Notes under the pieces: generated by a model
The model's input: only the letters and a program-made list of their open reading frames with translations
What the model was told of the DNA's origin: nothing
Databases searched by the model: none
Translations under genes and position numbers: made by a program
Virus record (IMG/VR): IMGVR_UViG_3300046103_002699
Coordinates: 3,807 to 67,806 of that record
DNA length: 64,000 bases
From: a virus
Lineage: Duplodnaviria > Caudoviricetes
Direction: 5' to 3' (one strand)
In this document: positions 1 through 64,000 of the stretch, in pieces
Layout: the number at the start of each line of letters is the position of its first letter
Position numbering within the stretch: the first letter of the stretch is position 1

Positions 1-749
1 CACGCTTCTGAGCCAAAAAAGTCTTGCCCGCACGCAGAGCCGTCAACTTTCAAATCTTGAGGTTCGCCGTCTCTCGTGTGTCGCGAGTCGTATGTCGTGT
101 CGAAATAATAGTTTCCGCAAACTTGCGACTTTGTTCTGTCGTATGCTAGTACAAATTTCATTTGCACTATTTGCGGCGTGGGTAGATTTTGTAATCCCGC
201 CGTGTGGTAAGCCCAACTCTCGCGAGGTATACTAGCAACTGCCAAGCCGCCTGCGGGCGACTCGTTGCCTAACTCAACGAATTTATGCATCTCACCACTA
301 CTCTCAGTGATCCGCGCTATGAACGACTCTCTTGGGGTTATGTCCAAGCAGAGATATTTTATCGATGCACCGCTTCGAGCTAAAATAAACTCAAAGTCCA
401 TGACGGGATTGTAAAACTCCCGCAGTCGAGGTGTACTGTAAGCTAAACCTTCTCTAACCTCCTGAACAATCCAAATAGTTTCTAGTTGGTTATAGCGCGC
501 TTGGATCAAATCGCCTGTTATCGGCACAGTGTAAGCAGCGCCGCCCGCCTCGACTAGTGTTAACAATTCATTAAAATGGCGTTCTGCTGACATTTTCCGC
601 TCTTGCTCCGAGCGACAGTCTCCTCCACACTCATCTATTTGGTGTACACGGTTTTCAACGTTGCCTGCGCCTTGTTCTTTACCGCTTGGTCTGTGTAGTT
701 CGCCTCTAAACTCTTCGCCGAATTTACCGCCTGTTGGTATTAAATCCAT
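1..749 (-). CDS. Virion-associated hypothetical protein, 3'-truncated by window edge (not in ORF track)
   Basis: ATG at 749, 5 nt after the stop of the 2217-aa gene; hand translation MDLIPTGGKFGEEFRGELHR...SACGQDFFGSEA stays open to position 1. Confidence 0.8.
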   Translation of the reverse strand, partial: MDLIPTGGKFGEEFRGELHRPSGKEQGAGNVENRVHQIDECGGDCRSEQERKMSAERHFNELLTLVEAGGAAYTVPITGDLIQARYNQLETIWIVQEVREGLAYSTPRLREFYNPVMDFEFILARSGASIKYLCLDITPRESFIARITESSGEMHKFVELGNESPAGGLAVASIPRESWAYHTAGLQNLPTPQIVQMKFVLAYDRTKSQVCGNYYFDTTYDSRHTRDGEPQDLKVDGSACGQDFFGSEA

Positions 750-754
750 ACCGT

Positions 755-3700
755 TTACGCCTTAGTCCAAACTTCGTTTCGGTAATAAACGCACCCACCA
801 AGAGCGACTACCCTGTCCGAGACTATTTTAATTACACTAGAATCTCCCTCACATTTTCCGCCTTTTAATTCGGATTCAATCCTAGCAGCAGGCGCACCCA
901 TAAACTTACAATCGGTGCATTCTGAGGAGTCAGCACCCACTACGCAATAGTCATGAAAAGTTTCTGTGTGTACAGTCACGCCGCCTGTGTGTAAGAAAAC
1001 AGTTCTTTCCAAAACTGGTGAGTAGTCATGCTCTTCTATGGTCGCGTTAGGCGGGGCTTGTTCTATAGACACCGCCACATTTGCAACTACTAATTGTTTT
1101 ACAGGAGACGCGATTATTTTGACTACCCCTTCAGGGCTAAGACCAAGCTGCCCTCTTTTAAAATACATCCCCGTGGCTCTAGTATAAAAACCTTGCGGCG
1201 GGTCGTAGCTTACTGTGGTGTATAAATCTCCAACATCATCGCATTTCATGCGAGTTTCCATGAGACATTTCCCTTGTCGGGCTGGCTGCTGGTTATACGC
1301 GCTTTCAGTGTAAACCACAGAACCGTCAGTACGGTATTGCGTCACTATTAACATCACTGCGGAGTTGTCATCTACAAATGTGTATTTGTAGCGCGTGAAA
1401 CAAGGGCCTTCTCCACCGCTTTCAGTTGACTCTGTCTGCGACATCAATCGTCCCGCTCCGTTCGGAGCTTGGTCAATTGACTCAATGGTAGTGTATGTGA
1501 TGCCACAACCATCTGTTTTAGATGTTCTAGAAACTTCTCCATACCCTTTTGCGAATGTGTAAGTGTAAATGGTGTAACAATCCGTGCCATTGAAACCTTT
1601 GCGGGTTACTTCTGATTTGCTCCACAAGCAACCTTGTCCTTGAGGAGGCTGTCCTATGCTTTTGATAGTAGTAAATACGACACCGCCTCGATTAGAAACG
1701 CTTCTATCGATTTCGCCGTCTCCTTCTGCGTATGTTGTTTCGTATATAGATAAACAAACACCGTTTTCGCCGTGAATTTCTTCTACCGCTTCTGATACTT
1801 TACACCCTGTCGCTGTAGCGGCTTGATCCATTTGACGTGTTGTGGTGTACAAAACTCCGTCACTCCACCTAGTTCTAGTGCTTAGTACTTTGCCATAAGG
1901 GGCGATAATATAAGTATAAACATATTTTTTAAAACAAGTGCCATCCATTCCCGTGACGTCTACTTCCGAACTTGTGAGCAAGCATCTGTTGCCAGCGGGA
2001 GCCTGTGGGGGCTGTCCTATCGAACGAATAGTTACTTCAGAATAACCTGACTTAGTGGAAACTGATCGGTCGTATTCTCCCGTGCCTTCGATAGTTTCCG
2101 TCTCATACACTGTGGCACAAGTGCCGTTAATGCCATCGATTGTGTAAGAAGACTCCGCTACCTTACACCCCGCACCTATAAAAGGAGCTTCGAGTGTTTT
2201 AGTAGTAGTCTTCTTTATTCCATTAGAACCGTGATTTACCGATTGTGATAAAATTCTATACGAGATGTTTTCCAAATATTCGTATTCATAAACAGTATAG
2301 CACGGGCCGTCCTCTGCGCCTTCGTGTATTATCTCTGATTTAGAAGTCAAGCATCCCTGACCCGCAGGCGCTTGTCCTACGGATTTGATTGTTTTATAAG
2401 TCAAACCGCCCGACGTTCTCACACTTGTACGGATTACACCTTCACCTGTTGCAAATTCTCTAGTGTATATGCTGTAGCAAGGGTTCCCGCCCATGTCGTT
2501 AATTTGTTTTTCGCCTTTACCGACCACGCAACCTCCGTTGGGTGGTATAGGAACAATGTTCGCCCCGACTACAGTCGTAGTAGTAACACCGTTACTGTTA
2601 GTTGAAGTGCTTTCCGAAATAATGTGACCGCTAGGCGGTACTAAAAAAGTGTAAGTGTATTGAGTGTCGCATTGAACTCCGTCTTTGTCGAAAATTCCTT
2701 CTTCGGCTTCTGCTAACATGCAACCTCCTGCGGGTGCGGCGGGAGGCGCTCCTATAGCGCGTACAGTAATTTCAACGCCACCATCTGATCTCGTCGAGGC
2801 TTTGTTGTCTATTATGCCCGTTCCTACTGTGAATTCGGCAGTGTAAACTGAAAAACAGACGGCACCGTCGATGTCTTTAATCTCTTTTTTACTTTCCCCC
2901 GTTTGACAACCTTTCCCTACGGGTACTTGACCGACCGATTTTATAGAGGTAATAGATTTACCACCTCCACTGCGAGTTGTTCTTTCGATTTCGCCCGCTG
3001 CGGGTGCTGATCCGTAAGTAGAAGTGTAGCGCGTAAAACACAAGGCTCCGTCAGCATCTCTAAACTCTTTAGTCTCTTCGCCCATAGTACAACCGCCTGC
3101 GGGTCTACCCCCGCCTTTGTTTGTGCTTACGACCGTAGTTAGTAACATGTTATCGGGGCCTGTTCGGGTGCTTCTAGAGATGACACCTGTTTGCCACATC
3201 ATAAAAGTGCGCGTTTCTATAGCGTCGCAGGCACCTCCCTTTATATCGTAGACGGTTTCAGTTGAGCGCTGCGTCACGCAAGTACCGCCTGCGGGAACCC
3301 CTCCAAATTTTTTGATTCTAGTAAAAGTAATACCGTCTGAAGAAGTGACACTTCTATCGAGCTCTCCTTGACCCGAAGTGTATTCAGCAGTGTAAATCGT
3401 GACGCACACACCTCCGTCGATGTCTTTTATCTCTTCTTTACCTTCCGCAGTTAAACAACCGTTACCTCCAGGCCTTGCCCCGATTGCTTTTATCCTAGTT
3501 ACCGTCAGCCCGCCGTTAGTCTTGACGCTTCTTTCTACCTCGCCCTGACCGCTTGCTAAAAATTCATAATCGTAAATTGTCAAACAATCTGCGCCGTCTA
3601 CGCTTTTTGTAACTTCTTCGCGTTTCGCGACTGTACAACCATTGCCCGTAGGCGCGGCTCCTATTGCTTTTATTCTAGTTCTAGTTAACCCCGCGCTAGT

Positions 3701-6700
3701 AGAGGTAGATCGTTCCAGTTCGCCTGCACCGCTTGCAAAGGTGTAATCAAATATTGAAAAACATTTTCCATTTACGCCATTAATCTCTTCTTCGCTTTTA
3801 GCAACTATACAGCCGTTCCCTTGAGGCGCAGCGCCGATTGTTTTTACTCTCTCCTTAGTGACACCACCGCTAGTGCTAGTGCTCCGCTCTAGCTCTCCCG
3901 CTCCTTCTGCAAATGTGTATTCGTAAATTGTGTAACAAGCTCCGTCTACGCCTTGGACTTCTTCTTCGCCTTTAGCTACCAAGCATCCGTCTCCTTGTGG
4001 AACCGCACCAATAGCGCGAATACGAGTTTTAGTAACGCCTCCACTAGAAGAAACAGACCGAGAAATCTCTCCCGCTCCTTCTACAAATGTATAGTCGTAA
4101 ATTGTATCGCACACACCTCCGTCAACGTCTTTAATTTGTTCTTCGCTTTTTGCTACGACGCACCCTGCGTTTGCGGGAATCCCGCCAAATTGTTTGATGC
4201 GAGTTTTAGTCACGCCGCCTGACGACGAAACAGACCGTTCCATTTCACCCGCGCCTTCTAAGAAAGTGTAATCGTAAAGAGTTTCGCACACAGCACCCGC
4301 TAGATCGAAAATTTGTTCTTCGTTTTTAGCAACTACACAACCGCCTACGGGAGCCGCTCCTATCGTTTTCTTTCTTCTTCTAGTTATGCCGTTTGAAGTG
4401 GAAACGCTCTCATCGACGACCCCAACTCCTTCTGCAAAAGTTTTGGAAAATACTTCCGCAAAGACGCTGCCGTCAACATCGTACAAAGATTTATCAGATT
4501 CAGCCGTGACACAACCACCTTGTGCGGGCATGTTGTTGATCGCTGTGATGTCAGTCAGCTTCATTTGTCCCGACATTCTCACGCTTTTAGAGACTTCGAG
4601 GTCGGCGGGTAGAACCGCGAACGTGTATTCGTATTCCGTGACTGCGTTGGCTCCGTCGAGACAATTGTGTCGCGTTTCGCGCTTCGCGATTATTGCTACG
4701 CTATTCGGGAAAACGGGTGGAGCGTTCCCTGTTTTAGAAACCGTTGGGTAAAAAATTCCGTATTGATCTGAACGAGTCGAGGTTACTAAATCGGGAATAT
4801 TTGCAGAAGAGGTGTACGTTTTCTTGTACAACACATAACCGTCTAGGTCTTCTATGTCCTGTGCGGTGACGCAACCCTGCGGTGCGGGCTCATCATCAAC
4901 CATTAAATAGGTTACAGTCGTGCGAATAGTGTCTCCCGAACTTGTTGATTTAGATTCCTGTATTCTGCCCGCTCCTAGTGCGTACACATCTGTAAATACT
5001 TCAAAGTTTCCGCTTCTGTCGCTTCTTTCGCTGACTCGCGTAAATCCAGCTTGATTCGGTGCTTGGGCTCCTATGCTCTGAATCGTCAGTATCTGTAGCG
5101 CGCCCTGTTTCCTCGTCTCTAGCTTCCTGTCGATCTCGCCTTGTCCCTGCACTCCCACAATCGTGTGGACTTCGTACCCATCTTTTTCCTCTGCGGTTGT
5201 ACGGTAGATTTGACCTTGCGGGATGGTAGTAGTGGGAATGCCCCCGTTTGCGGTTAGCCATACTTCTGTTGTTATCGTCGCTAGACCTTTTTCTTCTTCC
5301 GTACTACTAATAAGTCCCGCGCCTTTTGCGTAGACATCTGTAAAAACATCGTAACGACCGCTTTGGTTGAGTTTTTCTGACACTCTTACATACCCGTTAG
5401 GGACTGCGCTTTGTTGCCCTATGTTCTGTATAGTCAGTACTTCTAGCGCGCCGTTGTGTCGCACATCTAATTTTCGATCTATTTCCCCTGCTCCCACCAC
5501 ACCTCGTATTGTGTGGATTTCATAACCGTCACGCTCGTCTACTTTGGTCTCGAAAATTTGATTTGTAGGTATGTTTGAAGTCGGAGTTCCGCCATTCGGC
5601 ACGATGTGTACTTCTGTGGCAAGCTGCGCGGTACCTTTGTCTTCTTCCTCCGTGGATATCAATCCTAACCCCTTGACATACACATCTGTAAAGACATCGA
5701 ACTGCCCCGATTGGTTGTATGTTTGTGAAATTCTATCGTAACCCGCAGGGACTGCGCTTTGTTGCCCTATGTTTTGGATTCTTATTACAGAAAGGGCGCC
5801 GTTGTGCTTTGTTTCTTCTTTTCGCTCGATTTCTCCCGAACCGATTACGCCGCTGATGGTGTGTATTTCATAACCATCTTTTTCTTCTACCCGTGTTTGA
5901 AACACTTGGGTGGGTGGTATGTTAGAAGCAGGCGTTCCGCCGTTCACTGTAATGTGAACTTCTGTGGTAATTTGGGCGGTTCCTTTGTCTTCTTGAGAAG
6001 ATGACACAAGACCACTGCCTTTGACGTACACATCGGTAAAAACATCAAACCTACCTGATTGGTCGAAATTCTCCGAAATTCGTACATATCCCACGGGAGC
6101 TGTCGATTGCGCACCTATGTTTTTTATAGTGAGCACCGTGAGTGCTCCGTTGTGTTTGGTTTCTAAACGACGCTCAATTTCACCCTGTCCAACGACACCT
6201 CGTATGGTGTGGATTTCGTAGCCGTCTTTTTCTTCTAACTTAGTCTCAAAAATTTGATTAGGCGTAATACCGTGAGCGGGAACGCCTCCGTCGGGCGTTA
6301 TCCAAATTTCAGTTGTTATTTGAGCTGTGCCTTTGTCTTCCTCTTCTCTTGACACTAAACCTAAACCTTTAACATAAACATCTGTAAAAACATCAAACGA
6401 TCCGCTTTGGTCATGGTCTTCAGAAATTCTAACAAACCCCACAGGCACTGTGCTTTGGGCACCTATGTTTTTAATTGTAATTATTTCAAGCGCACCGTTG
6501 TAGCGCACTTCGTGCTTTCGATCAATTTCGCCTTGCCCGACTACGCCTTTGATTGTCCACAGATCATATCCGTCTTTGTCTTCTTCTCTCGTTTCGTAAA
6601 TCTGATTAGGAGGTATAGTACTATGAGGTGTGTAAGGATCGCCGTCGGCTACTATAATAACTTCTGTAGTAATTTGAGTAGGGCCTTTGTCTTCTTCTTC

Positions 6701-7408
6701 TACTATAATTCGTCCCGCTCCTTTAACCAAAGTCCATGACTTTACTTCAAGTCCTCCAAAGTTGTAGTCGGTAGAACCCGAACCTGACATACTTTCTACT
6801 AAAACCCAATCGGGTGCTAAACCCGCTTGAGCTAAAAAACTAGCCTGTGTGTCTATTCCAATAGAGCGGTAAGTACGTATTTTTAACTTTCCGTTGTACT
6901 TTACCTCTTCTTTAAAAGATACAATGCCTATTTCAAAGTATTCTTCTTTGTATTCTGCGTAGCACTCCTTTTCGTCGAAAGTGACTCTTGCAAGAACAGT
7001 CTCATCGCCGTTAGGTGTTACCCATTTTTCAGTTCCTACCCGTGCTTCACTCCAAGCAATATTATAAGGCTCTTTTACTATGTATGACTTAGTGACACGT
7101 ACTCTACCTATTCCGTCTCGTATGTAGTCGGGCGGGTCAATTTCTGCGGGTAGGTCGTTTACTTCTTGGTACACACGAGTCAAAACATCTTGGCTTGCGT
7201 CTTGGCTACCTTCTAGCTTTTGCTGAACCAATAAAGCTTCGCCGTACTCTTCGTCAGGCGTGCAGAAAGGTTGGAAAACAAGAGTTTCTACAGTTGGTTC
7301 GGCACTGCTAGGGCCATGAACCACGTACCTTCTAGTAATTTTACGTAAACCGTTAGTCGCTTTCTCAACAACAGGTTTACCAATAGGTCGTAAGAAGTCG
7401 TTTGGCAT
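755..7408 (-). CDS. 2217-aa repetitive virion fibre/tail protein
   Basis: About 5 copies of a ~116-aa unit (GEIDRK..NGAL..IG.QS..GY.R.S....SG.FDVFTDVY.KG) then about 20 copies of a ~60-aa unit, mostly with two Cys; lies directly after the adaptor gene. Confidence 0.7.
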   Translation of the reverse strand: MPNDFLRPIGKPVVEKATNGLRKITRRYVVHGPSSAEPTVETLVFQPFCTPDEEYGEALLVQQKLEGSQDASQDVLTRVYQEVNDLPAEIDPPDYIRDGIGRVRVTKSYIVKEPYNIAWSEARVGTEKWVTPNGDETVLARVTFDEKECYAEYKEEYFEIGIVSFKEEVKYNGKLKIRTYRSIGIDTQASFLAQAGLAPDWVLVESMSGSGSTDYNFGGLEVKSWTLVKGAGRIIVEEEDKGPTQITTEVIIVADGDPYTPHSTIPPNQIYETREEDKDGYDLWTIKGVVGQGEIDRKHEVRYNGALEIITIKNIGAQSTVPVGFVRISEDHDQSGSFDVFTDVYVKGLGLVSREEEDKGTAQITTEIWITPDGGVPAHGITPNQIFETKLEEKDGYEIHTIRGVVGQGEIERRLETKHNGALTVLTIKNIGAQSTAPVGYVRISENFDQSGRFDVFTDVYVKGSGLVSSSQEDKGTAQITTEVHITVNGGTPASNIPPTQVFQTRVEEKDGYEIHTISGVIGSGEIERKEETKHNGALSVIRIQNIGQQSAVPAGYDRISQTYNQSGQFDVFTDVYVKGLGLISTEEEDKGTAQLATEVHIVPNGGTPTSNIPTNQIFETKVDERDGYEIHTIRGVVGAGEIDRKLDVRHNGALEVLTIQNIGQQSAVPNGYVRVSEKLNQSGRYDVFTDVYAKGAGLISSTEEEKGLATITTEVWLTANGGIPTTTIPQGQIYRTTAEEKDGYEVHTIVGVQGQGEIDRKLETRKQGALQILTIQSIGAQAPNQAGFTRVSERSDRSGNFEVFTDVYALGAGRIQESKSTSSGDTIRTTVTYLMVDDEPAPQGCVTAQDIEDLDGYVLYKKTYTSSANIPDLVTSTRSDQYGIFYPTVSKTGNAPPVFPNSVAIIAKRETRHNCLDGANAVTEYEYTFAVLPADLEVSKSVRMSGQMKLTDITAINNMPAQGGCVTAESDKSLYDVDGSVFAEVFSKTFAEGVGVVDESVSTSNGITRRRKKTIGAAPVGGCVVAKNEEQIFDLAGAVCETLYDYTFLEGAGEMERSVSSSGGVTKTRIKQFGGIPANAGCVVAKSEEQIKDVDGGVCDTIYDYTFVEGAGEISRSVSSSGGVTKTRIRAIGAVPQGDGCLVAKGEEEVQGVDGACYTIYEYTFAEGAGELERSTSTSGGVTKERVKTIGAAPQGNGCIVAKSEEEINGVNGKCFSIFDYTFASGAGELERSTSTSAGLTRTRIKAIGAAPTGNGCTVAKREEVTKSVDGADCLTIYDYEFLASGQGEVERSVKTNGGLTVTRIKAIGARPGGNGCLTAEGKEEIKDIDGGVCVTIYTAEYTSGQGELDRSVTSSDGITFTRIKKFGGVPAGGTCVTQRSTETVYDIKGGACDAIETRTFMMWQTGVISRSTRTGPDNMLLTTVVSTNKGGGRPAGGCTMGEETKEFRDADGALCFTRYTSTYGSAPAAGEIERTTRSGGGKSITSIKSVGQVPVGKGCQTGESKKEIKDIDGAVCFSVYTAEFTVGTGIIDNKASTRSDGGVEITVRAIGAPPAAPAGGCMLAEAEEGIFDKDGVQCDTQYTYTFLVPPSGHIISESTSTNSNGVTTTTVVGANIVPIPPNGGCVVGKGEKQINDMGGNPCYSIYTREFATGEGVIRTSVRTSGGLTYKTIKSVGQAPAGQGCLTSKSEIIHEGAEDGPCYTVYEYEYLENISYRILSQSVNHGSNGIKKTTTKTLEAPFIGAGCKVAESSYTIDGINGTCATVYETETIEGTGEYDRSVSTKSGYSEVTIRSIGQPPQAPAGNRCLLTSSEVDVTGMDGTCFKKYVYTYIIAPYGKVLSTRTRWSDGVLYTTTRQMDQAATATGCKVSEAVEEIHGENGVCLSIYETTYAEGDGEIDRSVSNRGGVVFTTIKSIGQPPQGQGCLWSKSEVTRKGFNGTDCYTIYTYTFAKGYGEVSRTSKTDGCGITYTTIESIDQAPNGAGRLMSQTESTESGGEGPCFTRYKYTFVDDNSAVMLIVTQYRTDGSVVYTESAYNQQPARQGKCLMETRMKCDDVGDLYTTVSYDPPQGFYTRATGMYFKRGQLGLSPEGVVKIIASPVKQLVVANVAVSIEQAPPNATIEEHDYSPVLERTVFLHTGGVTVHTETFHDYCVVGADSSECTDCKFMGAPAARIESELKGGKCEGDSSVIKIVSDRVVALGGCVYYRNEVWTKA

Positions 7409-7409
7409 A

Positions 7410-8366
7410 TTAGTATCCTACTTTTAATCGTACTCTTCGACTGCGTACTTTCTGCGCGTCTCCTAAAGTTTTGAGACGTTTTTTAGCGTCTTCTGCGTCT
7501 GCTATTAAAAACTGAATGTTTTGTGAGTTGTATCGAGGGTCTACCATCGCGAGCTTTGCCCGCGCTATTGGGAGCAAAATATCATCAATTACATCTGCGG
7601 GTAGCACCGCTCGGTCTGCGTCTTTAGAAAGTTTTGTGGGTAAAATATTTGCCCGCAGTCGAATGCTGTACGGTTCTTGTGGTAGTGGGTATACGACTAG
7701 TCTTCTAGTTAAGACTGTTTCGTGTCCTAAGTTAGCGGAATCCACATAAAAAAACATAGGACTGCCGTAGTTATACTCATCGCCGTTTGTAGTAATGTGA
7801 GGGGCGCGTTTATTTCCAAAGGCAGTTTGCGGAGCAAAGTCGTATCCTAATAAGCTTCTATAGCGCGCCTCTTCGTCGTGCCCGTTCATTGGTGATAGTA
7901 CACCCCATCCAACACGTTCAGGACGTCCATCTACATCGACCACTTCTGCGGGCAGTCTTTGTGAGTTGTGATTTACTTTAAAAGTGGTTTCGCTCGTAGA
8001 AGAAGCCCCGATAAACTCTCCTGTCAGCGTTGTGCTGTCAACGCTTGCTATGCGGTTTGCGACTCCGCCAATAAAACACATGCTTCCCTCCATGTCTGAA
8101 GTTAAATCTGTTCCTGTGTAGCTGAAGGCAGTCGAGCCTTCTGTCGTCTGCCCTGCAATACTAATAACTCCTTTGTAATCGAAGCCCATAGCGCGTACAG
8201 ACCAAGGCGGACGAAACCCGTCTGACGGTGTGTACATCTCTCGGTAAGATTGGTTAATTATTTTTTTTATGCGCTCTTGTTCGACTAATGGTAGGTTACC
8301 CACGTCGGAAGCCCCCATCATAGCGCCTAGTTGGTTTTGCAAATCTAAAAAGTCACCGTCAGCCAT
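7410..8366 (-). CDS. Putative head-tail adaptor (tail tubular A / P22 gp4-like position)
   Basis: Follows the capsid gene; N-terminal helical segment (KKIINQSYREM) and C-terminal P...LSKDADR..LP....DDILLPIARAKLA pattern typical of podovirus adaptors. Confidence 0.55.
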   Translation of the reverse strand: MADGDFLDLQNQLGAMMGASDVGNLPLVEQERIKKIINQSYREMYTPSDGFRPPWSVRAMGFDYKGVISIAGQTTEGSTAFSYTGTDLTSDMEGSMCFIGGVANRIASVDSTTLTGEFIGASSTSETTFKVNHNSQRLPAEVVDVDGRPERVGWGVLSPMNGHDEEARYRSLLGYDFAPQTAFGNKRAPHITTNGDEYNYGSPMFFYVDSANLGHETVLTRRLVVYPLPQEPYSIRLRANILPTKLSKDADRAVLPADVIDDILLPIARAKLAMVDPRYNSQNIQFLIADAEDAKKRLKTLGDAQKVRSRRVRLKVGY

Positions 8367-8415
8367 AATATAGTATATTGTTCTGCTTACTAGTGGACGT
8401 AAACAAGTTGTATTA
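8367..8415 (-). promoter_or_regulatory. Late promoter with TAATACAAC box, 49 nt before ATG 8366
   Basis: Minus strand TAATACAAC-TTG-TTTACG...TATACTATATT-ATG; same geometry as five other sites. Confidence 0.55.
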
Positions 8416-8452
8416 AAAAGGGGCTCCCCGCATATGCAGTGAGCCCCCTTTT
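8415..8452 (-). terminator. Intrinsic terminator after the major capsid gene
   Basis: Stem GGGGCTC/GAGCCCC flanked by A- and T-runs on both sides, so possibly bidirectional. Confidence 0.6.
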
Positions 8453-8488
8453 AAAGTTATGGAATTGCTTCCGTCGTAAAGGGCAATC

Positions 8489-9991
8489 TTAAAGATTTAC
8501 GCCCACAATCTTCGCGCGAGCTGCGACTAGATTGTAGTTAGGCATACGTCCTAATGTGTCCTTGAACGGAGCTAACCCACGCACTGACTGAACACCTGTT
8601 GCGGTAAGGTGTGCTCGTCCGCTCGACGTTGCGAAATCATCGTAATGGTAGATAGGCTCAGAACTGATCGATCCTTCGGCGTAGTACATAGCGTTTCCGC
8701 CCATGTGCAACTTAAAGCCCATTGGCTTACCGTCCGCGTAAGATTGATAAATGATTGAACCCGCATCGACTTTATCAATGTTAGCACCACCCATTGCGGA
8801 ACTTTTAACATTGGTCAAAGTACCCCCTGAGCGAGCAAGCTCATTCCCTGCCGCAGCGACATCGGCTGACTTGTACTTCACAACATTGTACTTGTGAGTC
8901 TTGGTGTCATAGATGGTGAGGTGGTACTCACGAGCGTCTGTGGAGGCTGTGAAGTTATTCGTATAGCTTTGTCCCGCAGTAGTGAACTTCCAATCGAATC
9001 CTAAGAAGTTAGCGAAGTAGTCCAAGTCGTTGTTGCCGTAATGTCCGCCACCTTCGATCTTGCCCGTATTTACATTACCTGCTGCGACAATGTTTTTGCC
9101 GAGAAATGCAACGGGAAGTAAAGGAGAACCTTGGCGACCTTCAGCCGTATCAAAAATGATGTTGTGGCTATAGATAACATTGTTTTCCCAAGCAGGCAGA
9201 GTTCCTTTAAAATACGGGTGATCCGTAGTGGAACGTGAAGCGGCGTACTGTAGCGCGGGAGCATAACTAGCGTCGGCGCGAAGGCTGTTCATAATGTTTG
9301 CGGGAGCAAACGATAAGTACTGAGGAACATCTGCTCCTGAGTAGTCGGAATCAATTGACATAGGCTGTGCGCCTGCACCGATCAAACGAAGTTTTGACTC
9401 TTCGATCATGTCAGTGGTCAAGATGCCTGTGTTCCACGAGAAGTTATCGGTGGCAGCTTTCCACCCTGTGGCATGGTCATTGGTTTGCGCTAGAGCTTCG
9501 TTACGAAACGCAATTTGAATGTCGTCTTGCATTTTACGAGCTGCCCAATCTGACATCAACTCAGCAGAGAGTTGGTCAAGGGTTTTGCCTGTAAAACGAA
9601 GTAGCTGTAAAACCTGTGTGTAAGCAACAGCGTGACGAATGAGATCAACTTCAACGGAGTGTGTTCCGAAGCGAAGGTTATCTTCATTGCCTTTAAGTTG
9701 GTTTTCACCGATTACACCTTGTCCGCGAATGGGAGTAGTGGAGGTAAAAGTAACTTTGGCTTTTCCGCCTGCTGCAAGATCGCGTTTAGTTACGACGGGC
9801 TGATTAGCTCCTTCGCCACCTACGAAATCTTTGAAAATGTTTTTCTCTTTGGTGTCCCGACGAACGAGCTCAGACCAAATCTCAGGTTTAAGTGATGAGT
9901 CTTGACCTGCGTAATCGGTAGCTCCTGGTAATTCGCGAACTGAACTGTTAACTGCTTGTGTGCCTATATTAGTACTTGATGGTAATGCCAT
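8489..9991 (-). CDS. Major capsid protein (DUF4043/N4-gp56-like)
   Basis: RDLAAGGKAKVTF..GQGVIGENQLKGNEDNL....VEVDLIRHAV signature; follows scaffold-like gene; strong SD AAGGAGG. Confidence 0.8.
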   Translation of the reverse strand: MALPSSTNIGTQAVNSSVRELPGATDYAGQDSSLKPEIWSELVRRDTKEKNIFKDFVGGEGANQPVVTKRDLAAGGKAKVTFTSTTPIRGQGVIGENQLKGNEDNLRFGTHSVEVDLIRHAVAYTQVLQLLRFTGKTLDQLSAELMSDWAARKMQDDIQIAFRNEALAQTNDHATGWKAATDNFSWNTGILTTDMIEESKLRLIGAGAQPMSIDSDYSGADVPQYLSFAPANIMNSLRADASYAPALQYAASRSTTDHPYFKGTLPAWENNVIYSHNIIFDTAEGRQGSPLLPVAFLGKNIVAAGNVNTGKIEGGGHYGNNDLDYFANFLGFDWKFTTAGQSYTNNFTASTDAREYHLTIYDTKTHKYNVVKYKSADVAAAGNELARSGGTLTNVKSSAMGGANIDKVDAGSIIYQSYADGKPMGFKLHMGGNAMYYAEGSISSEPIYHYDDFATSSGRAHLTATGVQSVRGLAPFKDTLGRMPNYNLVAARAKIVGVNL

Positions 9992-10046
9992 GATAAAAGC
10001 CCCTCCTTGAGGCGGTATTGTTTAAATTAAGTAGGGGCAAAATTTA

Positions 10047-11033
10047 TCACTCTTGTCCTAACATGCTGTAAAGCGTTGCTCGGTCTAAGCGATCCATGCT
10101 GTCCCTAATTCCTTGTGGTGTGATTTTAGGTTGTTTTGAAACTGTAGATGTATTACTCGCGCTCGTAAGAACTTTTGTGTTGGTCTTTGGTGGACGGTTG
10201 AGGTTGTCTACTGTGACTCCTCCACTTGGGGGAGAAATGTCTACTGTAGTAGAAAACTCGTTTGCCATCAGTTCGACCCACTTAGGACTCTCGAACACGG
10301 ATGCATAGTCAGGATCATTCTGTTTCTCTGCCACAAAAGCGTCGAACTGTTTGCGTGCGGTGCTTTTAGTGTCTTGTAAAACAGGAAATCGTTGGAAAAC
10401 TTTGTCCCGACTCTCTACCGCTTTTTGACGGTAGGTCTCTTGAAAGTTAGCCTGCTCGCGTTCTTTATCTCTTTCTAGTCGTTGCTCTATTTTAAGATGA
10501 GCAACTTTCTTTTCCATTATCTCGTTTTGCAGTTCAAAAGCTTGAGCAGTGTCTAATTCTTCAGACGCGGCACGTGCTTTAGCTTGCAACTCCTTGATAT
10601 CGGATAAAATCTGATTAAGTTGGCTTTCAGGTGAATCTGCTTGAGTCTGTGCTTGCGGCTCTGCCTGTGTAGGTGAAGCTGCGTCCGCGCTGCCTTTTAT
10701 AACTTGAGATGCTTCCGCTAGAGTTCCGTGAAAACCTTCAGATTTATATAAATCTAAAATCTGTTGATCCACGTCGTCTTTAGGTCGCACTCGCATTTTG
10801 GCGAGACGGTCTTGCTCAGTATCAGTCTCAGCGTCTTCGGAAGTTTCTTCAGTGGTGTTACCGACTTCAGTTTCTTCTTGCGTTTCTGTTTGGGTCTCGT
10901 CGCTTTCAGGAGTTTCCTCGCTGACTGCGTCTCCTGTAAAATAACTGCGAAGTTCTTCGTCTGTTAGTTCACTCGGATCGAGCTCTCGTTCGTCGGACGG
11001 GTTTCCCGCGCCCTGCGATGTAGGCTGTGTCAT
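10047..11033 (-). CDS. Putative capsid scaffolding protein
   Basis: Acidic low-complexity N-terminus, coiled-coil middle, position immediately upstream of the capsid gene. Confidence 0.65.
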   Translation of the reverse strand: MTQPTSQGAGNPSDERELDPSELTDEELRSYFTGDAVSEETPESDETQTETQEETEVGNTTEETSEDAETDTEQDRLAKMRVRPKDDVDQQILDLYKSEGFHGTLAEASQVIKGSADAASPTQAEPQAQTQADSPESQLNQILSDIKELQAKARAASEELDTAQAFELQNEIMEKKVAHLKIEQRLERDKEREQANFQETYRQKAVESRDKVFQRFPVLQDTKSTARKQFDAFVAEKQNDPDYASVFESPKWVELMANEFSTTVDISPPSGGVTVDNLNRPPKTNTKVLTSASNTSTVSKQPKITPQGIRDSMDRLDRATLYSMLGQE

Positions 11034-11081
11034 TTAATTGATATACCAACAATACTGTAAAAATTACAAGCGGTTGTATTA
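11034..11081 (-). promoter_or_regulatory. Late promoter with TAATACAAC box, 48 nt before ATG 11033
   Basis: TAATACAAC-CGC-TTGTAA-N18-TATATC-N6-ATG; the TAA is also the stop of the upstream ORF. Confidence 0.65.
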
Positions 11082-11897
11082 TTGGGTAGGTGGGTTAGTT
11101 TTGTACGGATGAGATGAATCCAACTCCGATTCGACTCCCCATTTATGGGATAAATACCCCTCAAATTTTTGTCGGTTTGATTCGGTGACATCCTCGCAGA
11201 AGATGACTTCCGCGACTGATCCTGTAGGATATTGATCCTCACCTCGGTTTGTGAATATCCGTAAAGTTTGACTTAGTGAAAGGTTTGAATTTGTGCTTTG
11301 TGCCAACCCGATTAATTTTCCATTTATTCGGAAAGTATAATTATTTAAAGTCGAATCAAAACTAGCGGAGAATAGATTGAACCCGTTTAAATTATTAGAG
11401 TTAAGAATATCTGCTTGAGTTGTGAGAATTCCCGTCGATGTAAGTCGCCCCTTAAACCCCGATACATTCCCCGAATCAATTTGAAAATCTTTGAGAGCGT
11501 CGAGCGATAAAATTGAATCATTCCAATGATCTTGAGATGTAACATCGCATAAAATAAAAACTTGTAAATCGCCACTCGAAGGAAGCGAGAAATTCTCCTT
11601 CTCGAAATAATCATCACCATCAAGCTCGATTACATTAAGACTGTTCTGAGTCGATAATCCTGTGTGTGGATTATTGTTCGCGGTTAATAAATTAGCGTTG
11701 CCCGATTTGTCTGACCACGAAGTTACTAAATTATTTGTGGCGGTTATTGTGCTTGTGTCCGCTGCATCTGCCCACAATTCAAGCGTTAATTCGCTTGGGC
11801 TCCACGGAGTCGGGTTAGAACTCGCAGACGTGCTTAAAGAAGAGCTTGAGGATGCCCCACTAGAACTTGTAGAACTAGAAGGGCTACTTAGTTTCCC
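11079..11897 (-). CDS. -1 frameshift extension: Ser-rich linker plus concanavalin/LamG-like beta-sandwich domain
   Basis: Frame is open upstream of the track's TTG (11777) to 11906 with no other start codon; encodes LSSPSSSTSSSGASSSSS...PTPWSPSELTLELWADAAD; entered at the G GGA AAC site. Confidence 0.7.
   Translation of the reverse strand, partial: GKLSSPSSSTSSSGASSSSSLSTSASSNPTPWSPSELTLELWADAADTSTITATNNLVTSWSDKSGNANLLTANNNPHTGLSTQNSLNVIELDGDDYFEKENFSLPSSGDLQVFILCDVTSQDHWNDSILSLDALKDFQIDSGNVSGFKGRLTSTGILTTQADILNSNNLNGFNLFSASFDSTLNNYTFRINGKLIGLAQSTNSNLSLSQTLRIFTNRGEDQYPTGSVAEVIFCEDVTESNRQKFEGYLSHKWGVESELDSSHPYKTNPPTQ
11854..11897 (-). other. Programmed -1 ribosomal frameshift signal
   Basis: Slippery heptamer G GGA AAC (11897-11891) directly before TAA, 6-nt spacer, then hairpin GCCCTTCTAG/CTAGTGGGGC (9 of 10 pairs). 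Confidence 0.7.
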
Positions 11898-12259
11898 GAA
11901 GAAGAGCTAGAGGAAGTAGAACTGCTCGGAGAAGACACATCGGGAACAGGCTCGTTGGCGACGTCGCCTACGGCAAAATCAAAAGTTTGCGAGTATGTGC
12001 GCGAAACTGTGCCGTCTTGGTTAGTCGTATAAGAGCCCTCAAAAGAACTAACTCTTGTAGGTGGTACGCTCATGTCAGACAACTTATCGGTCAGCGTTTT
12101 AATAATAGCATATGCGACCTTGACTCCGTTGCCTGTTGTAGCGTTTGCTTCTGAAGCTGTGAGTTCTCCTAGAGGAAACAAGTCTGCTAAATTTAGCGTA
12201 ACACTTGTAGTGTCCGCTGAATAGTTATCTCCGAATAAATCTGTTGGTGTAGCTGACAT
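11888..12259 (-). CDS. 123-aa virion (decoration-like) protein with Ser-rich tail
   Basis: Has its own late-promoter box; ends VSSPSSSTSSSSSSGN at the slippery site. Confidence 0.6.
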   Translation of the reverse strand: MSATPTDLFGDNYSADTTSVTLNLADLFPLGELTASEANATTGNGVKVAYAIIKTLTDKLSDMSVPPTRVSSFEGSYTTNQDGTVSRTYSQTFDFAVGDVANEPVPDVSSPSSSTSSSSSSGN

Positions 12260-12307
12260 AATATATAATTCTCCGTTGTTCTATTTTATTTGCAAGCGGT
12301 TGTATTA
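12260..12307 (-). promoter_or_regulatory. Late promoter with TAATACAAC box, 48 nt before ATG 12259
   Basis: TAATACAAC-CGC-TTGCAA...ATG; the TAA is also the stop of ORF 12305..12532. Confidence 0.6.
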
Positions 12308-12532
12308 CTTGTACGAAGGGTTTAGCCCCGTGCCTTTTTTAGAATACATTGCTTTTGGAAGTTTGCTCGGTGTCCAATCACCCTCTTTGGCTTGGTAGTT
12401 TTTAGATGCCTTGGGCTTCAGTGGAGTGATTTTCCGTTTAGTATCTTGATGGTATGGATGCCCTTTTGGGATGGGCGGAGCTCCTACGCCTTCCCTGATT
12501 AAGCTGTCTTTCATTTTTTGGTTCTGTGGCAT
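12305..12532 (-). CDS. Basic hypothetical protein
   Basis: 75-aa ORF in the tightly packed late operon. Confidence 0.6.
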   Translation of the reverse strand: MPQNQKMKDSLIREGVGAPPIPKGHPYHQDTKRKITPLKPKASKNYQAKEGDWTPSKLPKAMYSKKGTGLNPSYK

Positions 12533-12534
12533 GG

Positions 12535-12651
12535 CTAGAATAGTAGATGCAGCGCGCCTGCTAGTAGTAGACAGCCGACGGCAATGGTTATGATTCGCTT
12601 GTTAGGAGGCATCCTCCGAAAAGCGTCTTTTAGTAATAGGAAGTTTTTCAT
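12535..12651 (-). CDS. 38-aa single-pass membrane peptide
   Basis: ATG at 12651 overlaps the upstream TGA (ATGA); MKNFLLLKDAFRRMPPNKRIITIAVGCLLLAGALHLLF. Confidence 0.5.
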   Translation of the reverse strand: MKNFLLLKDAFRRMPPNKRIITIAVGCLLLAGALHLLF

Positions 12652-13103
12652 TTGGGTGGTTTCACGGGGAAAGGTGCTCGTGTTAAAGATTTTGCAGCTT
12701 CTTGCTGTGCGCATCGGCGCGCTACAAAAACAGGAATCGCTAAATAACCAATTAAACAAATCCCCACGATTAAGAGAATACGTTGTATTTTAGAAGCAAA
12801 TTCGTCGAAAGACGATTTGTGTTCCCCTAGCCCTTGTTCAACAAGTTTTGACACGTCACCATGTGTCAAAGCGTCTATGGTTTCGCGAGCTTCTTCAATT
12901 TCTGCATTTCCACGAGCTACTTCGCCTAAAAGAGCGCCACCGCCACCGCCTAGCGCGGCACCCGCAGGGCCCGCTAAACTGCCAACGCCCGCGCCTATGA
13001 GAGCGCCGCCTGTGGGATAAAACTGTTTCAAAGAACAAGAACATGTAAGCATCAACGTAATTGATGCGACTACCAGCACTTCAAATAAAAACCAAATTCT
13101 CAC
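12648..13103 (-). CDS. Putative lipoprotein with glycine zipper and C-terminal TM (u-spanin-like topology)
   Basis: Hydrophobic N-terminus ending LTCSC, GxxxG zipper, helical middle, C-terminal hydrophobic helix ILLIVGICLIGYLAIPVFVA followed by RR. Confidence 0.45.
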   Translation of the reverse strand: MRIWFLFEVLVVASITLMLTCSCSLKQFYPTGGALIGAGVGSLAGPAGAALGGGGGALLGEVARGNAEIEEARETIDALTHGDVSKLVEQGLGEHKSSFDEFASKIQRILLIVGICLIGYLAIPVFVARRCAQQEAAKSLTRAPFPVKPPK

Positions 13104-13339
13104 GGGATGTAAGGGTAGCTAGGAGCATTGCTGCTTAAAAATTGTTCTATATTCGCGACTCGCGTAGCGAGCGCCGCAAGATCAATTTTTGTCAGATCAA
13201 GACTAGCTTGCGTGCTATAATCACTTAGCACTGTTGATAGTGGCGCGGTGAACAGTTCGCTGTTAGAGGCGACTAGAACTTCGTCGCTACCGCTAGTTGC
13301 TGCTAATTTTTTTAAATCTTCTAGTTTTACCGTTCTCAT
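13100..13339 (-). CDS. Small virion-associated hypothetical protein
   Basis: Coupled by overlapping start/stop on both sides; C-terminal heptads LAALATRVANIEQFL. Confidence 0.6.
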   Translation of the reverse strand: MRTVKLEDLKKLAATSGSDEVLVASNSELFTAPLSTVLSDYSTQASLDLTKIDLAALATRVANIEQFLSSNAPSYPYIP

Positions 13340-13632
13340 TAGTTATTGCTGTTTTTATTAGTCATGACCACAACTCCCAAGCCTTCTTTTTTCATACGAC
13401 CCTCTATTTTAGAAACGAGAGTGTGTGTCAAGGTACGGGGGTCGAGTCGCTTAGACTCGTTAATTATTCCTTTTAAAATTATAGTGTCGTTGACACTTGT
13501 TTTGCTGTCCATCATGCGAGTGGCTAGTTTATTAATGGTTTCATCGTAAGCTCTGCACAACATTTCAAAAGCCTCGCTTTCAATCATCTGCAAAGTCTGT
13601 ATACGTTTGTCGGTGTCGTTTATTGATATCAT
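13339..13632 (-). CDS. Small helical protein downstream of portal
   Basis: 97-aa ORF in the position of the small post-portal gene common in podoviruses. Confidence 0.65.
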   Translation of the reverse strand: MISINDTDKRIQTLQMIESEAFEMLCRAYDETINKLATRMMDSKTSVNDTIILKGIINESKRLDPRTLTHTLVSKIEGRMKKEGLGVVVMTNKNSNN

Positions 13633-13661
13633 CTCTATTTTCCCATAGTTGGTAAGTTCAT

Positions 13662-15668
13662 CTACGCTCCGCTTCCGTCTGTGTACTGATTGGCTCCTGT
13701 TTGATTGGAGTTGCCCATACCGCGAATCGCGTCTGACGCTCCTTGTTGCTGTAAAGCTTTGTCGTTTGGTTGTCCTTCTTCGTCTCTAGGGACGTCGGGA
13801 GCTTGGTCAGGTAAGTACTCGTCTGCGTTTTCGTAGCCTAACGCCTTGACGATCTCTTTAATCATAGGTTTGACGAACTGCCTCATCTCAGGAGGATACG
13901 CAAAGTAGCGATCCATAGATTTAAGTGCTAGGTCTGCTCTTTCGATCTGACGCTGTCCTTGTTCCTGTGAAACTTCTATTGTGACATTAGTAGAGAGGTT
14001 CTCTAAATCGCGAGGCTTCATTTCGGCAAATGTTCTGACATCGCCTTCCATGTATTCGTAAACTTCTCTCTGATCTAGTGTAGCGCACTCTATGCTAACT
14101 AGCTTAGTAAGATGCTCTTCAAACTGCTCGACAATTCGGCGAAGCCATCTTCGTCCGATTTTAGATGCCTCTCTTAATGTGGCTTCTACTCCTGTGGCAG
14201 TTGTAGCGGGTTGCAACACTTGCATGTCTCCCTGCGCTAAATTACTAACCCCAAGCCAAAGCTGAACTACACTAAAAACAAAATCAATGAGGCTCTGTGT
14301 TTTTAGATCTAAATTCGGTATTTCAACTGCTGACAGGAAATCCTGCATACGGTAATTATCTTTGAGAGTGAAAACCTTACCCGCATGTATTTCAATGTCG
14401 TCGGGTTCTTCTTCTAGTGCTTGGGGGTTCGCTCCTAATATAGGATTAGCACTAAGCTCGTTGCGAAAAGCCTGTGAGTTAAACTGTTTGTCTATAAACT
14501 CTTGAAAAGTGTGTATGCGTTCGGGAAGAGACGGGCCCCACCAACGATTTCGGTCTCGGTTAATGCTTACTACAGAGTATGGTATGCATTTATCGGGAGT
14601 AATCTTCTGAACATACTCATAGTAAATAGCTTTCTTACACAGCGGATCGTAAAAGAAACAAAATTCTTGAGGGTGACCTTTGCCCAATATATCTCGTTTA
14701 ATCCAACACTCGACTATTTCTAGCTTGGGATCGTCTCGGTCAAAGCCTAAGTTTTCGCGGTAGTCCCGTTCGCGGTATCCTTCTGTTTTGGGCTCGGCTG
14801 TGCTCTTGTCTTTTACCATTTTCTTATACTCTTCGACAGAGTAAAACCCACGGTTTAAAAACATGTTCTCAACCCAATCCCAATTTTTATCGTATTTTTC
14901 AGCGATAAAATCGGCATCTTCTAAAGACACTACGTCAGAAGGTGCGAAAAAACGGTCGTAGTCCACTAAAGCTGTCTTCGGGCCTTTGTAGCGCACGGTC
15001 TGCATGTCTATGCCTTTCGTGTACTCGCGAAACTCGTGCCGTGAAGGGTCGAACGCAAAACTAGGGTCTTCTTGTAAAACCATCTGAGGCAGGTTCAAAG
15101 CGGGATTCATTATTTGTATGAACTCATTCTCCCCCTCGATGATCATGCCAATTTGATCTAAAATAATAGGTTCGGGCGATCCTATCTCATACAAGACTCG
15201 TGCTTCGCGATCCGTGTATTCTGCAACATCTTCCTTGTATGTAGCTTTGAGGATCGCGGCTCGCTGTACAAACGCCTGCAAGTATGCATCTTCTAGTACT
15301 CTACGATTCTTTCCTTTGGTTTCTAACTTCCAATTAAAATACCGATCAAAATCCTGTGCCTGTTTCATGTCCGAAGCTCCTTGAGCGTCGAATTTAACAT
15401 AGGGAGTCTGCCCCGTGATGTCGTCTTCAGCTCTAGTGACAAAATGATCAACCACGAGAGTGGTCAGTGGCACTGAGACATTAGATTTTTCGTAAATCGT
15501 GTCGGGTTGCACCCGTTCTTGGCGTTCGTTGTGGTAGACTGACCAAGAGTGTCTATCGTTTAAAATACGATCTCGGTTGTCGTCTTCTAGCGACTTCAAC
15601 CTTTTTTCAACGTATTCGAGTAGATTGGCTTCTTGTTTTTCTGTTAATACAAGGCTAGTCGTGTTCAT
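13662..15668 (-). CDS. Portal protein
   Basis: 668 aa; NELSANPILG..., GVSNLAQG...TATGVEATLREAS clip-region pattern; head-module position. Confidence 0.8.
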   Translation of the reverse strand: MNTTSLVLTEKQEANLLEYVEKRLKSLEDDNRDRILNDRHSWSVYHNERQERVQPDTIYEKSNVSVPLTTLVVDHFVTRAEDDITGQTPYVKFDAQGASDMKQAQDFDRYFNWKLETKGKNRRVLEDAYLQAFVQRAAILKATYKEDVAEYTDREARVLYEIGSPEPIILDQIGMIIEGENEFIQIMNPALNLPQMVLQEDPSFAFDPSRHEFREYTKGIDMQTVRYKGPKTALVDYDRFFAPSDVVSLEDADFIAEKYDKNWDWVENMFLNRGFYSVEEYKKMVKDKSTAEPKTEGYRERDYRENLGFDRDDPKLEIVECWIKRDILGKGHPQEFCFFYDPLCKKAIYYEYVQKITPDKCIPYSVVSINRDRNRWWGPSLPERIHTFQEFIDKQFNSQAFRNELSANPILGANPQALEEEPDDIEIHAGKVFTLKDNYRMQDFLSAVEIPNLDLKTQSLIDFVFSVVQLWLGVSNLAQGDMQVLQPATTATGVEATLREASKIGRRWLRRIVEQFEEHLTKLVSIECATLDQREVYEYMEGDVRTFAEMKPRDLENLSTNVTIEVSQEQGQRQIERADLALKSMDRYFAYPPEMRQFVKPMIKEIVKALGYENADEYLPDQAPDVPRDEEGQPNDKALQQQGASDAIRGMGNSNQTGANQYTDGSGA

Positions 15669-15716
15669 TGTGTTAAAGATACTTGTAGGGGCTGCGCGCT
15701 ACAACAGGTTGCATTA
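15669..15716 (-). promoter_or_regulatory. Late promoter with TAATGCAAC box, 48 nt before ATG 15668
   Basis: TAATGCAAC-CTG-TTGTAG-N17-TATCTT-N7-ATG; the TAA is also the stop of ORF 15714..15950. Confidence 0.65.
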
Positions 15717-15950
15717 TTCCTCCTCGTCGTCGTGGGGGTCGTCGAGGTCTTCTAAATTTATGTCTGACTCAAAATTAACAGTTTCTGTAAATCTTTCTAA
15801 CTCTTCTATACACACTTCCGCCATGTGCTCTTCCATTAAATCGTATTCTTCGTAAGTTCCATTTAAAAAAGTGTTAAATGCCGTTCTGAACATTTCTTTT
15901 TGGTCTTCGTAGGGAACTTCTTCCCCTTCTTTGCTCTTATTAATAGTCAT
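15714..15950 (-). CDS. 78-aa highly acidic protein
   Basis: 27 of 78 residues are Asp/Glu versus 5 Lys/Arg; overlaps the end of the giant gene. Confidence 0.65.
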   Translation of the reverse strand: MTINKSKEGEEVPYEDQKEMFRTAFNTFLNGTYEEYDLMEEHMAEVCIEELERFTETVNFESDINLEDLDDPHDDEEE

Positions 15951-18900
15951 CTATTCCCATCCTTTCTGCTGTTTTTATGAATTTGTTCATTAAGCGCGTT
16001 CGTTTTCTCTTTAAGATTTCAATTTGAGTAACTTTTTGCTGACCCGATAATATTTTGTGGTTTTCCACTGCTTCGATTTGGCGGCGTAAAGTCGCAAGCT
16101 GTTTTTGCACTGTCTTTTTATAGACGCTGTTGAGCTTCATTCTAGGAGCTTCGTATTGTATAACTGCTTGTGCTTCTTCGGGGGTTCCGTTTTTCCTGTA
16201 GTGCTCTATTCTTTCTTTGGAAACGCCTGTGTGATTAACTAGATTGTAAAAGCGTTCTGTGTCGTAATAAACGGTCTTGTCTCCCACAAACCTTCTTAAT
16301 ATTGGGATATCGTTTAGGGTAGGGGAGGCTTCGTCAGATTGCGTTGCCTTAGAAGCTAAATCACCCGACCTACCTATGAAAGAACCTAGACCGCCAAAAA
16401 TATAATTAGCCATGTAGTCTATTGTGTCGGGAGATATGTCAATAGCCCCGCTTCTTTGCAAGTCGCCTCCCGTAAATCTGTTCAGTCCTTGTGCTATGCT
16501 TTTGGACATTTCGGTTGTGCTTGACCAATGTAAGGCGGAGTCGGGGGTTCCATTATTAAATTTATCTTCTTTGTATACGGGAGCTCCTTTAAAATCCTGG
16601 TTTAAACTCAAGTCCATTATAGGCTGTAGCGCAGTTGGTGTAAGCGCCGCTGCCATTGAGCTTCCTCCTATAGGACTAAAGCTTTCTAGCGCAGTAGCTC
16701 CCCACGTTAAAGCCGCGTCTCCGAGCTTCATGTTCCCAAATATAGTAGATTCTAACAAAGTTCCCGCTGATGTAAAAACGTTGATACCGTATGGAGTGGG
16801 AATCTTTGCGTGTTTTTCACCAAAGCTAGGTAAAAAGAAATGTAAGTTGTGTGTCTTACTGTAGGGGCTGACTCGATCCCACGCAGACATTTCTAACTCG
16901 TCGTCTTCGTCAGACATCAATCTGTTTATGAAAGAATTCATAAAACCTAATAAAACCGCTCCGCCTAAAAACTTTCGGGCTTTTGGGCTTTTGTACGCTG
17001 TGCTTAAAACTTTGGCACTGCCTTGCACTCCCGCGTTAAAGAATAAATACATGCCGTTTAAAGCTGTCGTCCACTCTCCTTTTCTCGTGAAGTTAGTTGT
17101 GAGGTTAAGGGCTAAGTTCGCGGCTTTTTGTTTTGAGATGCCCTCTTTAACAAAAGCGTCATACGCGGTGACGCGGACTAGGTTTTCTACCGCACCACTT
17201 GTCTTATCCATGAACTCATACGCACCTTTGAGAAACGTTTTCATTCGTTGAGGATCGTTTGGATCAAACTCGCGAACGGAACCGCCAAACTTCTTGGCTA
17301 ACTGTTGCACGGAGTCGAACCCGAAGAAATTTATTCTACCGCCGTTGTCTGAGAAATCTTGAAATATGTCTGCCCACTTCTGCACTTCGGCTGAGTGTTG
17401 AAATTTACTACCTTTTAGTTTTTCAACGCCTTGCGATACCAACATCCCCCGACCGCCTGTTGTTTGTAACAAAGCTCCTTGAAAAGCGCTTCGTAGGGTC
17501 TTTGGGTTGTACATGTTTTTCAAAGCACGGGTCTTGATCTGCTCCACTTTCTGTTCGGTAATTTCTCCGCGAGCTACTTGATCTTTAAAGTCGCTGTCTA
17601 ATCCTTTAATAGAGTAAAGACCCATGCCCCAATCCCGTACAAAGTTAACAGGGGTAAACGCGGGTGATAGTGTAGTCCGTAGCGCAGCCATTGTGCGTGT
17701 TACTACTTTAACGGTGTTAACTAAAACGCCCGATTTTTCAGCTCCTAAATTTTTTAAAGCCCGCGCTACAGAGCTAGTTCCGTCTAAGCGATCTCCATCA
17801 AGACGCAATGCCACGGTTACGCCGTTAATTTTCATTCCAACTATATTGGGATCATCCTTCCAACGTGGGTCTAGTTGTTTTCTAGGCTTCCCGTACTTAT
17901 CGATTGTCGTGACCATGACACCTTTAGTATAGCTAAATAAATTTTTAGATATGCCTTTAAGAGCGGGGTCTTTGTGGGCGGAGGCTACTAAGTCAAAAAA
18001 CGATCTCATGACTTCGTTCTTTTGGGATTCGACTATGCCCTGCCTAGACAACGCAAAAGCGTATGCTAGGTGATTAGAAACCATTGAGTCTTTAACTAAA
18101 CCTCCCGACGATCTGAACTTGTGTTTCAGTGTATTCATGCCTCGGCTGATTGGAAGCACTGTTTGATTCAACTGCGTCTTTACATCTACATTAGAATGGT
18201 CGTAGTAACTAGAGACCTCTTCCCACCCGCGAAGAGGGATAAAATGTTTGTACGCTTTGCGAATTCGATCAAAATCTTTTTTGCCTATGAGTCCCGACTT
18301 ATATTGTCGCTCTAAAGAAAGACGGTTCATCTTGTCTACTAATCTTGAAGTGTGCTCATACGCAGCCACCCCCGCTGGGTTTTGTTTAATAGTCTTAATC
18401 ATCCGCACTATGCGGTCGCGTTGAGGCTCTGTTAATTTGCCTGCCACGTGCATTGCGTAAATAGCTCTTTCATTTAAAGCTAATGCGTGACGCGAGGCAT
18501 CGTCGGAATAACCTGAACCCGCTTCCACGTCGCTTTTAGTTGATATAGTGCGTCCTTGTAGTCTGCCTTTTTTAAGTTTGATATTCCCCTGCCTCGGCCA
18601 ATTAGGTTTCTGCGTTCGTTTAATTTTCTTTTTAGCAAAAGCTTCAGCTTTAGACTGGTCTTGAAACTCTTTGGTTTTTGTTTCTACGGTGCCGTCTGCA
18701 AATGTGTTTACCCAAGATACTTTAAAACCTGTAGAAAAATCTTTAGCTTTTTTCTCAGCTCCGTAGCTCCTAAATTGTTTTTGCACTAGCCGTCCGTTTT
18801 TTCTGTAGCTGACTGTTACAACTTTAGACTGCTCCCGATTAACAGCATTTCTTTCTTGGGCGTGTCTTAGGTGTAAATAATCGTCTAAAACTTCTACATC

Positions 18901-21900
18901 TACTTTATTTTCGGCTATGCTCTGCGCTATAGGGCGTTCGTGGTCTTCGCTCTGATTCGTAAGCTCTGCTCCTGTTTTGCCGTGGTAATTTTCATGCTGA
19001 ACATATGTTTGCAATTTATCATCAAAAGTACTCCCCGTGGCTTCTTCCAAAACTTCTATTAAACGGCGGACGGGTAGCATTTTATCTTGCAACTTCAATC
19101 TAATTGGATCGGTTGCAATCTCAGCGACTTGCTTTAAACGCTCTACGAAGGAAAGACTTTGATTTAAAAAAGCTTTCTGTGAAGCAGACGCAACTTGTTG
19201 TGCGTTAGCTTTAGCGTTTGCTATTACAGGAGTTTGCCCTTGGCGAGCCCCTAATTCGTCTCCGAATATTCTATTATTAAAACCCGTCGGGTCGAGGCTT
19301 GGGTCTAACTCTATTCCGTTGACGGGGGCTCGTGAGTCATTGCCGCCAAACGTTGCACTTCTTCGTCCTCCTCGTCGAGGTTTAATTCCACTGCCACTCT
19401 CGAAATTTCCGCTTGCCACTCCTCTTTGAGCTTTGAAGAGCTCGTTTGCGGAGCTTGCGTAGTCGGGGTTTGCGTCTTTTTGTCTGCTTCCATATCCTTC
19501 ATGTACTAATTTTTCGTAATACCATAATAGCGCTTGAGCTTCCGCAGGCACAAGTTTTTTATTACGTCCTTCGTTAAATTTTTCGAGCGCGTCAGCCATG
19601 ACTTTTCGTGTCCAAGATCGGTGCGCACCGCCTTCGGGGGCTTCTATTAATGTGTAGCCATCTGCAATCTTGTGGAAAGCGTTAGCGGTCTTTCTAAGAT
19701 TGTTCCCGACTTCAGAAAGATTCTTTCTGTTGTCCGCATCTATGAAATGCTTCGCTATTAGGGCTGAGAGTTTAGCGGGGTCTTTGAGGTTCTGCCGCAC
19801 GCCCGCTGTTTCTAAAATTTTAATAGCAGTTGGGTCTTCTCTAGCCTTTTGAACTATGTCGAGAAGAGCTTGTCTCTTTCCTTTAGGGTACTTTTTTGTC
19901 TTAGCATCTCGGTCAGCTTTCTTAACTTGCTGACCCATTGCCCTGCCCAGCGTTCTCATAAACCACCGATCCATTGTCGTGGTGTCAAAGTCCCCGTTTA
20001 GGTTGTTAAAAAATGAGCCAAGTTTTGGCCCGAATACGAGAGAAAATGGTATCACTTCAGAAACGCTCTCACCATTAGTGAGTTTGTCTGCTCGTGTTTT
20101 AGTGTATCCGAGAGCGATCAATTCTTTCACCAACTCACTCTTCTTGTCTTTTCGTGAAAGAAAGACTCCAAGTTTGTCGAATCCTCCTAGTTTTTGTGCT
20201 AACTCGTCCGCGAGTTTTAAAGACTTTACAATCGCCTCGCCTCTTGCGGACTTAGATTTACCGTCGCCGAGTTTCCCGTTTTTCTTAAATCCTTTGTATA
20301 TATCCCAACCGTCAAATGTTTGGCTTTTCACATCCGCCCCGTTACTAGTTATAGCAAGGGTGATCATAAGTGCCGACTTGTTTTCAGGTTTCGTTAAGTC
20401 AGGGTCTAGCTCTGTAAAAATTTTTACAGCCATGTTGATGCGGCTTTGGTACCAAGAAGCAAAATTAGGAAATTCGTATATAGCGCGGTTGAGGACATCT
20501 AGCACTCTGTTACCCGCTTTGGAAATTTGTTTTTTAGTAGCCTTGTCAGAAAAAGGTATCCTTTGAGAGGCACTAAACAATTTGTTCAGCTTAATTGCTA
20601 TTGAACGAACGCGCCCGCCTTCAAAAGGAGATGCTTCGATGGGGGCTGCGGATCGTAAAACATCGTTTTTGTCTTTGACTCCTCTGTCTTGGAGTGCGTC
20701 TAAGGTTTTATCAAGATCGGTGAGGTATGTGGTTTGGTGGAGATTTGTAGGTCGGGCTCCTAGCTCCATTCCAAACTGCCCTTCGTATGTTGGATATAAA
20801 AGAGTAGGGCCAAATGTCGAATTATCCGCGTTTTCCCACCACAAATTATATTCGCCGTCAATTGCTGCGAGCTCGGCGGCTAGTGTGGCTACGTCGTTGG
20901 GTGGGTTTTTCCCGTTTCCTTCTAAAAATATGTTTTTGCCAAAAGAATCTTTTTCGACTCTGACCCGCACCAAGCCCGCTCTGAACCCGTCTTCCATAGA
21001 TAAGTTTCCCTTTAGCTGACGTATCAACTGTTTCATGGGAGGCATCCCATAGTCCATCGCCATAGAGCTTTTCATCTTCCCTTCTATGACTTTTTTGGAT
21101 ACATCGCTGTCGGGGTTCTTTTGGACTATGTCGTTAAGCGCGTGGATGTGGTAGGTGTCGAAAACATTTACAAACGATCCGTCGGGGAAAAACCACCCGT
21201 GTGTTACGTTTTTACCTGTAAATTTAGCTTTTTTATATGAGCCTGAAACTTTGCCTTTTGGGCTTATGATCTCACCTGTGAGTTTTAACTTTGCCCCCTT
21301 GCGAGCTCCAAATTCGTCTGAGAATTTCTTTTTTGGGGACACCATTAACGGAAACGCATGTGCGTCTTCGTAGTCTTTAGTAAAGCTTGGTGCGTTCGCA
21401 TTTAGCTGTTTGAATTTTAAATTCTTTGCGTCGTAGCCTTTGGACTCTAGTAAACTCGTAACTGCGTCTTTGTCCATCTCGGTAGGCTTGCCCTCCCAAA
21501 AATAAACAGCGCCTGAAGATTCTCTATAACGCCACGGGTTTCCTTTGGAGGACATGATTCCCCTTGGGTCGTGATTCATCATGCCCAAATCACCGCTCTT
21601 GTTGTACAGAATCTCTCCGTTTTCAACATTGCCTAAAAGACCGTGTTCGGGTTCTCCTTTGCGGGCTCCTAACTCTAGTGACTGTGCTTGCTGTCCAATC
21701 TCGCCTGCGTAGTCCCACGCCGTGTCTGCTTCCATATACGGGACACTGTCGCGAACTTTTGCAAAACCTTTTGTTTCCATTGCAATTGGGGCAAAAGAAG
21801 CTTCGGGGTCTTTGACCATAAGCACGATGTCGGGTTCGCCCAATAGGTCGTAAGGCCATCCGTCGGGTGCGTATTCTTTGTTAAACTTAACGCGCGCTAC

Positions 21901-24900
21901 AGGCTTAAAACCAAACTCAGAATAAAGATTGGGTAAAAATCCTCCAACATCGTAAGCGTCTAAAGTTTTAGCATATTGCGAAGCTTCTGCTAAAATTTCT
22001 TTGGGCTTTGCAGTAGATGTTGGGTGTTTGAACACAGACACTAAATCTGCGTAATCGGTAATAGCGACACCCGCTGAACCGTCGCCGCTCATAAAAATCC
22101 CGTTTTTCGGGTCTTTATAAAAGTCTAGGTCTTTGACTTCGACGGCTTTGCCGACGGGGTGATCTTTGTAGGTGCGGGAGATGCCTGCGTGGAAAGCTTC
22201 TCCTTGGGTTGCAGAGTCAGCGCGGAAAGCATTCCCGCGTACTTCTTGCGCATAAACTCTTCCACTTGCGATTTGTCTTTGAAGCGCTTCATTTGATATA
22301 TAATTTAGTTGGTTATTAGAGCCTTTGCGAGCTCCTAATATGTTAGGGTTCGCGGTGGCAAAATTACCGTCGTTCCGCACATCTTTAAGTTGTTCAGAAT
22401 TAAAAACGGCTATCTCTGCCCCATTAAATACGTCTCCGCTAAAAGTAAAACCGTCGTGTTCGGGTTTTAAATGAGACAAAGCAAAAGCTTTTCGTTCCAT
22501 GTAGCCCTCTACGCCTTTTCTCTTTGCTGCACGCATCAACGGGTCGAGGTTCAGAGGATTTTTTAAGCTGACATAAGCGGGGATCATCCGACCTTTCGGC
22601 AAAAGGCTTGGGTTTTCCCTAGCTTCTTTGTTAGTCAGCCCTTTTTCTTTTCTCAGTCGATCTCTTTTTGCGCGTCCGTAGGTCGAAGCTGTCATAGGAT
22701 CGGGTGACAGGTAAATAGCTTTGCGTCCTGTTTGAGAAGCTTCCATTGCTTGGAACGCTGTAAAAGTGCCAACAGTTCCATGAAAAAACACTTTAGGTTC
22801 TCCGTTTTTACTTACTGCTTTTGACCCTTTAAAATATTTTTTAAAATTAGGAGTTTTTTCTTTTTCTATTTGTCGGTATGCTTCAGAATCGGTGTTCTTA
22901 AAACCCGCTCTCAAGGCGGGGCGGGCTCCTAGCTCTAACTCTGTTTGTCCCGTTGGTTTCGGAGTAGTTGTTACACGTGAATTAAGATTAAAAGTCTCAT
23001 CTACAAAATTATTCGACTCGCCTTTCCACTTTCCCGTGGTGGGGTTTCTTATACCTACAAGAGTTCCTTTTCCATTAACCTTAAAATTCTTGTTATTTTT
23101 TAGCCACGAAACGGCGGGTTTGTTTAAATATTGCTCAGAGTCTTTAAAAGCCTTAGACGCAAACTGCTCTTGCATCTTTAATTTCTCAGGGGAAAGTGGT
23201 TTAGTCTTAATGACAGGCATTTTTTCAATCGCCTTGACTATATTAACCTTCTCTCCTGATTTTTTCTTGCGACCCCTACTGCTTAAAGGTTTTATCCCCG
23301 ACCATTCGGAAGTTTCGGGGTTTTGTATGCCTATAATAGTTCCTTCTTTGTTAACATTAAAATAAGGATTTTTATCTAAGGAATTACCTTTGATGTTTTT
23401 ACCCAAAATCTTTTCGGGGTTTTTGGAAGCTTGTACGGCGTAGTTTTTTTCCGCTGCTGTTTTTGCTTTCTTAGATTCAGATACTTCTTTGCGAACTTTT
23501 TGTTTTTCGAGGCTGTCTAAAATTAGTTTAGCGGATGATTTTGGATTCTTTTTAACGCGGTCTTTAATCTCGTTCAAAGCCGCGTCTTTTTCAGCTTGTG
23601 TGCTGTTCTTGGAACTTATTACTCTTTTTAACGATCCCGCTGTTTTCTTCTTAGCGCGGACAGTAAGTACATCCGAATCCCCGCGAGACGACTTGTCGTC
23701 CGCCGACGGTGTAGATGTGCTAGGTACCGCTGTTGTTTGCGACTCAGGTGTAGCGGCTTTCTGTGTTTTTTTCTTTTTAGAAACTTTAGGTTTAGCAGGC
23801 TTGACTTCAGGTAATGGTAAATCCTGGTCTTTTTCAAAAGCATCGGGTTCTTTAGAAGATGTTTCATTGTCAGTTTCTTCCACAGGTTCCACAACAGGGC
23901 GCGCCATGTCCGCTGAATCGCGCGCTAGTTGCGCTCCGTCGGCGACTTCAGATGTCGGGCTGTTGTTGATAGTAGCGCCGTCTGTTTTTCCTTCAAAGCC
24001 AAACATAGAAGCAATTTCTTTATCTACTTCTGCGTTGCTCAAGTTCTTATCGCCAATCATGTCCTTAAAGGCGGGTCGGAGCTTTTGGTAAAACTTTTTA
24101 ATCATTCCCAAGACACCTTTATCCATGCCTTGTATTTGGTCTCTAGCTACACGAGAATATTGAAACGCCCACCACTCACTTTTGGTTCTGTTGGCAAACC
24201 CGTCATCTGCTTCGTAACGCGCGTAAAACTCATCTCTAGCTTTTTTCCACGCTTCTGTGGATTGCTCGGCTTCGCTTCTAGCGTCAATGTTGTATTCTAA
24301 ATGAGCTAAAAACATTCCCTGTTTTTTGCCCTCTTTGTCTTTTACATTTCCGTCTATGCTTTCAAAAAGTCTTTTGACTTTGCCCTCGCCCGTCATGAAG
24401 CGCTCTGAAAAGTGTCCTACTTCGTGGACTATGTTTGCAACAAGTGAGCGTGTCTCGTTTAATCGTTTGCCCGTAGTTACTGAAGTATTGTTCGTCTCAT
24501 GATTGATTTCGCCGTAATTACTTAACCCCGCGTCTCCGCTAGTGTTAACAGTAAGTACGTTGTTAGACTGATTAAAAGACATAGGTGAGCCTTCAACTCC
24601 TTCCGCCATCTCACTTGCAAAAACGATTTTCATGTCACGCCAATCAGAACCGCCTTCTTGTTCCATAGCCTCAAAGAACTTTCCTAAGAACGTTGTCTGT
24701 TTTTCGTTCATGGCACCTTCGCCGAAACGATCTACAAATAACTGTTGCAGTGACTCGTTGTCTTTAGCTGTGTGGAACTCGTGCTGTTTGCCATTGCCTA
24801 AATCCACAATTCCCGAAGTGCCGTGTTCAGTTTGGGTCTCTTCTCCTATGACTTTAGCGTCTCCTCTGTATGAACTTGCGGTGCCTTTTTCTGCTTCTAG

Positions 24901-27231
24901 CGCCTCGTCGGTTATTGATTCGACTTGTGAGTTGAAATTTTTATCTGCTAAGTCTTTTTTAGTAGCTTCTGACCATTCGTGATGCGCCTTCTGTGTAAAC
25001 TCAACACTAGTGTCCACAGTTTTTTGTAGCGCACTTTGACCCGCATCCATCATAGGGCCTGCAATACCCTCCATGATAATGTCTTCCATGTTTTCTCCTA
25101 CATAGCCACCTACTTCATATTTACCTTCTTTGTTTTTTCCAAAAGTAACAAAAGGGGTACTCATCCCCATTTCGGAGTGCATCATCTTCATGCCTGCGAC
25201 TTCGCCCGCCGCTCCCGTTCCAAAGTCTACTACACCTCTAGCAAGGGCGGGTACAACTACCCCCGTAGCTCCCATGCGTTGCATTGTTTTTGTAGCAAGA
25301 CCGCCCGCAAACATTGTGAAGGCTTCTACTGTCGCTATGGCTGCTGTTCGTTTTAAAGCCGCTCGACGCACCTGTGCTAAAGCTTTTGGGTCGTTTAATA
25401 AACGTATATGTGCTTCTTGGTTCAGTGCGTCAATTCCTTCGGGATCAGCGTCTGTTTTTACGTTCTGAATGGCTTCTAAATAAGAACCGCCGTACTCAAC
25501 TGTTGCCCCCGTTGCAAAGCCGCCCGCTATTGCAGAGCGGCTTTTCCAAGCGCCTCCTAGTACTTTCTTACCCCATTTAGTACTCGCAACTGCGTCTGTT
25601 AAATGTAAAAGACCTCTTAAATACTTAAACCTATTTAAGCCTTTGCTTTTCTTTAGCTTTTCTAGAGTGTTTTCTGCAAAAGAACCTCCCACTTGAGCGG
25701 CTGCGCCCGCCACAATCCCTACGGGTGCTGCTGAACCGTATTGCGCGCCCATAGTTCCAATAAATTCAGAAGCTAAATCGAAAGCGGAGCCCGCGCCGTC
25801 TACATCGTCAAAAGAAAGGGAAGTTGGTCGCATTTTAGATTGTGCGGCAAACTCTGCTTGTTTTTTAATGTGCTCTTCGTCTGACTGCAATCCTACTGCA
25901 TGTTGTATAACATTTAAACTGTTCCATGTGCCCGCTAAACCGCTCTTGATCGAATTGCTCCACCTGTCCTCGCCTGCGTCTCTTTTTTCATCTGCGATCT
26001 CTTTCATGAGACCCATCGACAAGCCCATCTCTTCTTTGCTCTGCATTCTGCCGACTAGGTCTCCCAACATTTCCATGTCGTTGCCTTTGACTAAGGCTTC
26101 ACGCATTACTCTTTTATATAGCGCGAACCCTGCTTCTGCCTCTTCAATTTTCTTCGGGTCTTTAGACGCATTTGCAATCATCAACTGATGTCGTGCAGAT
26201 CGAAAGTCTAACATAGAAGCGTTAAAAACTTCTGAAAAGCGGGCTTTGTCTACCTCACCTTCGCCGAACTTTGCCATCGCTCCCTGCGGGTCGGCTTTGT
26301 GGTTTGCTAAAATCTCAGCTTCTTTCTTACTGACGTTTAAAGGGAACCCCGCAAAGTAACCGTTTTTTGTAAAACGGATGCCTTGTTTTTCTAACAGCCG
26401 CTGTTCGTCGTATTCTCGTTTTAGTTCGGCTTGGTAATTGGATTCTTGGTGTATCGCTTTACGGGCTCTAGCTGTTCTAGCGGCGTGACCCATCATATCG
26501 GTGGCGCCTCCTATTAAATAAGGATCGTACCCCGTTTCGGCTGTCATCCTAGATCGAGCTTTTCCGCGAGTAGTTTCGTCAGCATCCCCGTTTTGAGCTT
26601 CCCATATGTCTTGTAACGCTCTCCGCTGTGGGTCGCCCATTGACAGGTATCGCTTAGTAAATTCGTCTCGGACTGAGTACGCTTCGTTAGCGTATTTTTG
26701 GATTTCGTCTCGGTCAGTAGCGGCTGATCGGTACTTTGCAATTATTCCGTCCCACTTGCCTTTTAGCGGTAAACCGCGTTTAGCTCTTTCTGCGTCGTCA
26801 GACTCTCCGAAACCTAGAAACGCCGCCTCGTCTTTGTTTTCATTGTAAGAGTTAAATTGATTGTCGATCTCATCAATAAACATGTCGGGGTCTTCAATCT
26901 TTTGACCCTCCCAAAACGGCATTCTGCCTTCCATTGGAACATCATTAGACACGTTGTCCAGCTCATCTCGAAACTTAGACATCTCATCCATAAGAGGTGA
27001 CATCTGTTTTTTGTTGGAAGATAACAATTCGTCGGCTTTGCTCGCGCGGTCGCGTGCGTCGTTGTATAAACTCTTAGGTACAAAGCTATCGACGGCAGTT
27101 TCTAGGTCATCTCTGTTGTTAAATACATGTGACAGAGAAGGTGGAACTGCGGGTTTAGTGGGTTGGGCAGCTATAAGAGGTTTTTCTTCCTCTTCGTCGT
27201 CCAACAAATCAATGTTGTTTGTTAAATCCAT
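15940..27231 (-). CDS. 3763-aa polyvalent internal virion (ejection) protein
   Basis: HEVGH zincin-like motif; ART-PolyVal-like module (VFFHGT..IYLSPD..YVSLKNPL..IAVFNSEQLK); GNAT-like module (LDAYD..LPNLYSEFGFKPVAR); HhH-glycosylase-like module (GPKLGSF..TTMDRWFMR..QALLW); LPD38-like C-terminus (FFNAGVQG, KIPTPYG, PTALQP). Confidence 0.8.
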   Translation of the reverse strand: MDLTNNIDLLDDEEEEKPLIAAQPTKPAVPPSLSHVFNNRDDLETAVDSFVPKSLYNDARDRASKADELLSSNKKQMSPLMDEMSKFRDELDNVSNDVPMEGRMPFWEGQKIEDPDMFIDEIDNQFNSYNENKDEAAFLGFGESDDAERAKRGLPLKGKWDGIIAKYRSAATDRDEIQKYANEAYSVRDEFTKRYLSMGDPQRRALQDIWEAQNGDADETTRGKARSRMTAETGYDPYLIGGATDMMGHAARTARARKAIHQESNYQAELKREYDEQRLLEKQGIRFTKNGYFAGFPLNVSKKEAEILANHKADPQGAMAKFGEGEVDKARFSEVFNASMLDFRSARHQLMIANASKDPKKIEEAEAGFALYKRVMREALVKGNDMEMLGDLVGRMQSKEEMGLSMGLMKEIADEKRDAGEDRWSNSIKSGLAGTWNSLNVIQHAVGLQSDEEHIKKQAEFAAQSKMRPTSLSFDDVDGAGSAFDLASEFIGTMGAQYGSAAPVGIVAGAAAQVGGSFAENTLEKLKKSKGLNRFKYLRGLLHLTDAVASTKWGKKVLGGAWKSRSAIAGGFATGATVEYGGSYLEAIQNVKTDADPEGIDALNQEAHIRLLNDPKALAQVRRAALKRTAAIATVEAFTMFAGGLATKTMQRMGATGVVVPALARGVVDFGTGAAGEVAGMKMMHSEMGMSTPFVTFGKNKEGKYEVGGYVGENMEDIIMEGIAGPMMDAGQSALQKTVDTSVEFTQKAHHEWSEATKKDLADKNFNSQVESITDEALEAEKGTASSYRGDAKVIGEETQTEHGTSGIVDLGNGKQHEFHTAKDNESLQQLFVDRFGEGAMNEKQTTFLGKFFEAMEQEGGSDWRDMKIVFASEMAEGVEGSPMSFNQSNNVLTVNTSGDAGLSNYGEINHETNNTSVTTGKRLNETRSLVANIVHEVGHFSERFMTGEGKVKRLFESIDGNVKDKEGKKQGMFLAHLEYNIDARSEAEQSTEAWKKARDEFYARYEADDGFANRTKSEWWAFQYSRVARDQIQGMDKGVLGMIKKFYQKLRPAFKDMIGDKNLSNAEVDKEIASMFGFEGKTDGATINNSPTSEVADGAQLARDSADMARPVVEPVEETDNETSSKEPDAFEKDQDLPLPEVKPAKPKVSKKKKTQKAATPESQTTAVPSTSTPSADDKSSRGDSDVLTVRAKKKTAGSLKRVISSKNSTQAEKDAALNEIKDRVKKNPKSSAKLILDSLEKQKVRKEVSESKKAKTAAEKNYAVQASKNPEKILGKNIKGNSLDKNPYFNVNKEGTIIGIQNPETSEWSGIKPLSSRGRKKKSGEKVNIVKAIEKMPVIKTKPLSPEKLKMQEQFASKAFKDSEQYLNKPAVSWLKNNKNFKVNGKGTLVGIRNPTTGKWKGESNNFVDETFNLNSRVTTTPKPTGQTELELGARPALRAGFKNTDSEAYRQIEKEKTPNFKKYFKGSKAVSKNGEPKVFFHGTVGTFTAFQAMEASQTGRKAIYLSPDPMTASTYGRAKRDRLRKEKGLTNKEARENPSLLPKGRMIPAYVSLKNPLNLDPLMRAAKRKGVEGYMERKAFALSHLKPEHDGFTFSGDVFNGAEIAVFNSEQLKDVRNDGNFATANPNILGARKGSNNQLNYISNEALQRQIASGRVYAQEVRGNAFRADSATQGEAFHAGISRTYKDHPVGKAVEVKDLDFYKDPKNGIFMSGDGSAGVAITDYADLVSVFKHPTSTAKPKEILAEASQYAKTLDAYDVGGFLPNLYSEFGFKPVARVKFNKEYAPDGWPYDLLGEPDIVLMVKDPEASFAPIAMETKGFAKVRDSVPYMEADTAWDYAGEIGQQAQSLELGARKGEPEHGLLGNVENGEILYNKSGDLGMMNHDPRGIMSSKGNPWRYRESSGAVYFWEGKPTEMDKDAVTSLLESKGYDAKNLKFKQLNANAPSFTKDYEDAHAFPLMVSPKKKFSDEFGARKGAKLKLTGEIISPKGKVSGSYKKAKFTGKNVTHGWFFPDGSFVNVFDTYHIHALNDIVQKNPDSDVSKKVIEGKMKSSMAMDYGMPPMKQLIRQLKGNLSMEDGFRAGLVRVRVEKDSFGKNIFLEGNGKNPPNDVATLAAELAAIDGEYNLWWENADNSTFGPTLLYPTYEGQFGMELGARPTNLHQTTYLTDLDKTLDALQDRGVKDKNDVLRSAAPIEASPFEGGRVRSIAIKLNKLFSASQRIPFSDKATKKQISKAGNRVLDVLNRAIYEFPNFASWYQSRINMAVKIFTELDPDLTKPENKSALMITLAITSNGADVKSQTFDGWDIYKGFKKNGKLGDGKSKSARGEAIVKSLKLADELAQKLGGFDKLGVFLSRKDKKSELVKELIALGYTKTRADKLTNGESVSEVIPFSLVFGPKLGSFFNNLNGDFDTTTMDRWFMRTLGRAMGQQVKKADRDAKTKKYPKGKRQALLDIVQKAREDPTAIKILETAGVRQNLKDPAKLSALIAKHFIDADNRKNLSEVGNNLRKTANAFHKIADGYTLIEAPEGGAHRSWTRKVMADALEKFNEGRNKKLVPAEAQALLWYYEKLVHEGYGSRQKDANPDYASSANELFKAQRGVASGNFESGSGIKPRRGGRRSATFGGNDSRAPVNGIELDPSLDPTGFNNRIFGDELGARQGQTPVIANAKANAQQVASASQKAFLNQSLSFVERLKQVAEIATDPIRLKLQDKMLPVRRLIEVLEEATGSTFDDKLQTYVQHENYHGKTGAELTNQSEDHERPIAQSIAENKVDVEVLDDYLHLRHAQERNAVNREQSKVVTVSYRKNGRLVQKQFRSYGAEKKAKDFSTGFKVSWVNTFADGTVETKTKEFQDQSKAEAFAKKKIKRTQKPNWPRQGNIKLKKGRLQGRTISTKSDVEAGSGYSDDASRHALALNERAIYAMHVAGKLTEPQRDRIVRMIKTIKQNPAGVAAYEHTSRLVDKMNRLSLERQYKSGLIGKKDFDRIRKAYKHFIPLRGWEEVSSYYDHSNVDVKTQLNQTVLPISRGMNTLKHKFRSSGGLVKDSMVSNHLAYAFALSRQGIVESQKNEVMRSFFDLVASAHKDPALKGISKNLFSYTKGVMVTTIDKYGKPRKQLDPRWKDDPNIVGMKINGVTVALRLDGDRLDGTSSVARALKNLGAEKSGVLVNTVKVVTRTMAALRTTLSPAFTPVNFVRDWGMGLYSIKGLDSDFKDQVARGEITEQKVEQIKTRALKNMYNPKTLRSAFQGALLQTTGGRGMLVSQGVEKLKGSKFQHSAEVQKWADIFQDFSDNGGRINFFGFDSVQQLAKKFGGSVREFDPNDPQRMKTFLKGAYEFMDKTSGAVENLVRVTAYDAFVKEGISKQKAANLALNLTTNFTRKGEWTTALNGMYLFFNAGVQGSAKVLSTAYKSPKARKFLGGAVLLGFMNSFINRLMSDEDDELEMSAWDRVSPYSKTHNLHFFLPSFGEKHAKIPTPYGINVFTSAGTLLESTIFGNMKLGDAALTWGATALESFSPIGGSSMAAALTPTALQPIMDLSLNQDFKGAPVYKEDKFNNGTPDSALHWSSTTEMSKSIAQGLNRFTGGDLQRSGAIDISPDTIDYMANYIFGGLGSFIGRSGDLASKATQSDEASPTLNDIPILRRFVGDKTVYYDTERFYNLVNHTGVSKERIEHYRKNGTPEEAQAVIQYEAPRMKLNSVYKKTVQKQLATLRRQIEAVENHKILSGQQKVTQIEILKRKRTRLMNKFIKTAERMGIDDY

Positions 27232-29298
27232 TTAGTTTCTTATGCCTTGAACGTGTTGGCTATATGTCTTGTCATTGTCCAAAGACTTGCGCATCTCTAT
27301 GTCGCGAGCGGGGCTTCCCATAGACCACTCTAATACAGGATCGTTAGCAGGGGCACCGCTTTCCATTTCTCCTGTAAAGTCGTTTTTCCAATCAGTGTCA
27401 CTTAAACCGATAGCCGCCATAGCTTTCCCGCCTGTTGAACGCTTGCCTTTTGCCTTCGCCCATGCTTTCCACTCGGAGTTTTTTCTATAGTTCCGCATTT
27501 TTATAAAGTCTTGAGCCATCTCTAAAATCATCTCTTTGGACTGCGCTATATTTTCCATAGATTGCTTTGCACTGTTTGCGGGAAGTGCTTTTGCGTCTTT
27601 TGAAAACTGTAAAGATTGCGCTACAAACATCGCCATTTGTGGGTCGTCGTTTGCGTCGGAACCTAATTCGTTTGCGTACGTTAAAAACTTCTCCATCGCT
27701 AAAGCGCCCGTTGGTCGTTTGTTGCCTGAAAAAAGGATATCGGTCGCTTTGTTTGGTAACATTTGAGAACCGCCCTTGCCGTACTTATCCGACAGCCCGT
27801 CTAATAGGTTCATGTCTTTTACCATTTGATTGTACTCTTTGAATGTGTTTTCATTCACGTCCATAGAGATAGCGTCGGCTGAGTAGCCTTTTTTCGGGTC
27901 GTACTTAACTGAAGTAATGCCTTTTACGCCTTGTATGCCTCCGTCGGTCGCCCAATCAAAAAGTTCAGTGCCCGCAGATATAGAAGCAAGCCCCGCTTGT
28001 GCCCAAGGGTTGCGTGCAGCTTTTTCACCCCACTTGCCCGCTTTGTCTAAAATCTTACCCGCACCTTTAAAAATCTTATTGTTTTTGAGCTTTTTAAAAG
28101 CAGCGGAAGTTTTTGAGTCTACATTGTCATATGCGTTGGAAGCCTTTTGATCTAACTTATCCCAAGCATTGGTCACTTTTGTTGGGCTTCTGACATCATA
28201 ACCCTTTGAAAATAAAGTCTCGTTGTCTTTGAGTAAAAGTGTGTCTTTAAAATTCTTGTAGCCTTTCTTAGCCAACTCCCCTGTTTTCTTAGCGCCTTTC
28301 TTGAGAGCCTCGCCTGTTTTCTCAACCCCTTTTTTTGCGTCGTCCCATAAAGGAGAGTCTAAATTTTTTCCTTTTCTTATCTTCTCTTGGGCTTTGTTTG
28401 AAGTTGTAATGGTATCGGCGCCCTTTGCTTGTACTACTCTGTCGCCCCCACCCGTCAGCGATCTTGTCTTTTTATCTGTGTCGGTAAATGTGTCGTTTTT
28501 CATGTCCACACCCTGCGGTGTGTCACGCATCTTACTTGCTATACCCACGCCTGCCGCGAGGGGGTCAAATAGTTCGGGAGTCTTCATGTCTCCTAACAAA
28601 GGATTGTCCTTACTAAACAGATGTGGATCGCGATCTACGAAACCTTCTTTAAATTCTTTATTATTCCCATGAGCAGTCCGCATGTCGTCCGTGGTTTTAA
28701 GCGGTTCTCCTGTCAAAGGATCACGCGGGATGGGGTCGTCCACACTCACCCTCATCGGGCTGTTCATATTTGGGTTCTTTTGCCTCGTGGCGTTCAGCGG
28801 TAAAGGATTGTTCACCCCGCCTTGTTGAAAATTACCACGCATACCGTCGGGACGCACCATGTAGCTTCGACTGTCTAATCCGTTAGGCATTGTTAGATTA
28901 AACTTACCGATGTCCAAGTTAGTGGTAAACGGTGCGTCTTTATCTAAACCTCGTCCTAAATACTTTCCTACCTGTGCGGGTGTCATTCCTAAGTTAGGAT
29001 CACCCGTAAACATGCGATTTTTGTTTTTTTCAGTGGCAGCGCCTAAGTCAACAAACCTTCTATCGCCTTCGGGAGCGTCAGGTGCGTGTTCGGCTTCGAC
29101 CATTATACGGTTCGGATTGTTCGGAACTTCTGAACCTTGAGTCTGAGTGAAGGGGGTCATGGTCGGGTGCAATCCCGCTCTGACTTCTTTAACCAAATTT
29201 TGATTGGGGTCTCGTAGTTGATTCGGTCTGCTGTTTTGCAACTGCTCCAAATCAATCTTAGGCGCCATGCGCCGCCGCTCTTCTTCGGTTAAAGCCAT
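27232..29298 (-). CDS. 688-aa putative internal virion protein
   Basis: Low-complexity K/A/G-rich; directly upstream of and abutting the giant ejection protein gene. Confidence 0.6.
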   Translation of the reverse strand: MALTEEERRRMAPKIDLEQLQNSRPNQLRDPNQNLVKEVRAGLHPTMTPFTQTQGSEVPNNPNRIMVEAEHAPDAPEGDRRFVDLGAATEKNKNRMFTGDPNLGMTPAQVGKYLGRGLDKDAPFTTNLDIGKFNLTMPNGLDSRSYMVRPDGMRGNFQQGGVNNPLPLNATRQKNPNMNSPMRVSVDDPIPRDPLTGEPLKTTDDMRTAHGNNKEFKEGFVDRDPHLFSKDNPLLGDMKTPELFDPLAAGVGIASKMRDTPQGVDMKNDTFTDTDKKTRSLTGGGDRVVQAKGADTITTSNKAQEKIRKGKNLDSPLWDDAKKGVEKTGEALKKGAKKTGELAKKGYKNFKDTLLLKDNETLFSKGYDVRSPTKVTNAWDKLDQKASNAYDNVDSKTSAAFKKLKNNKIFKGAGKILDKAGKWGEKAARNPWAQAGLASISAGTELFDWATDGGIQGVKGITSVKYDPKKGYSADAISMDVNENTFKEYNQMVKDMNLLDGLSDKYGKGGSQMLPNKATDILFSGNKRPTGALAMEKFLTYANELGSDANDDPQMAMFVAQSLQFSKDAKALPANSAKQSMENIAQSKEMILEMAQDFIKMRNYRKNSEWKAWAKAKGKRSTGGKAMAAIGLSDTDWKNDFTGEMESGAPANDPVLEWSMGSPARDIEMRKSLDNDKTYSQHVQGIRN

Positions 29299-29346
29299 TT
29301 TTGTATGTTAACGAGAGTTGTATCTCGTCTGCAATCGGTTGTATTA
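29299..29346 (-). promoter_or_regulatory. Late promoter with TAATACAAC box, 48 nt before ATG 29298
   Basis: TAATACAAC-CGA-TTGCAG-N18-TAACAT-N6-ATG; the spacer is a perfect hairpin ACGAGA-TACAAC-TCTCGT; the TAA is the terminase stop. Confidence 0.7.
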
Positions 29347-31086
29347 CCGCAAATGTCCCAAAGGTTGTCGGCTCCAACCGTCTGGACAGAGATACGTTGG
29401 GTCTTTTAACAGCTTGCGACGGTTTATTTTTCTGACCCTTACCTTGTTTGTAGTACTTGCGTCTAAGTTGTATAGCGCGATTGCCGCTGCTAACACATGG
29501 TCGTCGTGGTGCCCTGGTGCTGCTTCGGGTTTTCCTGAAGAGTTGGTCACAAAAGTTTTCATTTCCTCTATGACTTTTTCTGAGGGTATGTCTATACGCT
29601 CTTCAAGAACCAATGTTGCCATGTGGTCGAGTATTGTTTTCCGCGTTGCGCGATCCGTGTTCCACCCATAACTCTTTTCAATCATTTTGGTGACTTGGGA
29701 CATCCGCTTTCTTTGCCAAACAGGCACGCCGTACTCTATTAAATACTTAACTAACGCGAGTCCGCAGTTATTGACTTCGGGCACTGTGATGCACTTCCCA
29801 TACAATATAGATAAGTTAGCTACTTCTTCAGCTAAATACGCTATGTCTAACCGTGAGTGATGCAGTGCTACAAGAGCTGTGTCTTGTTCCACGCCGTTGT
29901 GATCGCGATACGCTCTTCGCCATACCTGTGCGCTGTGGTAGTCAGGGTCAGCGGTGATTCCTGTGACCTGTTGGTCTTCTCCCGTGCAAGTATCAATTGA
30001 TACTAAATAATCACATCCTTGTTTTGGGTGCTCCCATATTTCAACCGTGCCTCGCGGATCGGGTAAGAAGGTGGCGGTTTTGTTATCCTGCGCTACAACG
30101 AGCCCTCTGGCTAATGGAGCTCTTATAGCGCGGCTCATTCGGCTTACGCATTCTGAGTTAAACTTGGGTCGTGACGATAAGAGAAAGCATTCTAAAGGAT
30201 CGCTAGGATATTCTTGCCTAAATTTATCGCGATCTCCCCCGCACTTGTCCATTATAGTCCGACGGCGCCACTGCATCTGCTCAAGTCCGCATTCATACTT
30301 TTCGATTTCTCGTTGCTCGTCTTCGTCTAAACTAGCTTTAAACACTGCTTTATCCGCTTCGGTTTTAAAAGGGATGACAGAATCGCTGAACTCGAACCAC
30401 GCTGCGAAAATAAACTTCCAATCGTTTTTTTCCTTCATGGAAGCCATGCAAGTGTCATAAAACCAACCGCTAGGCCCGTTAGGGGTAGAGTCAGCTATGC
30501 ACAGACTAACTTCGCTTTCATCGTATAAACTTTGTAAATACGCTAGGGCTGGGTCAGTTGAACCGCTTGCAGCCCAAAAAGCTACCTCGGTCATGTTTCC
30601 CACCTGAATCGTGCCTGAACGACCCGCGTTCTTCGATCCCGCTGTTTCTTTTCCGTACTCTGATTTTGTTATCAGTTCTACGCCGTCAGCTCGACTTCCG
30701 CCTTTTGAAATATTTCCCGCGCTTGTCCACGGAAATGTATCGCTTTCCGCGAACCGCCTAAAGATTTCAAATACCTTGTCAGAGGTTCCCGCGATGTCTC
30801 CCATTAAAGAACCGTTCAAAGAAGGGTACTTCATAAAGTGATGATACGCTAAAGCCTGTGAACAGGTCGAAGCTCCTTTTTGTCGCGGTTTTAAAACCAC
30901 CATTTTGCACGGAGCGCTTTTTGCTTGGCACTCGCGGTAGTATTTAAACATTCTTTGCTGTAAAATGTTCGGTGTTGGTGCTTTTACCACCTTTCCGCGT
31001 TTGTCTTTTATAGTTCCGTAAGTCGCGAACCATGTTCCCGCGTCCAGTCGGATCAAATCAGCGGGGTTTAGGCTAGTCTTTGCCAT
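29344..31086 (-). CDS. terL: Terminase large subunit
   Basis: VLKPRQKGAST Walker A, GNMTEVAFW Walker B, DSTPNG coupling motif, nuclease SIDTCTGED..DYHSAQV and HHDDHVLA. Confidence 0.93.
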   Translation of the reverse strand: MAKTSLNPADLIRLDAGTWFATYGTIKDKRGKVVKAPTPNILQQRMFKYYRECQAKSAPCKMVVLKPRQKGASTCSQALAYHHFMKYPSLNGSLMGDIAGTSDKVFEIFRRFAESDTFPWTSAGNISKGGSRADGVELITKSEYGKETAGSKNAGRSGTIQVGNMTEVAFWAASGSTDPALAYLQSLYDESEVSLCIADSTPNGPSGWFYDTCMASMKEKNDWKFIFAAWFEFSDSVIPFKTEADKAVFKASLDEDEQREIEKYECGLEQMQWRRRTIMDKCGGDRDKFRQEYPSDPLECFLLSSRPKFNSECVSRMSRAIRAPLARGLVVAQDNKTATFLPDPRGTVEIWEHPKQGCDYLVSIDTCTGEDQQVTGITADPDYHSAQVWRRAYRDHNGVEQDTALVALHHSRLDIAYLAEEVANLSILYGKCITVPEVNNCGLALVKYLIEYGVPVWQRKRMSQVTKMIEKSYGWNTDRATRKTILDHMATLVLEERIDIPSEKVIEEMKTFVTNSSGKPEAAPGHHDDHVLAAAIALYNLDASTTNKVRVRKINRRKLLKDPTYLCPDGWSRQPLGHLR

Positions 31087-31327
31087 TTTTACGCACTGCT
31101 ACGAGTAATTCTTCCATTTTTTGAAATAAATCGTCTAAATTCTTGTCGATTCGATGAATATGGGTCTGTAATTCCTTATTTTCCTGTTGGGCTCGCGCTA
31201 TTTCGACCCTTACATTAGAAATACTGTTCTGATTGCGGTCGATTCGCGCATTGAGACGTTGAATCATGTACAACGAAAAAGCGACCACGGCTCCCGAAAC
31301 AGCGGTTATGATTGAAATGCTGTCCAT
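31073..31327 (-). CDS. Membrane-anchored coiled-coil protein (holin-like)
   Basis: N-terminal hydrophobic helix followed by a long heptad stretch. Confidence 0.45.
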   Translation of the reverse strand: MDSISIITAVSGAVVAFSLYMIQRLNARIDRNQNSISNVRVEIARAQQENKELQTHIHRIDKNLDDLFQKMEELLVAVRKNGKD

Positions 31328-31719
31328 TAAACAGTATAGACGTCTTCGATGTCTTCGGTAGGTTCGGGCTCGGCGGCGGGCTCTTCGTCTTCGGGCACTT
31401 CGGGCGCTACAACAACAGGGTCGGGATCAGGGTCGGGAGCAGGGAGAATAATAGGAGCGGGGCACGCAACTCGTCTCCAACCCACACCCTCGCCTGCGAA
31501 ACCTATAGCACCGCCATTGTCTTGTAACCCGTCTCCGTTGTAATCGACATTCGCGAATGTTGCGAAAATGGTCAATACTTCTCCTGTCTGACCAAAAAAT
31601 GGGTGTGTCGCTCGTAGTATCTCGACGCAGTCTCCTACTTGTAATGTAGTCACCGCTGCATCGCCCGCTGCTGTAATAACGCCTGAAGTAGCTCCAAGCC
31701 CCGTGCCTAGATTTGGCAT
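31327..31719 (-). CDS. Hypothetical protein with KOW/SH3-like motif and Pro/Glu-rich tail
   Basis: LQVGDCVEILRATHPFFGQTGEVL resembles a KOW motif; PDPDPDP..EDEEPAAEPEP tail. Confidence 0.5.
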   Translation of the reverse strand: MPNLGTGLGATSGVITAAGDAAVTTLQVGDCVEILRATHPFFGQTGEVLTIFATFANVDYNGDGLQDNGGAIGFAGEGVGWRRVACPAPIILPAPDPDPDPVVVAPEVPEDEEPAAEPEPTEDIEDVYTV

Positions 31720-31720
31720 C

Positions 31721-31972
31721 TTAAATTTTGTACAGAATAGCCGAGCCTGCTATAACAGTTACTTTGTCGAATCTGCCATATATAGTAGTATTCGATGGAA
31801 GTTCTGTGGAACTAACCCAGCCTTCTAAATTTCCCTCAAAGGATAATTTAGTGTTATTGGCAATCACTTGAACTGCGTAAAAAGTGCCTGCTTCGGGAGT
31901 GCCTGTGTTTACAAACACGCCTCCGTCAGCACCTGTAGTCGAATGTGAGCGTATTTTTGATGATGCATTCAT
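31721..31972 (-). CDS. First gene of the late operon, small beta-rich hypothetical protein
   Basis: 83 aa; TIYGRFDKVTVIAGSAILYK C-terminus; preceded by the late box. Confidence 0.65.
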   Translation of the reverse strand: MNASSKIRSHSTTGADGGVFVNTGTPEAGTFYAVQVIANNTKLSFEGNLEGWVSSTELPSNTTIYGRFDKVTVIAGSAILYKI

Positions 31973-32019
31973 ATTCTCAATACATAGGTAGTGGTACCCA
32001 AGTTCAAGCGGTTGTATTA
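31973..32019 (-). promoter_or_regulatory. Late promoter with TAATACAAC box, 47 nt before ATG 31972
   Basis: TAATACAAC-CGC-TTGAAC...ATG at the head of the late operon. Confidence 0.65.
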
Positions 32020-32046
32020 CATAAAAAAATCTGAAATTTGGGTTCC

Positions 32047-32104
32047 CATATTTTTTTAAATTAGGGTACCCCTATGCATATTTTTTTAAATTAGGGTACC
32101 CCTA
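32047..32104. repeat. 28-bp tandem direct repeat (period 30), candidate packaging/terminase recognition element
   Basis: CATATTTTTTTAAATTAGGGTACCCCTA at 32047-32074 and 32077-32104; degenerate partial copy at about 32034-32050. Confidence 0.9.
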
Positions 32105-32390
32105 CGGAGTCCCAAAGGGGAGAGGCTAGGGTCTCTTTTTTACATGCTATGTCGGTATCGGCATCGGTACGCGAGCGGGCTACCCGCGGGCACGCGGTCG
32201 GGACGTACGTGAGAGCCGTAGCGCGGTGTCATCACAGCGTCATCGGTGACCTAGCGCGGAGCTAGATGTTAGTGATCATGCGGGGTTCCACGCTTCGCGG
32301 TCTCCGATTCCTAGTCTGCAAGCGGGCTTCAGCTCCCTTACTCCCGAAAGTTCTAGCGGGGCGAGTGGTGGTGAGTGGCGAGGAAACAGG

Positions 32391-32675
32391 GAGCTGTGAG
32401 CTGTGGCTGTGAGCTGTGGCTGTGGCTGTGGCTGTGGCTGTCGCTGTGGCTGTGAGCTGTGGCTGTGGCTGTGAGCTGTGGCTGTGGCTGTGGCTGTGGC
32501 TGTGACGTCATGGTGACGTCATGTCGATGTCGATGTCGATGTCGATGTCGATGTCGATGTCGATGATGTCGATCTCGATCTCGATGATGATGATGATGAT
32601 GATGATCTCGGTGATGATGATCTCGGTGATGATGATCTCGATCTCGATCTCGATCTCGATGATCTCGATGATGAT
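32391..32675. repeat. Compound simple-sequence repeat block
   Basis: (GCTGTG)n/(GAGCTGTG)n at 32391-32504, then (TCGATG)n, (GAT)n and (TCGATC)n at 32521-32675. Confidence 0.95.
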
Positions 32676-32977
32676 AGTGCAACGCGCCCCGCTTGGGCAG
32701 TGGGCTGTGGCTCGCTGTCACACCTCTCACTGCTTATGCGGTGTTCAACTCCCATACCCCCCTTTAGGGGGTTATGGGGTGTAGGAGGGGCGAGAAGGGG
32801 TCAAATCGTCGTTTTGATGGGTTGAGGTGGGTTCTCACATGGGAAATCTCGAAAAGCAAACGATGGCGCGATCGCGCATTATGCGCACGGGATGGAGTAC
32901 CTGCGCGTGCGTAGTAGTAGGGAGGACGTTTGGTGGCGGTGTGGTTGCAAGATGTAAGACATCGTCCATACAGGAGC

Positions 32978-32996
32978 TTGACAGGGGTGATACACT
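32978..32996 (+). promoter_or_regulatory. Early promoter, extended -10 TG-A-TACACT, leaderless ATG 6 nt downstream
   Basis: TTGACA-GGGG-TG-A-TACACT-GAGGGC-ATG(33003). Confidence 0.55.
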
Positions 32997-33002
32997 GAGG
33001 GC

Positions 33003-33281
33003 ATGACAATAAACATCACTACATCTACCGCGTCGAAGACTTCAGCCTTGGCAACCTTATGGGATTGCTTCGCTTGTGCCACGAACCGCTTGACTGCATC
33101 AGAGTACTCGTCTCCCGCTTTCGAGGAGTACCTCCACACAGGCGGAGTTTCATACGGCGCCGAGTGGCGTAATTCATTTCCGCTTATTACAGCAAAGGGC
33201 AATGAGGCTCGTAAATACCTAAACATGGTAGTGAACCGCAACAACGAGGGCACCTACGAATGTTATGTGTACATCCTCTAA
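33003..33281 (+). CDS. First early gene, hypothetical
   Basis: 92-aa ORF directly after the promoter. Confidence 0.65.
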   Translation: MTINITTSTASKTSALATLWDCFACATNRLTASEYSSPAFEEYLHTGGVSYGAEWRNSFPLITAKGNEARKYLNMVVNRNNEGTYECYVYIL

Positions 33282-33288
33282 GGGGGCC

Positions 33289-33307
33289 TTGACACATATG
33301 TTAAAGT
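33289..33307 (+). promoter_or_regulatory. Second early promoter, extended -10 TG-T-TAAAGT
   Basis: TTGACA-CATA-TG-T-TAAAGT; same layout as 32978. Confidence 0.45.
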
Positions 33308-33372
33308 AATACTTTCGCTACACATCTAACATACATCATCATTACATCATCATTACAATAACTCAAAAAATT

Positions 33373-33729
33373 ATGACAGAACTCGAACTCAAATTGAAAG
33401 AAACCGAAGCTAGAAATATAGAGCTGTTCAAGCAAGGCGTGGAATTAACAAAAGAGAACGCGAACATGAGAGATCGCTTGGAGGAATTAGGTTCTTTGGA
33501 AGAACTTATAGAAGACGGCTCGCTCAAGGATTTGAAAGGAGAAAGCGCAGAATATACAGCGCCTCAAATCGAAAAAGTATTAGATTATATCAATCATTCT
33601 GAAGACTCTGAGCTTTGGCGGTACTCTTCTTTTGCTCAAAAGCACGATGAGATAATTAATTATCTAATCGGTGAGGAAAGAATCCATCTAAGCCCACGTA
33701 ATACAGAATACTTAAAAATAAGTTTCTAA
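33373..33729 (+). CDS. Early coiled-coil hypothetical protein
   Basis: 118 aa with heptad-rich N-terminus. Confidence 0.7.
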   Translation: MTELELKLKETEARNIELFKQGVELTKENANMRDRLEELGSLEELIEDGSLKDLKGESAEYTAPQIEKVLDYINHSEDSELWRYSSFAQKHDEIINYLIGEERIHLSPRNTEYLKISF

Positions 33730-33743
33730 CGCCACTACATACT

Positions 33744-35285
33744 ATGAATGACGAACAATTAAATCAGCTTTCCTGTTCACAGGAGAACCAAGCAAAACTA
33801 CGCAAAGCAGTCACTGCGGCGCAAGAGGGGCACACCCCTAAGAAATACGACGTCAGAGCGCTGACCAAGAAAATGGATTTATTTAAAGCCGCGCTAGATT
33901 TAGGTATCGACTTAGCGCAGTACACAGCCAACAGCGGGGCGAGGAAAAGCACTCCCATTGATGGCAAGCTTTTCACCTCTGATAAGGAGGTAACAAAGGG
34001 CAGTTTGCACCGCTCAATCGATGCGATTGAGGCAGACATTTCAGTATTCGATGAGTGCTACAAGCGTAGCCTCGATCAGCTCGCCAAGGTAGAGGCTATA
34101 GAGGGAATTGATAGTGCAGTAGTGGACGCATCGAGGGCATCGAGTGAGAAGGCTGAACGTGACCTGTCCACCGCCATCACTGAAAAGGCTGATGCGGTCA
34201 AACATTTTGCTGAAAAGGCACAGCAAGCCCGCTCGAATTTGTCAGTGGCAGTGCCCGCCGTTCGTGACATTGATTGGCAGTGTGCCAAGAAAGTTTTCGG
34301 GCTCAAAGTCAAGGCGCTCGATGGTATCCTTTGCCCTGTCTATGTGGGCTTCGATCAAGATGTTTTATCAGCGGTGCCCGCTGTCGATCCTAATTTCTTT
34401 TTTAACTACGAAGGCGGTGAACTCTTGCGGGACGTGTTGATTAGTTTCGGTGCCGTTTATAAGAGCGGTAACCCCGCCAACGCCAACCTTTGGCTTTGGG
34501 GTCAAAGGGGAGCGGGAAAGAGTGACATGTTTACTCAAATCGCGGGGCGCCTCAATCGCCCGCTGTTTGTAACAAGTTGCCACAGGGAGCTCACCATCGA
34601 ACAGCTTGGCGGTGAGTTTGACCCTCGATCAGTAGCACAGGGCACAGGCGCTCCTGTTCTGTTGACTCCCTCGTTCGCCAAAGGCGTAGGTACGAAGCAC
34701 GCCATAGTGGTAATGGACGAGGTAGCGCGGGTCAATCCAACCAATGCTGTTGGATTCAATGGTGCGCTAGAATCACGTATCTTGAACCGCATCGATGGTT
34801 CAAGCATACCATTTGCGGAGGGCGTAACAATCGCAGTCACTGATAACACAGACGGCACAGGTGATCCAACAGGGCAGTTTGAAGCATACCCGCAAGATCA
34901 AAGTTTTCTCGATAGGTTTCGCACCATAATCAATGTGCCCTTTCTACCCGAAAGCGTAGAGGCTAAAGTACTCATCGCTAAGGAGGGCGTATGCTCTCCC
35001 ATAGCGAAGTTGATAGTTAAGGTGATGAACGCCTTTCGGGGCGCTTCACAGGGAGCGGGCGGGCATCAAGCACGCGGGCTCTACCCTTCACTACGTGGTG
35101 CCTTTGCCCTGTCTTTCGGCTTGCGGGAAGGTAAAGCATTTAGGCGGGCAGTAATGCAGAACTTAGTGGGCTCTGCAATCCCCGCTGATTTGGAGATAGC
35201 CAACGTGCTACTCGATAGCCTGTGCCCTTCAGATGAAGATGTGCGGGAAGTGCTCAACGGCACCAAGTCAGATTTTAATAATTAA
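33744..35285 (+). CDS. MoxR/CobS-like AAA+ ATPase with N-terminal coiled coil
   Basis: LWGQRGAGKS Walker A, VVMDEV Walker B, IAVTDN sensor, QSFLDRF arginine finger. Confidence 0.85.
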   Translation: MNDEQLNQLSCSQENQAKLRKAVTAAQEGHTPKKYDVRALTKKMDLFKAALDLGIDLAQYTANSGARKSTPIDGKLFTSDKEVTKGSLHRSIDAIEADISVFDECYKRSLDQLAKVEAIEGIDSAVVDASRASSEKAERDLSTAITEKADAVKHFAEKAQQARSNLSVAVPAVRDIDWQCAKKVFGLKVKALDGILCPVYVGFDQDVLSAVPAVDPNFFFNYEGGELLRDVLISFGAVYKSGNPANANLWLWGQRGAGKSDMFTQIAGRLNRPLFVTSCHRELTIEQLGGEFDPRSVAQGTGAPVLLTPSFAKGVGTKHAIVVMDEVARVNPTNAVGFNGALESRILNRIDGSSIPFAEGVTIAVTDNTDGTGDPTGQFEAYPQDQSFLDRFRTIINVPFLPESVEAKVLIAKEGVCSPIAKLIVKVMNAFRGASQGAGGHQARGLYPSLRGAFALSFGLREGKAFRRAVMQNLVGSAIPADLEIANVLLDSLCPSDEDVREVLNGTKSDFNN

Positions 35286-35304
35286 TCAGAAAGGAAATAA
35301 TAAT

Positions 35305-36597
35305 ATGAATGGATCAGATTTCAAACACGCAATAGCAAGCTCAGTGAGCGGGGTAGGTAGAGCGGTAGAGCTCACCTACAAGGGCGATACAGCCCCCGCC
35401 TCCTTCAAGCACTTTGAACCTCAGTTTATGGGTGACGGCGCTTGGACTTCATTCACCCGCACTAGAGGAGAGAAATCTTGGGAAATAGCGGGCGCTATTA
35501 ATTTACCCGCCATTGACCTTCGTGCCGAGGTGCCGAGTCAATTTGTAGATCATGTGAAGGGCTTTCTAGTTCATGAGCAGTTGCACGTGTTGCTCACCGA
35601 CTTTGAGGCATACCAAGCCACCACAGAGAAAGTGAGTCAAATCCACCGCGAGAATAATCTTAAACTACCTTTGCATATTTTTAACGCATGGTGTGCCAAC
35701 GCTTGCAATAGCGCGGAAGATATTCGCATCGAGATGGTCAACATTCGTAAGGCGTGGTTTGTGGGTGCTTTACCCTTCTTAATCTCGATCATGGAATTCC
35801 ATTTGAATAAATCGCTCGATGAGGGATTTGACCCATGCGATCATTCACAATTATCGTGGACATTGAAAATTCTTGGAGTTGCCAAACTTTGCAAGTACCC
35901 ACTGAGCCGCGCTAATGAGGTAGAGCAAATAGTCGCACAGGGCAATCCCGCGCTATACCAAGCCATACTTAAAATCATCGATGCCGTCGATGGCTCCGAT
36001 TTCAGTGAGCATGGACAGGATGCATGGCGCACCACTTTGGCTCAGATAACTCAGTTCGCCATAAATGTTGATAGTCAACGCCCGCCTACAAATCCACAGC
36101 CTAATGATGACGATGGCGATGAGAACACTATGGGTAACCCACAGCCTAGTATCGATACTGATACTAACCCACAGCCTAATGATGACGGCGATGAGGGTGA
36201 GGGTGAGGGCTCTGATGGCGAGGGCGATGAGGGTGATGAGGGTGAGGGCACTAAGGGCAAGGGTGATGCCGAGGGTGAGGGTGAGGGTGAGGGCGATGAT
36301 GGCGATGATGGCGAGGGTGAAGGCGGTAAGGGCGATGCCGAGGGCGAGGGTAAGGTAAAGCAGAGCGACAATGACAAAGATGTCGAAGTCGATGGACGAA
36401 CCACAGGCGAGAACGAAGGCGGTTTCGATGTTGACCTTGCGAAAGTGGAGAGCGACAGGAACCGCTATGAAAAAGCTCTGAGCGATCAAGCTCGCGACGT
36501 TAATAAAGATTCTAATGGGCGCACTTTTGAAGGCAGTCAATCGGCATCGAATTTCCAAGGCGGGACGCTCAACGTCTTCGAGCTAGAAATAAACTAA
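35305..36597 (+). CDS. HEXXH metallopeptidase-like protein with acidic Gly/Asp/Glu-rich tail (CobT N-half-like)
   Basis: LVHEQLH motif, later EDIRIE; D/E/G low-complexity region; start moved to ATG 35305 behind SD AAGGA. Confidence 0.7.
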   Translation: MNGSDFKHAIASSVSGVGRAVELTYKGDTAPASFKHFEPQFMGDGAWTSFTRTRGEKSWEIAGAINLPAIDLRAEVPSQFVDHVKGFLVHEQLHVLLTDFEAYQATTEKVSQIHRENNLKLPLHIFNAWCANACNSAEDIRIEMVNIRKAWFVGALPFLISIMEFHLNKSLDEGFDPCDHSQLSWTLKILGVAKLCKYPLSRANEVEQIVAQGNPALYQAILKIIDAVDGSDFSEHGQDAWRTTLAQITQFAINVDSQRPPTNPQPNDDDGDENTMGNPQPSIDTDTNPQPNDDGDEGEGEGSDGEGDEGDEGEGTKGKGDAEGEGEGEGDDGDDGEGEGGKGDAEGEGKVKQSDNDKDVEVDGRTTGENEGGFDVDLAKVESDRNRYEKALSDQARDVNKDSNGRTFEGSQSASNFQGGTLNVFELEIN

Positions 36598-36616
36598 TAA
36601 AACACTACATACTACA

Positions 36617-37504
36617 ATGGACAACTCAAATATAGTTTCAACACTAACAGCCTTAGAAAAGGCATTGTTTTCAAGATATCGGCAGTCATGGGACACGCAT
36701 CAGAATCGCGGTTCACTTGACCCACGTAGATGTTACCGCGCTTTAGGCGGTTCCACTGACGTCTTCCGCAGAAAAGACATTCGTGACGAGCGGAAAAGCG
36801 CTGTTAGCCTAGTGGTTGATCTTAGTGGCTCGATGTATGGACGTAGAGCCCACGCTTGTGGGAAGATGGTTGACGGCTTCCAAGAGGTATTTCGTCAGTC
36901 TCAAGTGAATTGGGAGCTAACAGGATTTGCTACCCACCACCCACATTTTGATTCAAGATTTAATGAAACGCTTCTGAAAGAGAAAGCGGGTGATGACCGC
37001 AGAACCCGCTCTATCGCCACAGAGCGCGGGCAATCGACTACTCTAGGTGGAACAGCCAACGATCACCTCGATGCGCCTACACGTGCTTCTGATGATTTCG
37101 CTTACAGAGGCAACGCGGTGCGCTTCAAACGCTTTGGAACTGCAACCCCGCAAACTGCCCTTGGTCAGTTCGTTCAAGGCGCCACAGGCGGGAGCACAGC
37201 GGATGCACACGTGTATCGACTAGCAATGCAACGCCTTGCCAAGCAAGAAGAGAGCACCAAGCTAATGATCTACCTTGGCGATGGCGCGGGTGATGGCATG
37301 AATCTTATTCGTCAAGTCAACAATGAGGGCATCGAGGCGGGTGTGATCAGCATGGGCATAGGGCTAGGCTCTAGCGCTGAAGTGGTAGCGCCTTGGGCAT
37401 ACGATACATGCATCCACGTTCGACGTGTCGATGAGTTAAGCGCCAAGGCATTCGCCGATAGCGCACAGGTGATCAATCAAATTAGGCGGGAGCGGTGCAA
37501 ATAG
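36617..37504 (+). CDS. von Willebrand factor A domain protein (CobT C-half-like)
   Basis: GSLDPRRCYR..VFRRK then MIDAS VDLSGSM, GGST, YLGDG. Confidence 0.85.
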   Translation: MDNSNIVSTLTALEKALFSRYRQSWDTHQNRGSLDPRRCYRALGGSTDVFRRKDIRDERKSAVSLVVDLSGSMYGRRAHACGKMVDGFQEVFRQSQVNWELTGFATHHPHFDSRFNETLLKEKAGDDRRTRSIATERGQSTTLGGTANDHLDAPTRASDDFAYRGNAVRFKRFGTATPQTALGQFVQGATGGSTADAHVYRLAMQRLAKQEESTKLMIYLGDGAGDGMNLIRQVNNEGIEAGVISMGIGLGSSAEVVAPWAYDTCIHVRRVDELSAKAFADSAQVINQIRRERCK

Positions 37505-37531
37505 CACCCCGCCTACACAGGAGAATTTAAT

Positions 37532-38086
37532 ATGACAAATTTACAATTAGCACTAACAAGCGCGGGGGTTTTAGCCGATTTCGTAGGCAATGGTTTAGCA
37601 GATGACCCCGCTAATCAAACCCTCGCCAAGGATGTGGCGGAGTCACTGAAAAAGTTGATAGTCAAAGCCACTGCTGACCTCAGTAGCGCGGAGCCGTTGG
37701 TTTCCCCCGCTACGGCAGAGCAGTGGGAGGCGAAGTTGAGCCAAGCGAGCTCCGCACCAAAAATGAGAAACATCGAAATCGTGGAGAACGATGTTTTAGA
37801 TTATCTCTACGCCAACGAGTGGAGTGTGCTCGCGTTTAATAGTGGAATGAGCGGGACGCGGAAATGGCATAAGACCACGTTCAAAGCACAGCGGGAGGAA
37901 ATGAGGTTTGTCCTATGGGAGGAAACACCCCTCAAGAAAGGCGATTGGATTAAAGATTTACTGCCGTCGCATCCTTTCCGTCAACGCATTCAAAACAAAT
38001 GTTTTGAGGTCAAGAAAGTGACCAAGAAAGGCGCTACAAAATTTAACGAGCACTTTGATGAAATAACCATCAAGTTCTGCAAATAA
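37532..38086 (+). CDS. Early hypothetical protein
   Basis: 184-aa ORF with SD-like GGAG. Confidence 0.7.
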   Translation: MTNLQLALTSAGVLADFVGNGLADDPANQTLAKDVAESLKKLIVKATADLSSAEPLVSPATAEQWEAKLSQASSAPKMRNIEIVENDVLDYLYANEWSVLAFNSGMSGTRKWHKTTFKAQREEMRFVLWEETPLKKGDWIKDLLPSHPFRQRIQNKCFEVKKVTKKGATKFNEHFDEITIKFCK

Positions 38087-38105
38087 TCACTACATACTAC
38101 ATACA

Positions 38106-38270
38106 ATGAACACAAAAATAAAACAAACCATCGGAAATCTATTAATCAAAATAGCAGACTATTTAGGAGCACCCAAAAGGTGGGGCGGGCTACCCGAAGA
38201 TAGCCTTCGGTTTAAGATACTTTACACCACATACAGCGTAGGATGTGACCTCAATCAACCTAGTAATTAA
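38106..38270 (+). CDS. 54-aa early protein (not in track)
   Basis: ATG preceded by the CACTACATACT leader; hand-translated MNTKIKQTIGNLLIKIADYLGAPKRWGG... Confidence 0.55.
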   Translation: MNTKIKQTIGNLLIKIADYLGAPKRWGGLPEDSLRFKILYTTYSVGCDLNQPSN

Positions 38271-38271
38271 T

Positions 38272-38355
38272 ATGAATTGGGACATCATAATTCTACTACC
38301 TTGGGCGTTCGTTTTCTACATCATGTGGATCGATATGTTCATCCGCAAACCATAA
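38272..38355 (+). CDS. 27-aa membrane peptide (not in track)
   Basis: MNWDIIILLPWAFVFYIMWIDMFIRKP; 1 nt after the previous stop. Confidence 0.45.
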   Translation: MNWDIIILLPWAFVFYIMWIDMFIRKP

Positions 38356-38375
38356 CCAAATAATCACTACATACT

Positions 38376-38555
38376 ATGAAAATACAAATACCAATCACCG
38401 AAGATGAAGCTCAAGACCTCCTCGATGGCACGCGCATTATTACGCTGACACCGCCCGAATTACCCCATGTGGAAATCGAGCTCGTCAATTACAATGGATG
38501 GACACCCGAAGCTACTATGGAAACAATTAAGCAATCAAACTCAAACTCAAATTAA
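38376..38555 (+). CDS. 59-aa early protein (not in track)
   Basis: CACTACATACT directly before ATG; MKIQIPITEDEAQDLLDG... Confidence 0.55.
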   Translation: MKIQIPITEDEAQDLLDGTRIITLTPPELPHVEIELVNYNGWTPEATMETIKQSNSNSN

Positions 38556-38556
38556 A

Positions 38557-38739
38557 ATGAAAGTATTTAAAATTAAAGGTTCCACTGAAGGCATGTTAAT
38601 CAGCGTAGGCATCGTCGCACTTAGTGCGAAAGAAGCAGTCGATCAATTCAAATACAAAGTGGGCGAGATAGTCCACCAAGTAGATTGTTTAGGTAAGGCA
38701 ACCGCTTCTGCGCTACAAGGTGAGGTAGTCTACCTGTGA
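38557..38739 (+). CDS. 60-aa early protein
   Basis: Likely true start ATG 38557 (MKVFKIKGS), 1 nt after the previous stop, within track ORF 38467..38739. Confidence 0.55.
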   Translation: MKVFKIKGSTEGMLISVGIVALSAKEAVDQFKYKVGEIVHQVDCLGKATASALQGEVVYL

Positions 38740-38960
38740 GCGGGGATTTGGTCGATCAGTGCGTGGAAAGAATCGCTTCGATATTCCACGAAATAGATGT
38801 AAATCTACCGCTCGAAGCATTCCCAAAATTGGTAGAGCAAATGCTAGAAGGCTCCGCGCTACTGATCGACACCGAGAATCAACAAATACATTGCTACAAA
38901 AATGGCTCGATGTTTGAAGACGAAAGAGTTAAACCAAGTAAAGGACACCAATCACGATGA
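38736..38960 (+). CDS. Early hypothetical protein
   Basis: GTGA/ATGA overlaps with both neighbours. Confidence 0.6.
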   Translation: MSGDLVDQCVERIASIFHEIDVNLPLEAFPKLVEQMLEGSALLIDTENQQIHCYKNGSMFEDERVKPSKGHQSR

Positions 38961-39676
38961 GATTAAAAGGTCATAAAGATATGTTGAAACAGCTACACGA
39001 AATGTACGGAAAAAACGAACCGCTTTGCGATGAGCTCAAAGGGCACCTCGAAACATGCGATATATTTGGCGAGGTGTTAAAACACCCGCTAGTGTTCATG
39101 GTTCCGTATTTCGCAGAACACATGGGAGGACTCGCCAACAGGGCTCTGAAGCAAAAGAAAGAGCAAATGGCGCGTGCCATTGCGAAAGGCGATTTGATGA
39201 CTGTTGTGTGGCTCCATGAGCGACCATACCGCATCGATGCGCTACGTGACTACGTCGCAATGCCGAGTGTTCCCGAAGCTGACTTCGCCAAGGCACTGCT
39301 ACAAGCATGGACGGACTGCGAAAATGTTTGGCAGAACTATGATTGGTGGGTCGAACTGCTCTCAATGCGAAAGATCGATTGGATGAGCTACGCTGATAAA
39401 GTTGATAGTGAAGCTTTTGATGCCTTGCCCGCCGTGGTAGACATATACCGAGGAGGCATTACGAGTTGGGAAGACACCCCGCTTTCATGGACTACGGATC
39501 GCGAGAAAGCCGAGTGGTTCGCTAGGCGGTTTGGCAAGGTGGAGGACGCAAACTTAATGAAAGCTACCATCGAGAAAAAGCATATATATTTTTATACCAA
39601 TGGACGAAGCGAGTCCGAGGTTGTGGTTGACCCCGAACATGTAAAAGTGAATTGGTACGAACCTATTGTTCAATAA
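38957..39676 (+). CDS. Putative ADP-ribosyltransferase-fold early protein
   Basis: C-terminal IYRG...LSWTT...ESEVVV pattern matches the R-S-E arrangement. Confidence 0.5.
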   Translation: MRLKGHKDMLKQLHEMYGKNEPLCDELKGHLETCDIFGEVLKHPLVFMVPYFAEHMGGLANRALKQKKEQMARAIAKGDLMTVVWLHERPYRIDALRDYVAMPSVPEADFAKALLQAWTDCENVWQNYDWWVELLSMRKIDWMSYADKVDSEAFDALPAVVDIYRGGITSWEDTPLSWTTDREKAEWFARRFGKVEDANLMKATIEKKHIYFYTNGRSESEVVVDPEHVKVNWYEPIVQ

Positions 39677-39702
39677 GTATGTAGTGATAATTAGCGAACG
39701 AG

Positions 39703-39728
39703 CCCCCTCGAAAGAGGGGGTTTTTTTT
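39703..39728 (+). terminator. Intrinsic terminator closing the early region
   Basis: CCCCCTC-GAAA-GAGGGGG followed by T8. Confidence 0.92.
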
Positions 39729-39931
39729 GGTTGCTAGGAAAGTGGTAGGAAATTTCAAGGCAATTCATAAGTATATAAGCTATAACATTTTATATAAAAA
39801 AGGTGGCGGGACGCACACCTGCGTACTAATTTACCGAGTAATAGCGCGCGCTACAAGCGGTATTGACTTGATACCGATTATTGGTAAACTGATTGTAAAT
39901 CAGTTTACTAAAAACTTAACGTTCTAAGCAC

Positions 39932-40192
39932 ATGCCACCGAAAAAGAAAGCCGCGCCGAAAAAGAAGAAAGCACGTAATTACCGCAAGGAATATGACGAG
40001 TACCACAGTAAGCCCGAACAGCGTAAGCGTAGGAGTTCTAGGAACCTCGCAAGGCGTAAAATGGCAAAAGCGGGGCGAGTGTCAAAAGGAGACGGCAAAG
40101 ACGTTGACCACAAAGACCGAAACCCGAAAAACAATTCTGCCAAAAACCTTCGAGTGCAATCGAAGAAGAAAAACAGAGGTAGGAATAAGTGA
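39932..40192 (+). CDS. Minimal basic HNH endonuclease-like protein
   Basis: DGKDVDHKDRNPKNNSAKNLRVQSKKKNR. Confidence 0.7.
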   Translation: MPPKKKAAPKKKKARNYRKEYDEYHSKPEQRKRRSSRNLARRKMAKAGRVSKGDGKDVDHKDRNPKNNSAKNLRVQSKKKNRGRNK

Positions 40193-40434
40193 ATTACATT
40201 AGGGTTTGCCCCGATAAAATAAAAGCGAACACGCCCGCTGTGATGACTTTTATTGAAGACGGCACGGACATAGCGCGGTTCCACACGGCAGTAATCATCA
40301 AAGATGCGAACGGCGACGAAGTCGCGCGAGTCGTGCAAAGTCTAAACGGAAGCAAACCGCAAGCGTTAGAAAACGAAACTACTTCGTGTTGGATCGAAAC
40401 CGCACTAGATGTTGAGTTTTTGAACGAATCCTAA
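40189..40434 (+). CDS. Hypothetical protein
   Basis: GTGA overlap with the HNH gene. Confidence 0.6.
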   Translation: MNYIRVCPDKIKANTPAVMTFIEDGTDIARFHTAVIIKDANGDEVARVVQSLNGSKPQALENETTSCWIETALDVEFLNES

Positions 40435-40539
40435 ATTGGAAATCGAATTTGATTGGGCGGTAACGCTCGCATGGATGTGGGACACGGAAAACGTAGAGTG
40501 CCCGCCACACAGCCACCCTTAGAATGTTGATAGTTGAGC

Positions 40540-40825
40540 TGCGTGTAGGGGGCCGTAGGGTAGGGGTTCCGTTTTTCAAACCCTACGTGCACTTAAACGA
40601 TTAATCGATAACGCTTTACGAAATTAAATGTAGGGTTGTAGGCTTTTCTTAATATAATATATATGGGAAATAGGCCAATAGAGTAAGCGTAATATATCGA
40701 TATACGATAAAACAAACTTTTTTCGCGTATCCCTACGTAACCCCGCGAACCGTGAACCTAAAATCGTGGTACGCAACGCTTTATGCGCGTGTAGGGTTTG
40801 AAACTCAACCCTGCATACCCTGCGC
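40540..40825. other. Candidate replication origin
   Basis: Repeated GTAGGG/CCCTAC hexamers (40545, 40555, 40560, 40581, 40630, 40731, 40791) around an AT-rich core at about 40645-40720, in a non-coding gap. Confidence 0.4.
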
Positions 40826-40961
40826 TTTTGCGCTACAAATTATATTTTTTGAGAAAAAACCGAAAAAACCCTCGCATCTCCACTCTTATATATTGGGAGG
40901 TTTAAGGCCTTTAAAAACCCGCGTCGGGAAACGCGGGTTAGGGAGAGGGTTAAGTTAGGGC

Positions 40962-41168
40962 TTAATCCACAGAAAGCGACTTTTCTAGGCGCGCTCTCTC
41001 AGATTTTAGTTCTAGTATGCGAAGCTCCTCCGTTTCGAGTGTTCTGCGTACTGACGTACGGACGAAGTCCGATATCGTTTGTTGGTTGTGCTTGCACACG
41101 CCACGAATGCGATCAGCTTCTTCAGCATTAAGACGTAGCGACATCGTATAATCTCGGTGTATACTCAT
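40962..41168 (-). CDS. Ribbon-helix-helix-like regulator
   Basis: TMSLRLNAEEADRIRGVCKHNQQTISDFVRTSV. Confidence 0.65.
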   Translation of the reverse strand: MSIHRDYTMSLRLNAEEADRIRGVCKHNQQTISDFVRTSVRRTLETEELRILELKSERARLEKSLSVD

Positions 41169-41405
41169 TTGTAGTACAATGTATAGCGTATTATAAAAAA
41201 AGGCAAATAATATACTTGCTTTTCTTTATCGAGAAAATTCAGTCGCTTTTCTGATCCTAGTAATGATTTACGCATAATTGTAATGATTTATTTAAAAATG
41301 GTTAACGGTTTATGCGACACTCTTCTAGGCGAGATTCTTTTTTCGTGTAGCGAAACTCTGTTGTTTTTATTTGGCACCGCTTGTAAGACATGCGATACCT
41401 ATTGA

Positions 41406-41588
41406 ATGGACAACGAACTTACAATTCAGCTCAACATTAGAGTTAACCCTGTTTTAAAAGACACCCTTGAACGCTCTGCTAAAAAGCGTCTCACGAACAA
41501 GTCAGCTTTGTTACGTGAAGCACTGTTGGATTACTTTGAAAAGCACGACATAGAACTCGCTGAAACTCCTAAAACTGAGGATGAGTAA
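41406..41588 (+). CDS. Ribbon-helix-helix (CopG-like) regulator
   Basis: QLNIRVNPVLKDTLERSAKKRLTNKSALLREALLDYF. Confidence 0.7.
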   Translation: MDNELTIQLNIRVNPVLKDTLERSAKKRLTNKSALLREALLDYFEKHDIELAETPKTEDE

Positions 41589-42738
41589 TGTGGATTCTAC
41601 CGAACCTCTCCAAGTTATCAGCGTTTGCACAGGATTGGGGGGTCTCGACATCGGAGCCCATTACGGCTTCGGAGGAAGAACTAGGCTCAAATGTTTTTGT
41701 GAACGAGAAAGCTATGCAATCTCGATCATTCAAGCGCGCATGTCTCAAGGACGCTTCCCTGTCGCGCCTTGTTGGTCTGACCTTAAAACCTTCCCTTTCC
41801 AAGAGTTTCACGGCTTATCTAACCTCGCACTTTTCGGCGGGTTTCCATGTCAACCCTTCAGTGTATCGGGACTTCGATCCGCAGACCGCGACCCGCGACA
41901 CTTGTTCCCTAGCATCAGAAAAGGCATCGAGCAGTGTGATCCATCCCTCGTTTTACTTGAAAACGTGGACGGCATCGCTTCAGCCAAGCTCGGAGGAACC
42001 CAAGATACGTCTGTTCTCAAACATGTCATGGGAGAGTTGGAAGAAATGGGTTACATCACAGAGGCGACTTCGGTCAGCGCGCGAGAAATTGGGGCTAACC
42101 ACAACCGACGTCGTTGGTTCATCCTCGGCGTGTTGGCCGACTCCAACAACTGCGGAGGATTACGGGTTTGCAGGGACGTGGCAAGGATTCCTAGCGCGCC
42201 AAGCAAAGTTCAAGGCGAAGGGAGTGAACCTTCAGAAGAAATTGGACATAGCGGTTCAAGACCCAAAGAATTTGGTGACCACGCATGGCATTTTCCCGCC
42301 CGACCCCACGAACTCCAACTCGAATGGGAACTCCCTAGAATATTGGCCTACGCCAAGAGCGAACAAGATGGAAGGGAGTACGAACACGGGATACGGCGAC
42401 TGCTTGATGGAAGCGGTGATGGGGCGAAAGGGCTCGACCAAGAACAAATTGAGCCCGCTGTGGGTAGCTCAACTGATGGGCCTACCCGCCGATTGGGCGA
42501 TACTCCCCCCTTCGTGGGAACCGAGCACGAAGGAAAAAAATTAGATTTCTTAATGAAGTATCGGAGCCGCGCTTTGCGTTTGTTGGGCAATTCAGTTTGC
42601 CCGCAACAGGCTTACCGTGCAGTTCGTATCCTCGCACCGCGAATCGCGCTACGCGCTACAGGGCTCCTGAAACTCCCTGGCGGATCCAGTTCAACCATCG
42701 AAGGTATGATTCGGCAGTCGACCAAAAATCCACTGTGA
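41581..42738 (+). CDS. C5 cytosine DNA methyltransferase, catalytic (alpha) polypeptide
   Basis: Motif I SVCTGLGG, IV GGFPCQPFS, VI LLENVDG, VIII RRRWFILG, X LLGNSVCP. Confidence 0.9.
   Translation: MSNVDSTEPLQVISVCTGLGGLDIGAHYGFGGRTRLKCFCERESYAISIIQARMSQGRFPVAPCWSDLKTFPFQEFHGLSNLALFGGFPCQPFSVSGLRSADRDPRHLFPSIRKGIEQCDPSLVLLENVDGIASAKLGGTQDTSVLKHVMGELEEMGYITEATSVSAREIGANHNRRRWFILGVLADSNNCGGLRVCRDVARIPSAPSKVQGEGSEPSEEIGHSGSRPKEFGDHAWHFPARPHELQLEWELPRILAYAKSEQDGREYEHGIRRLLDGSGDGAKGLDQEQIEPAVGSSTDGPTRRLGDTPPFVGTEHEGKKLDFLMKYRSRALRLLGNSVCPQQAYRAVRILAPRIALRATGLLKLPGGSSSTIEGMIRQSTKNPL
41588..42544 (+). CDS. Nested alternative-frame methyltransferase (beta) polypeptide
   Basis: 318-aa ORF entirely inside the alpha gene; WPTP repeats and motif IX-like LSPLWVAQLMGLPADW; ATG overlaps the RHH stop (TAATG). 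Confidence 0.7.
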   Translation: MWILPNLSKLSAFAQDWGVSTSEPITASEEELGSNVFVNEKAMQSRSFKRACLKDASLSRLVGLTLKPSLSKSFTAYLTSHFSAGFHVNPSVYRDFDPQTATRDTCSLASEKASSSVIHPSFYLKTWTASLQPSSEEPKIRLFSNMSWESWKKWVTSQRRLRSAREKLGLTTTDVVGSSSACWPTPTTAEDYGFAGTWQGFLARQAKFKAKGVNLQKKLDIAVQDPKNLVTTHGIFPPDPTNSNSNGNSLEYWPTPRANKMEGSTNTGYGDCLMEAVMGRKGSTKNKLSPLWVAQLMGLPADWAILPPSWEPSTKEKN

Positions 42739-43181
42739 CCGAACACGCAAAACAGCACGGCACTTACTACGAACAAGCTTTCATTTTAAAGTGTATGTAC
42801 CACGGCTTGCACCCCCACCCAAGCGTGGGCGATTACCTCCCACATGATTTGATAGTGCAGAACAGCGTGGGACGCATGGTACGGGTTCAAGTGAAGGGAA
42901 CCGATTCTTTACAGAGGCTAAAAAAAGAGGGGTCTAAGAGTACTAGCTACACCAAAAGGGGTAGATATCGAATCACTGCAATGATGGGATCGAAAGCAAA
43001 AAAGCAACCCATTGATTGTTTCTTGGTGGACGTGCTCGCGATTTATGTTCGCGAACACAAAACCTTCTACAACATACCTTGCACTGATTTATCGAGCACG
43101 TGCATTTGGGTCGCACCGCACGACGACACAAGCAAGGGGAAATACGAAAAATATAAGGAGAATTGGGATGTCTATAGATAG
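42735..43181 (+). CDS. PD-(D/E)XK endonuclease (group I intron-like family)
   Basis: GTYYEQAF..DYLPHDLIV..VQVKGT..DVLAIY; GTG start overlaps the methylase stop. Confidence 0.7.
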   Translation: MTEHAKQHGTYYEQAFILKCMYHGLHPHPSVGDYLPHDLIVQNSVGRMVRVQVKGTDSLQRLKKEGSKSTSYTKRGRYRITAMMGSKAKKQPIDCFLVDVLAIYVREHKTFYNIPCTDLSSTCIWVAPHDDTSKGKYEKYKENWDVYR

Positions 43182-43674
43182 AAAACCTGTCGGCGGAATT
43201 GATGTAGGGCTACAGGGAGCTGTCGCGCTAGTTAGCGCGGACGGATCGAAGTACGAAGTCCACGACATACCGACATTAAAAAACGGATCGAAAAAAGAAT
43301 ACGACATGTGGGCGATAAACGATTTATTAAAGTCGTTCATCCTCAGTCACGGCAACTTGTTGTTTTATGTTGAGAAAGTCGGCGCTATGCCAGGCCAAGG
43401 TGTTGTATCGATGTTTCGATTCGGCATGGGCTACGGAATCGCGCAGATGGCAGTGGTGGGTGCGGGTCATCGACTAGGTCTAGTGCGACCGCAAACTTGG
43501 AAAGCTTCCACGATGCGTGATTCGGCAAAGACTAAAGGTGCCTCGTGTGCCGTAGCGCATCAACTCTTTCCGCGAGCCGAGTTAACAGGTTCGCGAGGCG
43601 GGATGAAAGACGGCAGATGCGAGGCGTTGCTTATCGCGGAGTATGCGAGGCGGGAGACTTACGGAACTGTATGA
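43168..43674 (+). CDS. RuvC-like Holliday junction resolvase
   Basis: GIDVG, YVEKVG..QGVVSMFRFG, PQTWK, DGRCEALLIA; ATG 43168 behind AAGGAG. Confidence 0.85.
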   Translation: MSIDRKPVGGIDVGLQGAVALVSADGSKYEVHDIPTLKNGSKKEYDMWAINDLLKSFILSHGNLLFYVEKVGAMPGQGVVSMFRFGMGYGIAQMAVVGAGHRLGLVRPQTWKASTMRDSAKTKGASCAVAHQLFPRAELTGSRGGMKDGRCEALLIAEYARRETYGTV

Positions 43675-43813
43675 CTATAAGATATAGACACGGCTGTGGT
43701 TCAAATAAAGGCGTTTGGGAGTTGGTAAGCATATGGGGGATTACTAAAGCAGAGTTTTCCTCCAAGGCTAAAGCCACGAAATACCTTTTAGAATTAATGG
43801 AAAGACAAAACTC

Positions 43814-44089
43814 ATGACTGAAATTTCTACAGAGACAAACGAGCCTCCAAAACTGAAGCTACCCGACGAATTCGACTCCGCATTGTTGGGTCACGATTGG
43901 AAGGGTAACCGCGCAGTTTATTCTATTGAGTCGATTCTAGAGGTGCTCATGGAAACACAGGAGTGGAATTTAGAGGAGTGCATCGAACATTTCGACCACA
44001 ACATCGCGTGTGCTTACATGGGCGAGATGACTCCGCTTTATGTGTGGACTGCACCCGAAGGTATAGACGAGTGGCTTCACAGCAGTTAG
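43814..44089 (+). CDS. Conserved-looking phage hypothetical protein
   Basis: AVYS...EECIEHFDHNIACAYMGEMTPLYV pattern. Confidence 0.6.
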   Translation: MTEISTETNEPPKLKLPDEFDSALLGHDWKGNRAVYSIESILEVLMETQEWNLEECIEHFDHNIACAYMGEMTPLYVWTAPEGIDEWLHSS

Positions 44090-45042
44090 AGCTTTTTCCA
44101 ACCGCGTCCACCACGAATTATAATGTGGTGGATCGCTTGGTTACGTACAACAAAGACCATTGTTGGCAGTACGATATTCGTTTAAATAACCGAGAACTCG
44201 ATCTTGCAGCGAGCGGATTAACTGAGAGTAGCGCACGCGCTATTAAAATTAGCGATTTAGAGTTTCAGGCGGTAGCCGCAACGGACAAAACCACCTGTCG
44301 TGAGATAGTCGAATTTATCGAACGCCACGAATGGTTGGGTAAAATGCCGATGGCAATAACTCACAGGTTTACTGCTAGATATAAAGGTACACTTGCGGGG
44401 GTTGTTGTCATGGCAACGCCGAACGCTTTTTCAAATTTGTTGGGAGCGGGCACACGAGACCTCGAAAAACTTATAGCGCGAGGTGCCTGCATAAGTTGGG
44501 CACCTTCCAACACAGCTTCGTGGTTAATTGCAAAGTCGATTGACTACATGGTAAGTAATACTGACTTCAGAGTATTCACTGCTTACTCCGACCCCGATGC
44601 CAAAGAATTAGGAACTATATACCAAGCGTGTAACTTTTTTTATTTAGGTCAGCACTTCGGCGGGGTTCGACAGTTCCTCGATCCGCTAAACGAGAAACGC
44701 GGATGGTTTGGCGAGCACGGTTTCAACGACCGTTCGCAAATCGTGCGCTACAGCAAAGAGCTTGGACTGGAATGGGAAGACGAATGGTATCGCCGAGTTG
44801 GCGTTCGCAATCAATACCGCAAAATTGATTGGTCAGCCATACCGCCCGACACCGCTGAGATGTTGAAAACCGAGCGGGTACTGCACAAAAAACGATGCAA
44901 GTCACGCACCACCACGCGAAAACATAAGTATGCTTATGTGAAAGGCGTTAACAAAAGAGAGACGAAAGAGCTCCACCGAAAATTTTATGAAGCCAATGAA
45001 AATTTGGATGTGTTTAATTACCCAAAAGAAAGGGGAAAATGA
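44071..45042 (+). CDS. Mom-like DNA modification protein (GNAT fold)
   Basis: FIERHEWLG..GVVV..ARGAC..SWLIAKSI..AYSDP..GTIYQACNFFYLG; start reassigned to GTG 44071. Confidence 0.7.
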   Translation: MASQQLELFPTASTTNYNVVDRLVTYNKDHCWQYDIRLNNRELDLAASGLTESSARAIKISDLEFQAVAATDKTTCREIVEFIERHEWLGKMPMAITHRFTARYKGTLAGVVVMATPNAFSNLLGAGTRDLEKLIARGACISWAPSNTASWLIAKSIDYMVSNTDFRVFTAYSDPDAKELGTIYQACNFFYLGQHFGGVRQFLDPLNEKRGWFGEHGFNDRSQIVRYSKELGLEWEDEWYRRVGVRNQYRKIDWSAIPPDTAEMLKTERVLHKKRCKSRTTTRKHKYAYVKGVNKRETKELHRKFYEANENLDVFNYPKERGK

Positions 45043-45392
45043 GAAAAATGAGCGAGGCAGACATCCGCCTCATAATGGAAAGCGGGGATGTCACCGAGGC
45101 GATTGAAGTGTTAAGAGAGGGTATGAAGGCGAGTCAGTCGATCCGTGCCACGGGCGACAACGGACAGCGAATATATAAACAAGTACCCGACCACGGGACA
45201 CGCATCACGTGCGCACGGCTATTATTAGAGTGGGGATTTGGAAAGCCCGCTCAGACTACAAAGTTGGAAATCGAAAACAAGGACACTGTGATAGAGACAC
45301 CCGCCCAAATCATCGCGAAGATGAAATTAGCGAATGTCGATATCGAAGACGTCGCGAGAACCTATTTGGAAGTAGATGATGAACGAGTTTGA
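45039..45392 (+). CDS. Possible terminase small subunit
   Basis: RITCARLLLEWGFGKPAQT resembles a TerS C-terminal pattern; weak evidence. Confidence 0.35.
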   Translation: MRKMSEADIRLIMESGDVTEAIEVLREGMKASQSIRATGDNGQRIYKQVPDHGTRITCARLLLEWGFGKPAQTTKLEIENKDTVIETPAQIIAKMKLANVDIEDVARTYLEVDDERV

Positions 45393-45603
45393 TCAGAGTC
45401 AAGGTCAACCGATTATTAGAGTCGGCATCGACACATACGCAGTCCCGTCAAAGGCAGACTGCGCCGAAATCAGCAGAGCATGTGATGCTTTTTGGTTAAA
45501 ACGAGGAATCGCCCCCGCGTCGGGTTTTGAGTTTTTAGATTTCACAAATCCAAAGAAAAATAATAGCACGGAGTCACAACCTTCAGAAAGCACTGAAAGT
45601 TAG
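45376..45603 (+). CDS. Hypothetical protein
   Basis: Overlaps the previous stop; in operon orientation. Confidence 0.5.
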   Translation: MMNEFDQSQGQPIIRVGIDTYAVPSKADCAEISRACDAFWLKRGIAPASGFEFLDFTNPKKNNSTESQPSESTES

Positions 45604-45646
45604 GGATTTACAAAATTAATTTAAAAGATATATATTTTCATAAAAC

Positions 45647-45675
45647 TTGACTTGTACTACATGTGGTGGTACTCT
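45647..45675 (+). promoter_or_regulatory. Sigma70-type promoter containing the TGTACTACA operator
   Basis: TTGACT-N17-TACTCT with TGG extension. Confidence 0.7.
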
Positions 45676-45682
45676 GCTATAC

Positions 45683-45781
45683 ATGAGACCGAGAAGTGCA
45701 GTCACAGTTAAACCCACTATTCCCCACAAAAGGAAAAATAAAACTTTACCCCGCAAGCGTAAGCACAAAGTAATTACATGA
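45683..45781 (+). CDS. 32-aa basic leaderless peptide (not in track)
   Basis: ATG 7 nt after the -10; MRPRSAVTVKPTIPHKRKNKTLPRKRKHKVIT; ATGA overlap with the next gene. Confidence 0.5.
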   Translation: MRPRSAVTVKPTIPHKRKNKTLPRKRKHKVIT

Positions 45782-46254
45782 AAATGATGGGATCATATAA
45801 AGTGAAGGATAGGGCGACGTCACAAGTGGAAGTTGCTTTAGAAGAAGAAACAATCGCCAAGCTTTTTGAGCATGAGGTGATTCATATTTTACGCGACCAC
45901 ACGGTGAACAGGGTCATACTACCTTTTCGCAGTCTCAATAGGCTTCTACAAAATAATGTCCACACATGGGAATACATTTTAGCGGTCTTAAAGGACGCAC
46001 CAAATTGTTGGAAGAACGATTGGCGAAAAACACGCCACAAACATCCGCATCTGTCATTTAAAACGAAATTAGGCACTAAGCATGAAGTGCTAGAGGCGCT
46101 GACTGAAGCACGTAGATGCTTTGAGCGTTGGGAAACCAAGCGAGTGATTAAGATGCGTAAAGTTACGAATTTAATGTCGGGTAAGATTGTAGAAGAGCCC
46201 GAAGACACACCCCGCCACTGCTCCGTTGGGAGCGAAACATATTGGAGTTCATAA
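45778..46254 (+). CDS. Hypothetical protein
   Basis: 158-aa ORF in operon orientation. Confidence 0.65.
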   Translation: MKMMGSYKVKDRATSQVEVALEEETIAKLFEHEVIHILRDHTVNRVILPFRSLNRLLQNNVHTWEYILAVLKDAPNCWKNDWRKTRHKHPHLSFKTKLGTKHEVLEALTEARRCFERWETKRVIKMRKVTNLMSGKIVEEPEDTPRHCSVGSETYWSS

Positions 46255-46258
46255 TATT

Positions 46259-46459
46259 ATGGAAGAAGAAGAAAAGAAAAAGTGTACCACTCGAACAGTA
46301 ACGATTAGTCGCGAAGATTTCGTCGATGACTTGAGCTTCAACGCTCTCTTACGGCAGTGCCGAGGAGGCGAGGGCGATTGCGATGAAAAACACTGCGATG
46401 CCTTTAACATAGAGGTGCTCCAAGATTGCTGTAACCCCAAAATAAACATACAAGGGTGA
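46259..46459 (+). CDS. Cys-containing hypothetical protein
   Basis: Likely start ATG 46259 within track ORF 46226..46459; GTGA overlap with the next gene. Confidence 0.5.
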   Translation: MEEEEKKKCTTRTVTISREDFVDDLSFNALLRQCRGGEGDCDEKHCDAFNIEVLQDCCNPKINIQG

Positions 46460-46785
46460 GCGACAAAATTAAAAAGGCTTTTGTCGTAAAGCAAAAAGAC
46501 GACTTTGTACTACCCGAAAAGCATTGGGATCAAGTTCCCGAAGGCGTAGTGCGTGCGCTACAGATCAACTCAAAGGAAATTGTTAAATTCGTAGGTCACG
46601 CTCACTTCGGAGGTAGGATGCGTTCAGTTTTTGAGCGAGTGGATGGAAACCCAATATCCAAAGATTCTTTAGAGTTTCTACGGGAGCAGTTATCTCCGTT
46701 GGGCACTGTTAACCATCCATCTGAAAAGGAGTACGACATCGCGAGCCGTTGCAAAGCTGCGCCCAACCCCAAAGAAATTTCCTAA
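46456..46785 (+). CDS. Hypothetical protein
   Basis: 109-aa coupled ORF. Confidence 0.6.
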   Translation: MSDKIKKAFVVKQKDDFVLPEKHWDQVPEGVVRALQINSKEIVKFVGHAHFGGRMRSVFERVDGNPISKDSLEFLREQLSPLGTVNHPSEKEYDIASRCKAAPNPKEIS

Positions 46786-47017
46786 ATGAGGAGTACTCAT
46801 TATAAAGGACTACGTAGAAAAAAGTGTGGAGGACTACTATTGTATAAGTCCGCAAGCTATACCGAAGTTTTTCGACTTCCAACGCTCACACACGCGACAT
46901 CAAACACATGGCATGGTGTTGGGCGAGATGCCCAAACAGGGTTTCTTACTGCCTTTATGAAACACTTTGTGATTGATGTCGCTTTTCTCTTTCTCGCAAT
47001 CACTAAAATTAATTATT

Positions 47018-47194
47018 ATGACAAATAAACAGGTAGCTCAAACATGGTTAGCAACATTAGTTGCAATCTTTTCTACAGCGTTCTTCGGAGCGGTGATGGA
47101 CATCTCGACAGAGGTAGCCAACACCTTTCTTGGTATCATATCTCTTGGTGTTCAAATTTGGGGAATAACAAGATTATGGAAAGCAAAAGACTAG
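47018..47194 (+). CDS. Two-TM small membrane protein
   Basis: TWLATLVAIFSTAFFGAVM and FLGIISLGVQIWGI helices; ATG 47018. Confidence 0.55.
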   Translation: MTNKQVAQTWLATLVAIFSTAFFGAVMDISTEVANTFLGIISLGVQIWGITRLWKAKD

Positions 47195-47325
47195 AATGAA
47201 GTGGGCTGACTTAGTGGATTGGGGCTTCATCCTACTCATTTTAACGGTGGTGATGGTGTGGGGGTGGGCTGTTACCTAATGACATTTTCTACAAAGGACA
47301 GGGGAGTCCAAAAATTGGCGGATTT

Positions 47326-48636
47326 ATGATTGAACTTTATGATTACCAAAAAAACCACGCAGATAAACTAGAGAAAGCTTTGCTTTCCTATGGCGTGGTG
47401 AAGGATGCGAGCGACACAGGCACGGGCAAAACATACACAGCGTGTGCTGTTGCTGATCGATTAGCTTATACGCGAATCGTAGTTGTTTGTCCGAAAGCCG
47501 TGATTCCCGCATGGCAAAGGGTTTTAGCTCTGACCAAATACACTGACCGCGAATGTTTTGTAGTTAACTACGAGAAACTTAAAGCGGGCAACCACGCGCT
47601 ATTAATAAGAAAAGGTAAAACTTTTCGGTGGAACACACCACGGACGACTTTAATAATTTTTGACGAAGACCATAAATTAGCGGGACGGCTTACTTTAAAT
47701 GCCCGATTACTGTACCAAGCTCGCACTCAGCGGTATGACTGCATGTTGCTCGGTGCTACAAGTTTCACGTCTCCACTGCAAATGGACGCGATTGGTTTTG
47801 CACTAGGTTTGCACAAAGGGTACAGAAATTTTACAGAATGGCTGTTACACGTAGGGTGCTACAAAGACATGTGGGGTGCGTGGCAACCTCCTAAGAATCT
47901 CACAGAAGTTTTAGAAAAAGTTCACAATTATATTTATCCGAATCGAGGTGCGCGGATGTTGGTGGACGACATCCCCAATTTCCCCGAAAACAACATCATC
48001 GTTGATAGTTATGCTGTGCCGAAGCCTGCCGAAGTAGCGCAGTTATATAGTCAAATCGCGGACAAGCTTGACGAGCTGAAACAAAAAATGGCAAACGATG
48101 GCGACTCAGTTTTGACTGACATGCTGAGATTACGACAACAGATTGAAATGGCAAAGGTGCCCAGTTTGTATGATCTAGCGCGAAGCGATTTTCACGCAGG
48201 GAAGCGCGTCGCCATCTTTGTCAATTTCCGCGATACGCAAAACTTGTTACGCGATAAGATAAAACAATTCTCTCCTTTTATATCCGAAATACACGGCGAT
48301 CAAACCGCTGAAGAGAGACAAAAAGCAATCGATCTGTTTCAATCTAATGTACATCCTGTACTAATAGCTACTATAAGTTCGGGGGGTGTGGGCATCTCTC
48401 TCCACGACGAAAACGGCAATTACCCTCGGTCTAGCATAATATGCCCTAGTTTTTCTGCGGTGGATTTACGGCAAGCTTTAGGACGAATTCACCGCGCTAA
48501 CTCGAAATCAAAGTCTGTGCAACGCATTGTACTTGCATCTGATACCATAGAGGACTCAATATGCTCTCGTTTGCGTATTAAATTAAAGTCTTTAGACACC
48601 ATAAACGATACCGATCTTTCTCCCTTTAATAATTAA
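47326..48636 (+). CDS. Superfamily 2 (SNF2-like) helicase
   Basis: DTGTGKT, IFDEDH, LGATS, GGVGISL, QALGRIHR. Confidence 0.9.
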   Translation: MIELYDYQKNHADKLEKALLSYGVVKDASDTGTGKTYTACAVADRLAYTRIVVVCPKAVIPAWQRVLALTKYTDRECFVVNYEKLKAGNHALLIRKGKTFRWNTPRTTLIIFDEDHKLAGRLTLNARLLYQARTQRYDCMLLGATSFTSPLQMDAIGFALGLHKGYRNFTEWLLHVGCYKDMWGAWQPPKNLTEVLEKVHNYIYPNRGARMLVDDIPNFPENNIIVDSYAVPKPAEVAQLYSQIADKLDELKQKMANDGDSVLTDMLRLRQQIEMAKVPSLYDLARSDFHAGKRVAIFVNFRDTQNLLRDKIKQFSPFISEIHGDQTAEERQKAIDLFQSNVHPVLIATISSGGVGISLHDENGNYPRSSIICPSFSAVDLRQALGRIHRANSKSKSVQRIVLASDTIEDSICSRLRIKLKSLDTINDTDLSPFNN

Positions 48637-48672
48637 ACAACCTAAAAACAAAAAAATAAAACAAAAAAATAC

Positions 48673-49077
48673 ATGGATACAGAAACCACACAGAACATGG
48701 ACACAGTAAGCTTATCGTGCGATGCGCTAATACTCCCCCCTACTAAGGGTGTAGATGTGAACCTCACGGAGATACACGCTCCCGATTTTAAAGACGGTAG
48801 TAAAGTAATGCTGCAAGTAGATGGCATGGACGAAGTGAAGTGTATTGCGAGACGCTTGAAAGCTGTAGACGACGCTTCAGTCATGCTCGCGATCCCTCAT
48901 CAGTTATTTCCTAACTGTGACGCGCAGTTGACCGACGACTTAATTAAAAAAGGGCACACCGCACACGCCTCCGTCAAGTTAATCGAATCGCCCGACCACA
49001 AAGATCAGCTCATGATTGATTTTTATTTAGAAGGTAAAACCGAACGCCCTGTTAAAGATGCCGACATTACATCATAA
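48673..49077 (+). CDS. Hypothetical protein
   Basis: 134-aa ORF in the replication operon. Confidence 0.6.
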   Translation: MDTETTQNMDTVSLSCDALILPPTKGVDVNLTEIHAPDFKDGSKVMLQVDGMDEVKCIARRLKAVDDASVMLAIPHQLFPNCDAQLTDDLIKKGHTAHASVKLIESPDHKDQLMIDFYLEGKTERPVKDADITS

Positions 49078-50140
49078 ATACGGGCCTTCGGGGTTGGCTT
49101 CATTTGAACGTTGTCCGCGATTCGAGAAGCGTGAAGAGGGAAAGGGTGGAGCACACCCCGTGGCTATAGAAGGCACAATGCTTCATGCGAAGGTTGAGCT
49201 TCGGGACGTAACTAATTTAAATAAAGATCAGACTACAATGGTAGAGAATTCCCTAGCCTATATGGATCAGCTCACGGCAAATGCGGATTCAATCGAACAA
49301 GAAATCATGTTGGAAATCTGCAAAAAAGAAGACGACAGCTATGTCAGCTTCGGCACCACTGACCTTGTAGCGCATTGGTTAGACGAAAAGAAAGCGGTGA
49401 TGATTGATTGGAAGTTCGGTTGGAACGCGGTCACACACCCCGAAAAAAATCTACAAGTCGTTTGCTATGTCGTAGGCTTCTTTGAAAAATACGACTACTG
49501 CGACGAAATCGACGCACATGTTTACATGGCTCGCTACGGCAAAGGAGAAAATCATGTTTTTAAGCGTTCTCAGTTGGAGGATTTAAAGCTTCGCATACTC
49601 ACAGTTGTCGAGCGAGTGGAAGCTCTCGCACCGCACTCACCTAGCACGGAAGCTTGTTTGTACTGCGGTGCAAAAGGAACTTGTCCCGCCCTCGCGGGAC
49701 ACGCACTAGCTTTAATAGAGAACAAACCTTTCGACATCACGAAAATGACTACTGAAATCACTGATCCACGGCAAATGGAAAAAGTTTTACATGCTGTAGA
49801 ATTATTAGCGCCTTGGTGCGATGAAGTGAAAGCCAAAGCTAAAGAAATGGTTTTGTCGGGAACACCCGTGGTAGGTTACGACATCCGCGAACGCGCTAGT
49901 AGCCCCGCCCTTGGCGACCCGTCGTTAATTTACGAAGCGGTCAAAGATAAAGTTACCATCGACGAGTTTTCTCAAGCCTGTGATGTGAAGCTTACAAAAC
50001 TAAAAAAATTAGTCGCAGACAAAGCTCCAACAGGTACAAAAAAACTCGCCCAAGAGCTACTAGTAGGGAAGCTCAAATCCGAAGGGCTACTAACTGAAGG
50101 AAATAAATCATTAGTACTTTACAAGCGAAAAAAAATTTGA
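49058..50140 (+). CDS. PD-(D/E)XK exonuclease, DUF2800/Cas4-like
   Basis: GTMLH, FGTTD..IDWKFG..QVVCY, CLYC..KGTCP. Confidence 0.85.
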   Translation: MPTLHHKYGPSGLASFERCPRFEKREEGKGGAHPVAIEGTMLHAKVELRDVTNLNKDQTTMVENSLAYMDQLTANADSIEQEIMLEICKKEDDSYVSFGTTDLVAHWLDEKKAVMIDWKFGWNAVTHPEKNLQVVCYVVGFFEKYDYCDEIDAHVYMARYGKGENHVFKRSQLEDLKLRILTVVERVEALAPHSPSTEACLYCGAKGTCPALAGHALALIENKPFDITKMTTEITDPRQMEKVLHAVELLAPWCDEVKAKAKEMVLSGTPVVGYDIRERASSPALGDPSLIYEAVKDKVTIDEFSQACDVKLTKLKKLVADKAPTGTKKLAQELLVGKLKSEGLLTEGNKSLVLYKRKKI

Positions 50141-50199
50141 TTCTATTGTACTGCATTCAACATACAAAAGATACCCACTAACACGAAACACGAAAAAAT

Positions 50200-51021
50200 A
50201 TGAGCAAAGAAAACACAGTTAAAACTGAAGACAAAAACGCAGGGCTGACCGTATCCACGGCAGACATTCAAGACGCGAGTCTGCCCACCACTGAGGTAGA
50301 TTCTTATTCGGGTGATTCAGAAATCGCTATGCCTATAGAAAGAGGCAAAAGCGCTCCGATTACCCGTGATGACATCATCCTTCCGACCCTCCGCCTAGCG
50401 CACAACGTAGGTTCACTAGGAGAAGACTTCCAAAAAGGGTCTTATGTGGTCGATGGTCAAACGCAAGTAACGCAGTTTTTTCCTAAAGACAATCGTTCAA
50501 CGCAGATTGAGTTAACAGTTTTGGAGATTACTAAAAGCTTTGTGGAAAATGTACCGTATCCACAAGTCGGCAAGCGTCTTTATGACGACAAAGTTGTAGC
50601 TAGTGAGGGTAAAACTATAGAGTATTGGACTGACGATGCGGGCAACAGACAGCCTCCGCACTATTTTCCAACACTCGACCTCCGTATTTTGGTTAAGCGC
50701 CCTACCGCAGAGCTCGAAACTTTAGACGAAAACGGCGATAAACAGAAAGGCGAGGTTCCGACACTTAGCTTTCCTTTTTCATACGCGGGTGAAGACTACG
50801 CCATGCTTGCGTGGACACTTCAACGTTCGGGTTATTCTAGGGCGGGGAAAAGAATTCTTTCTGCTTTTGCGAATAAAGTATTTGCTTGTCCACATTGTGG
50901 CAGGTTTCTCCTCGGCTCGTCGATGAACGAGTTTAATTCCAACAAAACTTTTGTGCCCGAATTGCAGTACGGTGCCAAGCACGACGAAGAGTTCGTCGAT
51001 TGGTGCGCTACATTGGTGTAA
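50200..51021 (+). CDS. Putative single-stranded DNA-binding protein
   Basis: DIILPTLRL motif; position between exonuclease and polymerase. Confidence 0.5.
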   Translation: MSKENTVKTEDKNAGLTVSTADIQDASLPTTEVDSYSGDSEIAMPIERGKSAPITRDDIILPTLRLAHNVGSLGEDFQKGSYVVDGQTQVTQFFPKDNRSTQIELTVLEITKSFVENVPYPQVGKRLYDDKVVASEGKTIEYWTDDAGNRQPPHYFPTLDLRILVKRPTAELETLDENGDKQKGEVPTLSFPFSYAGEDYAMLAWTLQRSGYSRAGKRILSAFANKVFACPHCGRFLLGSSMNEFNSNKTFVPELQYGAKHDEEFVDWCATLV

Positions 51022-51121
51022 TTTTACCCTCGTTTAGGGGTAGGCGAGGGCAATTGGAGAGGGAGACACTTCTCGTTATACGGGAGTGTCCCCCTCGTCC
51101 TAATTTTTAAAGGAAGGGAAC

Positions 51122-51322
51122 ATGAAAAAATTAAATTTATTGTGGGAAAAGGCGGGCGCTGTTTTTCCAACAGAAAAAAGTAACGGGCGCCCACGAAAAA
51201 AATTACCACCTAGTTTTAATGCTATGGGCGAGCAGTACGGCATCGCAGAAGCGTGCAGAAGATTAGGGGTAGCAAGATCAACTTTTTACCGACACTTAAA
51301 ATGGCTCAACCAATCGCAGTAG
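51122..51322 (+). CDS. Helix-turn-helix (excisionase/AlpA-like) protein
   Basis: YGIAEACRRLGVARSTFYRHL. Confidence 0.7.
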   Translation: MKKLNLLWEKAGAVFPTEKSNGRPRKKLPPSFNAMGEQYGIAEACRRLGVARSTFYRHLKWLNQSQ

Positions 51323-53229
51323 ATTTTGAAACTTATTATGACAAAGACTGTTCAGTCAAGGGAGCAACCGCGCGTAACTACGCACGCCACCCAAAATTTG
51401 ACGCATTTCTTGTCGCAATTTACGCACCTAATGAGTTTAACTTTGTGGGCAACCCTGCCGACTTTGATTGGACTCAGCTCGATGGTAGAGACCTCCTAGC
51501 GCACAACGGGTCATTTGAACAGGCTGTAATCACGCAATTGATAGTTGATTCGATTATAACCGAGTTTAAGTACCGCGTATATTGTACCGCTGATCTCAGC
51601 GTTTACCACCAATTGCCCCGCTCACTTAAAGGGGCGGTGTACGCTCAGTTTGGCGTAGAACTTTCAAAAGATGTCCGTGATGGATTGCGGGGTAAAAATT
51701 GGGACGACATTTTAGCAGACGGCACTAAAGACGATGTGCTACAGTACGCGCTAGATGATGCCATATGGTGTTGGAAATTGTGGGAAGCGTTGTCTCCAAC
51801 ATGGAACGAAAACGAGCGAGATTTAAGTGAAGTCACTCGCAAGATGGGGTACAGAGGGGTTTGCATAGACGAAAAGAAATTAGATGAAGGCATAGACGCT
51901 TTAGAAAAAGCGGTGTACGACGCGGAAACGTCTTTACCTTGGACGAACGAATACGACTCTAAGTATAAAGCGACATACCCACCGACTTCAGTGAGAGGGT
52001 TAGCGGTGACTTGCCTTAAACACGGAATAGACCCTCCCGCAAGCACCGCAGAACATTCAGAGGAAAGAGTCTCATGGGAGTCTAAGTTTGGTAAAAAGTT
52101 CCCGTGGATTGAGCACATGTCAAATTTTAGGAAAGCTAACAAACATTTAAAGACACTGTACACTATAAAGAAGCGTCTCATCGATGGGCGTATGCCGTAT
52201 GGTTTGAAATACTACGGCGCGGAGGCAACGGGAAGATGGTCGGGCGACAGCGGTTTTAACACGCAGAACATGCCAAGAGAAGCGAGTTTTGGCGTTAATA
52301 TTCGTAATTTATTAGTACCCAAGAAAGACCACTCGTTTGTTATATGTGACCTGTCTCAAATTGAACCGAGATGCTTGGCTTATCTAAGCGGAGACGAAAA
52401 GTTTTTAGACGGGGTGCGGAAAGGCATGAGCCCTTATGAAGTACACGCACGAACTTCTATGGGTTGGCGTGGAGGCTCCTTGAAAAAAGAGGAACCCGAT
52501 CTCTATTTACTAGCCAAAGTTAGAGTACTTTCTCTCGGCTACGGAGCTTCTTTTCAGTCTTTCATGAAGAGTGCGTCTGCTTATGGAGCGAGTCACATAT
52601 TACACACTCATGTTGAGTACGACACTCGTGAAAAGTTTGTGTGGATGATAAAACAGCGCGACAAAAGGCAAAGCGATCTTAATTTATTTGCGTGGTTTAA
52701 CAATCTTTCCGCGCTAGAACAGAAGGAAGCCGTCAACGCTTGGCTGCAAGTCAAAGATTTCCGCGAGAGTAATAAATTAATTACTAATCTGTGGAGAGGC
52801 TTCGACAAAATGTTTGCCAAAGCTTCTTCCGAAAGAAGATATGGGTCTAGATTCGTGTACACACTGCCGTGTGGGAGGGAGATGCGTTACTTTAACATAG
52901 TGCCTAAAGGTTTTTCTTTTACATGTTTTACTCAGAAAAAAGACTCACCCGAATACAACCGCTTTCGTTATATGTACGGGTCACGTATTGTTGAGAATGC
53001 GTGTCAAGCAATGGCGAGATCAGTTTTCGGAGAATGTCTACTAGAGATAGACAAAAAGGGTTACGATGTAGTGCTTCAGATACACGACGAGGTGGTCGTA
53101 GAAGTACCAACAAGCGAGGCAGAGACAGCCGCAAAAGAAGTCGAGTCCATCATGTCGAAATCACCGAAGTGGGCTCCAACACTACCTGTCTCTGCGGACT
53201 CACAAATTGTAACATGTTACAAAAAATGA
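51301..53229 (+). CDS. DNA polymerase family A with 3'-5' exonuclease
   Basis: AVDFET exo I, TGRWSG, NTQNMP, motif A DLSQIE, motif B KVRVLSLGYG, motif C IHDE; start ATG 51301. Confidence 0.95.
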   Translation: MAQPIAVDFETYYDKDCSVKGATARNYARHPKFDAFLVAIYAPNEFNFVGNPADFDWTQLDGRDLLAHNGSFEQAVITQLIVDSIITEFKYRVYCTADLSVYHQLPRSLKGAVYAQFGVELSKDVRDGLRGKNWDDILADGTKDDVLQYALDDAIWCWKLWEALSPTWNENERDLSEVTRKMGYRGVCIDEKKLDEGIDALEKAVYDAETSLPWTNEYDSKYKATYPPTSVRGLAVTCLKHGIDPPASTAEHSEERVSWESKFGKKFPWIEHMSNFRKANKHLKTLYTIKKRLIDGRMPYGLKYYGAEATGRWSGDSGFNTQNMPREASFGVNIRNLLVPKKDHSFVICDLSQIEPRCLAYLSGDEKFLDGVRKGMSPYEVHARTSMGWRGGSLKKEEPDLYLLAKVRVLSLGYGASFQSFMKSASAYGASHILHTHVEYDTREKFVWMIKQRDKRQSDLNLFAWFNNLSALEQKEAVNAWLQVKDFRESNKLITNLWRGFDKMFAKASSERRYGSRFVYTLPCGREMRYFNIVPKGFSFTCFTQKKDSPEYNRFRYMYGSRIVENACQAMARSVFGECLLEIDKKGYDVVLQIHDEVVVEVPTSEAETAAKEVESIMSKSPKWAPTLPVSADSQIVTCYKK

Positions 53230-53786
53230 GCGAGGATTATGAAAACAAAATTTCGCTTGTGGGTTTCGCAGGGATGAAGCAGTCGGGTAAAACTACTAGC
53301 GCGAAAGCACTCAAGCATCACGGTTATAGAATATACAGTTTTGCCGATCCGATTCGCAAACTATGTCGCGCGTTAGGCATTACCAAAAAATATTACAATG
53401 GAGACAAGGACGAGCCTATTCCCCACTTAGGGAAGAAAACCGCTAGGTACATCATGCAGACGATTGGTACGGATTGGGGACGCGCTATGGTATCGGAAAC
53501 AATATGGCTAGACATGATGGAGCGTCGATTGGTTGATGCTCATAATAATAAATTTTTAATATGCATAGACGACGTTCGTTTCGACAACGAGGCACGTCTT
53601 ATAAAAAGTTTTAACGGAGTTGTAGTTAAGATAGTTAGAGGTGACACACAATCAGATAGCCACATAAGCGAGGCGGGCGTATCAGATGATCTCATTGATG
53701 TAAACATAGAGAACACAGACTCGGTCACGAGCTTGTCAGATACATTGGGAGAATATATTAATGAGAGAAGCCTATTGCTTAGATAA
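53226..53786 (+). CDS. Deoxynucleoside monophosphate kinase
   Basis: GMKQSGKT, FADPIR, RYIMQTIGTDWGR, DDVRFDNE, HISE; ATGA overlap with the polymerase stop. Confidence 0.9.
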   Translation: MSEDYENKISLVGFAGMKQSGKTTSAKALKHHGYRIYSFADPIRKLCRALGITKKYYNGDKDEPIPHLGKKTARYIMQTIGTDWGRAMVSETIWLDMMERRLVDAHNNKFLICIDDVRFDNEARLIKSFNGVVVKIVRGDTQSDSHISEAGVSDDLIDVNIENTDSVTSLSDTLGEYINERSLLLR

Positions 53787-55899
53787 TTTATCGGAACATG
53801 CGATAACTAGAAAAAAACCGTGGGACTTACCTCCCGCATCTTTTAACTACCCTGCGAACGGGTTCAACGCACCCGCCGACTACAAGAAGTGGGCTTGCTC
53901 TAGGGGGACGAAGTATTGTGCTTTTTCTTTGGTAGAGGGCGAAATCCCCACGCAGAGGATAGGAGAGAACAACGATCCGAAGAGAATTTTTGGAATCGTA
54001 GCAGACTTCGATACCAACGCTCCGTTTAGTGATCAGGAGCTACAGGACTTTGTAGCGCGGTCACTGAACAGCGACCATCCGATGGCTTATTTCAGCAAAT
54101 CGTTTCGAGGAGGCGCTCACGCGATATGGTTCTTTGAAGAACCCATAGCGTGTTTAGGCAAAACAAGCGCTAGTCAATTTTTAAAAGAAGCCAACAAAGC
54201 ACTAGGCTTAAAACAATTGATGAGGGGTTGGGACGAAAAATGTGCCGAACAACCCGAACAGTATTATTTATACGGTCGCGATTGGCAGACAGTTAGCAGT
54301 CACACCATACCTTCCGCAGTCAGCCATGCGTGGATGCACCGCGCTACTAACAGCAACACCTTCAAGGAATATGGGACTAAAGTTCCTCTCGATATTGTGT
54401 TTACAGAGATTGAAAAAAAGTTTCCCAAGCATGGTTGGATAGGGGAGTTTGCTGAAGGCAGTAGAGGTTGTACGTTTTTTGATCCTCACGGCGGGCACCA
54501 CTCGACTAACAGTTCGATAGTGCGGGAAACGGGGATGCAAGTCTTCAACATGGAGAAAGGTTTTTATGCGTGGGCGGAGATTTTAGGGAACGGTTTTATA
54601 AAGAAATTCCAAACCACTCGAATCGGCTCTGCTGTAAGGGACATTTTCTATGACGGCAAAAACTATTTTGAGCGTCTGAGCAACGGTGATTTCTTTGTTA
54701 GAAACCGCAAAGATGTGGAGATTGTTTTGAAGACGAGGCACAAGCTTAGTTCTAAAACACCAAGAGGTGCCACTTCTTCTGAAATTGAAGACGCTTACAA
54801 TACAATTTTAAACGAGAAACTTGTGCATGGAGCACTGCCTTTTGTGTACGACAAAAGAGTCATAGTTCCTTTTCAAGGCAAGCGATATTTAAATTTATCC
54901 ACTCGTAAAGTGTGCGAGCCATCCGCCGACCCTCAAGTTTGGGGCACTAACTTTCCTTTTATGGGCGGACTTTTGCACGGCATTTTGGGAGACGAGCAGT
55001 TGCCGTATTGGTTAGCTTGGGCTTCTCGTTTTTTCAAAGCGTGCTACAAGGGCGATCCCAACCAAGGGCACGCTGTTTTTCTCATCGGCGACACGGGACT
55101 CGGTAAAACCATGATTAACGAAAATGTTTTAGATGTTTTGTTTAATGGAACAGCTTCGTGCGGTAGATTTCTAATGGGCGAGGATAATGGCTTTAACTCA
55201 CATCTTTTTGATTATGGTTTGTGGACTTGCGACGACCGCGTACCCGCCTCCGACAGAAAGAAACATCAGCACTACACCTCAACAGTCAAGAGCATCGTAG
55301 CAAATGGAGTTTTTAACATCGAAGAGAAGTACATGAAGACGGGGCAGTTGACATGGAACGGACGCTTGTCGGTAACCGCGAACCACACGACGGAAGACAT
55401 AAGAATGATACCCGAATTAAATGTGTCTATGCGTGATAAAATTTTACTGTTCAAAGCTAAAAAGCATTCGATAAAATTTGGAGATCGTAAAGCTAATCGG
55501 GAGACTTGCGAACGCGAGGCACCTTTTCTAGCGCGCTATTTGATGGATTATAAAATCCCGACCGAGCTGGTGTTCGATCAACGGTTTGGTTTTCAAAGCT
55601 ATATTCATAAAGGACTAGAAACATTTTCACTAGACAACGGGCCACATGCTTATGTGTTAGAGTTGGTAGAACTGTTCAACGATCTAATGTTTTCTAAAGA
55701 TGGCGTGCCAACATGGGAAGGCACTTCTACGGAACTTCTCAAAGAGTTAGGAACGCTAGATGGAAGTAACTCGTTTCTTAAAGGAGTCGATGCGGTTCGC
55801 ATCGGACTTTCTTTGACGCACTACAATAACAAGAATGTAGATTGGCTTGATAAAAAATCACGTAGATGGGTGCTTACAAATCCTTTTCTAACCGTGTAA
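53761..55899 (+). CDS. Primase-helicase (AEP-like N-terminus, SF3/DUF5906-like helicase)
   Basis: VADFD..SFRGGAHAIW primase motifs; IGDTGLGKT Walker A, TCDD Walker B, VTAN motif C. Confidence 0.8.
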   Translation: MREAYCLDNLSEHAITRKKPWDLPPASFNYPANGFNAPADYKKWACSRGTKYCAFSLVEGEIPTQRIGENNDPKRIFGIVADFDTNAPFSDQELQDFVARSLNSDHPMAYFSKSFRGGAHAIWFFEEPIACLGKTSASQFLKEANKALGLKQLMRGWDEKCAEQPEQYYLYGRDWQTVSSHTIPSAVSHAWMHRATNSNTFKEYGTKVPLDIVFTEIEKKFPKHGWIGEFAEGSRGCTFFDPHGGHHSTNSSIVRETGMQVFNMEKGFYAWAEILGNGFIKKFQTTRIGSAVRDIFYDGKNYFERLSNGDFFVRNRKDVEIVLKTRHKLSSKTPRGATSSEIEDAYNTILNEKLVHGALPFVYDKRVIVPFQGKRYLNLSTRKVCEPSADPQVWGTNFPFMGGLLHGILGDEQLPYWLAWASRFFKACYKGDPNQGHAVFLIGDTGLGKTMINENVLDVLFNGTASCGRFLMGEDNGFNSHLFDYGLWTCDDRVPASDRKKHQHYTSTVKSIVANGVFNIEEKYMKTGQLTWNGRLSVTANHTTEDIRMIPELNVSMRDKILLFKAKKHSIKFGDRKANRETCEREAPFLARYLMDYKIPTELVFDQRFGFQSYIHKGLETFSLDNGPHAYVLELVELFNDLMFSKDGVPTWEGTSTELLKELGTLDGSNSFLKGVDAVRIGLSLTHYNNKNVDWLDKKSRRWVLTNPFLTV

Positions 55900-56203
55900 A
55901 AGGTCGTCCCGCTTTTCCCTTACTGTTAAATAAGTTTAGCTTTCGCAAACGTTTTCGCACCGACTCGACACTAACGCCAATAAGTTTAGCGATCACTTCG
56001 GGTTTACGTTTCTTTATTAAGTACTGCGACACAATCCACTTTTCGTTACGACTAAGCCTAGTAGAAATTTGTTTTTGATTAGGCCCGTACCAATAATTTG
56101 GAAACGTTTTAGTGACTTCAGATACATTCGTTGGCTGTGGCGTACCCAATAAAGCGCGAACGCGACCCGCAGATAATCCGATTCTACTTAGAACTTTCGA
56201 CAT
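55874..56203 (-). CDS. HTH-containing protein next to attP
   Basis: KPEVIAKLIGVSVESVRKRLRKLNL. Confidence 0.55.
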   Translation of the reverse strand: MSKVLSRIGLSAGRVRALLGTPQPTNVSEVTKTFPNYWYGPNQKQISTRLSRNEKWIVSQYLIKKRKPEVIAKLIGVSVESVRKRLRKLNLFNSKGKAGRPFTRLEKDL

Positions 56204-56430
56204 TTTTCAATAATAGGGGGCACAAATGTGTCCGCTGAGATTTTAGGTTTTCGTTTAAGATCGAATTTTAGCGTGATATTGAGATCGCTAATAAGACCGT
56301 TTTCTAACGCTTTTTCCCTCACTTTCGGCAACATGTTTGAAACTGCGATGTTGCATAGTTCTTGGCAGTCTGCCAAGAGTTGTTCTTCTGAGTCTAATTG
56401 GTTTTCTAGCCATTCTTTTTCGTTTCCCAT
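56188..56430 (-). CDS. Hypothetical protein next to attP
   Basis: 80-aa ORF overlapping the start of 55874..56203. Confidence 0.55.
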   Translation of the reverse strand: MGNEKEWLENQLDSEEQLLADCQELCNIAVSNMLPKVREKALENGLISDLNITLKFDLKRKPKISADTFVPPIIEKCRKF

Positions 56431-56483
56431 GATGTCATCATTATGTTATCGGTTGAGAATGACATAACTTGAAACCCTTATTA

Positions 56484-56524
56484 GGAGAGGTGGCAGAGTG
56501 GTCGAATGTGCCCGACTCGAAATC
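56484..56524 (+). other. attP core: 5' half of tRNA-Ser(CGA)
   Basis: GGAGAGG TG GCAGAGTGGTCGAATGTG CCCGA CTCGAAA TC: acceptor 5' strand, D arm and anticodon loop, then similarity stops; 120 nt upstream of the integrase; flanked by TATGTTAT repeats (56442, 56588, 56593). Confidence 0.8.
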
Positions 56525-56550
56525 TGTAGTACATTAGCCACCATATGGCC

Positions 56551-56579
56551 TTGACTATAGTACACACCTGTGTTACAAG
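56551..56579 (+). promoter_or_regulatory. Putative integrase promoter
   Basis: TTGACT-N17-TACAAG with TG extension; overlaps a TATA-G-TACA operator variant. Confidence 0.45.
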
Positions 56580-56644
56580 TTATATCATATGTTATGTTAT
56601 GCATGTAGGCTCACCGTTCTGTTCACTCCAAACCCGTTACAATA

Positions 56645-57823
56645 ATGTCATCAGTTAAAAGACAATTCGTACAACGTACTTTACGCACCAAAAAAGGTAC
56701 ACTAATAAGCAAGACCCCCACAGGGTATAGATATAGAACCACAGTGGATAAACGGCAACACTATTTTCCACTCGGTGTAGATGCTACGCGAGCCATGAAG
56801 CGCGCAGATGATATACGAGACCATTTAAAAGTATATACTCTTGAAGATGTTCGTGAAAAGTTTCACCCCAAGTATTCCGCGAGCAACGGTACAAAAAAAT
56901 CTACATCGGTTAAGAACCTTTTAAAGGTTCACGAAGCAGTGTCGTCTTCTTTGGGGATTAAACCGCGAACCGCGAAGGATTATCGTAGAGGATTGGTTCG
57001 CATGATAATGCTCGCGTTTGGTGTAACAAGGCAACAGGCTCTGAATGAACGGATCGCGGTTGTTAACGAAAGCTTAGTTTGGAAAGCTAAACGGAATTAT
57101 TTAAATGGTAATGACTGCCTAGCTAGTAAAAGAACTTTTAACAGCACGCTACGCGCTACAAAGTCAATGTTCACAAAGGAAGCCATCGCAGCGTACAAAG
57201 GCTACGAGCCAACTTGGGATTTTTCGGATGTAAGAAAAGCAATACAAGAAGCAGATCAGTTTAAGAGAGTTAAGGTGAAGTGGCAGTGCCCGCCCGAAGC
57301 TCTTATTAAAAAAATACAATGGAACATAGAGAATGTAGCGGGCGGTGAGATTTACTCTATACTAGCTATGGCTTTCTACAGTGGGTTACGTTGTTCAGAG
57401 ATAGCGGCTCTTACTACTTTTTGGGTCAACGACACATCGCCCTCAAGCCCCGATGATGTGAAAATCGAAGTTCTCAACGCACACGGCTTTGTCGCGAAGG
57501 GTAGACAGGGCTACACTATAATGAAAAGGACGCAGTGGCAGAGAGTTGTAGCCCGCAAAACTGCATTTGGTTCTTGTGTCGTTCGGTATAAAAGCACTAG
57601 AACAATAAGTACAAAGGCTGGCGAGTTTTTGAGAGATGTGTGCGGTCTGCGAGTGCAGAAACCTTTACATGAACTTAGGAAGTTATGCGGAGCTTTTTTC
57701 GCCACCAAATATGGTTTATACGAAGCACAAAACTATTTACGACATGAAGACCCAAAGACAACCTACGATTACTACGCGGGTAGTATTCTGTCAGGTGATT
57801 GCCTAGCCCTGTGGGATAATTAA
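56645..57823 (+). CDS. int: Tyrosine recombinase (integrase)
   Basis: SGLRCSE (R), HELR (H-x-x-R), LRHED (H), TYDYY (Y); adjacent tRNA fragment. Confidence 0.9.
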   Translation: MSSVKRQFVQRTLRTKKGTLISKTPTGYRYRTTVDKRQHYFPLGVDATRAMKRADDIRDHLKVYTLEDVREKFHPKYSASNGTKKSTSVKNLLKVHEAVSSSLGIKPRTAKDYRRGLVRMIMLAFGVTRQQALNERIAVVNESLVWKAKRNYLNGNDCLASKRTFNSTLRATKSMFTKEAIAAYKGYEPTWDFSDVRKAIQEADQFKRVKVKWQCPPEALIKKIQWNIENVAGGEIYSILAMAFYSGLRCSEIAALTTFWVNDTSPSSPDDVKIEVLNAHGFVAKGRQGYTIMKRTQWQRVVARKTAFGSCVVRYKSTRTISTKAGEFLRDVCGLRVQKPLHELRKLCGAFFATKYGLYEAQNYLRHEDPKTTYDYYAGSILSGDCLALWDN

Positions 57824-57847
57824 CTATATAAACAAGGAGGAAATGAC

Positions 57848-58165
57848 ATGAAAACCACAACAACATTAAAACAAATCACCCACACAGGTGGATTCACAGG
57901 AGATTGGGAAATAATTAATTTAGCCAAAGAGGAGGGTCTCGTGATTGCCACCCCACTTAGCAAAGACATAGCCGTGACGCGGTATGCGTACAAATCTATC
58001 TTGTACCTAGAGCAACTAGGTTTTGAGGTGGTTGATGAAGGTGGTGAGGTTTTACTTCCATACTATAGAGGGTGGTTAAATATAGAGAAAACTCTGCCTA
58101 ATCTCAGTAGTAGTTCTCCTGTAAAACTATCGCCCACTAAAGGCAATCCTGTACGTTGGTTTTGA
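57848..58165 (+). CDS. Hypothetical protein
   Basis: SD AAGGAGG upstream. Confidence 0.7.
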   Translation: MKTTTTLKQITHTGGFTGDWEIINLAKEEGLVIATPLSKDIAVTRYAYKSILYLEQLGFEVVDEGGEVLLPYYRGWLNIEKTLPNLSSSSPVKLSPTKGNPVRWF

Positions 58166-58168
58166 CTC

Positions 58169-58399
58169 ATGGAACCAACACTAGAAACAATAGCCGACAA
58201 AGAACCCACGCTCGAAGACTTACAAGAAAAAGTCGGCGGTCTGATCGAGGTCGTTCGCCTTATGGATGGGAGTCAACTCATAGTAAACGAAGAAGGCACC
58301 ATTCATGATCTTCCTCACAACTCCAAAGCGAGTGCCGTTGCGCAACAACCCATTGTGGGTAACGCTGTAGTGCTACGCGGAGACGCTAGGTTAACTTAG
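58169..58399 (+). CDS. DUF3846-like protein
   Basis: PTLEDLQEKVGGLIEVV..LIVNEEG..LPHN..IVGNAVV. Confidence 0.75.
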   Translation: MEPTLETIADKEPTLEDLQEKVGGLIEVVRLMDGSQLIVNEEGTIHDLPHNSKASAVAQQPIVGNAVVLRGDARLT

Positions 58400-58411
58400 G
58401 AGACAAACCAA

Positions 58412-58756
58412 ATGATCATATACAAAGTACACGAAGACGACGACGGGATGGGGAGTCCCTTCGTCGGATATTATTCGACCAAGCTCGAAGCGACCCGAAC
58501 ATTGAGAGAAGCGATCAAGGATCGTTTCGAGAGAGAGCAATCCGAACTTGAAGATCGACTCGACAGGACGGAGGATTATGACGCGGACGATCACATCGTC
58601 GAGGGTATCGGGTCGCAGATCGGGGGACGACCTCGCAAGATTCAAGAAGGAGAAATCCGCAAGCTTGAGATCAAGGGAAAGGTCGCGACCGTCGAAGCTT
58701 TAAACGATGCGGTCGAAGAAGGAGTACAAGCGTCGGGGGGGGATGACCGATCATAA
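58412..58756 (+). CDS. Acidic hypothetical protein with atypical DNA composition
   Basis: SD AGGAG; 8 GATC and 8 TCGA sites in 345 bp. Confidence 0.7.
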   Translation: MIIYKVHEDDDGMGSPFVGYYSTKLEATRTLREAIKDRFEREQSELEDRLDRTEDYDADDHIVEGIGSQIGGRPRKIQEGEIRKLEIKGKVATVEALNDAVEEGVQASGGDDRS

Positions 58757-58768
58757 AGAAAGGAAAGC

Positions 58769-60598
58769 CTAGAGAGTGTTCTGTAGAAGGTAACCAACTT
58801 CAAAGTCTTTCAGAAACCAAGAAGCATTGGTTGGCGCTATTACGTATAAACGCACTTTGAGCTGTTTTCCTCTCATGTTGAGAAAAACTTTTATTTCATC
58901 GTCCATGATTTCGCCTACCCATTTCCCACTCTCAAGACCGTCTTCAGTTTGAGCGTAGACACCTAGAAATCCAATCGAACCTGTTTTGAATTTCAAAAAC
59001 ACTTCCATGAAATTTTTCATAGATTCGGGGGCGCCCATGTCTTCGTAAGAAGTTTCGATCACGCTTACTGTTGACTGAGAAAACTTTTGGTAGTCTCCGA
59101 TAGAAGCGGGTAAAGCTCCTTCTACGGGTTTGCTAAACGCTCCCGCATAGTTCATAGCGTCTACACCACCCTCACCTTCATAGAACAGGTCTAACTGTTC
59201 AGCCGAGTTGCCTCCTATTTGCACATACCCCTGTCTTGTCTGTATAGGTAGGTTGCCATTAGAAGCTAGAACTTTTGTCGATGACGGTGTGTTAGAATAC
59301 TTTAAATAAACATTAGGTTTAACATTTGCGGGCGGGGCGGGGTATGGATCGTTAAAACTTGAAGTCTCTCTCAAATCCGTAAAATCTGTCATCCAGAAAT
59401 TTTGGTCTTGGTCGATTCCTAATAGCGCACTAGTTCCATCGATTCTAGTGACGGCTTGAAAGCGAGGGTATAGATTCGGCCCACTAAGAGCAAATGTTTC
59501 TCCGTTATATAAAAACATCGGATAGCCTTTACTCACACCTGTGGAAAGGTGGGGCACGCAGACGCTTAAAAATTCTGCACTAGGTTCGTATGCCGTAAAG
59601 GAACCTGTTAAGTTAACAGCTACATGACGATTCCAAGCGTTAACTGCTTTCCATGAAATGATTTCTTTTATTCGACCTTCTGTCGTGTGATCTTGTCCCG
59701 CACGCGCGGCTTCGTCTTTGTAAATCTGCCCGTCAGTTCCCAAATAGTAAGGACGCACTCCCATGTTCGCACTCGCGCTATTAGGATTAAGAGCACCACT
59801 AACCGTCGGTGAAGCTGTTTGACGAACGCGGTATCCCGTACCCGCCTGTTGTTTTTCTGTTCTGTACAGTAAAGCTACTCCCACATCAGTGTGAACTACT
59901 ACATAATTTCTAAAAGTTGATAGTGCCGTGATCCGCGAAGCTTCTGACATGATTATATTTACAGTAGACATGACTCCACTGTAGATGCCTTGCAGAGCGT
60001 CTTCTACGTCGGGGTTCGCGATTGTGGCGGGCTCTGAAACATAAACTGCCATCGGGTCAGCGGAATTGCCCGTTGCGTAAATTGCTTTATCGGGCCCGAC
60101 AACAAAAGAAGTACATGAAGGAAAAATCTCCGCTGCCTGCGCGTAAAGTTTATCAGGTTGTTGTTGTAGCGCGTTGAAAGCGTAATTAGTAGCCTGTCCC
60201 CATCGAAGGTTAGCGTTAACTCCGTCTCCTACAAAAAGCTCACTGCCTACTCTGTTGATAAACGCACCTGTTAGGGTGTTATCAGTTGCGGTTACCGTTG
60301 AAGCATTCGCGGGTAGTTTATCAACACTAGTTGAATTTGAAACCCACGCTAAACCATGTACATCACTACCGTTCTTAGTTACGACTACTTTATGCCCGTT
60401 ACCGTCTAAACAATACGCTAGACTTTCTATCGGCAGTGTAAGGTTTTCATACACTCGCTTCCACATAGGAGCACTTCGCAAACTGCCTTTAGGGTAGGGC
60501 ACTGCGTTTTCGCAAATAGTTAGAGACCCTCGATCTTGGTCGGTCTCTTCGGCTTGGTTTTGTATCCCGCTAAAATTTTTAACTCTAAAGTATCTCAT
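58769..60598 (-). CDS. Putative tail nozzle / tubular B-like beta-propeller protein
   Basis: 609 aa; starts YFRVKNFSGIQ..CENAVP..GSLRSAP as in podovirus nozzle proteins; beta-rich; last gene of the late operon. Confidence 0.55.
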   Translation of the reverse strand: MRYFRVKNFSGIQNQAEETDQDRGSLTICENAVPYPKGSLRSAPMWKRVYENLTLPIESLAYCLDGNGHKVVVTKNGSDVHGLAWVSNSTSVDKLPANASTVTATDNTLTGAFINRVGSELFVGDGVNANLRWGQATNYAFNALQQQPDKLYAQAAEIFPSCTSFVVGPDKAIYATGNSADPMAVYVSEPATIANPDVEDALQGIYSGVMSTVNIIMSEASRITALSTFRNYVVVHTDVGVALLYRTEKQQAGTGYRVRQTASPTVSGALNPNSASANMGVRPYYLGTDGQIYKDEAARAGQDHTTEGRIKEIISWKAVNAWNRHVAVNLTGSFTAYEPSAEFLSVCVPHLSTGVSKGYPMFLYNGETFALSGPNLYPRFQAVTRIDGTSALLGIDQDQNFWMTDFTDLRETSSFNDPYPAPPANVKPNVYLKYSNTPSSTKVLASNGNLPIQTRQGYVQIGGNSAEQLDLFYEGEGGVDAMNYAGAFSKPVEGALPASIGDYQKFSQSTVSVIETSYEDMGAPESMKNFMEVFLKFKTGSIGFLGVYAQTEDGLESGKWVGEIMDDEIKVFLNMRGKQLKVRLYVIAPTNASWFLKDFEVGYLLQNTL

Positions 60599-61194
60599 TT
60601 GTTTTGGTATTTGTAGCTAAAGTGCTCAATATCTTTTGCGTACCTAGTCTCGACCGTTTGTTTACTTTTTTCAGCGTAATAGCGCGAGTAATGCGCATGT
60701 TTAGTTTGATTCCAACGATGACGTTGCACAAAGGTCGTGTTTAAGGATTCACAAACATGGGCGATGTCTTCCTCTATGTTTTCCACTTTTCCAACAAAAT
60801 CTAACTCAATACGCCCGTCACAAGACAACCAATCATAACAGCTACCATGATCGCTCCACAAATTGGCAAAACGCTTATCGCCTAAGTTTTGACTGATCTT
60901 AGCAGTGCTGTTTAGTTTGGCGTTATTTACAAACTTTTCAAAACTTATGTCTATGTCTTGCCTGTTTTTCCAAAAATACCATGAAACTTCTAAAGCCCAC
61001 GGGTTTCGGACAAACCCAAATTTAAAATATTCGTCCCACACATCGCTGTAGCGCGCTTTGGCTTCTTCCGCCGACAAGTGTTTTTGAGCTTTGTCTACAC
61101 GCCACCAATCACGACCGTCTAAAACTTTTTCTACATAAGTTCCCGCACATCTAGGGATGTGTATAAAAATGCACTTTAATTCGTGATTAATCAT
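60595..61194 (-). CDS. Sulfotransferase (Sulfotransfer_2-like)
   Basis: IFIHIPRCAGT 5'-PSB loop, FGFVRNPW..VSWY 3'-PB motif, DFVGKVENIEED. Confidence 0.85.
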   Translation of the reverse strand: MINHELKCIFIHIPRCAGTYVEKVLDGRDWWRVDKAQKHLSAEEAKARYSDVWDEYFKFGFVRNPWALEVSWYFWKNRQDIDISFEKFVNNAKLNSTAKISQNLGDKRFANLWSDHGSCYDWLSCDGRIELDFVGKVENIEEDIAHVCESLNTTFVQRHRWNQTKHAHYSRYYAEKSKQTVETRYAKDIEHFSYKYQNK

Positions 61195-61991
61195 TTAGAC
61201 ATTAATTCCAAAGCGAGCACTTCGTTACCGCCTTTTTTGACTAAGTTATGCCCTAAGTATTCCTGTAACATAATCCGTATTTTTAACGAACCACTCCATC
61301 CGCAAAAGTGTAGCAGTTTAGCGTCCCAATAACTACTGACTTTTTTACATTGAAATGGAAATTTTACATAGTATGGGGGTAGTGCTTTGCTGCTGAAAAC
61401 ATCTGAGTGGATCATTTTGTTAAACGGGCTTTGGTCTTGTAGCTTGCTGTTTCTGTACCACTCGTTTTCGAGCGTGTTTCTCCAAGTCGCCCACACCTCA
61501 TTCGCCTTGTGATTACGCACCACAAACTGACCGCTATTTATACCGTGACGGCGTTTTTGCAGTAGCTTTTTCATTTGTTGAGGTGTCCAACAGGAGTTAA
61601 ACGCTCGCCTTGAAGCATTTCCACGTTCGTAAGCATAACTTATATCTGCATCGCAGTCGTTAAAGAAGTGCGCGGGGCTACTGAGAAATAAAACATCAGT
61701 GTCACAAAACATTACTCTTTCCCACTTAGAAAAATCTACATACTTATCTAAGTGCATTTTAATGCCTTGGATACGGTGGCGATCTCTACCTAATTCAGGG
61801 TTGTAGTGTATCTCTAAATCGTTTGCTCGCTCCTCTGTGTGGTCAAAAAAAGTTTCAGCTTGGTTGTGAACCACTAAAAAATCGCCTTTATAACCGCTAC
61901 GCCTCACGGACGAGTGCAGAAGTTTAGCCTGCAAGCGGTGTCCTAACTTTGGCGGTTGGTCGCACGCAAAGGTAAGTATTAAGTCTTTCAC
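61191..61991 (-). CDS. GT-A fold glycosyltransferase (GT8/GT77-like)
   Basis: FCDTDVLF DxD motif, INSGQF, DQSPFN, LHFCG. Confidence 0.8.
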   Translation of the reverse strand: MKDLILTFACDQPPKLGHRLQAKLLHSSVRRSGYKGDFLVVHNQAETFFDHTEERANDLEIHYNPELGRDRHRIQGIKMHLDKYVDFSKWERVMFCDTDVLFLSSPAHFFNDCDADISYAYERGNASRRAFNSCWTPQQMKKLLQKRRHGINSGQFVVRNHKANEVWATWRNTLENEWYRNSKLQDQSPFNKMIHSDVFSSKALPPYYVKFPFQCKKVSSYWDAKLLHFCGWSGSLKIRIMLQEYLGHNLVKKGGNEVLALELMSK

Positions 61992-62719
61992 TTTTCGTAC
62001 TTACTCTTTTTAGGAAACATTTTTTCAACAGCTTCTTTCATTTCGGGCGAAAAACTGTTGTCGTTAAAATTTAAATACCGACACTCTTGTATTTTTTTAA
62101 TCATGGTTTCCGTGTTGGGAAATTTCCCGTAAAAACCCGCTCGAATTTTACCCTCGTTAATATGAGCTATTTCAGAAGTGTCTACAGTGTTGAAGTACAA
62201 CGAAAACACGCAGTAACCAATATCGTAGCCGTAATCAAAGTTTAGATATGTGTGGAGTTTGGACTTTTCCAAAACGTAAGGGATGTGCCCTTCGTAGTCT
62301 CTTTGAGGGTACCCGTTTTTTGCTAAAATGTCTTTTGTCCTCCACAGTCGCTGTGCCCATTTGTTGTTAGCAAAGTCACTTTTTTTCATTTCCGACATGT
62401 CTTTATTAAAGTAAGGCTTTATGTCATTGTCCCACGAAGGCTGTAGGAAGTAGTGATCATCGCTCATCATAATAAATTTTTCAGACAAAGAACTCTCGTA
62501 TCCAAGCCTTACAATCTTAGATATAAGATTTGCGTCTTTATTTTTAAGGTATGGATCGCCTTGGGCTACGTGTGTAATGGCTTTAGCCCATTTTGGCAGA
62601 TGTCCAATTATCCAAACTCGTTCTAAATTTTTGTAGTTCTTTTCTAAAGAACGTAGACTGTAGCGCAGCTCCCAATCGTCTAATTTAGACTCAGAGCCGT
62701 TCATGTAAACTGCGTCCAC
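61988..62719 (-). CDS. Stealth-family hexose-1-phosphate transferase-like protein
   Basis: CR2-like ELRYSLRSL..VWIIG..PKW and LSEKFIMMSDD; CR4-like YLNFND..EKMFPKKSKYE. Confidence 0.75.
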   Translation of the reverse strand: MDAVYMNGSESKLDDWELRYSLRSLEKNYKNLERVWIIGHLPKWAKAITHVAQGDPYLKNKDANLISKIVRLGYESSLSEKFIMMSDDHYFLQPSWDNDIKPYFNKDMSEMKKSDFANNKWAQRLWRTKDILAKNGYPQRDYEGHIPYVLEKSKLHTYLNFDYGYDIGYCVFSLYFNTVDTSEIAHINEGKIRAGFYGKFPNTETMIKKIQECRYLNFNDNSFSPEMKEAVEKMFPKKSKYEK

Positions 62720-62720
62720 T

Positions 62721-62945
62721 CTAAAGACCTCCCGTATTTCGCAAAGCTGCTAACATTTCGTCGTGCTTTTTCTTATTATCCGCAACCAACTCTTCGTGAG
62801 TTTTTTTATGTTCGTCACTTTTGTACGGAAACAAAGCATTTAGCTTTTGCTGACGCTTTTTACACGAACCGCACTGCTTAATCCCCAAAGCGTTTGTAAC
62901 TTTTTTAACAGTATCACCTAGACCTTTGCTTTTTTCTTCGCTCAT
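62721..62945 (-). CDS. Small CxxC protein of a recurrent aquatic-phage family
   Basis: SKGLGDTVKKVTNALGIKQCGSCKKRQQKLNALFPY. Confidence 0.7.
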   Translation of the reverse strand: MSEEKSKGLGDTVKKVTNALGIKQCGSCKKRQQKLNALFPYKSDEHKKTHEELVADNKKKHDEMLAALRNTGGL

Positions 62946-62948
62946 AAA

Positions 62949-64000
62949 TTAGCCAAATGTTGTTCTATTATTCGCAGAGCAGGCGAAATTGCACGAACAG
63001 CACCCCTCTTGTGTCCAAACACCTCCTTGGTTGTTTGTTGCGGGATTGTTGTTAAATGAAGTAACGCTATAGCCACCCCAATAAGTAGCATTAGGTGGGG
63101 GATTATTTGTTTGAACTGCTTGAAGCGCAACATATTGCTGATTCCCAAAGCTTACTACATCCCCAGTTGCGTAAGTTGTAGCGCTGTCATAAGTGGGCGA
63201 TGGCGCGCCTCCTGTCAGTTTATACAGACAAGCAGCTTGGTTTCCTACTACCCACACTTCTGAGCCTAGAGTATATGTCGTACTTGAACTATACTGACCT
63301 GAAAGTCCCGTAGTACCCGTACCTGTGTAGGTACAACTACTGTCGTATAGCTGATCGCAAATACTAGTGTACTGCGACTGAAACTGTCGTTCACAACAAT
63401 CACAAGTGCTATTAGTAGAATCATAGCTAAAGTCCCCCGCGCCCCCTACTGCGGGAGAGTTTGAGCTCTCTAGTAAAATTTTGCGTTGATCACAGTCTAC
63501 TATGGAAGGCTGCCCGACCGTGACACACTGCCCGCCGAGAGCGGCTGCGGTAGAGCCGTAAGGAAAACCCACTGCGGCATCTGAAATAAAACCGTTAGCC
63601 CAATCACCTCCTATGAGAAGAGCCGAACCGTCGCAAGGGCTAGGTGCGGGGTAAGACCAATAATCAGTAGAATCCGAAGTGCATGAGATGCTAGACAGCG
63701 AACTTGGCGACGCAGACGGTGACTCAGACGGCGAACTAGAACTGCTAGAAGACGGTGAAGGTGACGGTGAACTAGAACTGCTAGAAGACGGTGAAGGTGA
63801 AGGTGACGGTGACGGTGACGGTGAACTAGAACTGCTAGAAGACGGTGAAGGTGAAGGTGAAGGTGACGGTGAAAGTGAAGGTGAAGGTGAAGGTGAAGGT
63901 GAAGGTGAAGGGGTAGAAGTAGATGAAGAAACTCCTTGGCACTCATCGCAGTCGTCGTAATAACCGTTTTGCACGAGTACATTAAAATCGTCTAAACCAC
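62949..64000 (-). CDS. Cys-rich virion protein with Ser/Pro stalk and CBM5/12-like motifs, 5'-truncated by window edge
   Basis: Frame stays open from 63974 to 64000 (GLDDFNVLVQNG); SPSPSP/SSSSS tract; YSSSTTYTLGSEV and YDSATTYATGDVVSFGNQQYVAL..PPNATYW motifs; many Cys. Confidence 0.75.
   Translation of the reverse strand, partial: GLDDFNVLVQNGYYDDCDECQGVSSSTSTPSPSPSPSPSPSLSPSPSPSPSPSSSSSSSPSPSPSPSPSPSSSSSSSPSPSPSSSSSSSPSESPSASPSSLSSISCTSDSTDYWSYPAPSPCDGSALLIGGDWANGFISDAAVGFPYGSTAAALGGQCVTVGQPSIVDCDQRKILLESSNSPAVGGAGDFSYDSTNSTCDCCERQFQSQYTSICDQLYDSSCTYTGTGTTGLSGQYSSSTTYTLGSEVWVVGNQAACLYKLTGGAPSPTYDSATTYATGDVVSFGNQQYVALQAVQTNNPPPNATYWGGYSVTSFNNNPATNNQGGVWTQEGCCSCNFACSANNRTTFG
63700..63930. repeat. 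Coding hexamer repeat (GAAGGT/GACGGT)n encoding the Ser-Pro stalk
   Basis: Directly visible tandem hexamers plus a repeated GAACTAGAACTGCTAGAAGACGGT unit. Confidence 0.95.

Follow-up and report, generated by a model that had tools for sequence, protein, structure and literature searches.

A Tetrapeptide at the Exchange Points of Effector Modules in a Giant Polyvalent Phage Protein

Polyvalent proteins and other multi-effector carriers

The system closest to the locus described here is that of the polyvalent proteins of phages and conjugative elements (Iyer, Burroughs, Anand, de Souza, and Aravind 2017, PMC5512222), whose LPD38-bearing giants include phi24B gp47 and the JC1 gp69/Bcep22-like proteins. 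That account predicts that polyvalent proteins are processed by in-built zincins; a cleavage site or inter-domain motif is not named in it, and the words “linker”, “boundary” and “interdomain” are absent from its text. Some polyvalent proteins are packaged uncut, for example the virion RNA polymerase of N4 (PMC5512222). The 3763-residue protein considered here resembles this class in carrying unrelated effector domains in one chain (ART-PolyVal, GNAT and DUFs), in having LPD38 near the C terminus, and in being encoded in the virion module. It differs from the published account (PMC5512222) in that a defined tetrapeptide is found at every junction and coincides with exchange points. Its HEVGH domain, moreover, matches no Pfam model, that of the polyvalent-protein MPTase included.

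Three further systems share parts of this design. The MARTX toxins of Vibrio are large carriers with conserved ends and a central effector array that recombination has made different from strain to strain; once they have been secreted into eukaryotic cells, an in-built cysteine protease that inositol hexakisphosphate activates cuts between the effectors at short sites containing Leu. The phage protein has the same layout of conserved ends and variable central array, but its candidate protease is a zincin, its vehicle a phage capsid and its target bacterial, and it has no known sequence relationship to MARTX. The prohead proteases (T4 gp21, which cuts L/I-x-E, and the phiKZ and SPN3US enzymes, which cut S/A/G-x-E) are separate serine enzymes of the assemblin or HK97 type that act on many substrates and mostly remove propeptides. 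There a short consensus recurring in head-packaged, injected proteins defines the cleavage points, and a short consensus recurs here as well; however, such a protease was not found among the ORFs scanned, and the sites, but for one possible extra, all lie in one protein and separate whole enzymes. In polymorphic toxins, PxxxxDPxGL (Rhs) and VENN (CdiA) mark the exchange point of variable toxin cassettes, and the Rhs motif is also a site of autoproteolysis. The phage protein likewise has a short conserved peptide at the exchange point, but in six serial junctions between unrelated enzymes rather than at one junction before a single C-terminal toxin.

Architecture of the giant protein and its junction motif

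The polyvalent protein, putatively a virion component, is a 3763-aa ORF, obtained by translation, from a marine phage (15940..27231, minus strand, in the window, the whole 64-kb stretch of DNA analyzed, which belongs to a 67.8-kb contig). All features described below are on the minus strand. The gene is flanked by those for the terminase large subunit and a 688-aa protein and by an SU10-type portal gene. This position and the detection of another LPD38 protein, phi24B gp47, in virions by proteomics suggest that the giant protein is packaged in the virion and injected. The protein comprises a conserved N-terminal part, block A (aa 1-1433, 22933..27231), which has a Lys-rich linker at its end and is common to all clade members and to P0008, a run of cargo modules, and a conserved C-terminal part, block B (aa 2664-3763, 15943..19242). 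Block B contains LPD38 (PF18857) at aa 3450-3645 (Pfam, E 6e-39, 134 bits versus a cutoff of 27), and thus the LPD38-like tail proposed in the first-pass annotation of this DNA is upheld. Several unrelated domains, ART-PolyVal, a GNAT fold, a DUF7178-like module and LPD38, therefore occur in one ORF, as in other polyvalent proteins.

Six copies of a hydrophobic-Gly-Ala-Arg tetrapeptide are observed, exactly where the first-pass annotation had placed them as pentapeptides of the form [EI][LF]GAR. Motif 1 is LGAR at aa 1434-1437 (22921..22932; pentapeptide from aa 1433, 22935-22921), motif 2 LGAR at aa 1632-1635 (22327..22338; from aa 1631, 22341-22327), and motif 3 LGAR at aa 1854-1857 (21661..21672; from aa 1853, 21675-21661). 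Motif 4 is FGAR at aa 1974-1977 (21301..21312; from aa 1973, 21315-21301), motif 5 LGAR at aa 2157-2160 (20752..20763; from aa 2156, 20766-20752), and motif 6 LGAR at aa 2660-2663 (19243..19254; from aa 2659, 19257-19243), the last forming the junction of the cargo region with block B. From the composition of the protein, 0.019 copies of [EI][LF]GAR would be expected (0.007 of ELGAR), and all six GAR tripeptides in the protein, versus 1.5 expected, lie inside the motif. No further [LFM]GAR is found in ORFs of at least 100 codons in the 64-kb window, all six reading frames included, and in the whole 67.8-kb genome one other hydrophobic-GAR occurs in a real gene, as IGARP in a 2217-aa protein.

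The first-pass annotation had expected the motif in related proteins, and six relatives, 39-82% identical over the whole protein, do have three to seven copies each. In the seven proteins pooled, 42 GAR tripeptides are observed versus 11 expected, 34 of them preceded by L, F or M. The proposal that ELGAR is the unit does not hold, as Glu precedes only 13 of these 34 sites; the invariant core across the relatives is [L>>F,M]-G-A-R, with Y or Q first in two degenerate sites. Enrichment of GAR was not found in more distant LPD38 proteins. An origin by chance or low complexity, whose probability is negligible, is ruled out by the six copies versus 0.02 expected, by the lack of copies elsewhere in the window, and by retention in the relatives.

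The motifs delimit distinct modules, as proposed, and both the cassette map and the predicted domain boundaries bear this out. The AlphaFold model has pLDDT troughs at motifs 3, 4 and 5 that separate confident domains, with motif 3 at a local minimum and motifs 4 and 5 within segments of pLDDT below 50; boundaries from structure prediction thus coincide with the motif at three positions. Module 1 (aa 1438-1631, 22339..22920) is an ADP-ribosyltransferase of the ART-PolyVal family, in agreement with its earlier labeling: Pfam places PF18760 at aa 1475-1621 with 61 bits versus a gathering score of 31.2, in a region where AlphaFold confidence is low. Module 2, or D (aa 1636-1853, 21673..22326), had been called GNAT-like and is a GNAT-fold domain by its predicted structure, without a Pfam match. 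All 50 of the VIA matches listed are GNAT proteins (Z 9.3-7.6, model residues 246-438, corresponding to aa 1665-1857), and Foldseek matches reach a probability of about 1.0 and a TM score of up to 0.59. Module 3, or E (aa 1858-1973, 21313..21660), is a confidently folded alpha/beta domain, and module 4, or C (aa 1978-2156, 20764..21300), contains the sequence HGWFFPDG.

Module 5, or H (aa 2161-2659, 19255..20751), had been likened to an HhH glycosylase, a label that is not supported: Pfam detects no HhH-GPD family there at E up to 1, and no PDB sequence matches are found. The module instead scores 18.2 bits against DUF7178 (PF23802), below the cutoff of 27, and its nearest ESM Atlas clusters are viral proteins of 385-412 aa (scores 0.95-0.97), some labeled DUF7178. 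Taken together, these matches make H DUF7178-like rather than a curated member of the family. Thousands of other large proteins also contain modules D and H, D being widespread in other polyvalent proteins, and D-like (136-173 aa) and H-like (385-412 aa) proteins also occur as apparently stand-alone phage proteins, which indicates that the modules are autonomous units.

Cassette exchange at the motif and selection on the peptide

In the module map of the relatives, whole cassettes between motifs are present, absent or replaced; in some relatives an alternative module, F, which carries PF23802, takes the place of H. When this protein is aligned with P0002, identity stops or resumes no more than four residues from the motif at three of the four breakpoints, and the BLAST blocks that it shares with P0003, P0006 and P0007 start and end at motifs. 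Nucleotide identity with L006 is 90-97% through codon 2156 and then collapses from motif 5 on, so that motif 5 lies at a recombination breakpoint at the nucleotide level. Homologue alignment, suggested in the first-pass annotation as a check on swapping at the motif, thus reveals modules gained, lost and replaced with breakpoints there. These comparisons of related sequences show that the motif marks where related phages exchange, insert and delete cassettes, and it almost certainly serves as punctuation and cassette boundary. Any viable swap of domains would, however, be expected to have its breakpoints at linkers, cleaved or uncleaved.

The codons of the motif bear on what is being conserved. 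Every codon for Gly and for Ala occurs in the relatives, as do both families of Arg codons (GGN, GCN, CGN and AGR), and the G, A and R residues are unchanging while the flanking residues change. Codons that vary freely while the residues stay fixed point to purifying selection on the peptide, not on the DNA, and alignment of the relatives shows in this way that the motif is maintained by selection acting on the peptide. The similarity of the DNA across copies (GGA GCY CGC), noticed in the first-pass annotation, is real inside this gene, in which CGC is used in five of the six motifs versus 24% of all its Arg codons, but it is not that of a conserved crossover sequence, given the free variation of codons in the relatives.

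A motif that is a recombination joint only, with the shared cassette ends acting as microhomology and kept by common descent without a function of the peptide, would be consistent with the breakpoints at the motif, at the nucleotide level too, and with motif codons in this gene that are more uniform than codon usage predicts. However, the 12 nucleotides are not conserved in the relatives although the residues are invariant, the motif codons differ from those of L006 at 4 of 12 positions while adjoining the stretch of 90-97% identity, and homologous recombination needs more than twelve degenerate bases. We consider this explanation improbable.

Possible cleavage at the motif and candidate proteases

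Swapping at the motifs suggests that these may also be the points at which the protein is cleaved to release individual effectors. As in a polyprotein, a short consensus recurs at the domain boundaries and is kept in relatives. The layout is polyprotein-like in that an N-terminal block with a zincin-like HEVGH domain and a C-terminal block with LPD38 would enclose variable cassettes (an ADP-ribosyltransferase, a GNAT-fold domain, two further domains and a DUF7178-like domain), every junction having the hydrophobic-Gly-Ala-Arg tetrapeptide within a flexible linker. The motif would then be the recognition site of a sequence-specific protease, and cuts, in the capsid or after ejection, would split the ~415-kDa precursor into about seven pieces, allowing each separated module to act alone. 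Cleavage at the motif appears marginally favored. The best explanation overall, to which we give an even chance, is a polyprotein-like protein cleaved at the motif, possibly by its own zincin. Pro directly follows Arg at 8 of the 34 sites, which speaks against trypsin-like cleavage C-terminal to Arg. Single sites have been lost in some lineages (YGAR and QGAR in L007 and LAAR in P0002), which makes individual sites dispensable.

An alternative is that the linker is conserved and stays uncut, either as a docking peptide that packs each cassette against capsid, core or portal or as a hinge or unfolding signal for threading the 3763-residue chain through the tail channel. Peptide-level selection and a position in disordered linkers would suit a binding or hinge motif equally well, and there is precedent in the polyvalent proteins that are packaged uncut (Iyer et al., PMC5512222). 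Such a linker leaves unexplained, however, why different motifs of four to seven residues occupy equivalent junctions in each lineage, a pattern characteristic of coevolution between a protease and its recognition site; single sites are also lost while the neighboring modules stay, and a docking peptide would have no known partner. We regard an uncut linker as unlikely, albeit the strongest of the competing accounts.

If the protein is cleaved, the candidate for the protease is the HEVGH region (aa 741-1090, 23962..25011), which is tentatively a zincin-like metallopeptidase. Residues H936, E937, H940, E943 and E957 are invariant in the homologue alignment (A3). Of these, E957 falls on the predicted helix that follows (model helix 209-222), and E943 or E957 may supply the third metal ligand that a zincin carries beyond its HExxH helix. 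HE[VIL]GH is found in P0001-P0003 and P0005-P0008, P0004 has the region as well in its full-length form (L001/L007), and the HExxH domain is invariant across all full-length proteins of the LGAR clade. In the fold search, the best match is a weak one to anthrax lethal factor (Z 5.8, rmsd 6.3, 169 aligned residues), and the other matches listed, all with Z below 6, are mostly zinc peptidases (PPEP-2/3, lugdulysin, VgrG2b, Zmp1, selecase, ArdC and HtpX); the mean pLDDT of the model is 67. The region has no sequence matches in Pfam or the PDB, and no Pfam family scores meaningfully across aa 481-1437 at E up to 1, MPTase-PolyVal included, so that the domain is not filed in that family. A Pfam scan of 29 larger ORFs, covering described families, finds no other peptidase family, and among the ORFs scanned the HEVGH domain is the genome's sole protease candidate. 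That this putative zincin is itself the protease is possible, though we lean against it.

Cleavage by another protease, either a host protease after ejection or an unrecognized phage protease acting in trans, would fit the weak zincin assignment, the VGAR sites of P0107, which flank a DUF7178-like module in a polypeptide that lacks HExxH but may be incomplete, and the several virion-module ORFs, such as the upstream 688-aa gene, that are without a recognizable family. Against it stand the lack of peptidase families elsewhere in the ORFs scanned and the invariance of the HExxH domain in the full-length clade members, and the action of a host protease would be hard to reconcile with motifs that vary from one phage lineage to another. 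We find this somewhat less plausible than an uncut linker.

More distant polyvalent proteins have domain-boundary motifs of their own, LHSP, KFSL, FSRKQ, MAAP and MPGG, and at the homologous junction with block B, P0008 has LHSP aligned to the LGAR of this protein. If these proteins are read as polyproteins, the sites of the lineages would be LGAR here and LHSP, KFSL, FSRKQ, MAAP, MPGG, FQPS and ITFS elsewhere, all of which start with a hydrophobic residue, as the S1' pocket of a zincin would prefer. It is conceivable, though we would put it below an even chance, that polyvalent proteins generally are true polyproteins, each lineage with an in-built protease and its own short site, at which effector cassettes are exchanged. 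If so, such sites could serve to predict, for any phage of this kind and from its sequence alone, which effectors it delivers.

Polyvalent proteins form a large, mostly uncharacterized reservoir of phage anti-defense and host-takeover enzymes; whether they act as giant fusions or as cut effectors, and where they would be cut, has stood as a prediction since 2017. A conserved boundary mark makes the processing prediction directly testable; cuts at the motifs would yield fragments of about 160, 22, 24, 13, 20, 55 and 122 kDa. The mark also provides an objective means of dividing these giants, for annotation and for expression, into functional units, and it explains how phages can trade cassettes while the carrier stays intact. 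If the same is true of the motifs of other lineages, it would be a general rule for the polyvalent class.

The giant gene and its recurrent motif

The giant gene is an uninterrupted open reading frame of 3763 codons (window 15940-27231, minus strand). On one side it is flanked by the terminase large subunit gene and an unassigned 688-aa gene, and on the other by the gene for an SU10-type portal; the genes for the major capsid protein and for a repeat protein of 2217 aa lie further along. The whole window belongs to one contig of 67,806 bp. The closest relatives were recovered from marine metagenomes, TARA Oceans among them, and the phage is thus a marine tailed phage; the type of its portal suggests a podovirus. 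The 688-aa gene (window 27232-29298, minus strand) lies directly upstream and abuts the start of the giant frame. A family search with this gene gave no match, and its counterparts in relatives vary in length from 480 to 679 aa.

Translation of the giant gene places six copies of a short motif, LGAR at aa 1434, 1632, 1854, 2157 and 2660 and FGAR at aa 1974, exactly where the first-pass annotation had located them. From the composition of the protein, 0.007 occurrences of ELGAR and 0.019 of [EI][LF]GAR would be expected by chance. The tripeptide GAR occurs six times versus 1.5 expected, and all six lie inside the motif. No further [LFM]GAR is found in open reading frames of at least 100 codons in all frames of the window. 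The sole other hydrophobic-GAR in real genes of the whole genome is an IGARP (window 3473-3484, minus strand) in the 2217-aa frame (window 755-7408), which encodes a large, repeat-rich virion protein. A single such match is near the chance level and compatible with chance; it could also be one more site.

The conserved C-terminal 1100 residues, used as query in a word-indexed search, gathered 93 giant LPD38 proteins. The six closest (P0002-P0007) contain x-[L/F/M]-G-A-R in three to seven copies each, and no enrichment is seen in LPD38 proteins more distant than these. Comparison of 34 sites shows that Gly, Ala and Arg are invariant and that the first position is Leu in 30, Phe in two and Met in two. 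The preceding residue is Glu in just 13 of the 34, so that ELGAR, proposed initially as the unit, gives way to a hydrophobic-GAR core. The residue after Arg is Lys at nine sites, Pro at eight and Gly at four, with other residues at the rest. The seven proteins together contain 42 copies of GAR versus 11 expected, and other permutations of the same three residues occur 4-21 times. The recurrence of the motif is real and highly non-random.

Exchange of cassettes at the motif

For a module map, seven full-length proteins were cut at each motif and the resulting pieces were clustered. All seven share an N-terminal block A (1330-1820 aa; aa 1-1433 in the giant protein) and a C-terminal block B (~1100 aa; aa 2664-3763), and the cassettes between these blocks differ. 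The giant protein has the order ART (aa 1438-1631), D (1636-1853), E (1858-1973), C (1978-2156) and H (2161-2659). With F, G, I and J denoting cassettes of relatives and x other pieces, the order is x, I, D, E, C, F in P0002; x, x, G, C, F, J in P0003; I, G, E, C, H in P0005; D, E, C, F in P0006; x, D, E-C-F (as one piece), J in contig L007; and G, a long piece containing E, and a short piece in P0007. P0004 (2827 aa) seems to lack block A, but this is an artefact of a truncated call, in which a 100-N scaffold gap (L001:7672-8000, contig TARA_SAMEA4398238_METAG-scaffold_3836) splits the giant gene; L007 carries the intact form, of ~4011 aa. When viral contigs were first scanned with one sequence as query, no match was found.

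As the first-pass annotation had anticipated, homologues swap modules at the motif. P0002 is 85-97% identical to the giant protein wherever the two are homologous, and this identity stops exactly at LGAR 1434-1437, returns four residues ahead of LGAR 1632, stops again exactly at LGAR 2157-2160 and returns 22 residues ahead of LGAR 2660. By hand estimate, a random breakpoint in the 1230-residue centre would fall within four residues of any of the six motifs with a probability of ~0.06, and three of four breakpoints would do so with a probability of <0.001. BLAST blocks that start and end at motifs are observed for P0006 (aa 1632-2161), P0003 (1978-2163) and P0007 (1864-1966). At the nucleotide level, contig L006 matches the giant gene at 25-30 of every 30 bases as far as codon 2156 and at 7-16 of every 30 from the fifth motif onward, where 4 of the 12 motif bases already differ. 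Modules H (window 19255-20751, minus strand) and F (in P0002, P0003, P0006 and L007) are two alternative forms of a DUF7178-like module of ~500 residues at the same position, and phages that are otherwise 85-97% identical carry different forms. At the level of the peptide, the motif punctuates the boundaries of exchangeable cassettes. The closest functional analogies are the MARTX toxins, the sites cut by prohead proteases in T4 and in phiKZ-like phages, and the demarcation motifs found in Rhs and CdiA toxins.

The junctions also show variant forms. The lineage of P0004 and L007 has two more GAR sequences, YGAR and QGAR, at module junctions where other members carry LGAR, and three junctions of P0003 have L-[D/N]-A-R-G. 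YGAR and QGAR, at E|C and C|F of the L007 giant frame, are decayed sites, as is LAAR near aa 2820 of P0002, and an extra site in some lineages splits off a piece of 56-59 residues ahead of block B; sites therefore turn over. Just ahead of the first motif, the Lys-rich linker (16% Lys) that closes block A contains two related segments of ~25-30 residues each, at aa 1288-1310 and 1380-1402 (window 23302-23370 and 23026-23094, minus strand), which share N-x-x-F-x-V-N-x-x-G-T-[IL]-[IV]-G-I-[QR]-N-P-x-T-x-x-W.

Predicted domain boundaries coincide with the motif, also as first proposed, in an AlphaFold2 model of aa 1420-2170 computed from a 20-row alignment. Modules D, E and C are confident domains (pLDDT 80-95); the third motif sits at a local pLDDT minimum (54, with blocks of 77 and 82 on either side), and the fourth and fifth lie in segments with pLDDT <50. 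The ART part of the model has low confidence and is thus uninformative for the first two motifs. Pfam confirms the earlier assignments of ART-PolyVal (aa 1475-1621) and LPD38 (aa 3450-3645). The module described as GNAT-like, D, adopts a GNAT fold, with GNAT proteins making up 50 of the 50 VIA matches listed (Z 9.3-7.6). Per-module Pfam searches gave no match for D, E, C or block A, and module C had no usable match in the ESM Atlas. Module H is not recognizably the HhH glycosylase that it had been labelled. It has a sub-threshold match to DUF7178, and the ESM Atlas clusters nearest to it consist of phage proteins 385-412 aa long, some of them with a DUF7178 label; module F of relatives carries DUF7178 outright. 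An exhaustive profile search with aa 1438-2637 (1200 residues, from ART through most of H) returned 3921 proteins, most of which are other large multi-domain proteins containing D or H.

Conservation of the peptide and a candidate protease

Motif codons were compared with DNA from five independent relatives. These use GGA, GGC, GGT and GGG for Gly, all four codons for Ala, and CGC, CGT, CGA, CGG, AGA and AGG for Arg, and the residues remain constant despite synonymous change that includes a two-base switch between the two families of Arg codons. The uniform GGA GCY CGC pointed out earlier thus holds within the giant gene itself and fails as a shared DNA element. A conserved DNA crossover sequence is rejected because the motif codons vary in relatives. 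Within the giant gene, CGC encodes Arg in five of six motifs versus 24% of all its Arg codons, and this excess uniformity could reflect a recent spread of linkers within the lineage. A megablast of the giant gene against the phage collection gave no match. GGA GC is present in five of the six motifs (window 22921-22932, 22327-22338, 21661-21672, 21301-21312 and 20752-20763, minus strand), and at four of these five it forms, with the preceding base, the Shine-Dalgarno-like AGGAG. Internal translation starts at this string (TTA/CTA GGA GC) are rejected: no suitably spaced start codon follows it, and relatives with GGT or GGC lack it.

The best-supported function of the motif is cleavage, to which we give roughly an even chance. 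The Pro that comes after Arg at 8 of the 34 sites speaks against a trypsin-like cut after Arg. Block A contains HE[VIL]GH at aa 936, which is found in all full-length clade members and in the remoter polyvalent protein P0008, and H936, E937, H940, E943 and E957 are invariant in the alignment. In a model of aa 741-1090 (pLDDT 67), HExxH lies on a long helix that follows a small β-sheet, and a further helix carries E957. Fold matches are individually weak (Foldseek E ~0.3; best VIA Z 5.8, to anthrax lethal factor), and zinc metallopeptidases dominate the lists, which include lethal factor, Pro-Pro endopeptidases, lugdulysin, VgrG2b, Zmp1, selecase, neprilysin, ArdC and HtpX. The region had no match among Pfam and PDB sequences, and a whole-protein profile against the PDB returned nothing useful. 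A zincin is a plausible reading of the region. No other peptidase families were found in the 29 other larger open reading frames scanned.

Boundary motifs in other polyvalent proteins

Short motifs of their own also recur in other polyvalent proteins, at spacings of 150-1100 residues. P0008 carries eight copies of LHSP (0.02 expected), P0012 five of FSRKQ, P0034 and P0053 four to five of KFSL[KR], P0097 six of QPMAAPS, P0236 four of MPGGGE, P0095 four of FQPS and P0107 three of VGAR. ITFS, FKYSVEDEP, GKPGIETKASK and AAPEAGISxFLEP also recur at domain boundaries, in giants including P0137, P0155, P0143, P0105 and P0183. Where this could be checked, MAAP and VGAR flank an H-like module and MPGG flanks a GNAT-like module. 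In P0034, every KFSL stands directly ahead of a Pfam domain (ART-PolyVal, InPase, PBECR5 or DNA methylase), and at the homologous junction of block B, IFGDE-LGAR of the giant protein aligns with LFGHSEL-LHSP of P0008. Nearly all motifs of the first set, from LHSP to VGAR, open with a hydrophobic residue and continue with a small one, and in the full set, ITFS and the longer motifs included, most open with a hydrophobic residue; speculatively, the hydrophobic-small pattern would suit a zincin that cuts on the amino side of the hydrophobic residue.

The statistics are modest. An exact 4-mer common to the upstream and downstream flanks of a module was found in 18 of 84 cases versus 10.3 ± 3.0 expected and, in a second count, in 16 of 74 versus 9.4 ± 2.8. 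The background is noticeable, with a repeated, widely spaced 4-mer in 29 of 169 proteins versus 8.8 in shuffles. Support for the generalization thus comes from the clear individual cases and not from every flagged protein.

Polyvalent proteins were defined, and their processing by in-built zincins proposed, by Iyer et al. (2017, PMC5512222), who name no site and do not discuss inter-domain motifs. In a preprint, the phi24B LPD38 protein gp47 was found in virions and proposed as an ejection protein. Full-text searches on LGAR cleavage in phage, on LPD38 and on polyvalent-protein cleavage gave no account of such a motif. Lineage-specific boundary motifs as a general pattern are a strong lead, and what is new here is a polyvalent protein whose junctions bear explicit, conserved marks.

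Follow-up and report, generated by a model that had tools for sequence, protein, structure and literature searches.

A late gene unit of an uncultured marine phage encodes five putative sugar-, sugar-phosphate- and sulfate-transferring enzymes beside Ser-rich proteins

Introduction

What would a phage do with a Stealth-like phosphotransferase, a glycosyltransferase and a sulfotransferase encoded among its tail genes? The three genes lie in an uncultured, marine, temperate phage (Duplodnaviria; Caudoviricetes; IMG/VR record IMGVR_UViG_3300046103_002699), of which we analysed a stretch of 64,000 nucleotides, hereafter the window. An earlier note on this DNA had proposed that the enzymes build a glycan on the phage's own Ser-rich virion proteins. 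Are the genes what they seem, are they expressed with the virion genes, and on what would their products act?

Results

Five enzymes between the fibre and nozzle genes

The start of the contig is repeated by ~118 nt at its end, which is also the end of the window. Because the contig ends overlap, the genome is circular; the 388-aa Ser/Pro protein at the window's end is therefore complete, and the cassette runs on across the junction, beyond which lie genes for a GH130-like enzyme and another sulfotransferase. The unit is thus bigger than the earlier note described, with five apparently soluble enzymes, predicted to transfer sugars, sugar phosphates or sulfate, between the fibre and nozzle genes. 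The order is tail protein, fibre, Ser/His-rich protein, GH130-like enzyme, sulfotransferase, Ser/Pro/Cys-rich protein, 74-aa protein, minimal Stealth, GT-A glycosyltransferase, second sulfotransferase and nozzle (positions in the window unless marked as contig):

7410..8415, (-) strand: tail protein, 318 aa (phrog_10775), with the nearest exact late-promoter box (8401-8415)
755..7408, (-) strand: tail fibre, 2217 aa, directly upstream of the 857-aa protein; N-terminal ~85 residues conserved in relatives
1..749, (-) strand: N-terminal part of the Ser/His/Cys-rich protein, 857 aa; rest at contig 1982-3806
contig 259-951: sulfotransferase (Sulfotransfer_3 / Sulfotransfer_1); PF13469 47.5 bits against 27, PF00685 22.7 against 22
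62949..64000, (-) strand: Ser/Pro- and Cys-rich protein, 388 aa joined, 17 Cys; first 39 codons across the circular junction (contig 1-243)
63684..63941, (-) strand: Ser/Pro tract, ~88 residues, with (SP)n and poly-Ser blocks encoded by a 54-nt DNA repeat
63108..63194, (-) strand: sub-threshold CBM5/12-like motif (PF02839, E 0.002, 18.5 bits against a cutoff of 26.2)
62721..62945, (-) strand: 74-aa protein with the motif GLGDT-x-KK-x-T-x7-C-x2-C (phrog_32048 at 7.6e-14)
61988..62719, (-) strand: minimal Stealth-family hexose-1-phosphate-transferase-like enzyme, 243 aa (motifs, phmmer, predicted fold)
61191..61991, (-) strand: GT-A glycosyltransferase (Nucleotid_trans), 266 aa (PF03407 6.7e-9, 36.5 bits against a cutoff of 22)
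60595..61194, (-) strand: sulfotransferase (Sulfotransfer_2), 199 aa (PF03567 1.4e-8, 35.6 bits against a cutoff of 22)
58769..60598, (-) strand: tail nozzle protein, 609 aa, last gene of the late unit (predicted fold)

Identity of the enzymes and the nozzle

The 243-aa protein scored 31.0 bits against Pfam Stealth_CR2, below the gathering cutoff of 39.4; a PF11380 match is precomputed for most of its homologues. It matched the GNPTAB catalytic domain at 8.9e-6 (phmmer) in an alignment spanning ELRYSLRS, DD and H-x-P. The ELRYSLRS, SDD and H-x-P motifs are invariant in the family (E17, S21, R23, S24, S86-D87-D88 and H145 in 34 sequences), and the protein has each conserved region sought: a D-x-V-Y N-terminal strand, ELRYSLRS, the DD pair, H-x-P and a C-terminal FLN-x-ND-like region. 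The top Foldseek matches of its predicted model (pLDDT 95.8) were M. tuberculosis CpsY 8j2n (2.8e-11) and GNPTAB GlcNAc-1-phosphotransferases, with TMq 0.63-0.73, and solved Stealth enzymes ranked ahead of ordinary GT-A enzymes. Motifs and predicted fold confirm the earlier Stealth call, although the CR2 score is sub-cutoff. Like the N. meningitidis capsule polymerases CsaB/CsxA, M. tuberculosis CpsY 8j2n and animal GNPTAB 7s6n/9bgf, the phage protein combines this fold with conserved ELRYSLRS, (S/N)DD and H-x-P motifs; unlike them, it is only 243 aa long, its conserved regions are fused without spacer or accessory domains, and its gene sits in a tail operon. Characterised Stealth enzymes transfer to sugar acceptors (polysaccharides, N-glycans) and are not known to transfer to protein.

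The glycosyltransferase and the 199-aa sulfotransferase, named as such in the earlier note, both scored above their Pfam cutoffs. The former carries a D-T-D sequence of the DxD type, and a PDB sequence search with it returned no match; the latter shows PAPS-loop-like IPRCAGT and RNPW motifs and matched phrog_3347 at 8.6e-15. The sulfotransferase at contig 259-951 has a P-loop-like PRSGTT motif and resembles tyrosylprotein sulfotransferases at the loop region, residues 6-33 only.

The 343-aa GH130-like protein (Atlas lead score 0.97) falls in a largely viral subfamily. PF04041 is matched by 20 of the 40 members of its family, whose profile matched GH130 structures (7fip, 9fj8 and Uhgb_MS 9erg) at 2.8e-16 to 3.7e-10; E-D-x-R and one His are invariant in the family, which in this profile match resembles GH130 beta-1,2-mannoside phosphorylases and mannoside synthases. 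Unlike the phosphorylases, the protein has no Pfam GH130 match of its own, and it is gene context only that suggests a biosynthetic role. Typical GH130 enzymes are catabolic. GH130 beta-1,2/1,3-mannoside enzymes are able to act synthetically (PMC12814180, PMC4264767).

The last gene of the unit had been described as nozzle-like, and the 609-aa product does appear to be a podovirus nozzle. Its AF2 model is of moderate confidence (pLDDT 68, pTM 0.72); Foldseek ranks 1-30 held only podovirus tail/nozzle proteins (Pa223, VP1, SU10, P22 gp10, T7 gp12), and a full-length VIA-align match to the Pa223 tail chain covered 398 residues at Z 14.3. As modelled, it has the beta-propeller and C-terminal beta domains of T7 gp12, P22 gp10 and SU10. 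Each of its 18 homologues comes from a metagenome.

Expression with the virion genes and cellular location

Between the stop of the fibre gene and the start of the nozzle gene, every junction is a gap of at most 15 nt or a 4-nt overlap. The Stealth/glycosyltransferase/sulfotransferase/nozzle end has 1-nt and 3-nt gaps or 4-nt overlaps, the nozzle ATG overlapping the stop of the 199-aa sulfotransferase by 4 nt. Translational coupling of the enzyme genes within the virion operon is therefore as the earlier note described, with the nozzle coupled downstream. A box search found six exact copies of the late-promoter box and none between 8401 and the nozzle; transcription of the unit with the cassette likely starts at the box at 8401-8415. 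Scans for a strong promoter or terminator inside the ~17-kb gene run found none, both being at or near background. The nozzle lies downstream of enzymes in the window and in the related loci L086, L087, L088, L090, L092 and L093. Because this essential gene is translationally coupled downstream in every variant seen, the enzymes would have to be transcribed late.

Hydropathy revealed no membrane helix or signal-peptide-like N-terminus in the five enzymes or the two Ser-rich proteins, in agreement with what had been noted for the first three enzymes. The maximum 19-residue Kyte-Doolittle means of the enzymes are 0.67-1.28, and no cassette protein has a hydrophobic segment as high as 1.6. Enzymes and Ser-rich proteins are thus both predicted to be cytoplasmic.

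Ser-rich candidate acceptors

The 388-aa protein has homologues in enzyme-bearing relatives only. Its Ser/Pro tract, put earlier at ~45 residues, is present but about twice that length, and the CBM5/12-like motif reported in the same protein was found, below the Pfam cutoff. The 857-aa protein, which had no match in Pfam or PHROG, contains five Ser/Thr/Pro tracts (265 residues summed), 32 HSH motifs and one CCCDCCCC motif. A further candidate acceptor, judged from its sequence, is encoded in the head region:

11079..12259, (-) strand: head-region protein, 123 aa, with the Ser tag SSPSSSTSSSSSSGN at its end (phrog_10356, virion structural protein)

This protein has a Ser-rich extension in the -1 frame. 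The second Ser-rich stalk attributed to a frameshift at 11891 is thus real as sequence, and in both frames. On reading, the frameshift product has a lectin-like look. For the MCP and the 318-aa tail protein, neither the C-terminus nor the best 12-residue window is Ser/Thr-rich; the Ser-rich tracts are located in other late proteins. Ser/Pro linkers without glycosylation are common.

Distribution and exchange of the enzymes

In a comparison set of 29 related marine contigs, the enzyme-bearing loci form one clade (support 100/100). An adjacent tract of 77-100% Ser/Thr/Pro is present in 5/5 enzyme-bearing loci with enough upstream sequence, and none of the 20 enzyme-free relatives, which have a single glycosyltransferase among 78 ORFs, has a tract above 67%. 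Observations against a virion glycan include that co-occurrence within the clade counts as one evolutionary event and that L093, with GH130-like and sulfotransferase genes, shows nothing Ser-rich in its 500 nt of available upstream sequence.

The enzyme set itself is variable. A relative whose DNA is 94% identical has different genes in place of the two enzyme genes that separate Stealth from nozzle. The exchange respects gene boundaries exactly, its breakpoints coinciding with the stop of Stealth and the start of the nozzle gene; the replacement genes encode another Sulfotransfer_2 protein and a 221-aa protein with a DSDD motif. Non-homologous genes replace the GT-A gene in L086 and L088. All three genes of the trio singled out by the earlier note are therefore present, but not as a fixed unit: there are five enzymes here, and relatives swap the glycosyltransferase and sulfotransferase.

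Mini-Stealth genes occur on 313 IMG/VR contigs, where their immediate neighbours are mostly glycosyltransferases and head/tail morphogenesis genes. Outside the clade, a Ser/Thr/Pro-rich ORF lies within 10 kb at 4 of 67 non-redundant loci, and a Ser/Thr-rich C-terminal tag occurs at 1 of 65. In L021, of an unrelated lineage, a block of methyltransferase, sulfotransferase and Stealth genes lies between those for capsid and tail sheath and has no Ser tracts. The expected co-occurrence with Ser-rich genes holds inside the clade; elsewhere mini-Stealth genes are mostly independent of them, which is in part the finding that the earlier note had named as speaking against its proposal.

Discussion

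We put at roughly one half the probability that the cassette acts late and in the cytoplasm to glycosylate and sulfate tail-associated proteins of the phage itself, a reading drawn from gene content and order. The late-expressed enzymes would modify the Ser/Pro-rich proteins before or during assembly, with host nucleotide sugars and PAPS as donors. The GT-A enzyme would start or extend an O-glycan on tract Ser; the Stealth enzyme would create a phosphodiester by putting hexose-1-phosphate onto a sugar; the GH130-like enzyme would add beta-mannose from Man-1-P or GDP-Man; and the sulfotransferases would supply sulfate. The product may be a phosphodiester-linked, sulfated glycan on Ser that mimics sulfated polysaccharides, and exchange of enzyme sets between near-identical phages would yield differing virion glycan types. 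More tentatively, and we regard this fuller version as rather doubtful, the Ser/Pro tracts of two proteins could form a mucin-like tail coat with O-glycans bearing sugar-phosphodiester, beta-mannose and sulfate esters, the enzyme genes being exchanged at fixed recombination points to give virion 'glycan serotypes'. In that case the exchange would parallel, in a virus, the switching of capsules and O-antigens, and the particle would be the first sulfated or phosphoglycosylated one among phages.

The enzymes might instead change the cell surface by altering a polysaccharide of the host (O-antigen, capsule or exopolysaccharide precursor), whether in the lysogen or during late infection, and thereby block superinfection or keep progeny off debris; the Ser-rich proteins would then simply be fibre-like and have flexible linkers. 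In temperate phages, the classical place of serotype-converting modules is between tail genes and int/attP, the region near the integrase gene being a typical site of host-converting genes, and here a tyrosine-integrase-like gene lies 950 nt past the cassette end. The PHROGs class of the sulfotransferase family ('moron, auxiliary metabolic gene and host takeover'), the resemblance of the swap among near-identical phages to O-antigen-modification diversity, the absence of Ser-rich neighbours at most mini-Stealth loci and the role of known Stealth enzymes as polysaccharide builders (PMC5974469) point the same way. We nevertheless consider such conversion unlikely. The cassette does not close the operon, for the nozzle gene follows the enzymes and overlaps the last of them; the unit has no convincing internal promoter or terminator; no product has a membrane segment, unlike Gtr- and Oac-type converters; and enzymes and Ser-rich proteins were gained and retained together. 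A phosphodiester-linked sulfated saccharide that is free at lysis, or held on the virion by lectin- or CBM-like domains, seems improbable. CsaB and CsxA are self-sufficient hexose-phosphate polymerases, the L021 block lacks Ser tracts, the Ser/Pro protein has weak CBM5/12-like motifs, the frameshift product may be lectin-like, and GH130 enzymes elongate beta-mannans from Man-1-P (PMC4264767). Against this, the CBM match is sub-threshold, the proteins scanned include no primer, lipid-carrier or export genes, and a free polymer leaves unexplained why the Ser/Thr/Pro-rich proteins are restricted to the enzyme-bearing clade. Decoration of modified bases in phage DNA is very improbable: the phage encodes a C5-cytosine methyltransferase and a Mom-like protein, and 5hmC-glycosylating phage enzymes are reported in a preprint (bioRxiv 10.1101/2023.12.21.572611), but neither the neighbourhood of the methyltransferase nor the early genes scanned yielded a TET/5hmC-forming enzyme. 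The cassette, moreover, lies in the tail rather than the replication module. We know of no DNA-modification role for sulfotransferases, Stealth or GH130 enzymes.

Modification of the phage's own tail proteins has its closest precedent in mycobacteriophages, where virions of Che8 and other cluster F1 phages are glycosylated by phage-encoded enzymes (Freeman et al. 2023, Cell Host Microbe, as cited in PMC11256854 and PMC12582341). There, soluble phage glycosyltransferases modify structural proteins in the cytoplasm to give a surface glycan coat, such as is proposed here. The mycobacteriophage acceptors are capsid subunits and the enzymes glycosyltransferases only; our phage has no Ser tag on its capsid and offers, as candidate acceptors, long Ser/Pro tracts in tail-operon proteins, and its set adds Stealth, a GH130-like enzyme and two sulfotransferases. 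Tail-tube subunits are reportedly acceptors in the mycobacteriophages as well. Virion glycosylation by phage enzymes is thus already known; for Stealth combined with a sulfotransferase, our literature search found no phage paper, and the earlier note likewise knew of no described phage system with the trio.

Gram-positive serine-rich-repeat adhesins are O-glycosylated in the cytoplasm by GtfA/GtfB and accessory glycosyltransferases. By analogy, both systems would have soluble enzymes encoded beside a gene for long Ser-rich repeats. Unlike theirs, the phage cassette shows no GT-B GtfA/B-type Pfam match and lacks both an accessory Sec system and signal peptides; its products would leave the cell by lysis, incorporated into the virion. 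The GtrABC and Oac modules of temperate phages likewise place variable glycan-modifying genes between tail genes and integrase. Their products are membrane proteins, encoded outside the structural operon and expressed in the lysogen; we rejected assignment to this type, all cassette products being soluble by hydropathy and the nozzle coupled downstream.

In enzyme-free relatives the gene for the 74-aa protein lies directly upstream of the nozzle gene, of which it appears to be the ancestral partner. The 74-aa motif also forms the C-terminus of a sulfotransferase in L093 and of a GT32-like enzyme in L115.

A five-enzyme cassette in the late operon

The IMG/VR virus record totals 67,806 nt, of which the window takes up 3807-67806, and the last ~118 nt of the contig repeat its left end, within a repeat that codes for Ser/Pro (window 63880-64000 and contig 1-130). 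This overlap indicates that the genome is circular or terminally redundant and that the assembly broke inside the repeat, whose copy number at the junction is uncertain. The record is labeled 'linear' in IMG/VR, which the end overlap contradicts. Once the contig ends are joined, the Ser/Pro protein at the window end is complete and the minus-strand late operon is unbroken: from the terminase gene (window 31086) it crosses window position 1, covers the initial 3.8 kb of the contig and re-enters at window 64000, reaching 58769.

Judged by its marker genes, this is a podovirus-like temperate phage, with an SU10-type portal (4.6e-36), a major capsid protein (Phage_capsid_3 / phrog_334), a large terminase, a tail protein (phrog_10775) and an integrase-like gene. 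Searching for a host, we found a single match of the nozzle profile among genome contigs (38 residues, chance-level, in an archaeal MAG) and no tblastn match among cultured phages. The window also encodes an AAA_5 ATPase and a CobT-like VWA protein (33744-37504), a pair that presumably resembles the CobS/CobT-like pair of other marine phages.

Joining the ends also brought in three further genes upstream in the late unit, across the junction and beyond the view of an earlier note based on the sequence alone. They encode proteins of 857, 343 and 230 aa. The features referred to here, with L002 denoting the contig-start part of the record, are:

56645-57823: integrase-like gene
60595-61194, minus: Sulfotransfer_2 enzyme, 199 aa, above the Pfam cutoff; phrog_3347
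61191-61991, minus: Nucleotid_trans (GT-A) enzyme, 266 aa, above cutoff; D-T-D motif
61988-62719, minus: Stealth enzyme, 243 aa (GNPTAB match, motifs, fold)
62721-62945, minus: 74-aa protein, motif GLGDT..K.T...GIK.C..C..R...LN...PYK, stand-alone before the nozzle in most relatives
start at contig 243, minus: Ser/Pro protein (joined), 388 aa, 17 Cys
across the junction: Sulfotransfer_3/1 enzyme, 230 aa
window 1-749 plus L002:1982-3806, minus: Ser/His-rich protein, 857 aa

The earlier note had proposed that a Stealth protein, a glycosyltransferase and a sulfotransferase lie beside Ser/Pro stalks, and all three enzymes proved real by Pfam, PHROG, motif and fold evidence. The 243-aa protein scores 31 bits against Pfam Stealth_CR2, under the 39.4 cutoff. 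It matches the GNPTAB catalytic domain (8.9e-6) over a span that includes ELRYSLRS, DD and H-x-P, residues that do not vary among 34 aligned homologues, each about 240 aa long. Its AlphaFold model (pLDDT 95.8) is nearest to M. tuberculosis CpsY and animal GlcNAc-1-phosphotransferases, with ordinary GT-A enzymes well behind. Sequence and model together identify it as a predicted minimal Stealth enzyme. Two viral proteins of ~235 aa in BFVD share this fold, and BFVD also lists giant-virus 'Stealth protein' entries.

The tight junctions reported between these genes were confirmed (gaps of 1 nt or 3 nt, overlaps of 4 nt), and by hydropathy neither the enzymes nor the Ser-rich proteins have a membrane helix or signal peptide. 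The Ser/Pro tract is present at about double the ~45 residues first given for it (~88), and the CBM5/12-like motif read in the same protein fell below threshold.

Although the 343-aa protein itself has no Pfam hit, 259 library proteins match it, and 20 of 40 aligned relatives have GH130 hits. Its family profile hits a mannoside synthase as well as beta-1,2-mannoside phosphorylases (2.8e-16 to 3.7e-10), and the GH130 call agrees with an Atlas lead. GH130 enzymes of that type can act in synthesis, from Man-1-P or GDP-Man (PMC4264767, PMC12814180). The 857-aa protein, which has no family match, contains five Ser/Thr/Pro tracts (265 residues summed), a poly-Ser run of ~75 residues, a CCCDCCCC motif and GDHSHS/DTDHSH-type His repeats of ~230 residues (75 His, HSH occurring 32 times); a small duplicated 'VTWYLVTADECPDV' unit sits between the Ser tracts. 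Its appearance suggests a stalk that binds metal and is rich in disulfides. By these assignments, the cassette comprises five predicted carbohydrate-active enzymes, with two Ser-rich proteins encoded among them.

A conserved acidic Tyr/Cys motif stands directly before the Ser/Pro tract, beside the second sulfotransferase (YYDDCDEC, L002:100-130, minus), and the marine relative L088 has EYADCEEC (2900-3070). Tyrosine sulfation is conceivable but unsupported: the PAPS loop of the second sulfotransferase resembles those of tyrosylprotein sulfotransferases, but the match spans just 28 residues, and the enzyme found in that place in L088 is a Sulfotransfer_2.

The nozzle gene and late transcription

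The last gene of the operon, read as nozzle-like in the earlier note, encodes a 609-aa product with no family match. Foldseek ranks 1-30 for its model (pLDDT 68) are all podovirus tail/nozzle proteins (Pa223, VP1, SU10, P22 gp10, T7 gp12, crAss001). With VIA-align, the Pa223 tail protein was the sole full-length match, and the rest were generic beta-propellers. The model thus supports the reading as a tail nozzle, which places the enzymes between fibre and nozzle. In distant relatives (loci L100, L104, L108, L110 and others), the nozzle has grown to 750-960 aa or its conserved C-terminal ~220 residues lie on a separate downstream ORF, which suggests mid-protein insertions.

The nearest exact late-promoter box (8401-8415) lies ahead of the tail protein, and there is no other exact box between it and the nozzle. 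A one-mismatch box within the Ser/Pro gene (63079-63093) was rejected as a promoter because it lies 148 nt from the next ATG, compared to 47-49 nt, and chance alone would give 1.75 such matches. Within the window, scans for sigma-70-like promoters and terminators stayed close to background. At the contig start there were 12 promoter-like matches where 5 were expected, most of them within the His-repeat on the non-coding strand. We found no convincing promoter or terminator within the run from tail protein to nozzle. Podovirus assembly requires the nozzle, so with no interruption, transcription must cross the enzyme genes late. Gene order therefore implies that the cassette would be transcribed late.

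Joint gain in a marine clade

Searching with a nozzle profile gave 33 loci from marine metagenomes, many of them from Tara. They share a backbone of capsid, tail protein, fibre (with a conserved N-terminus), variable genes, the 74-aa protein, nozzle and a convergent integrase. The enzyme-bearing loci (the window, L086, L087, L088, L090, L092 and L093) group with the short contig L089 in a single clade of the nozzle tree (100/100 support). They thus represent one event, not repeated independent evidence.

Every enzyme-bearing locus with enough upstream sequence (the window, L087, L088, L090 and L092) has an adjacent protein in which a 30-residue window is 77-100% Ser/Thr/Pro; in L093, whose upstream sequence is only 500 nt, none was seen. 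In 20 enzyme-free relatives, no such window exceeded 67%, and there were no homologues of the Ser-rich proteins. A Pfam census of 78 plus-strand ORFs from enzyme-free relatives found no sulfotransferase, Stealth or GH130 and one glycosyltransferase (in L115). By this comparison, the enzymes and the Ser-rich proteins entered jointly and were kept jointly over nozzle identities from 97% to 39%.

The motif of the 74-aa protein recurs as the C-terminus of a sulfotransferase in L093 (1564-2247) and of a GT32-like enzyme in L115 (4867-5766). A dedicated search for longer proteins with the motif returned a single case. The motif may act as a module for docking or for assembly.

Within the clade, L086 shares ~94% DNA identity with the window over the Stealth gene, and again from the nozzle onward. 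Between these stretches, the window has 1.39 kb encoding the glycosyltransferase and sulfotransferase, whereas L086 has 1.26 kb of unrelated DNA that codes for another Sulfotransfer_2 enzyme and a 221-aa protein; the breakpoints coincide with the stop of the Stealth gene and the start of the nozzle gene. Modular turnover is typical of loci for exposed glycans, whether on the cell or on the particle, and a swap at this identity is a natural experiment on which enzymes matter. Directly after the nozzle, L086 (3869-4369) and L088 (8753-9403) encode a TylF/CmcI-like methyltransferase, possibly acting on sugar O atoms; the window has three small opposite-strand genes at that site instead (57848-58756).

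Mini-Stealth genes in other phages

The mini-Stealth family occurs on 313 IMG/VR contigs. Cultured Mycobacterium phages carry homologues at 26-27% identity, with more matches in Gordonia and Streptomyces phages. One of these, gp6 of Mycobacterium phage Fionnbharth (L120:1273-1959; 27% identity), is annotated as hypothetical, lies just upstream of the terminase genes and offers a culturable entry point. Immediate neighbours of mini-Stealth genes are mostly unannotated; those with matches are chiefly glycosyltransferases, methyltransferases, sulfotransferases and head/tail morphogenesis genes. A tie between the frameshift product of our phage and such neighbours through phrog_10356 was dropped, since it came down to one weak match.

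In one unrelated, myovirus-like lineage (L021, L018 and L014), the stretch from the capsid/cement genes to a DUF3383 sheath-like gene encodes a methyltransferase, a sulfotransferase-HAD fusion and a mini-Stealth protein (L021:6730-10726 in IMGVR_UViG_3300025010_000009), so Stealth and sulfotransferase genes recur together in structural modules. The Ser-rich partners do not follow. The earlier note held that enzymes occurring independently of Ser-rich virion genes would count against its proposal, and in part this is what we found: the L021 lineage has no Ser tracts or tags, and a strongly Ser/Thr/Pro-rich ORF lies within 10 kb in 4 of 67 non-redundant mini-Stealth loci. The four are a close relative, one probable frame artefact and two independent loci, L008, where a Ser-rich 559-aa protein adjoins an 880-aa Stealth fusion, and L045, which encodes a protein with an (SP)24 end. 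On this sampling, the link of Stealth and sulfotransferase to Ser-rich tracts does not appear to generalise. Nor did we find short Ser tags on the capsid or tail proteins of our phage.

What the cassette may modify

The best reading, in our view, with a probability of about one half, is that the enzymes modify Ser-rich proteins of the phage's own tail operon late in infection and in the cytoplasm. It agrees with the position of the cassette, its coupling to the nozzle, the lack of export signals, the joint gain and the mycobacteriophage precedent. The chemistry of such modification, from the sugars and the order of steps to attachment to Ser, is inferred throughout. No genes for PAPS or nucleotide-sugar synthesis were found among the phage genes scanned, so the cassette would rely on host pools. 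The nearby integrase and the known activities of Stealth enzymes would also suit a temperate phage that converts the surface of its host, but the nozzle lies downstream of the enzymes and membrane proteins are absent, and we regard this as unlikely. A free or lectin-bound polymer as the product seems more doubtful still. Glycosylation of DNA is highly improbable: the phage does encode a C5-cytosine methyltransferase and a Mom-like protein, but no TET-like or 5hmC-forming enzyme was found among the genes scanned.

To our knowledge, covalent glycosylation of phage particles by phage enzymes has experimental proof for mycobacteriophages alone. Two papers that cite this work (Freeman et al. 2023) describe the glycans as a shield that reportedly alters the production and binding of antibodies (PMC11256854, PMC12582341). 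Modification by the cassette, if real, would be a variant on this. As the earlier note had supposed, we found no paper that joins phage, Stealth and sulfotransferase, and our literature search found no description of sulfated virions. Should mucin-like tail proteins indeed carry sugar-phosphate and sulfate, glycosylation of virions would be a widespread phenomenon with diverse chemistry. It would add a new layer of phage surface variation, influencing how phages adsorb, how readily they stick to marine polymers and how well they withstand proteases or grazers. Soluble enzymes of small size would also become available, namely a Stealth enzyme of 243 aa, short sulfotransferases and a GH130-like synthase of viral origin.

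The Mom-family protein (7.1e-13; 43963-45042) is encoded downstream of the C5-cytosine methyltransferase (41581-42738) and a PD-(D/E)XK nuclease-like ORF, and the phage probably modifies its own DNA in two ways.
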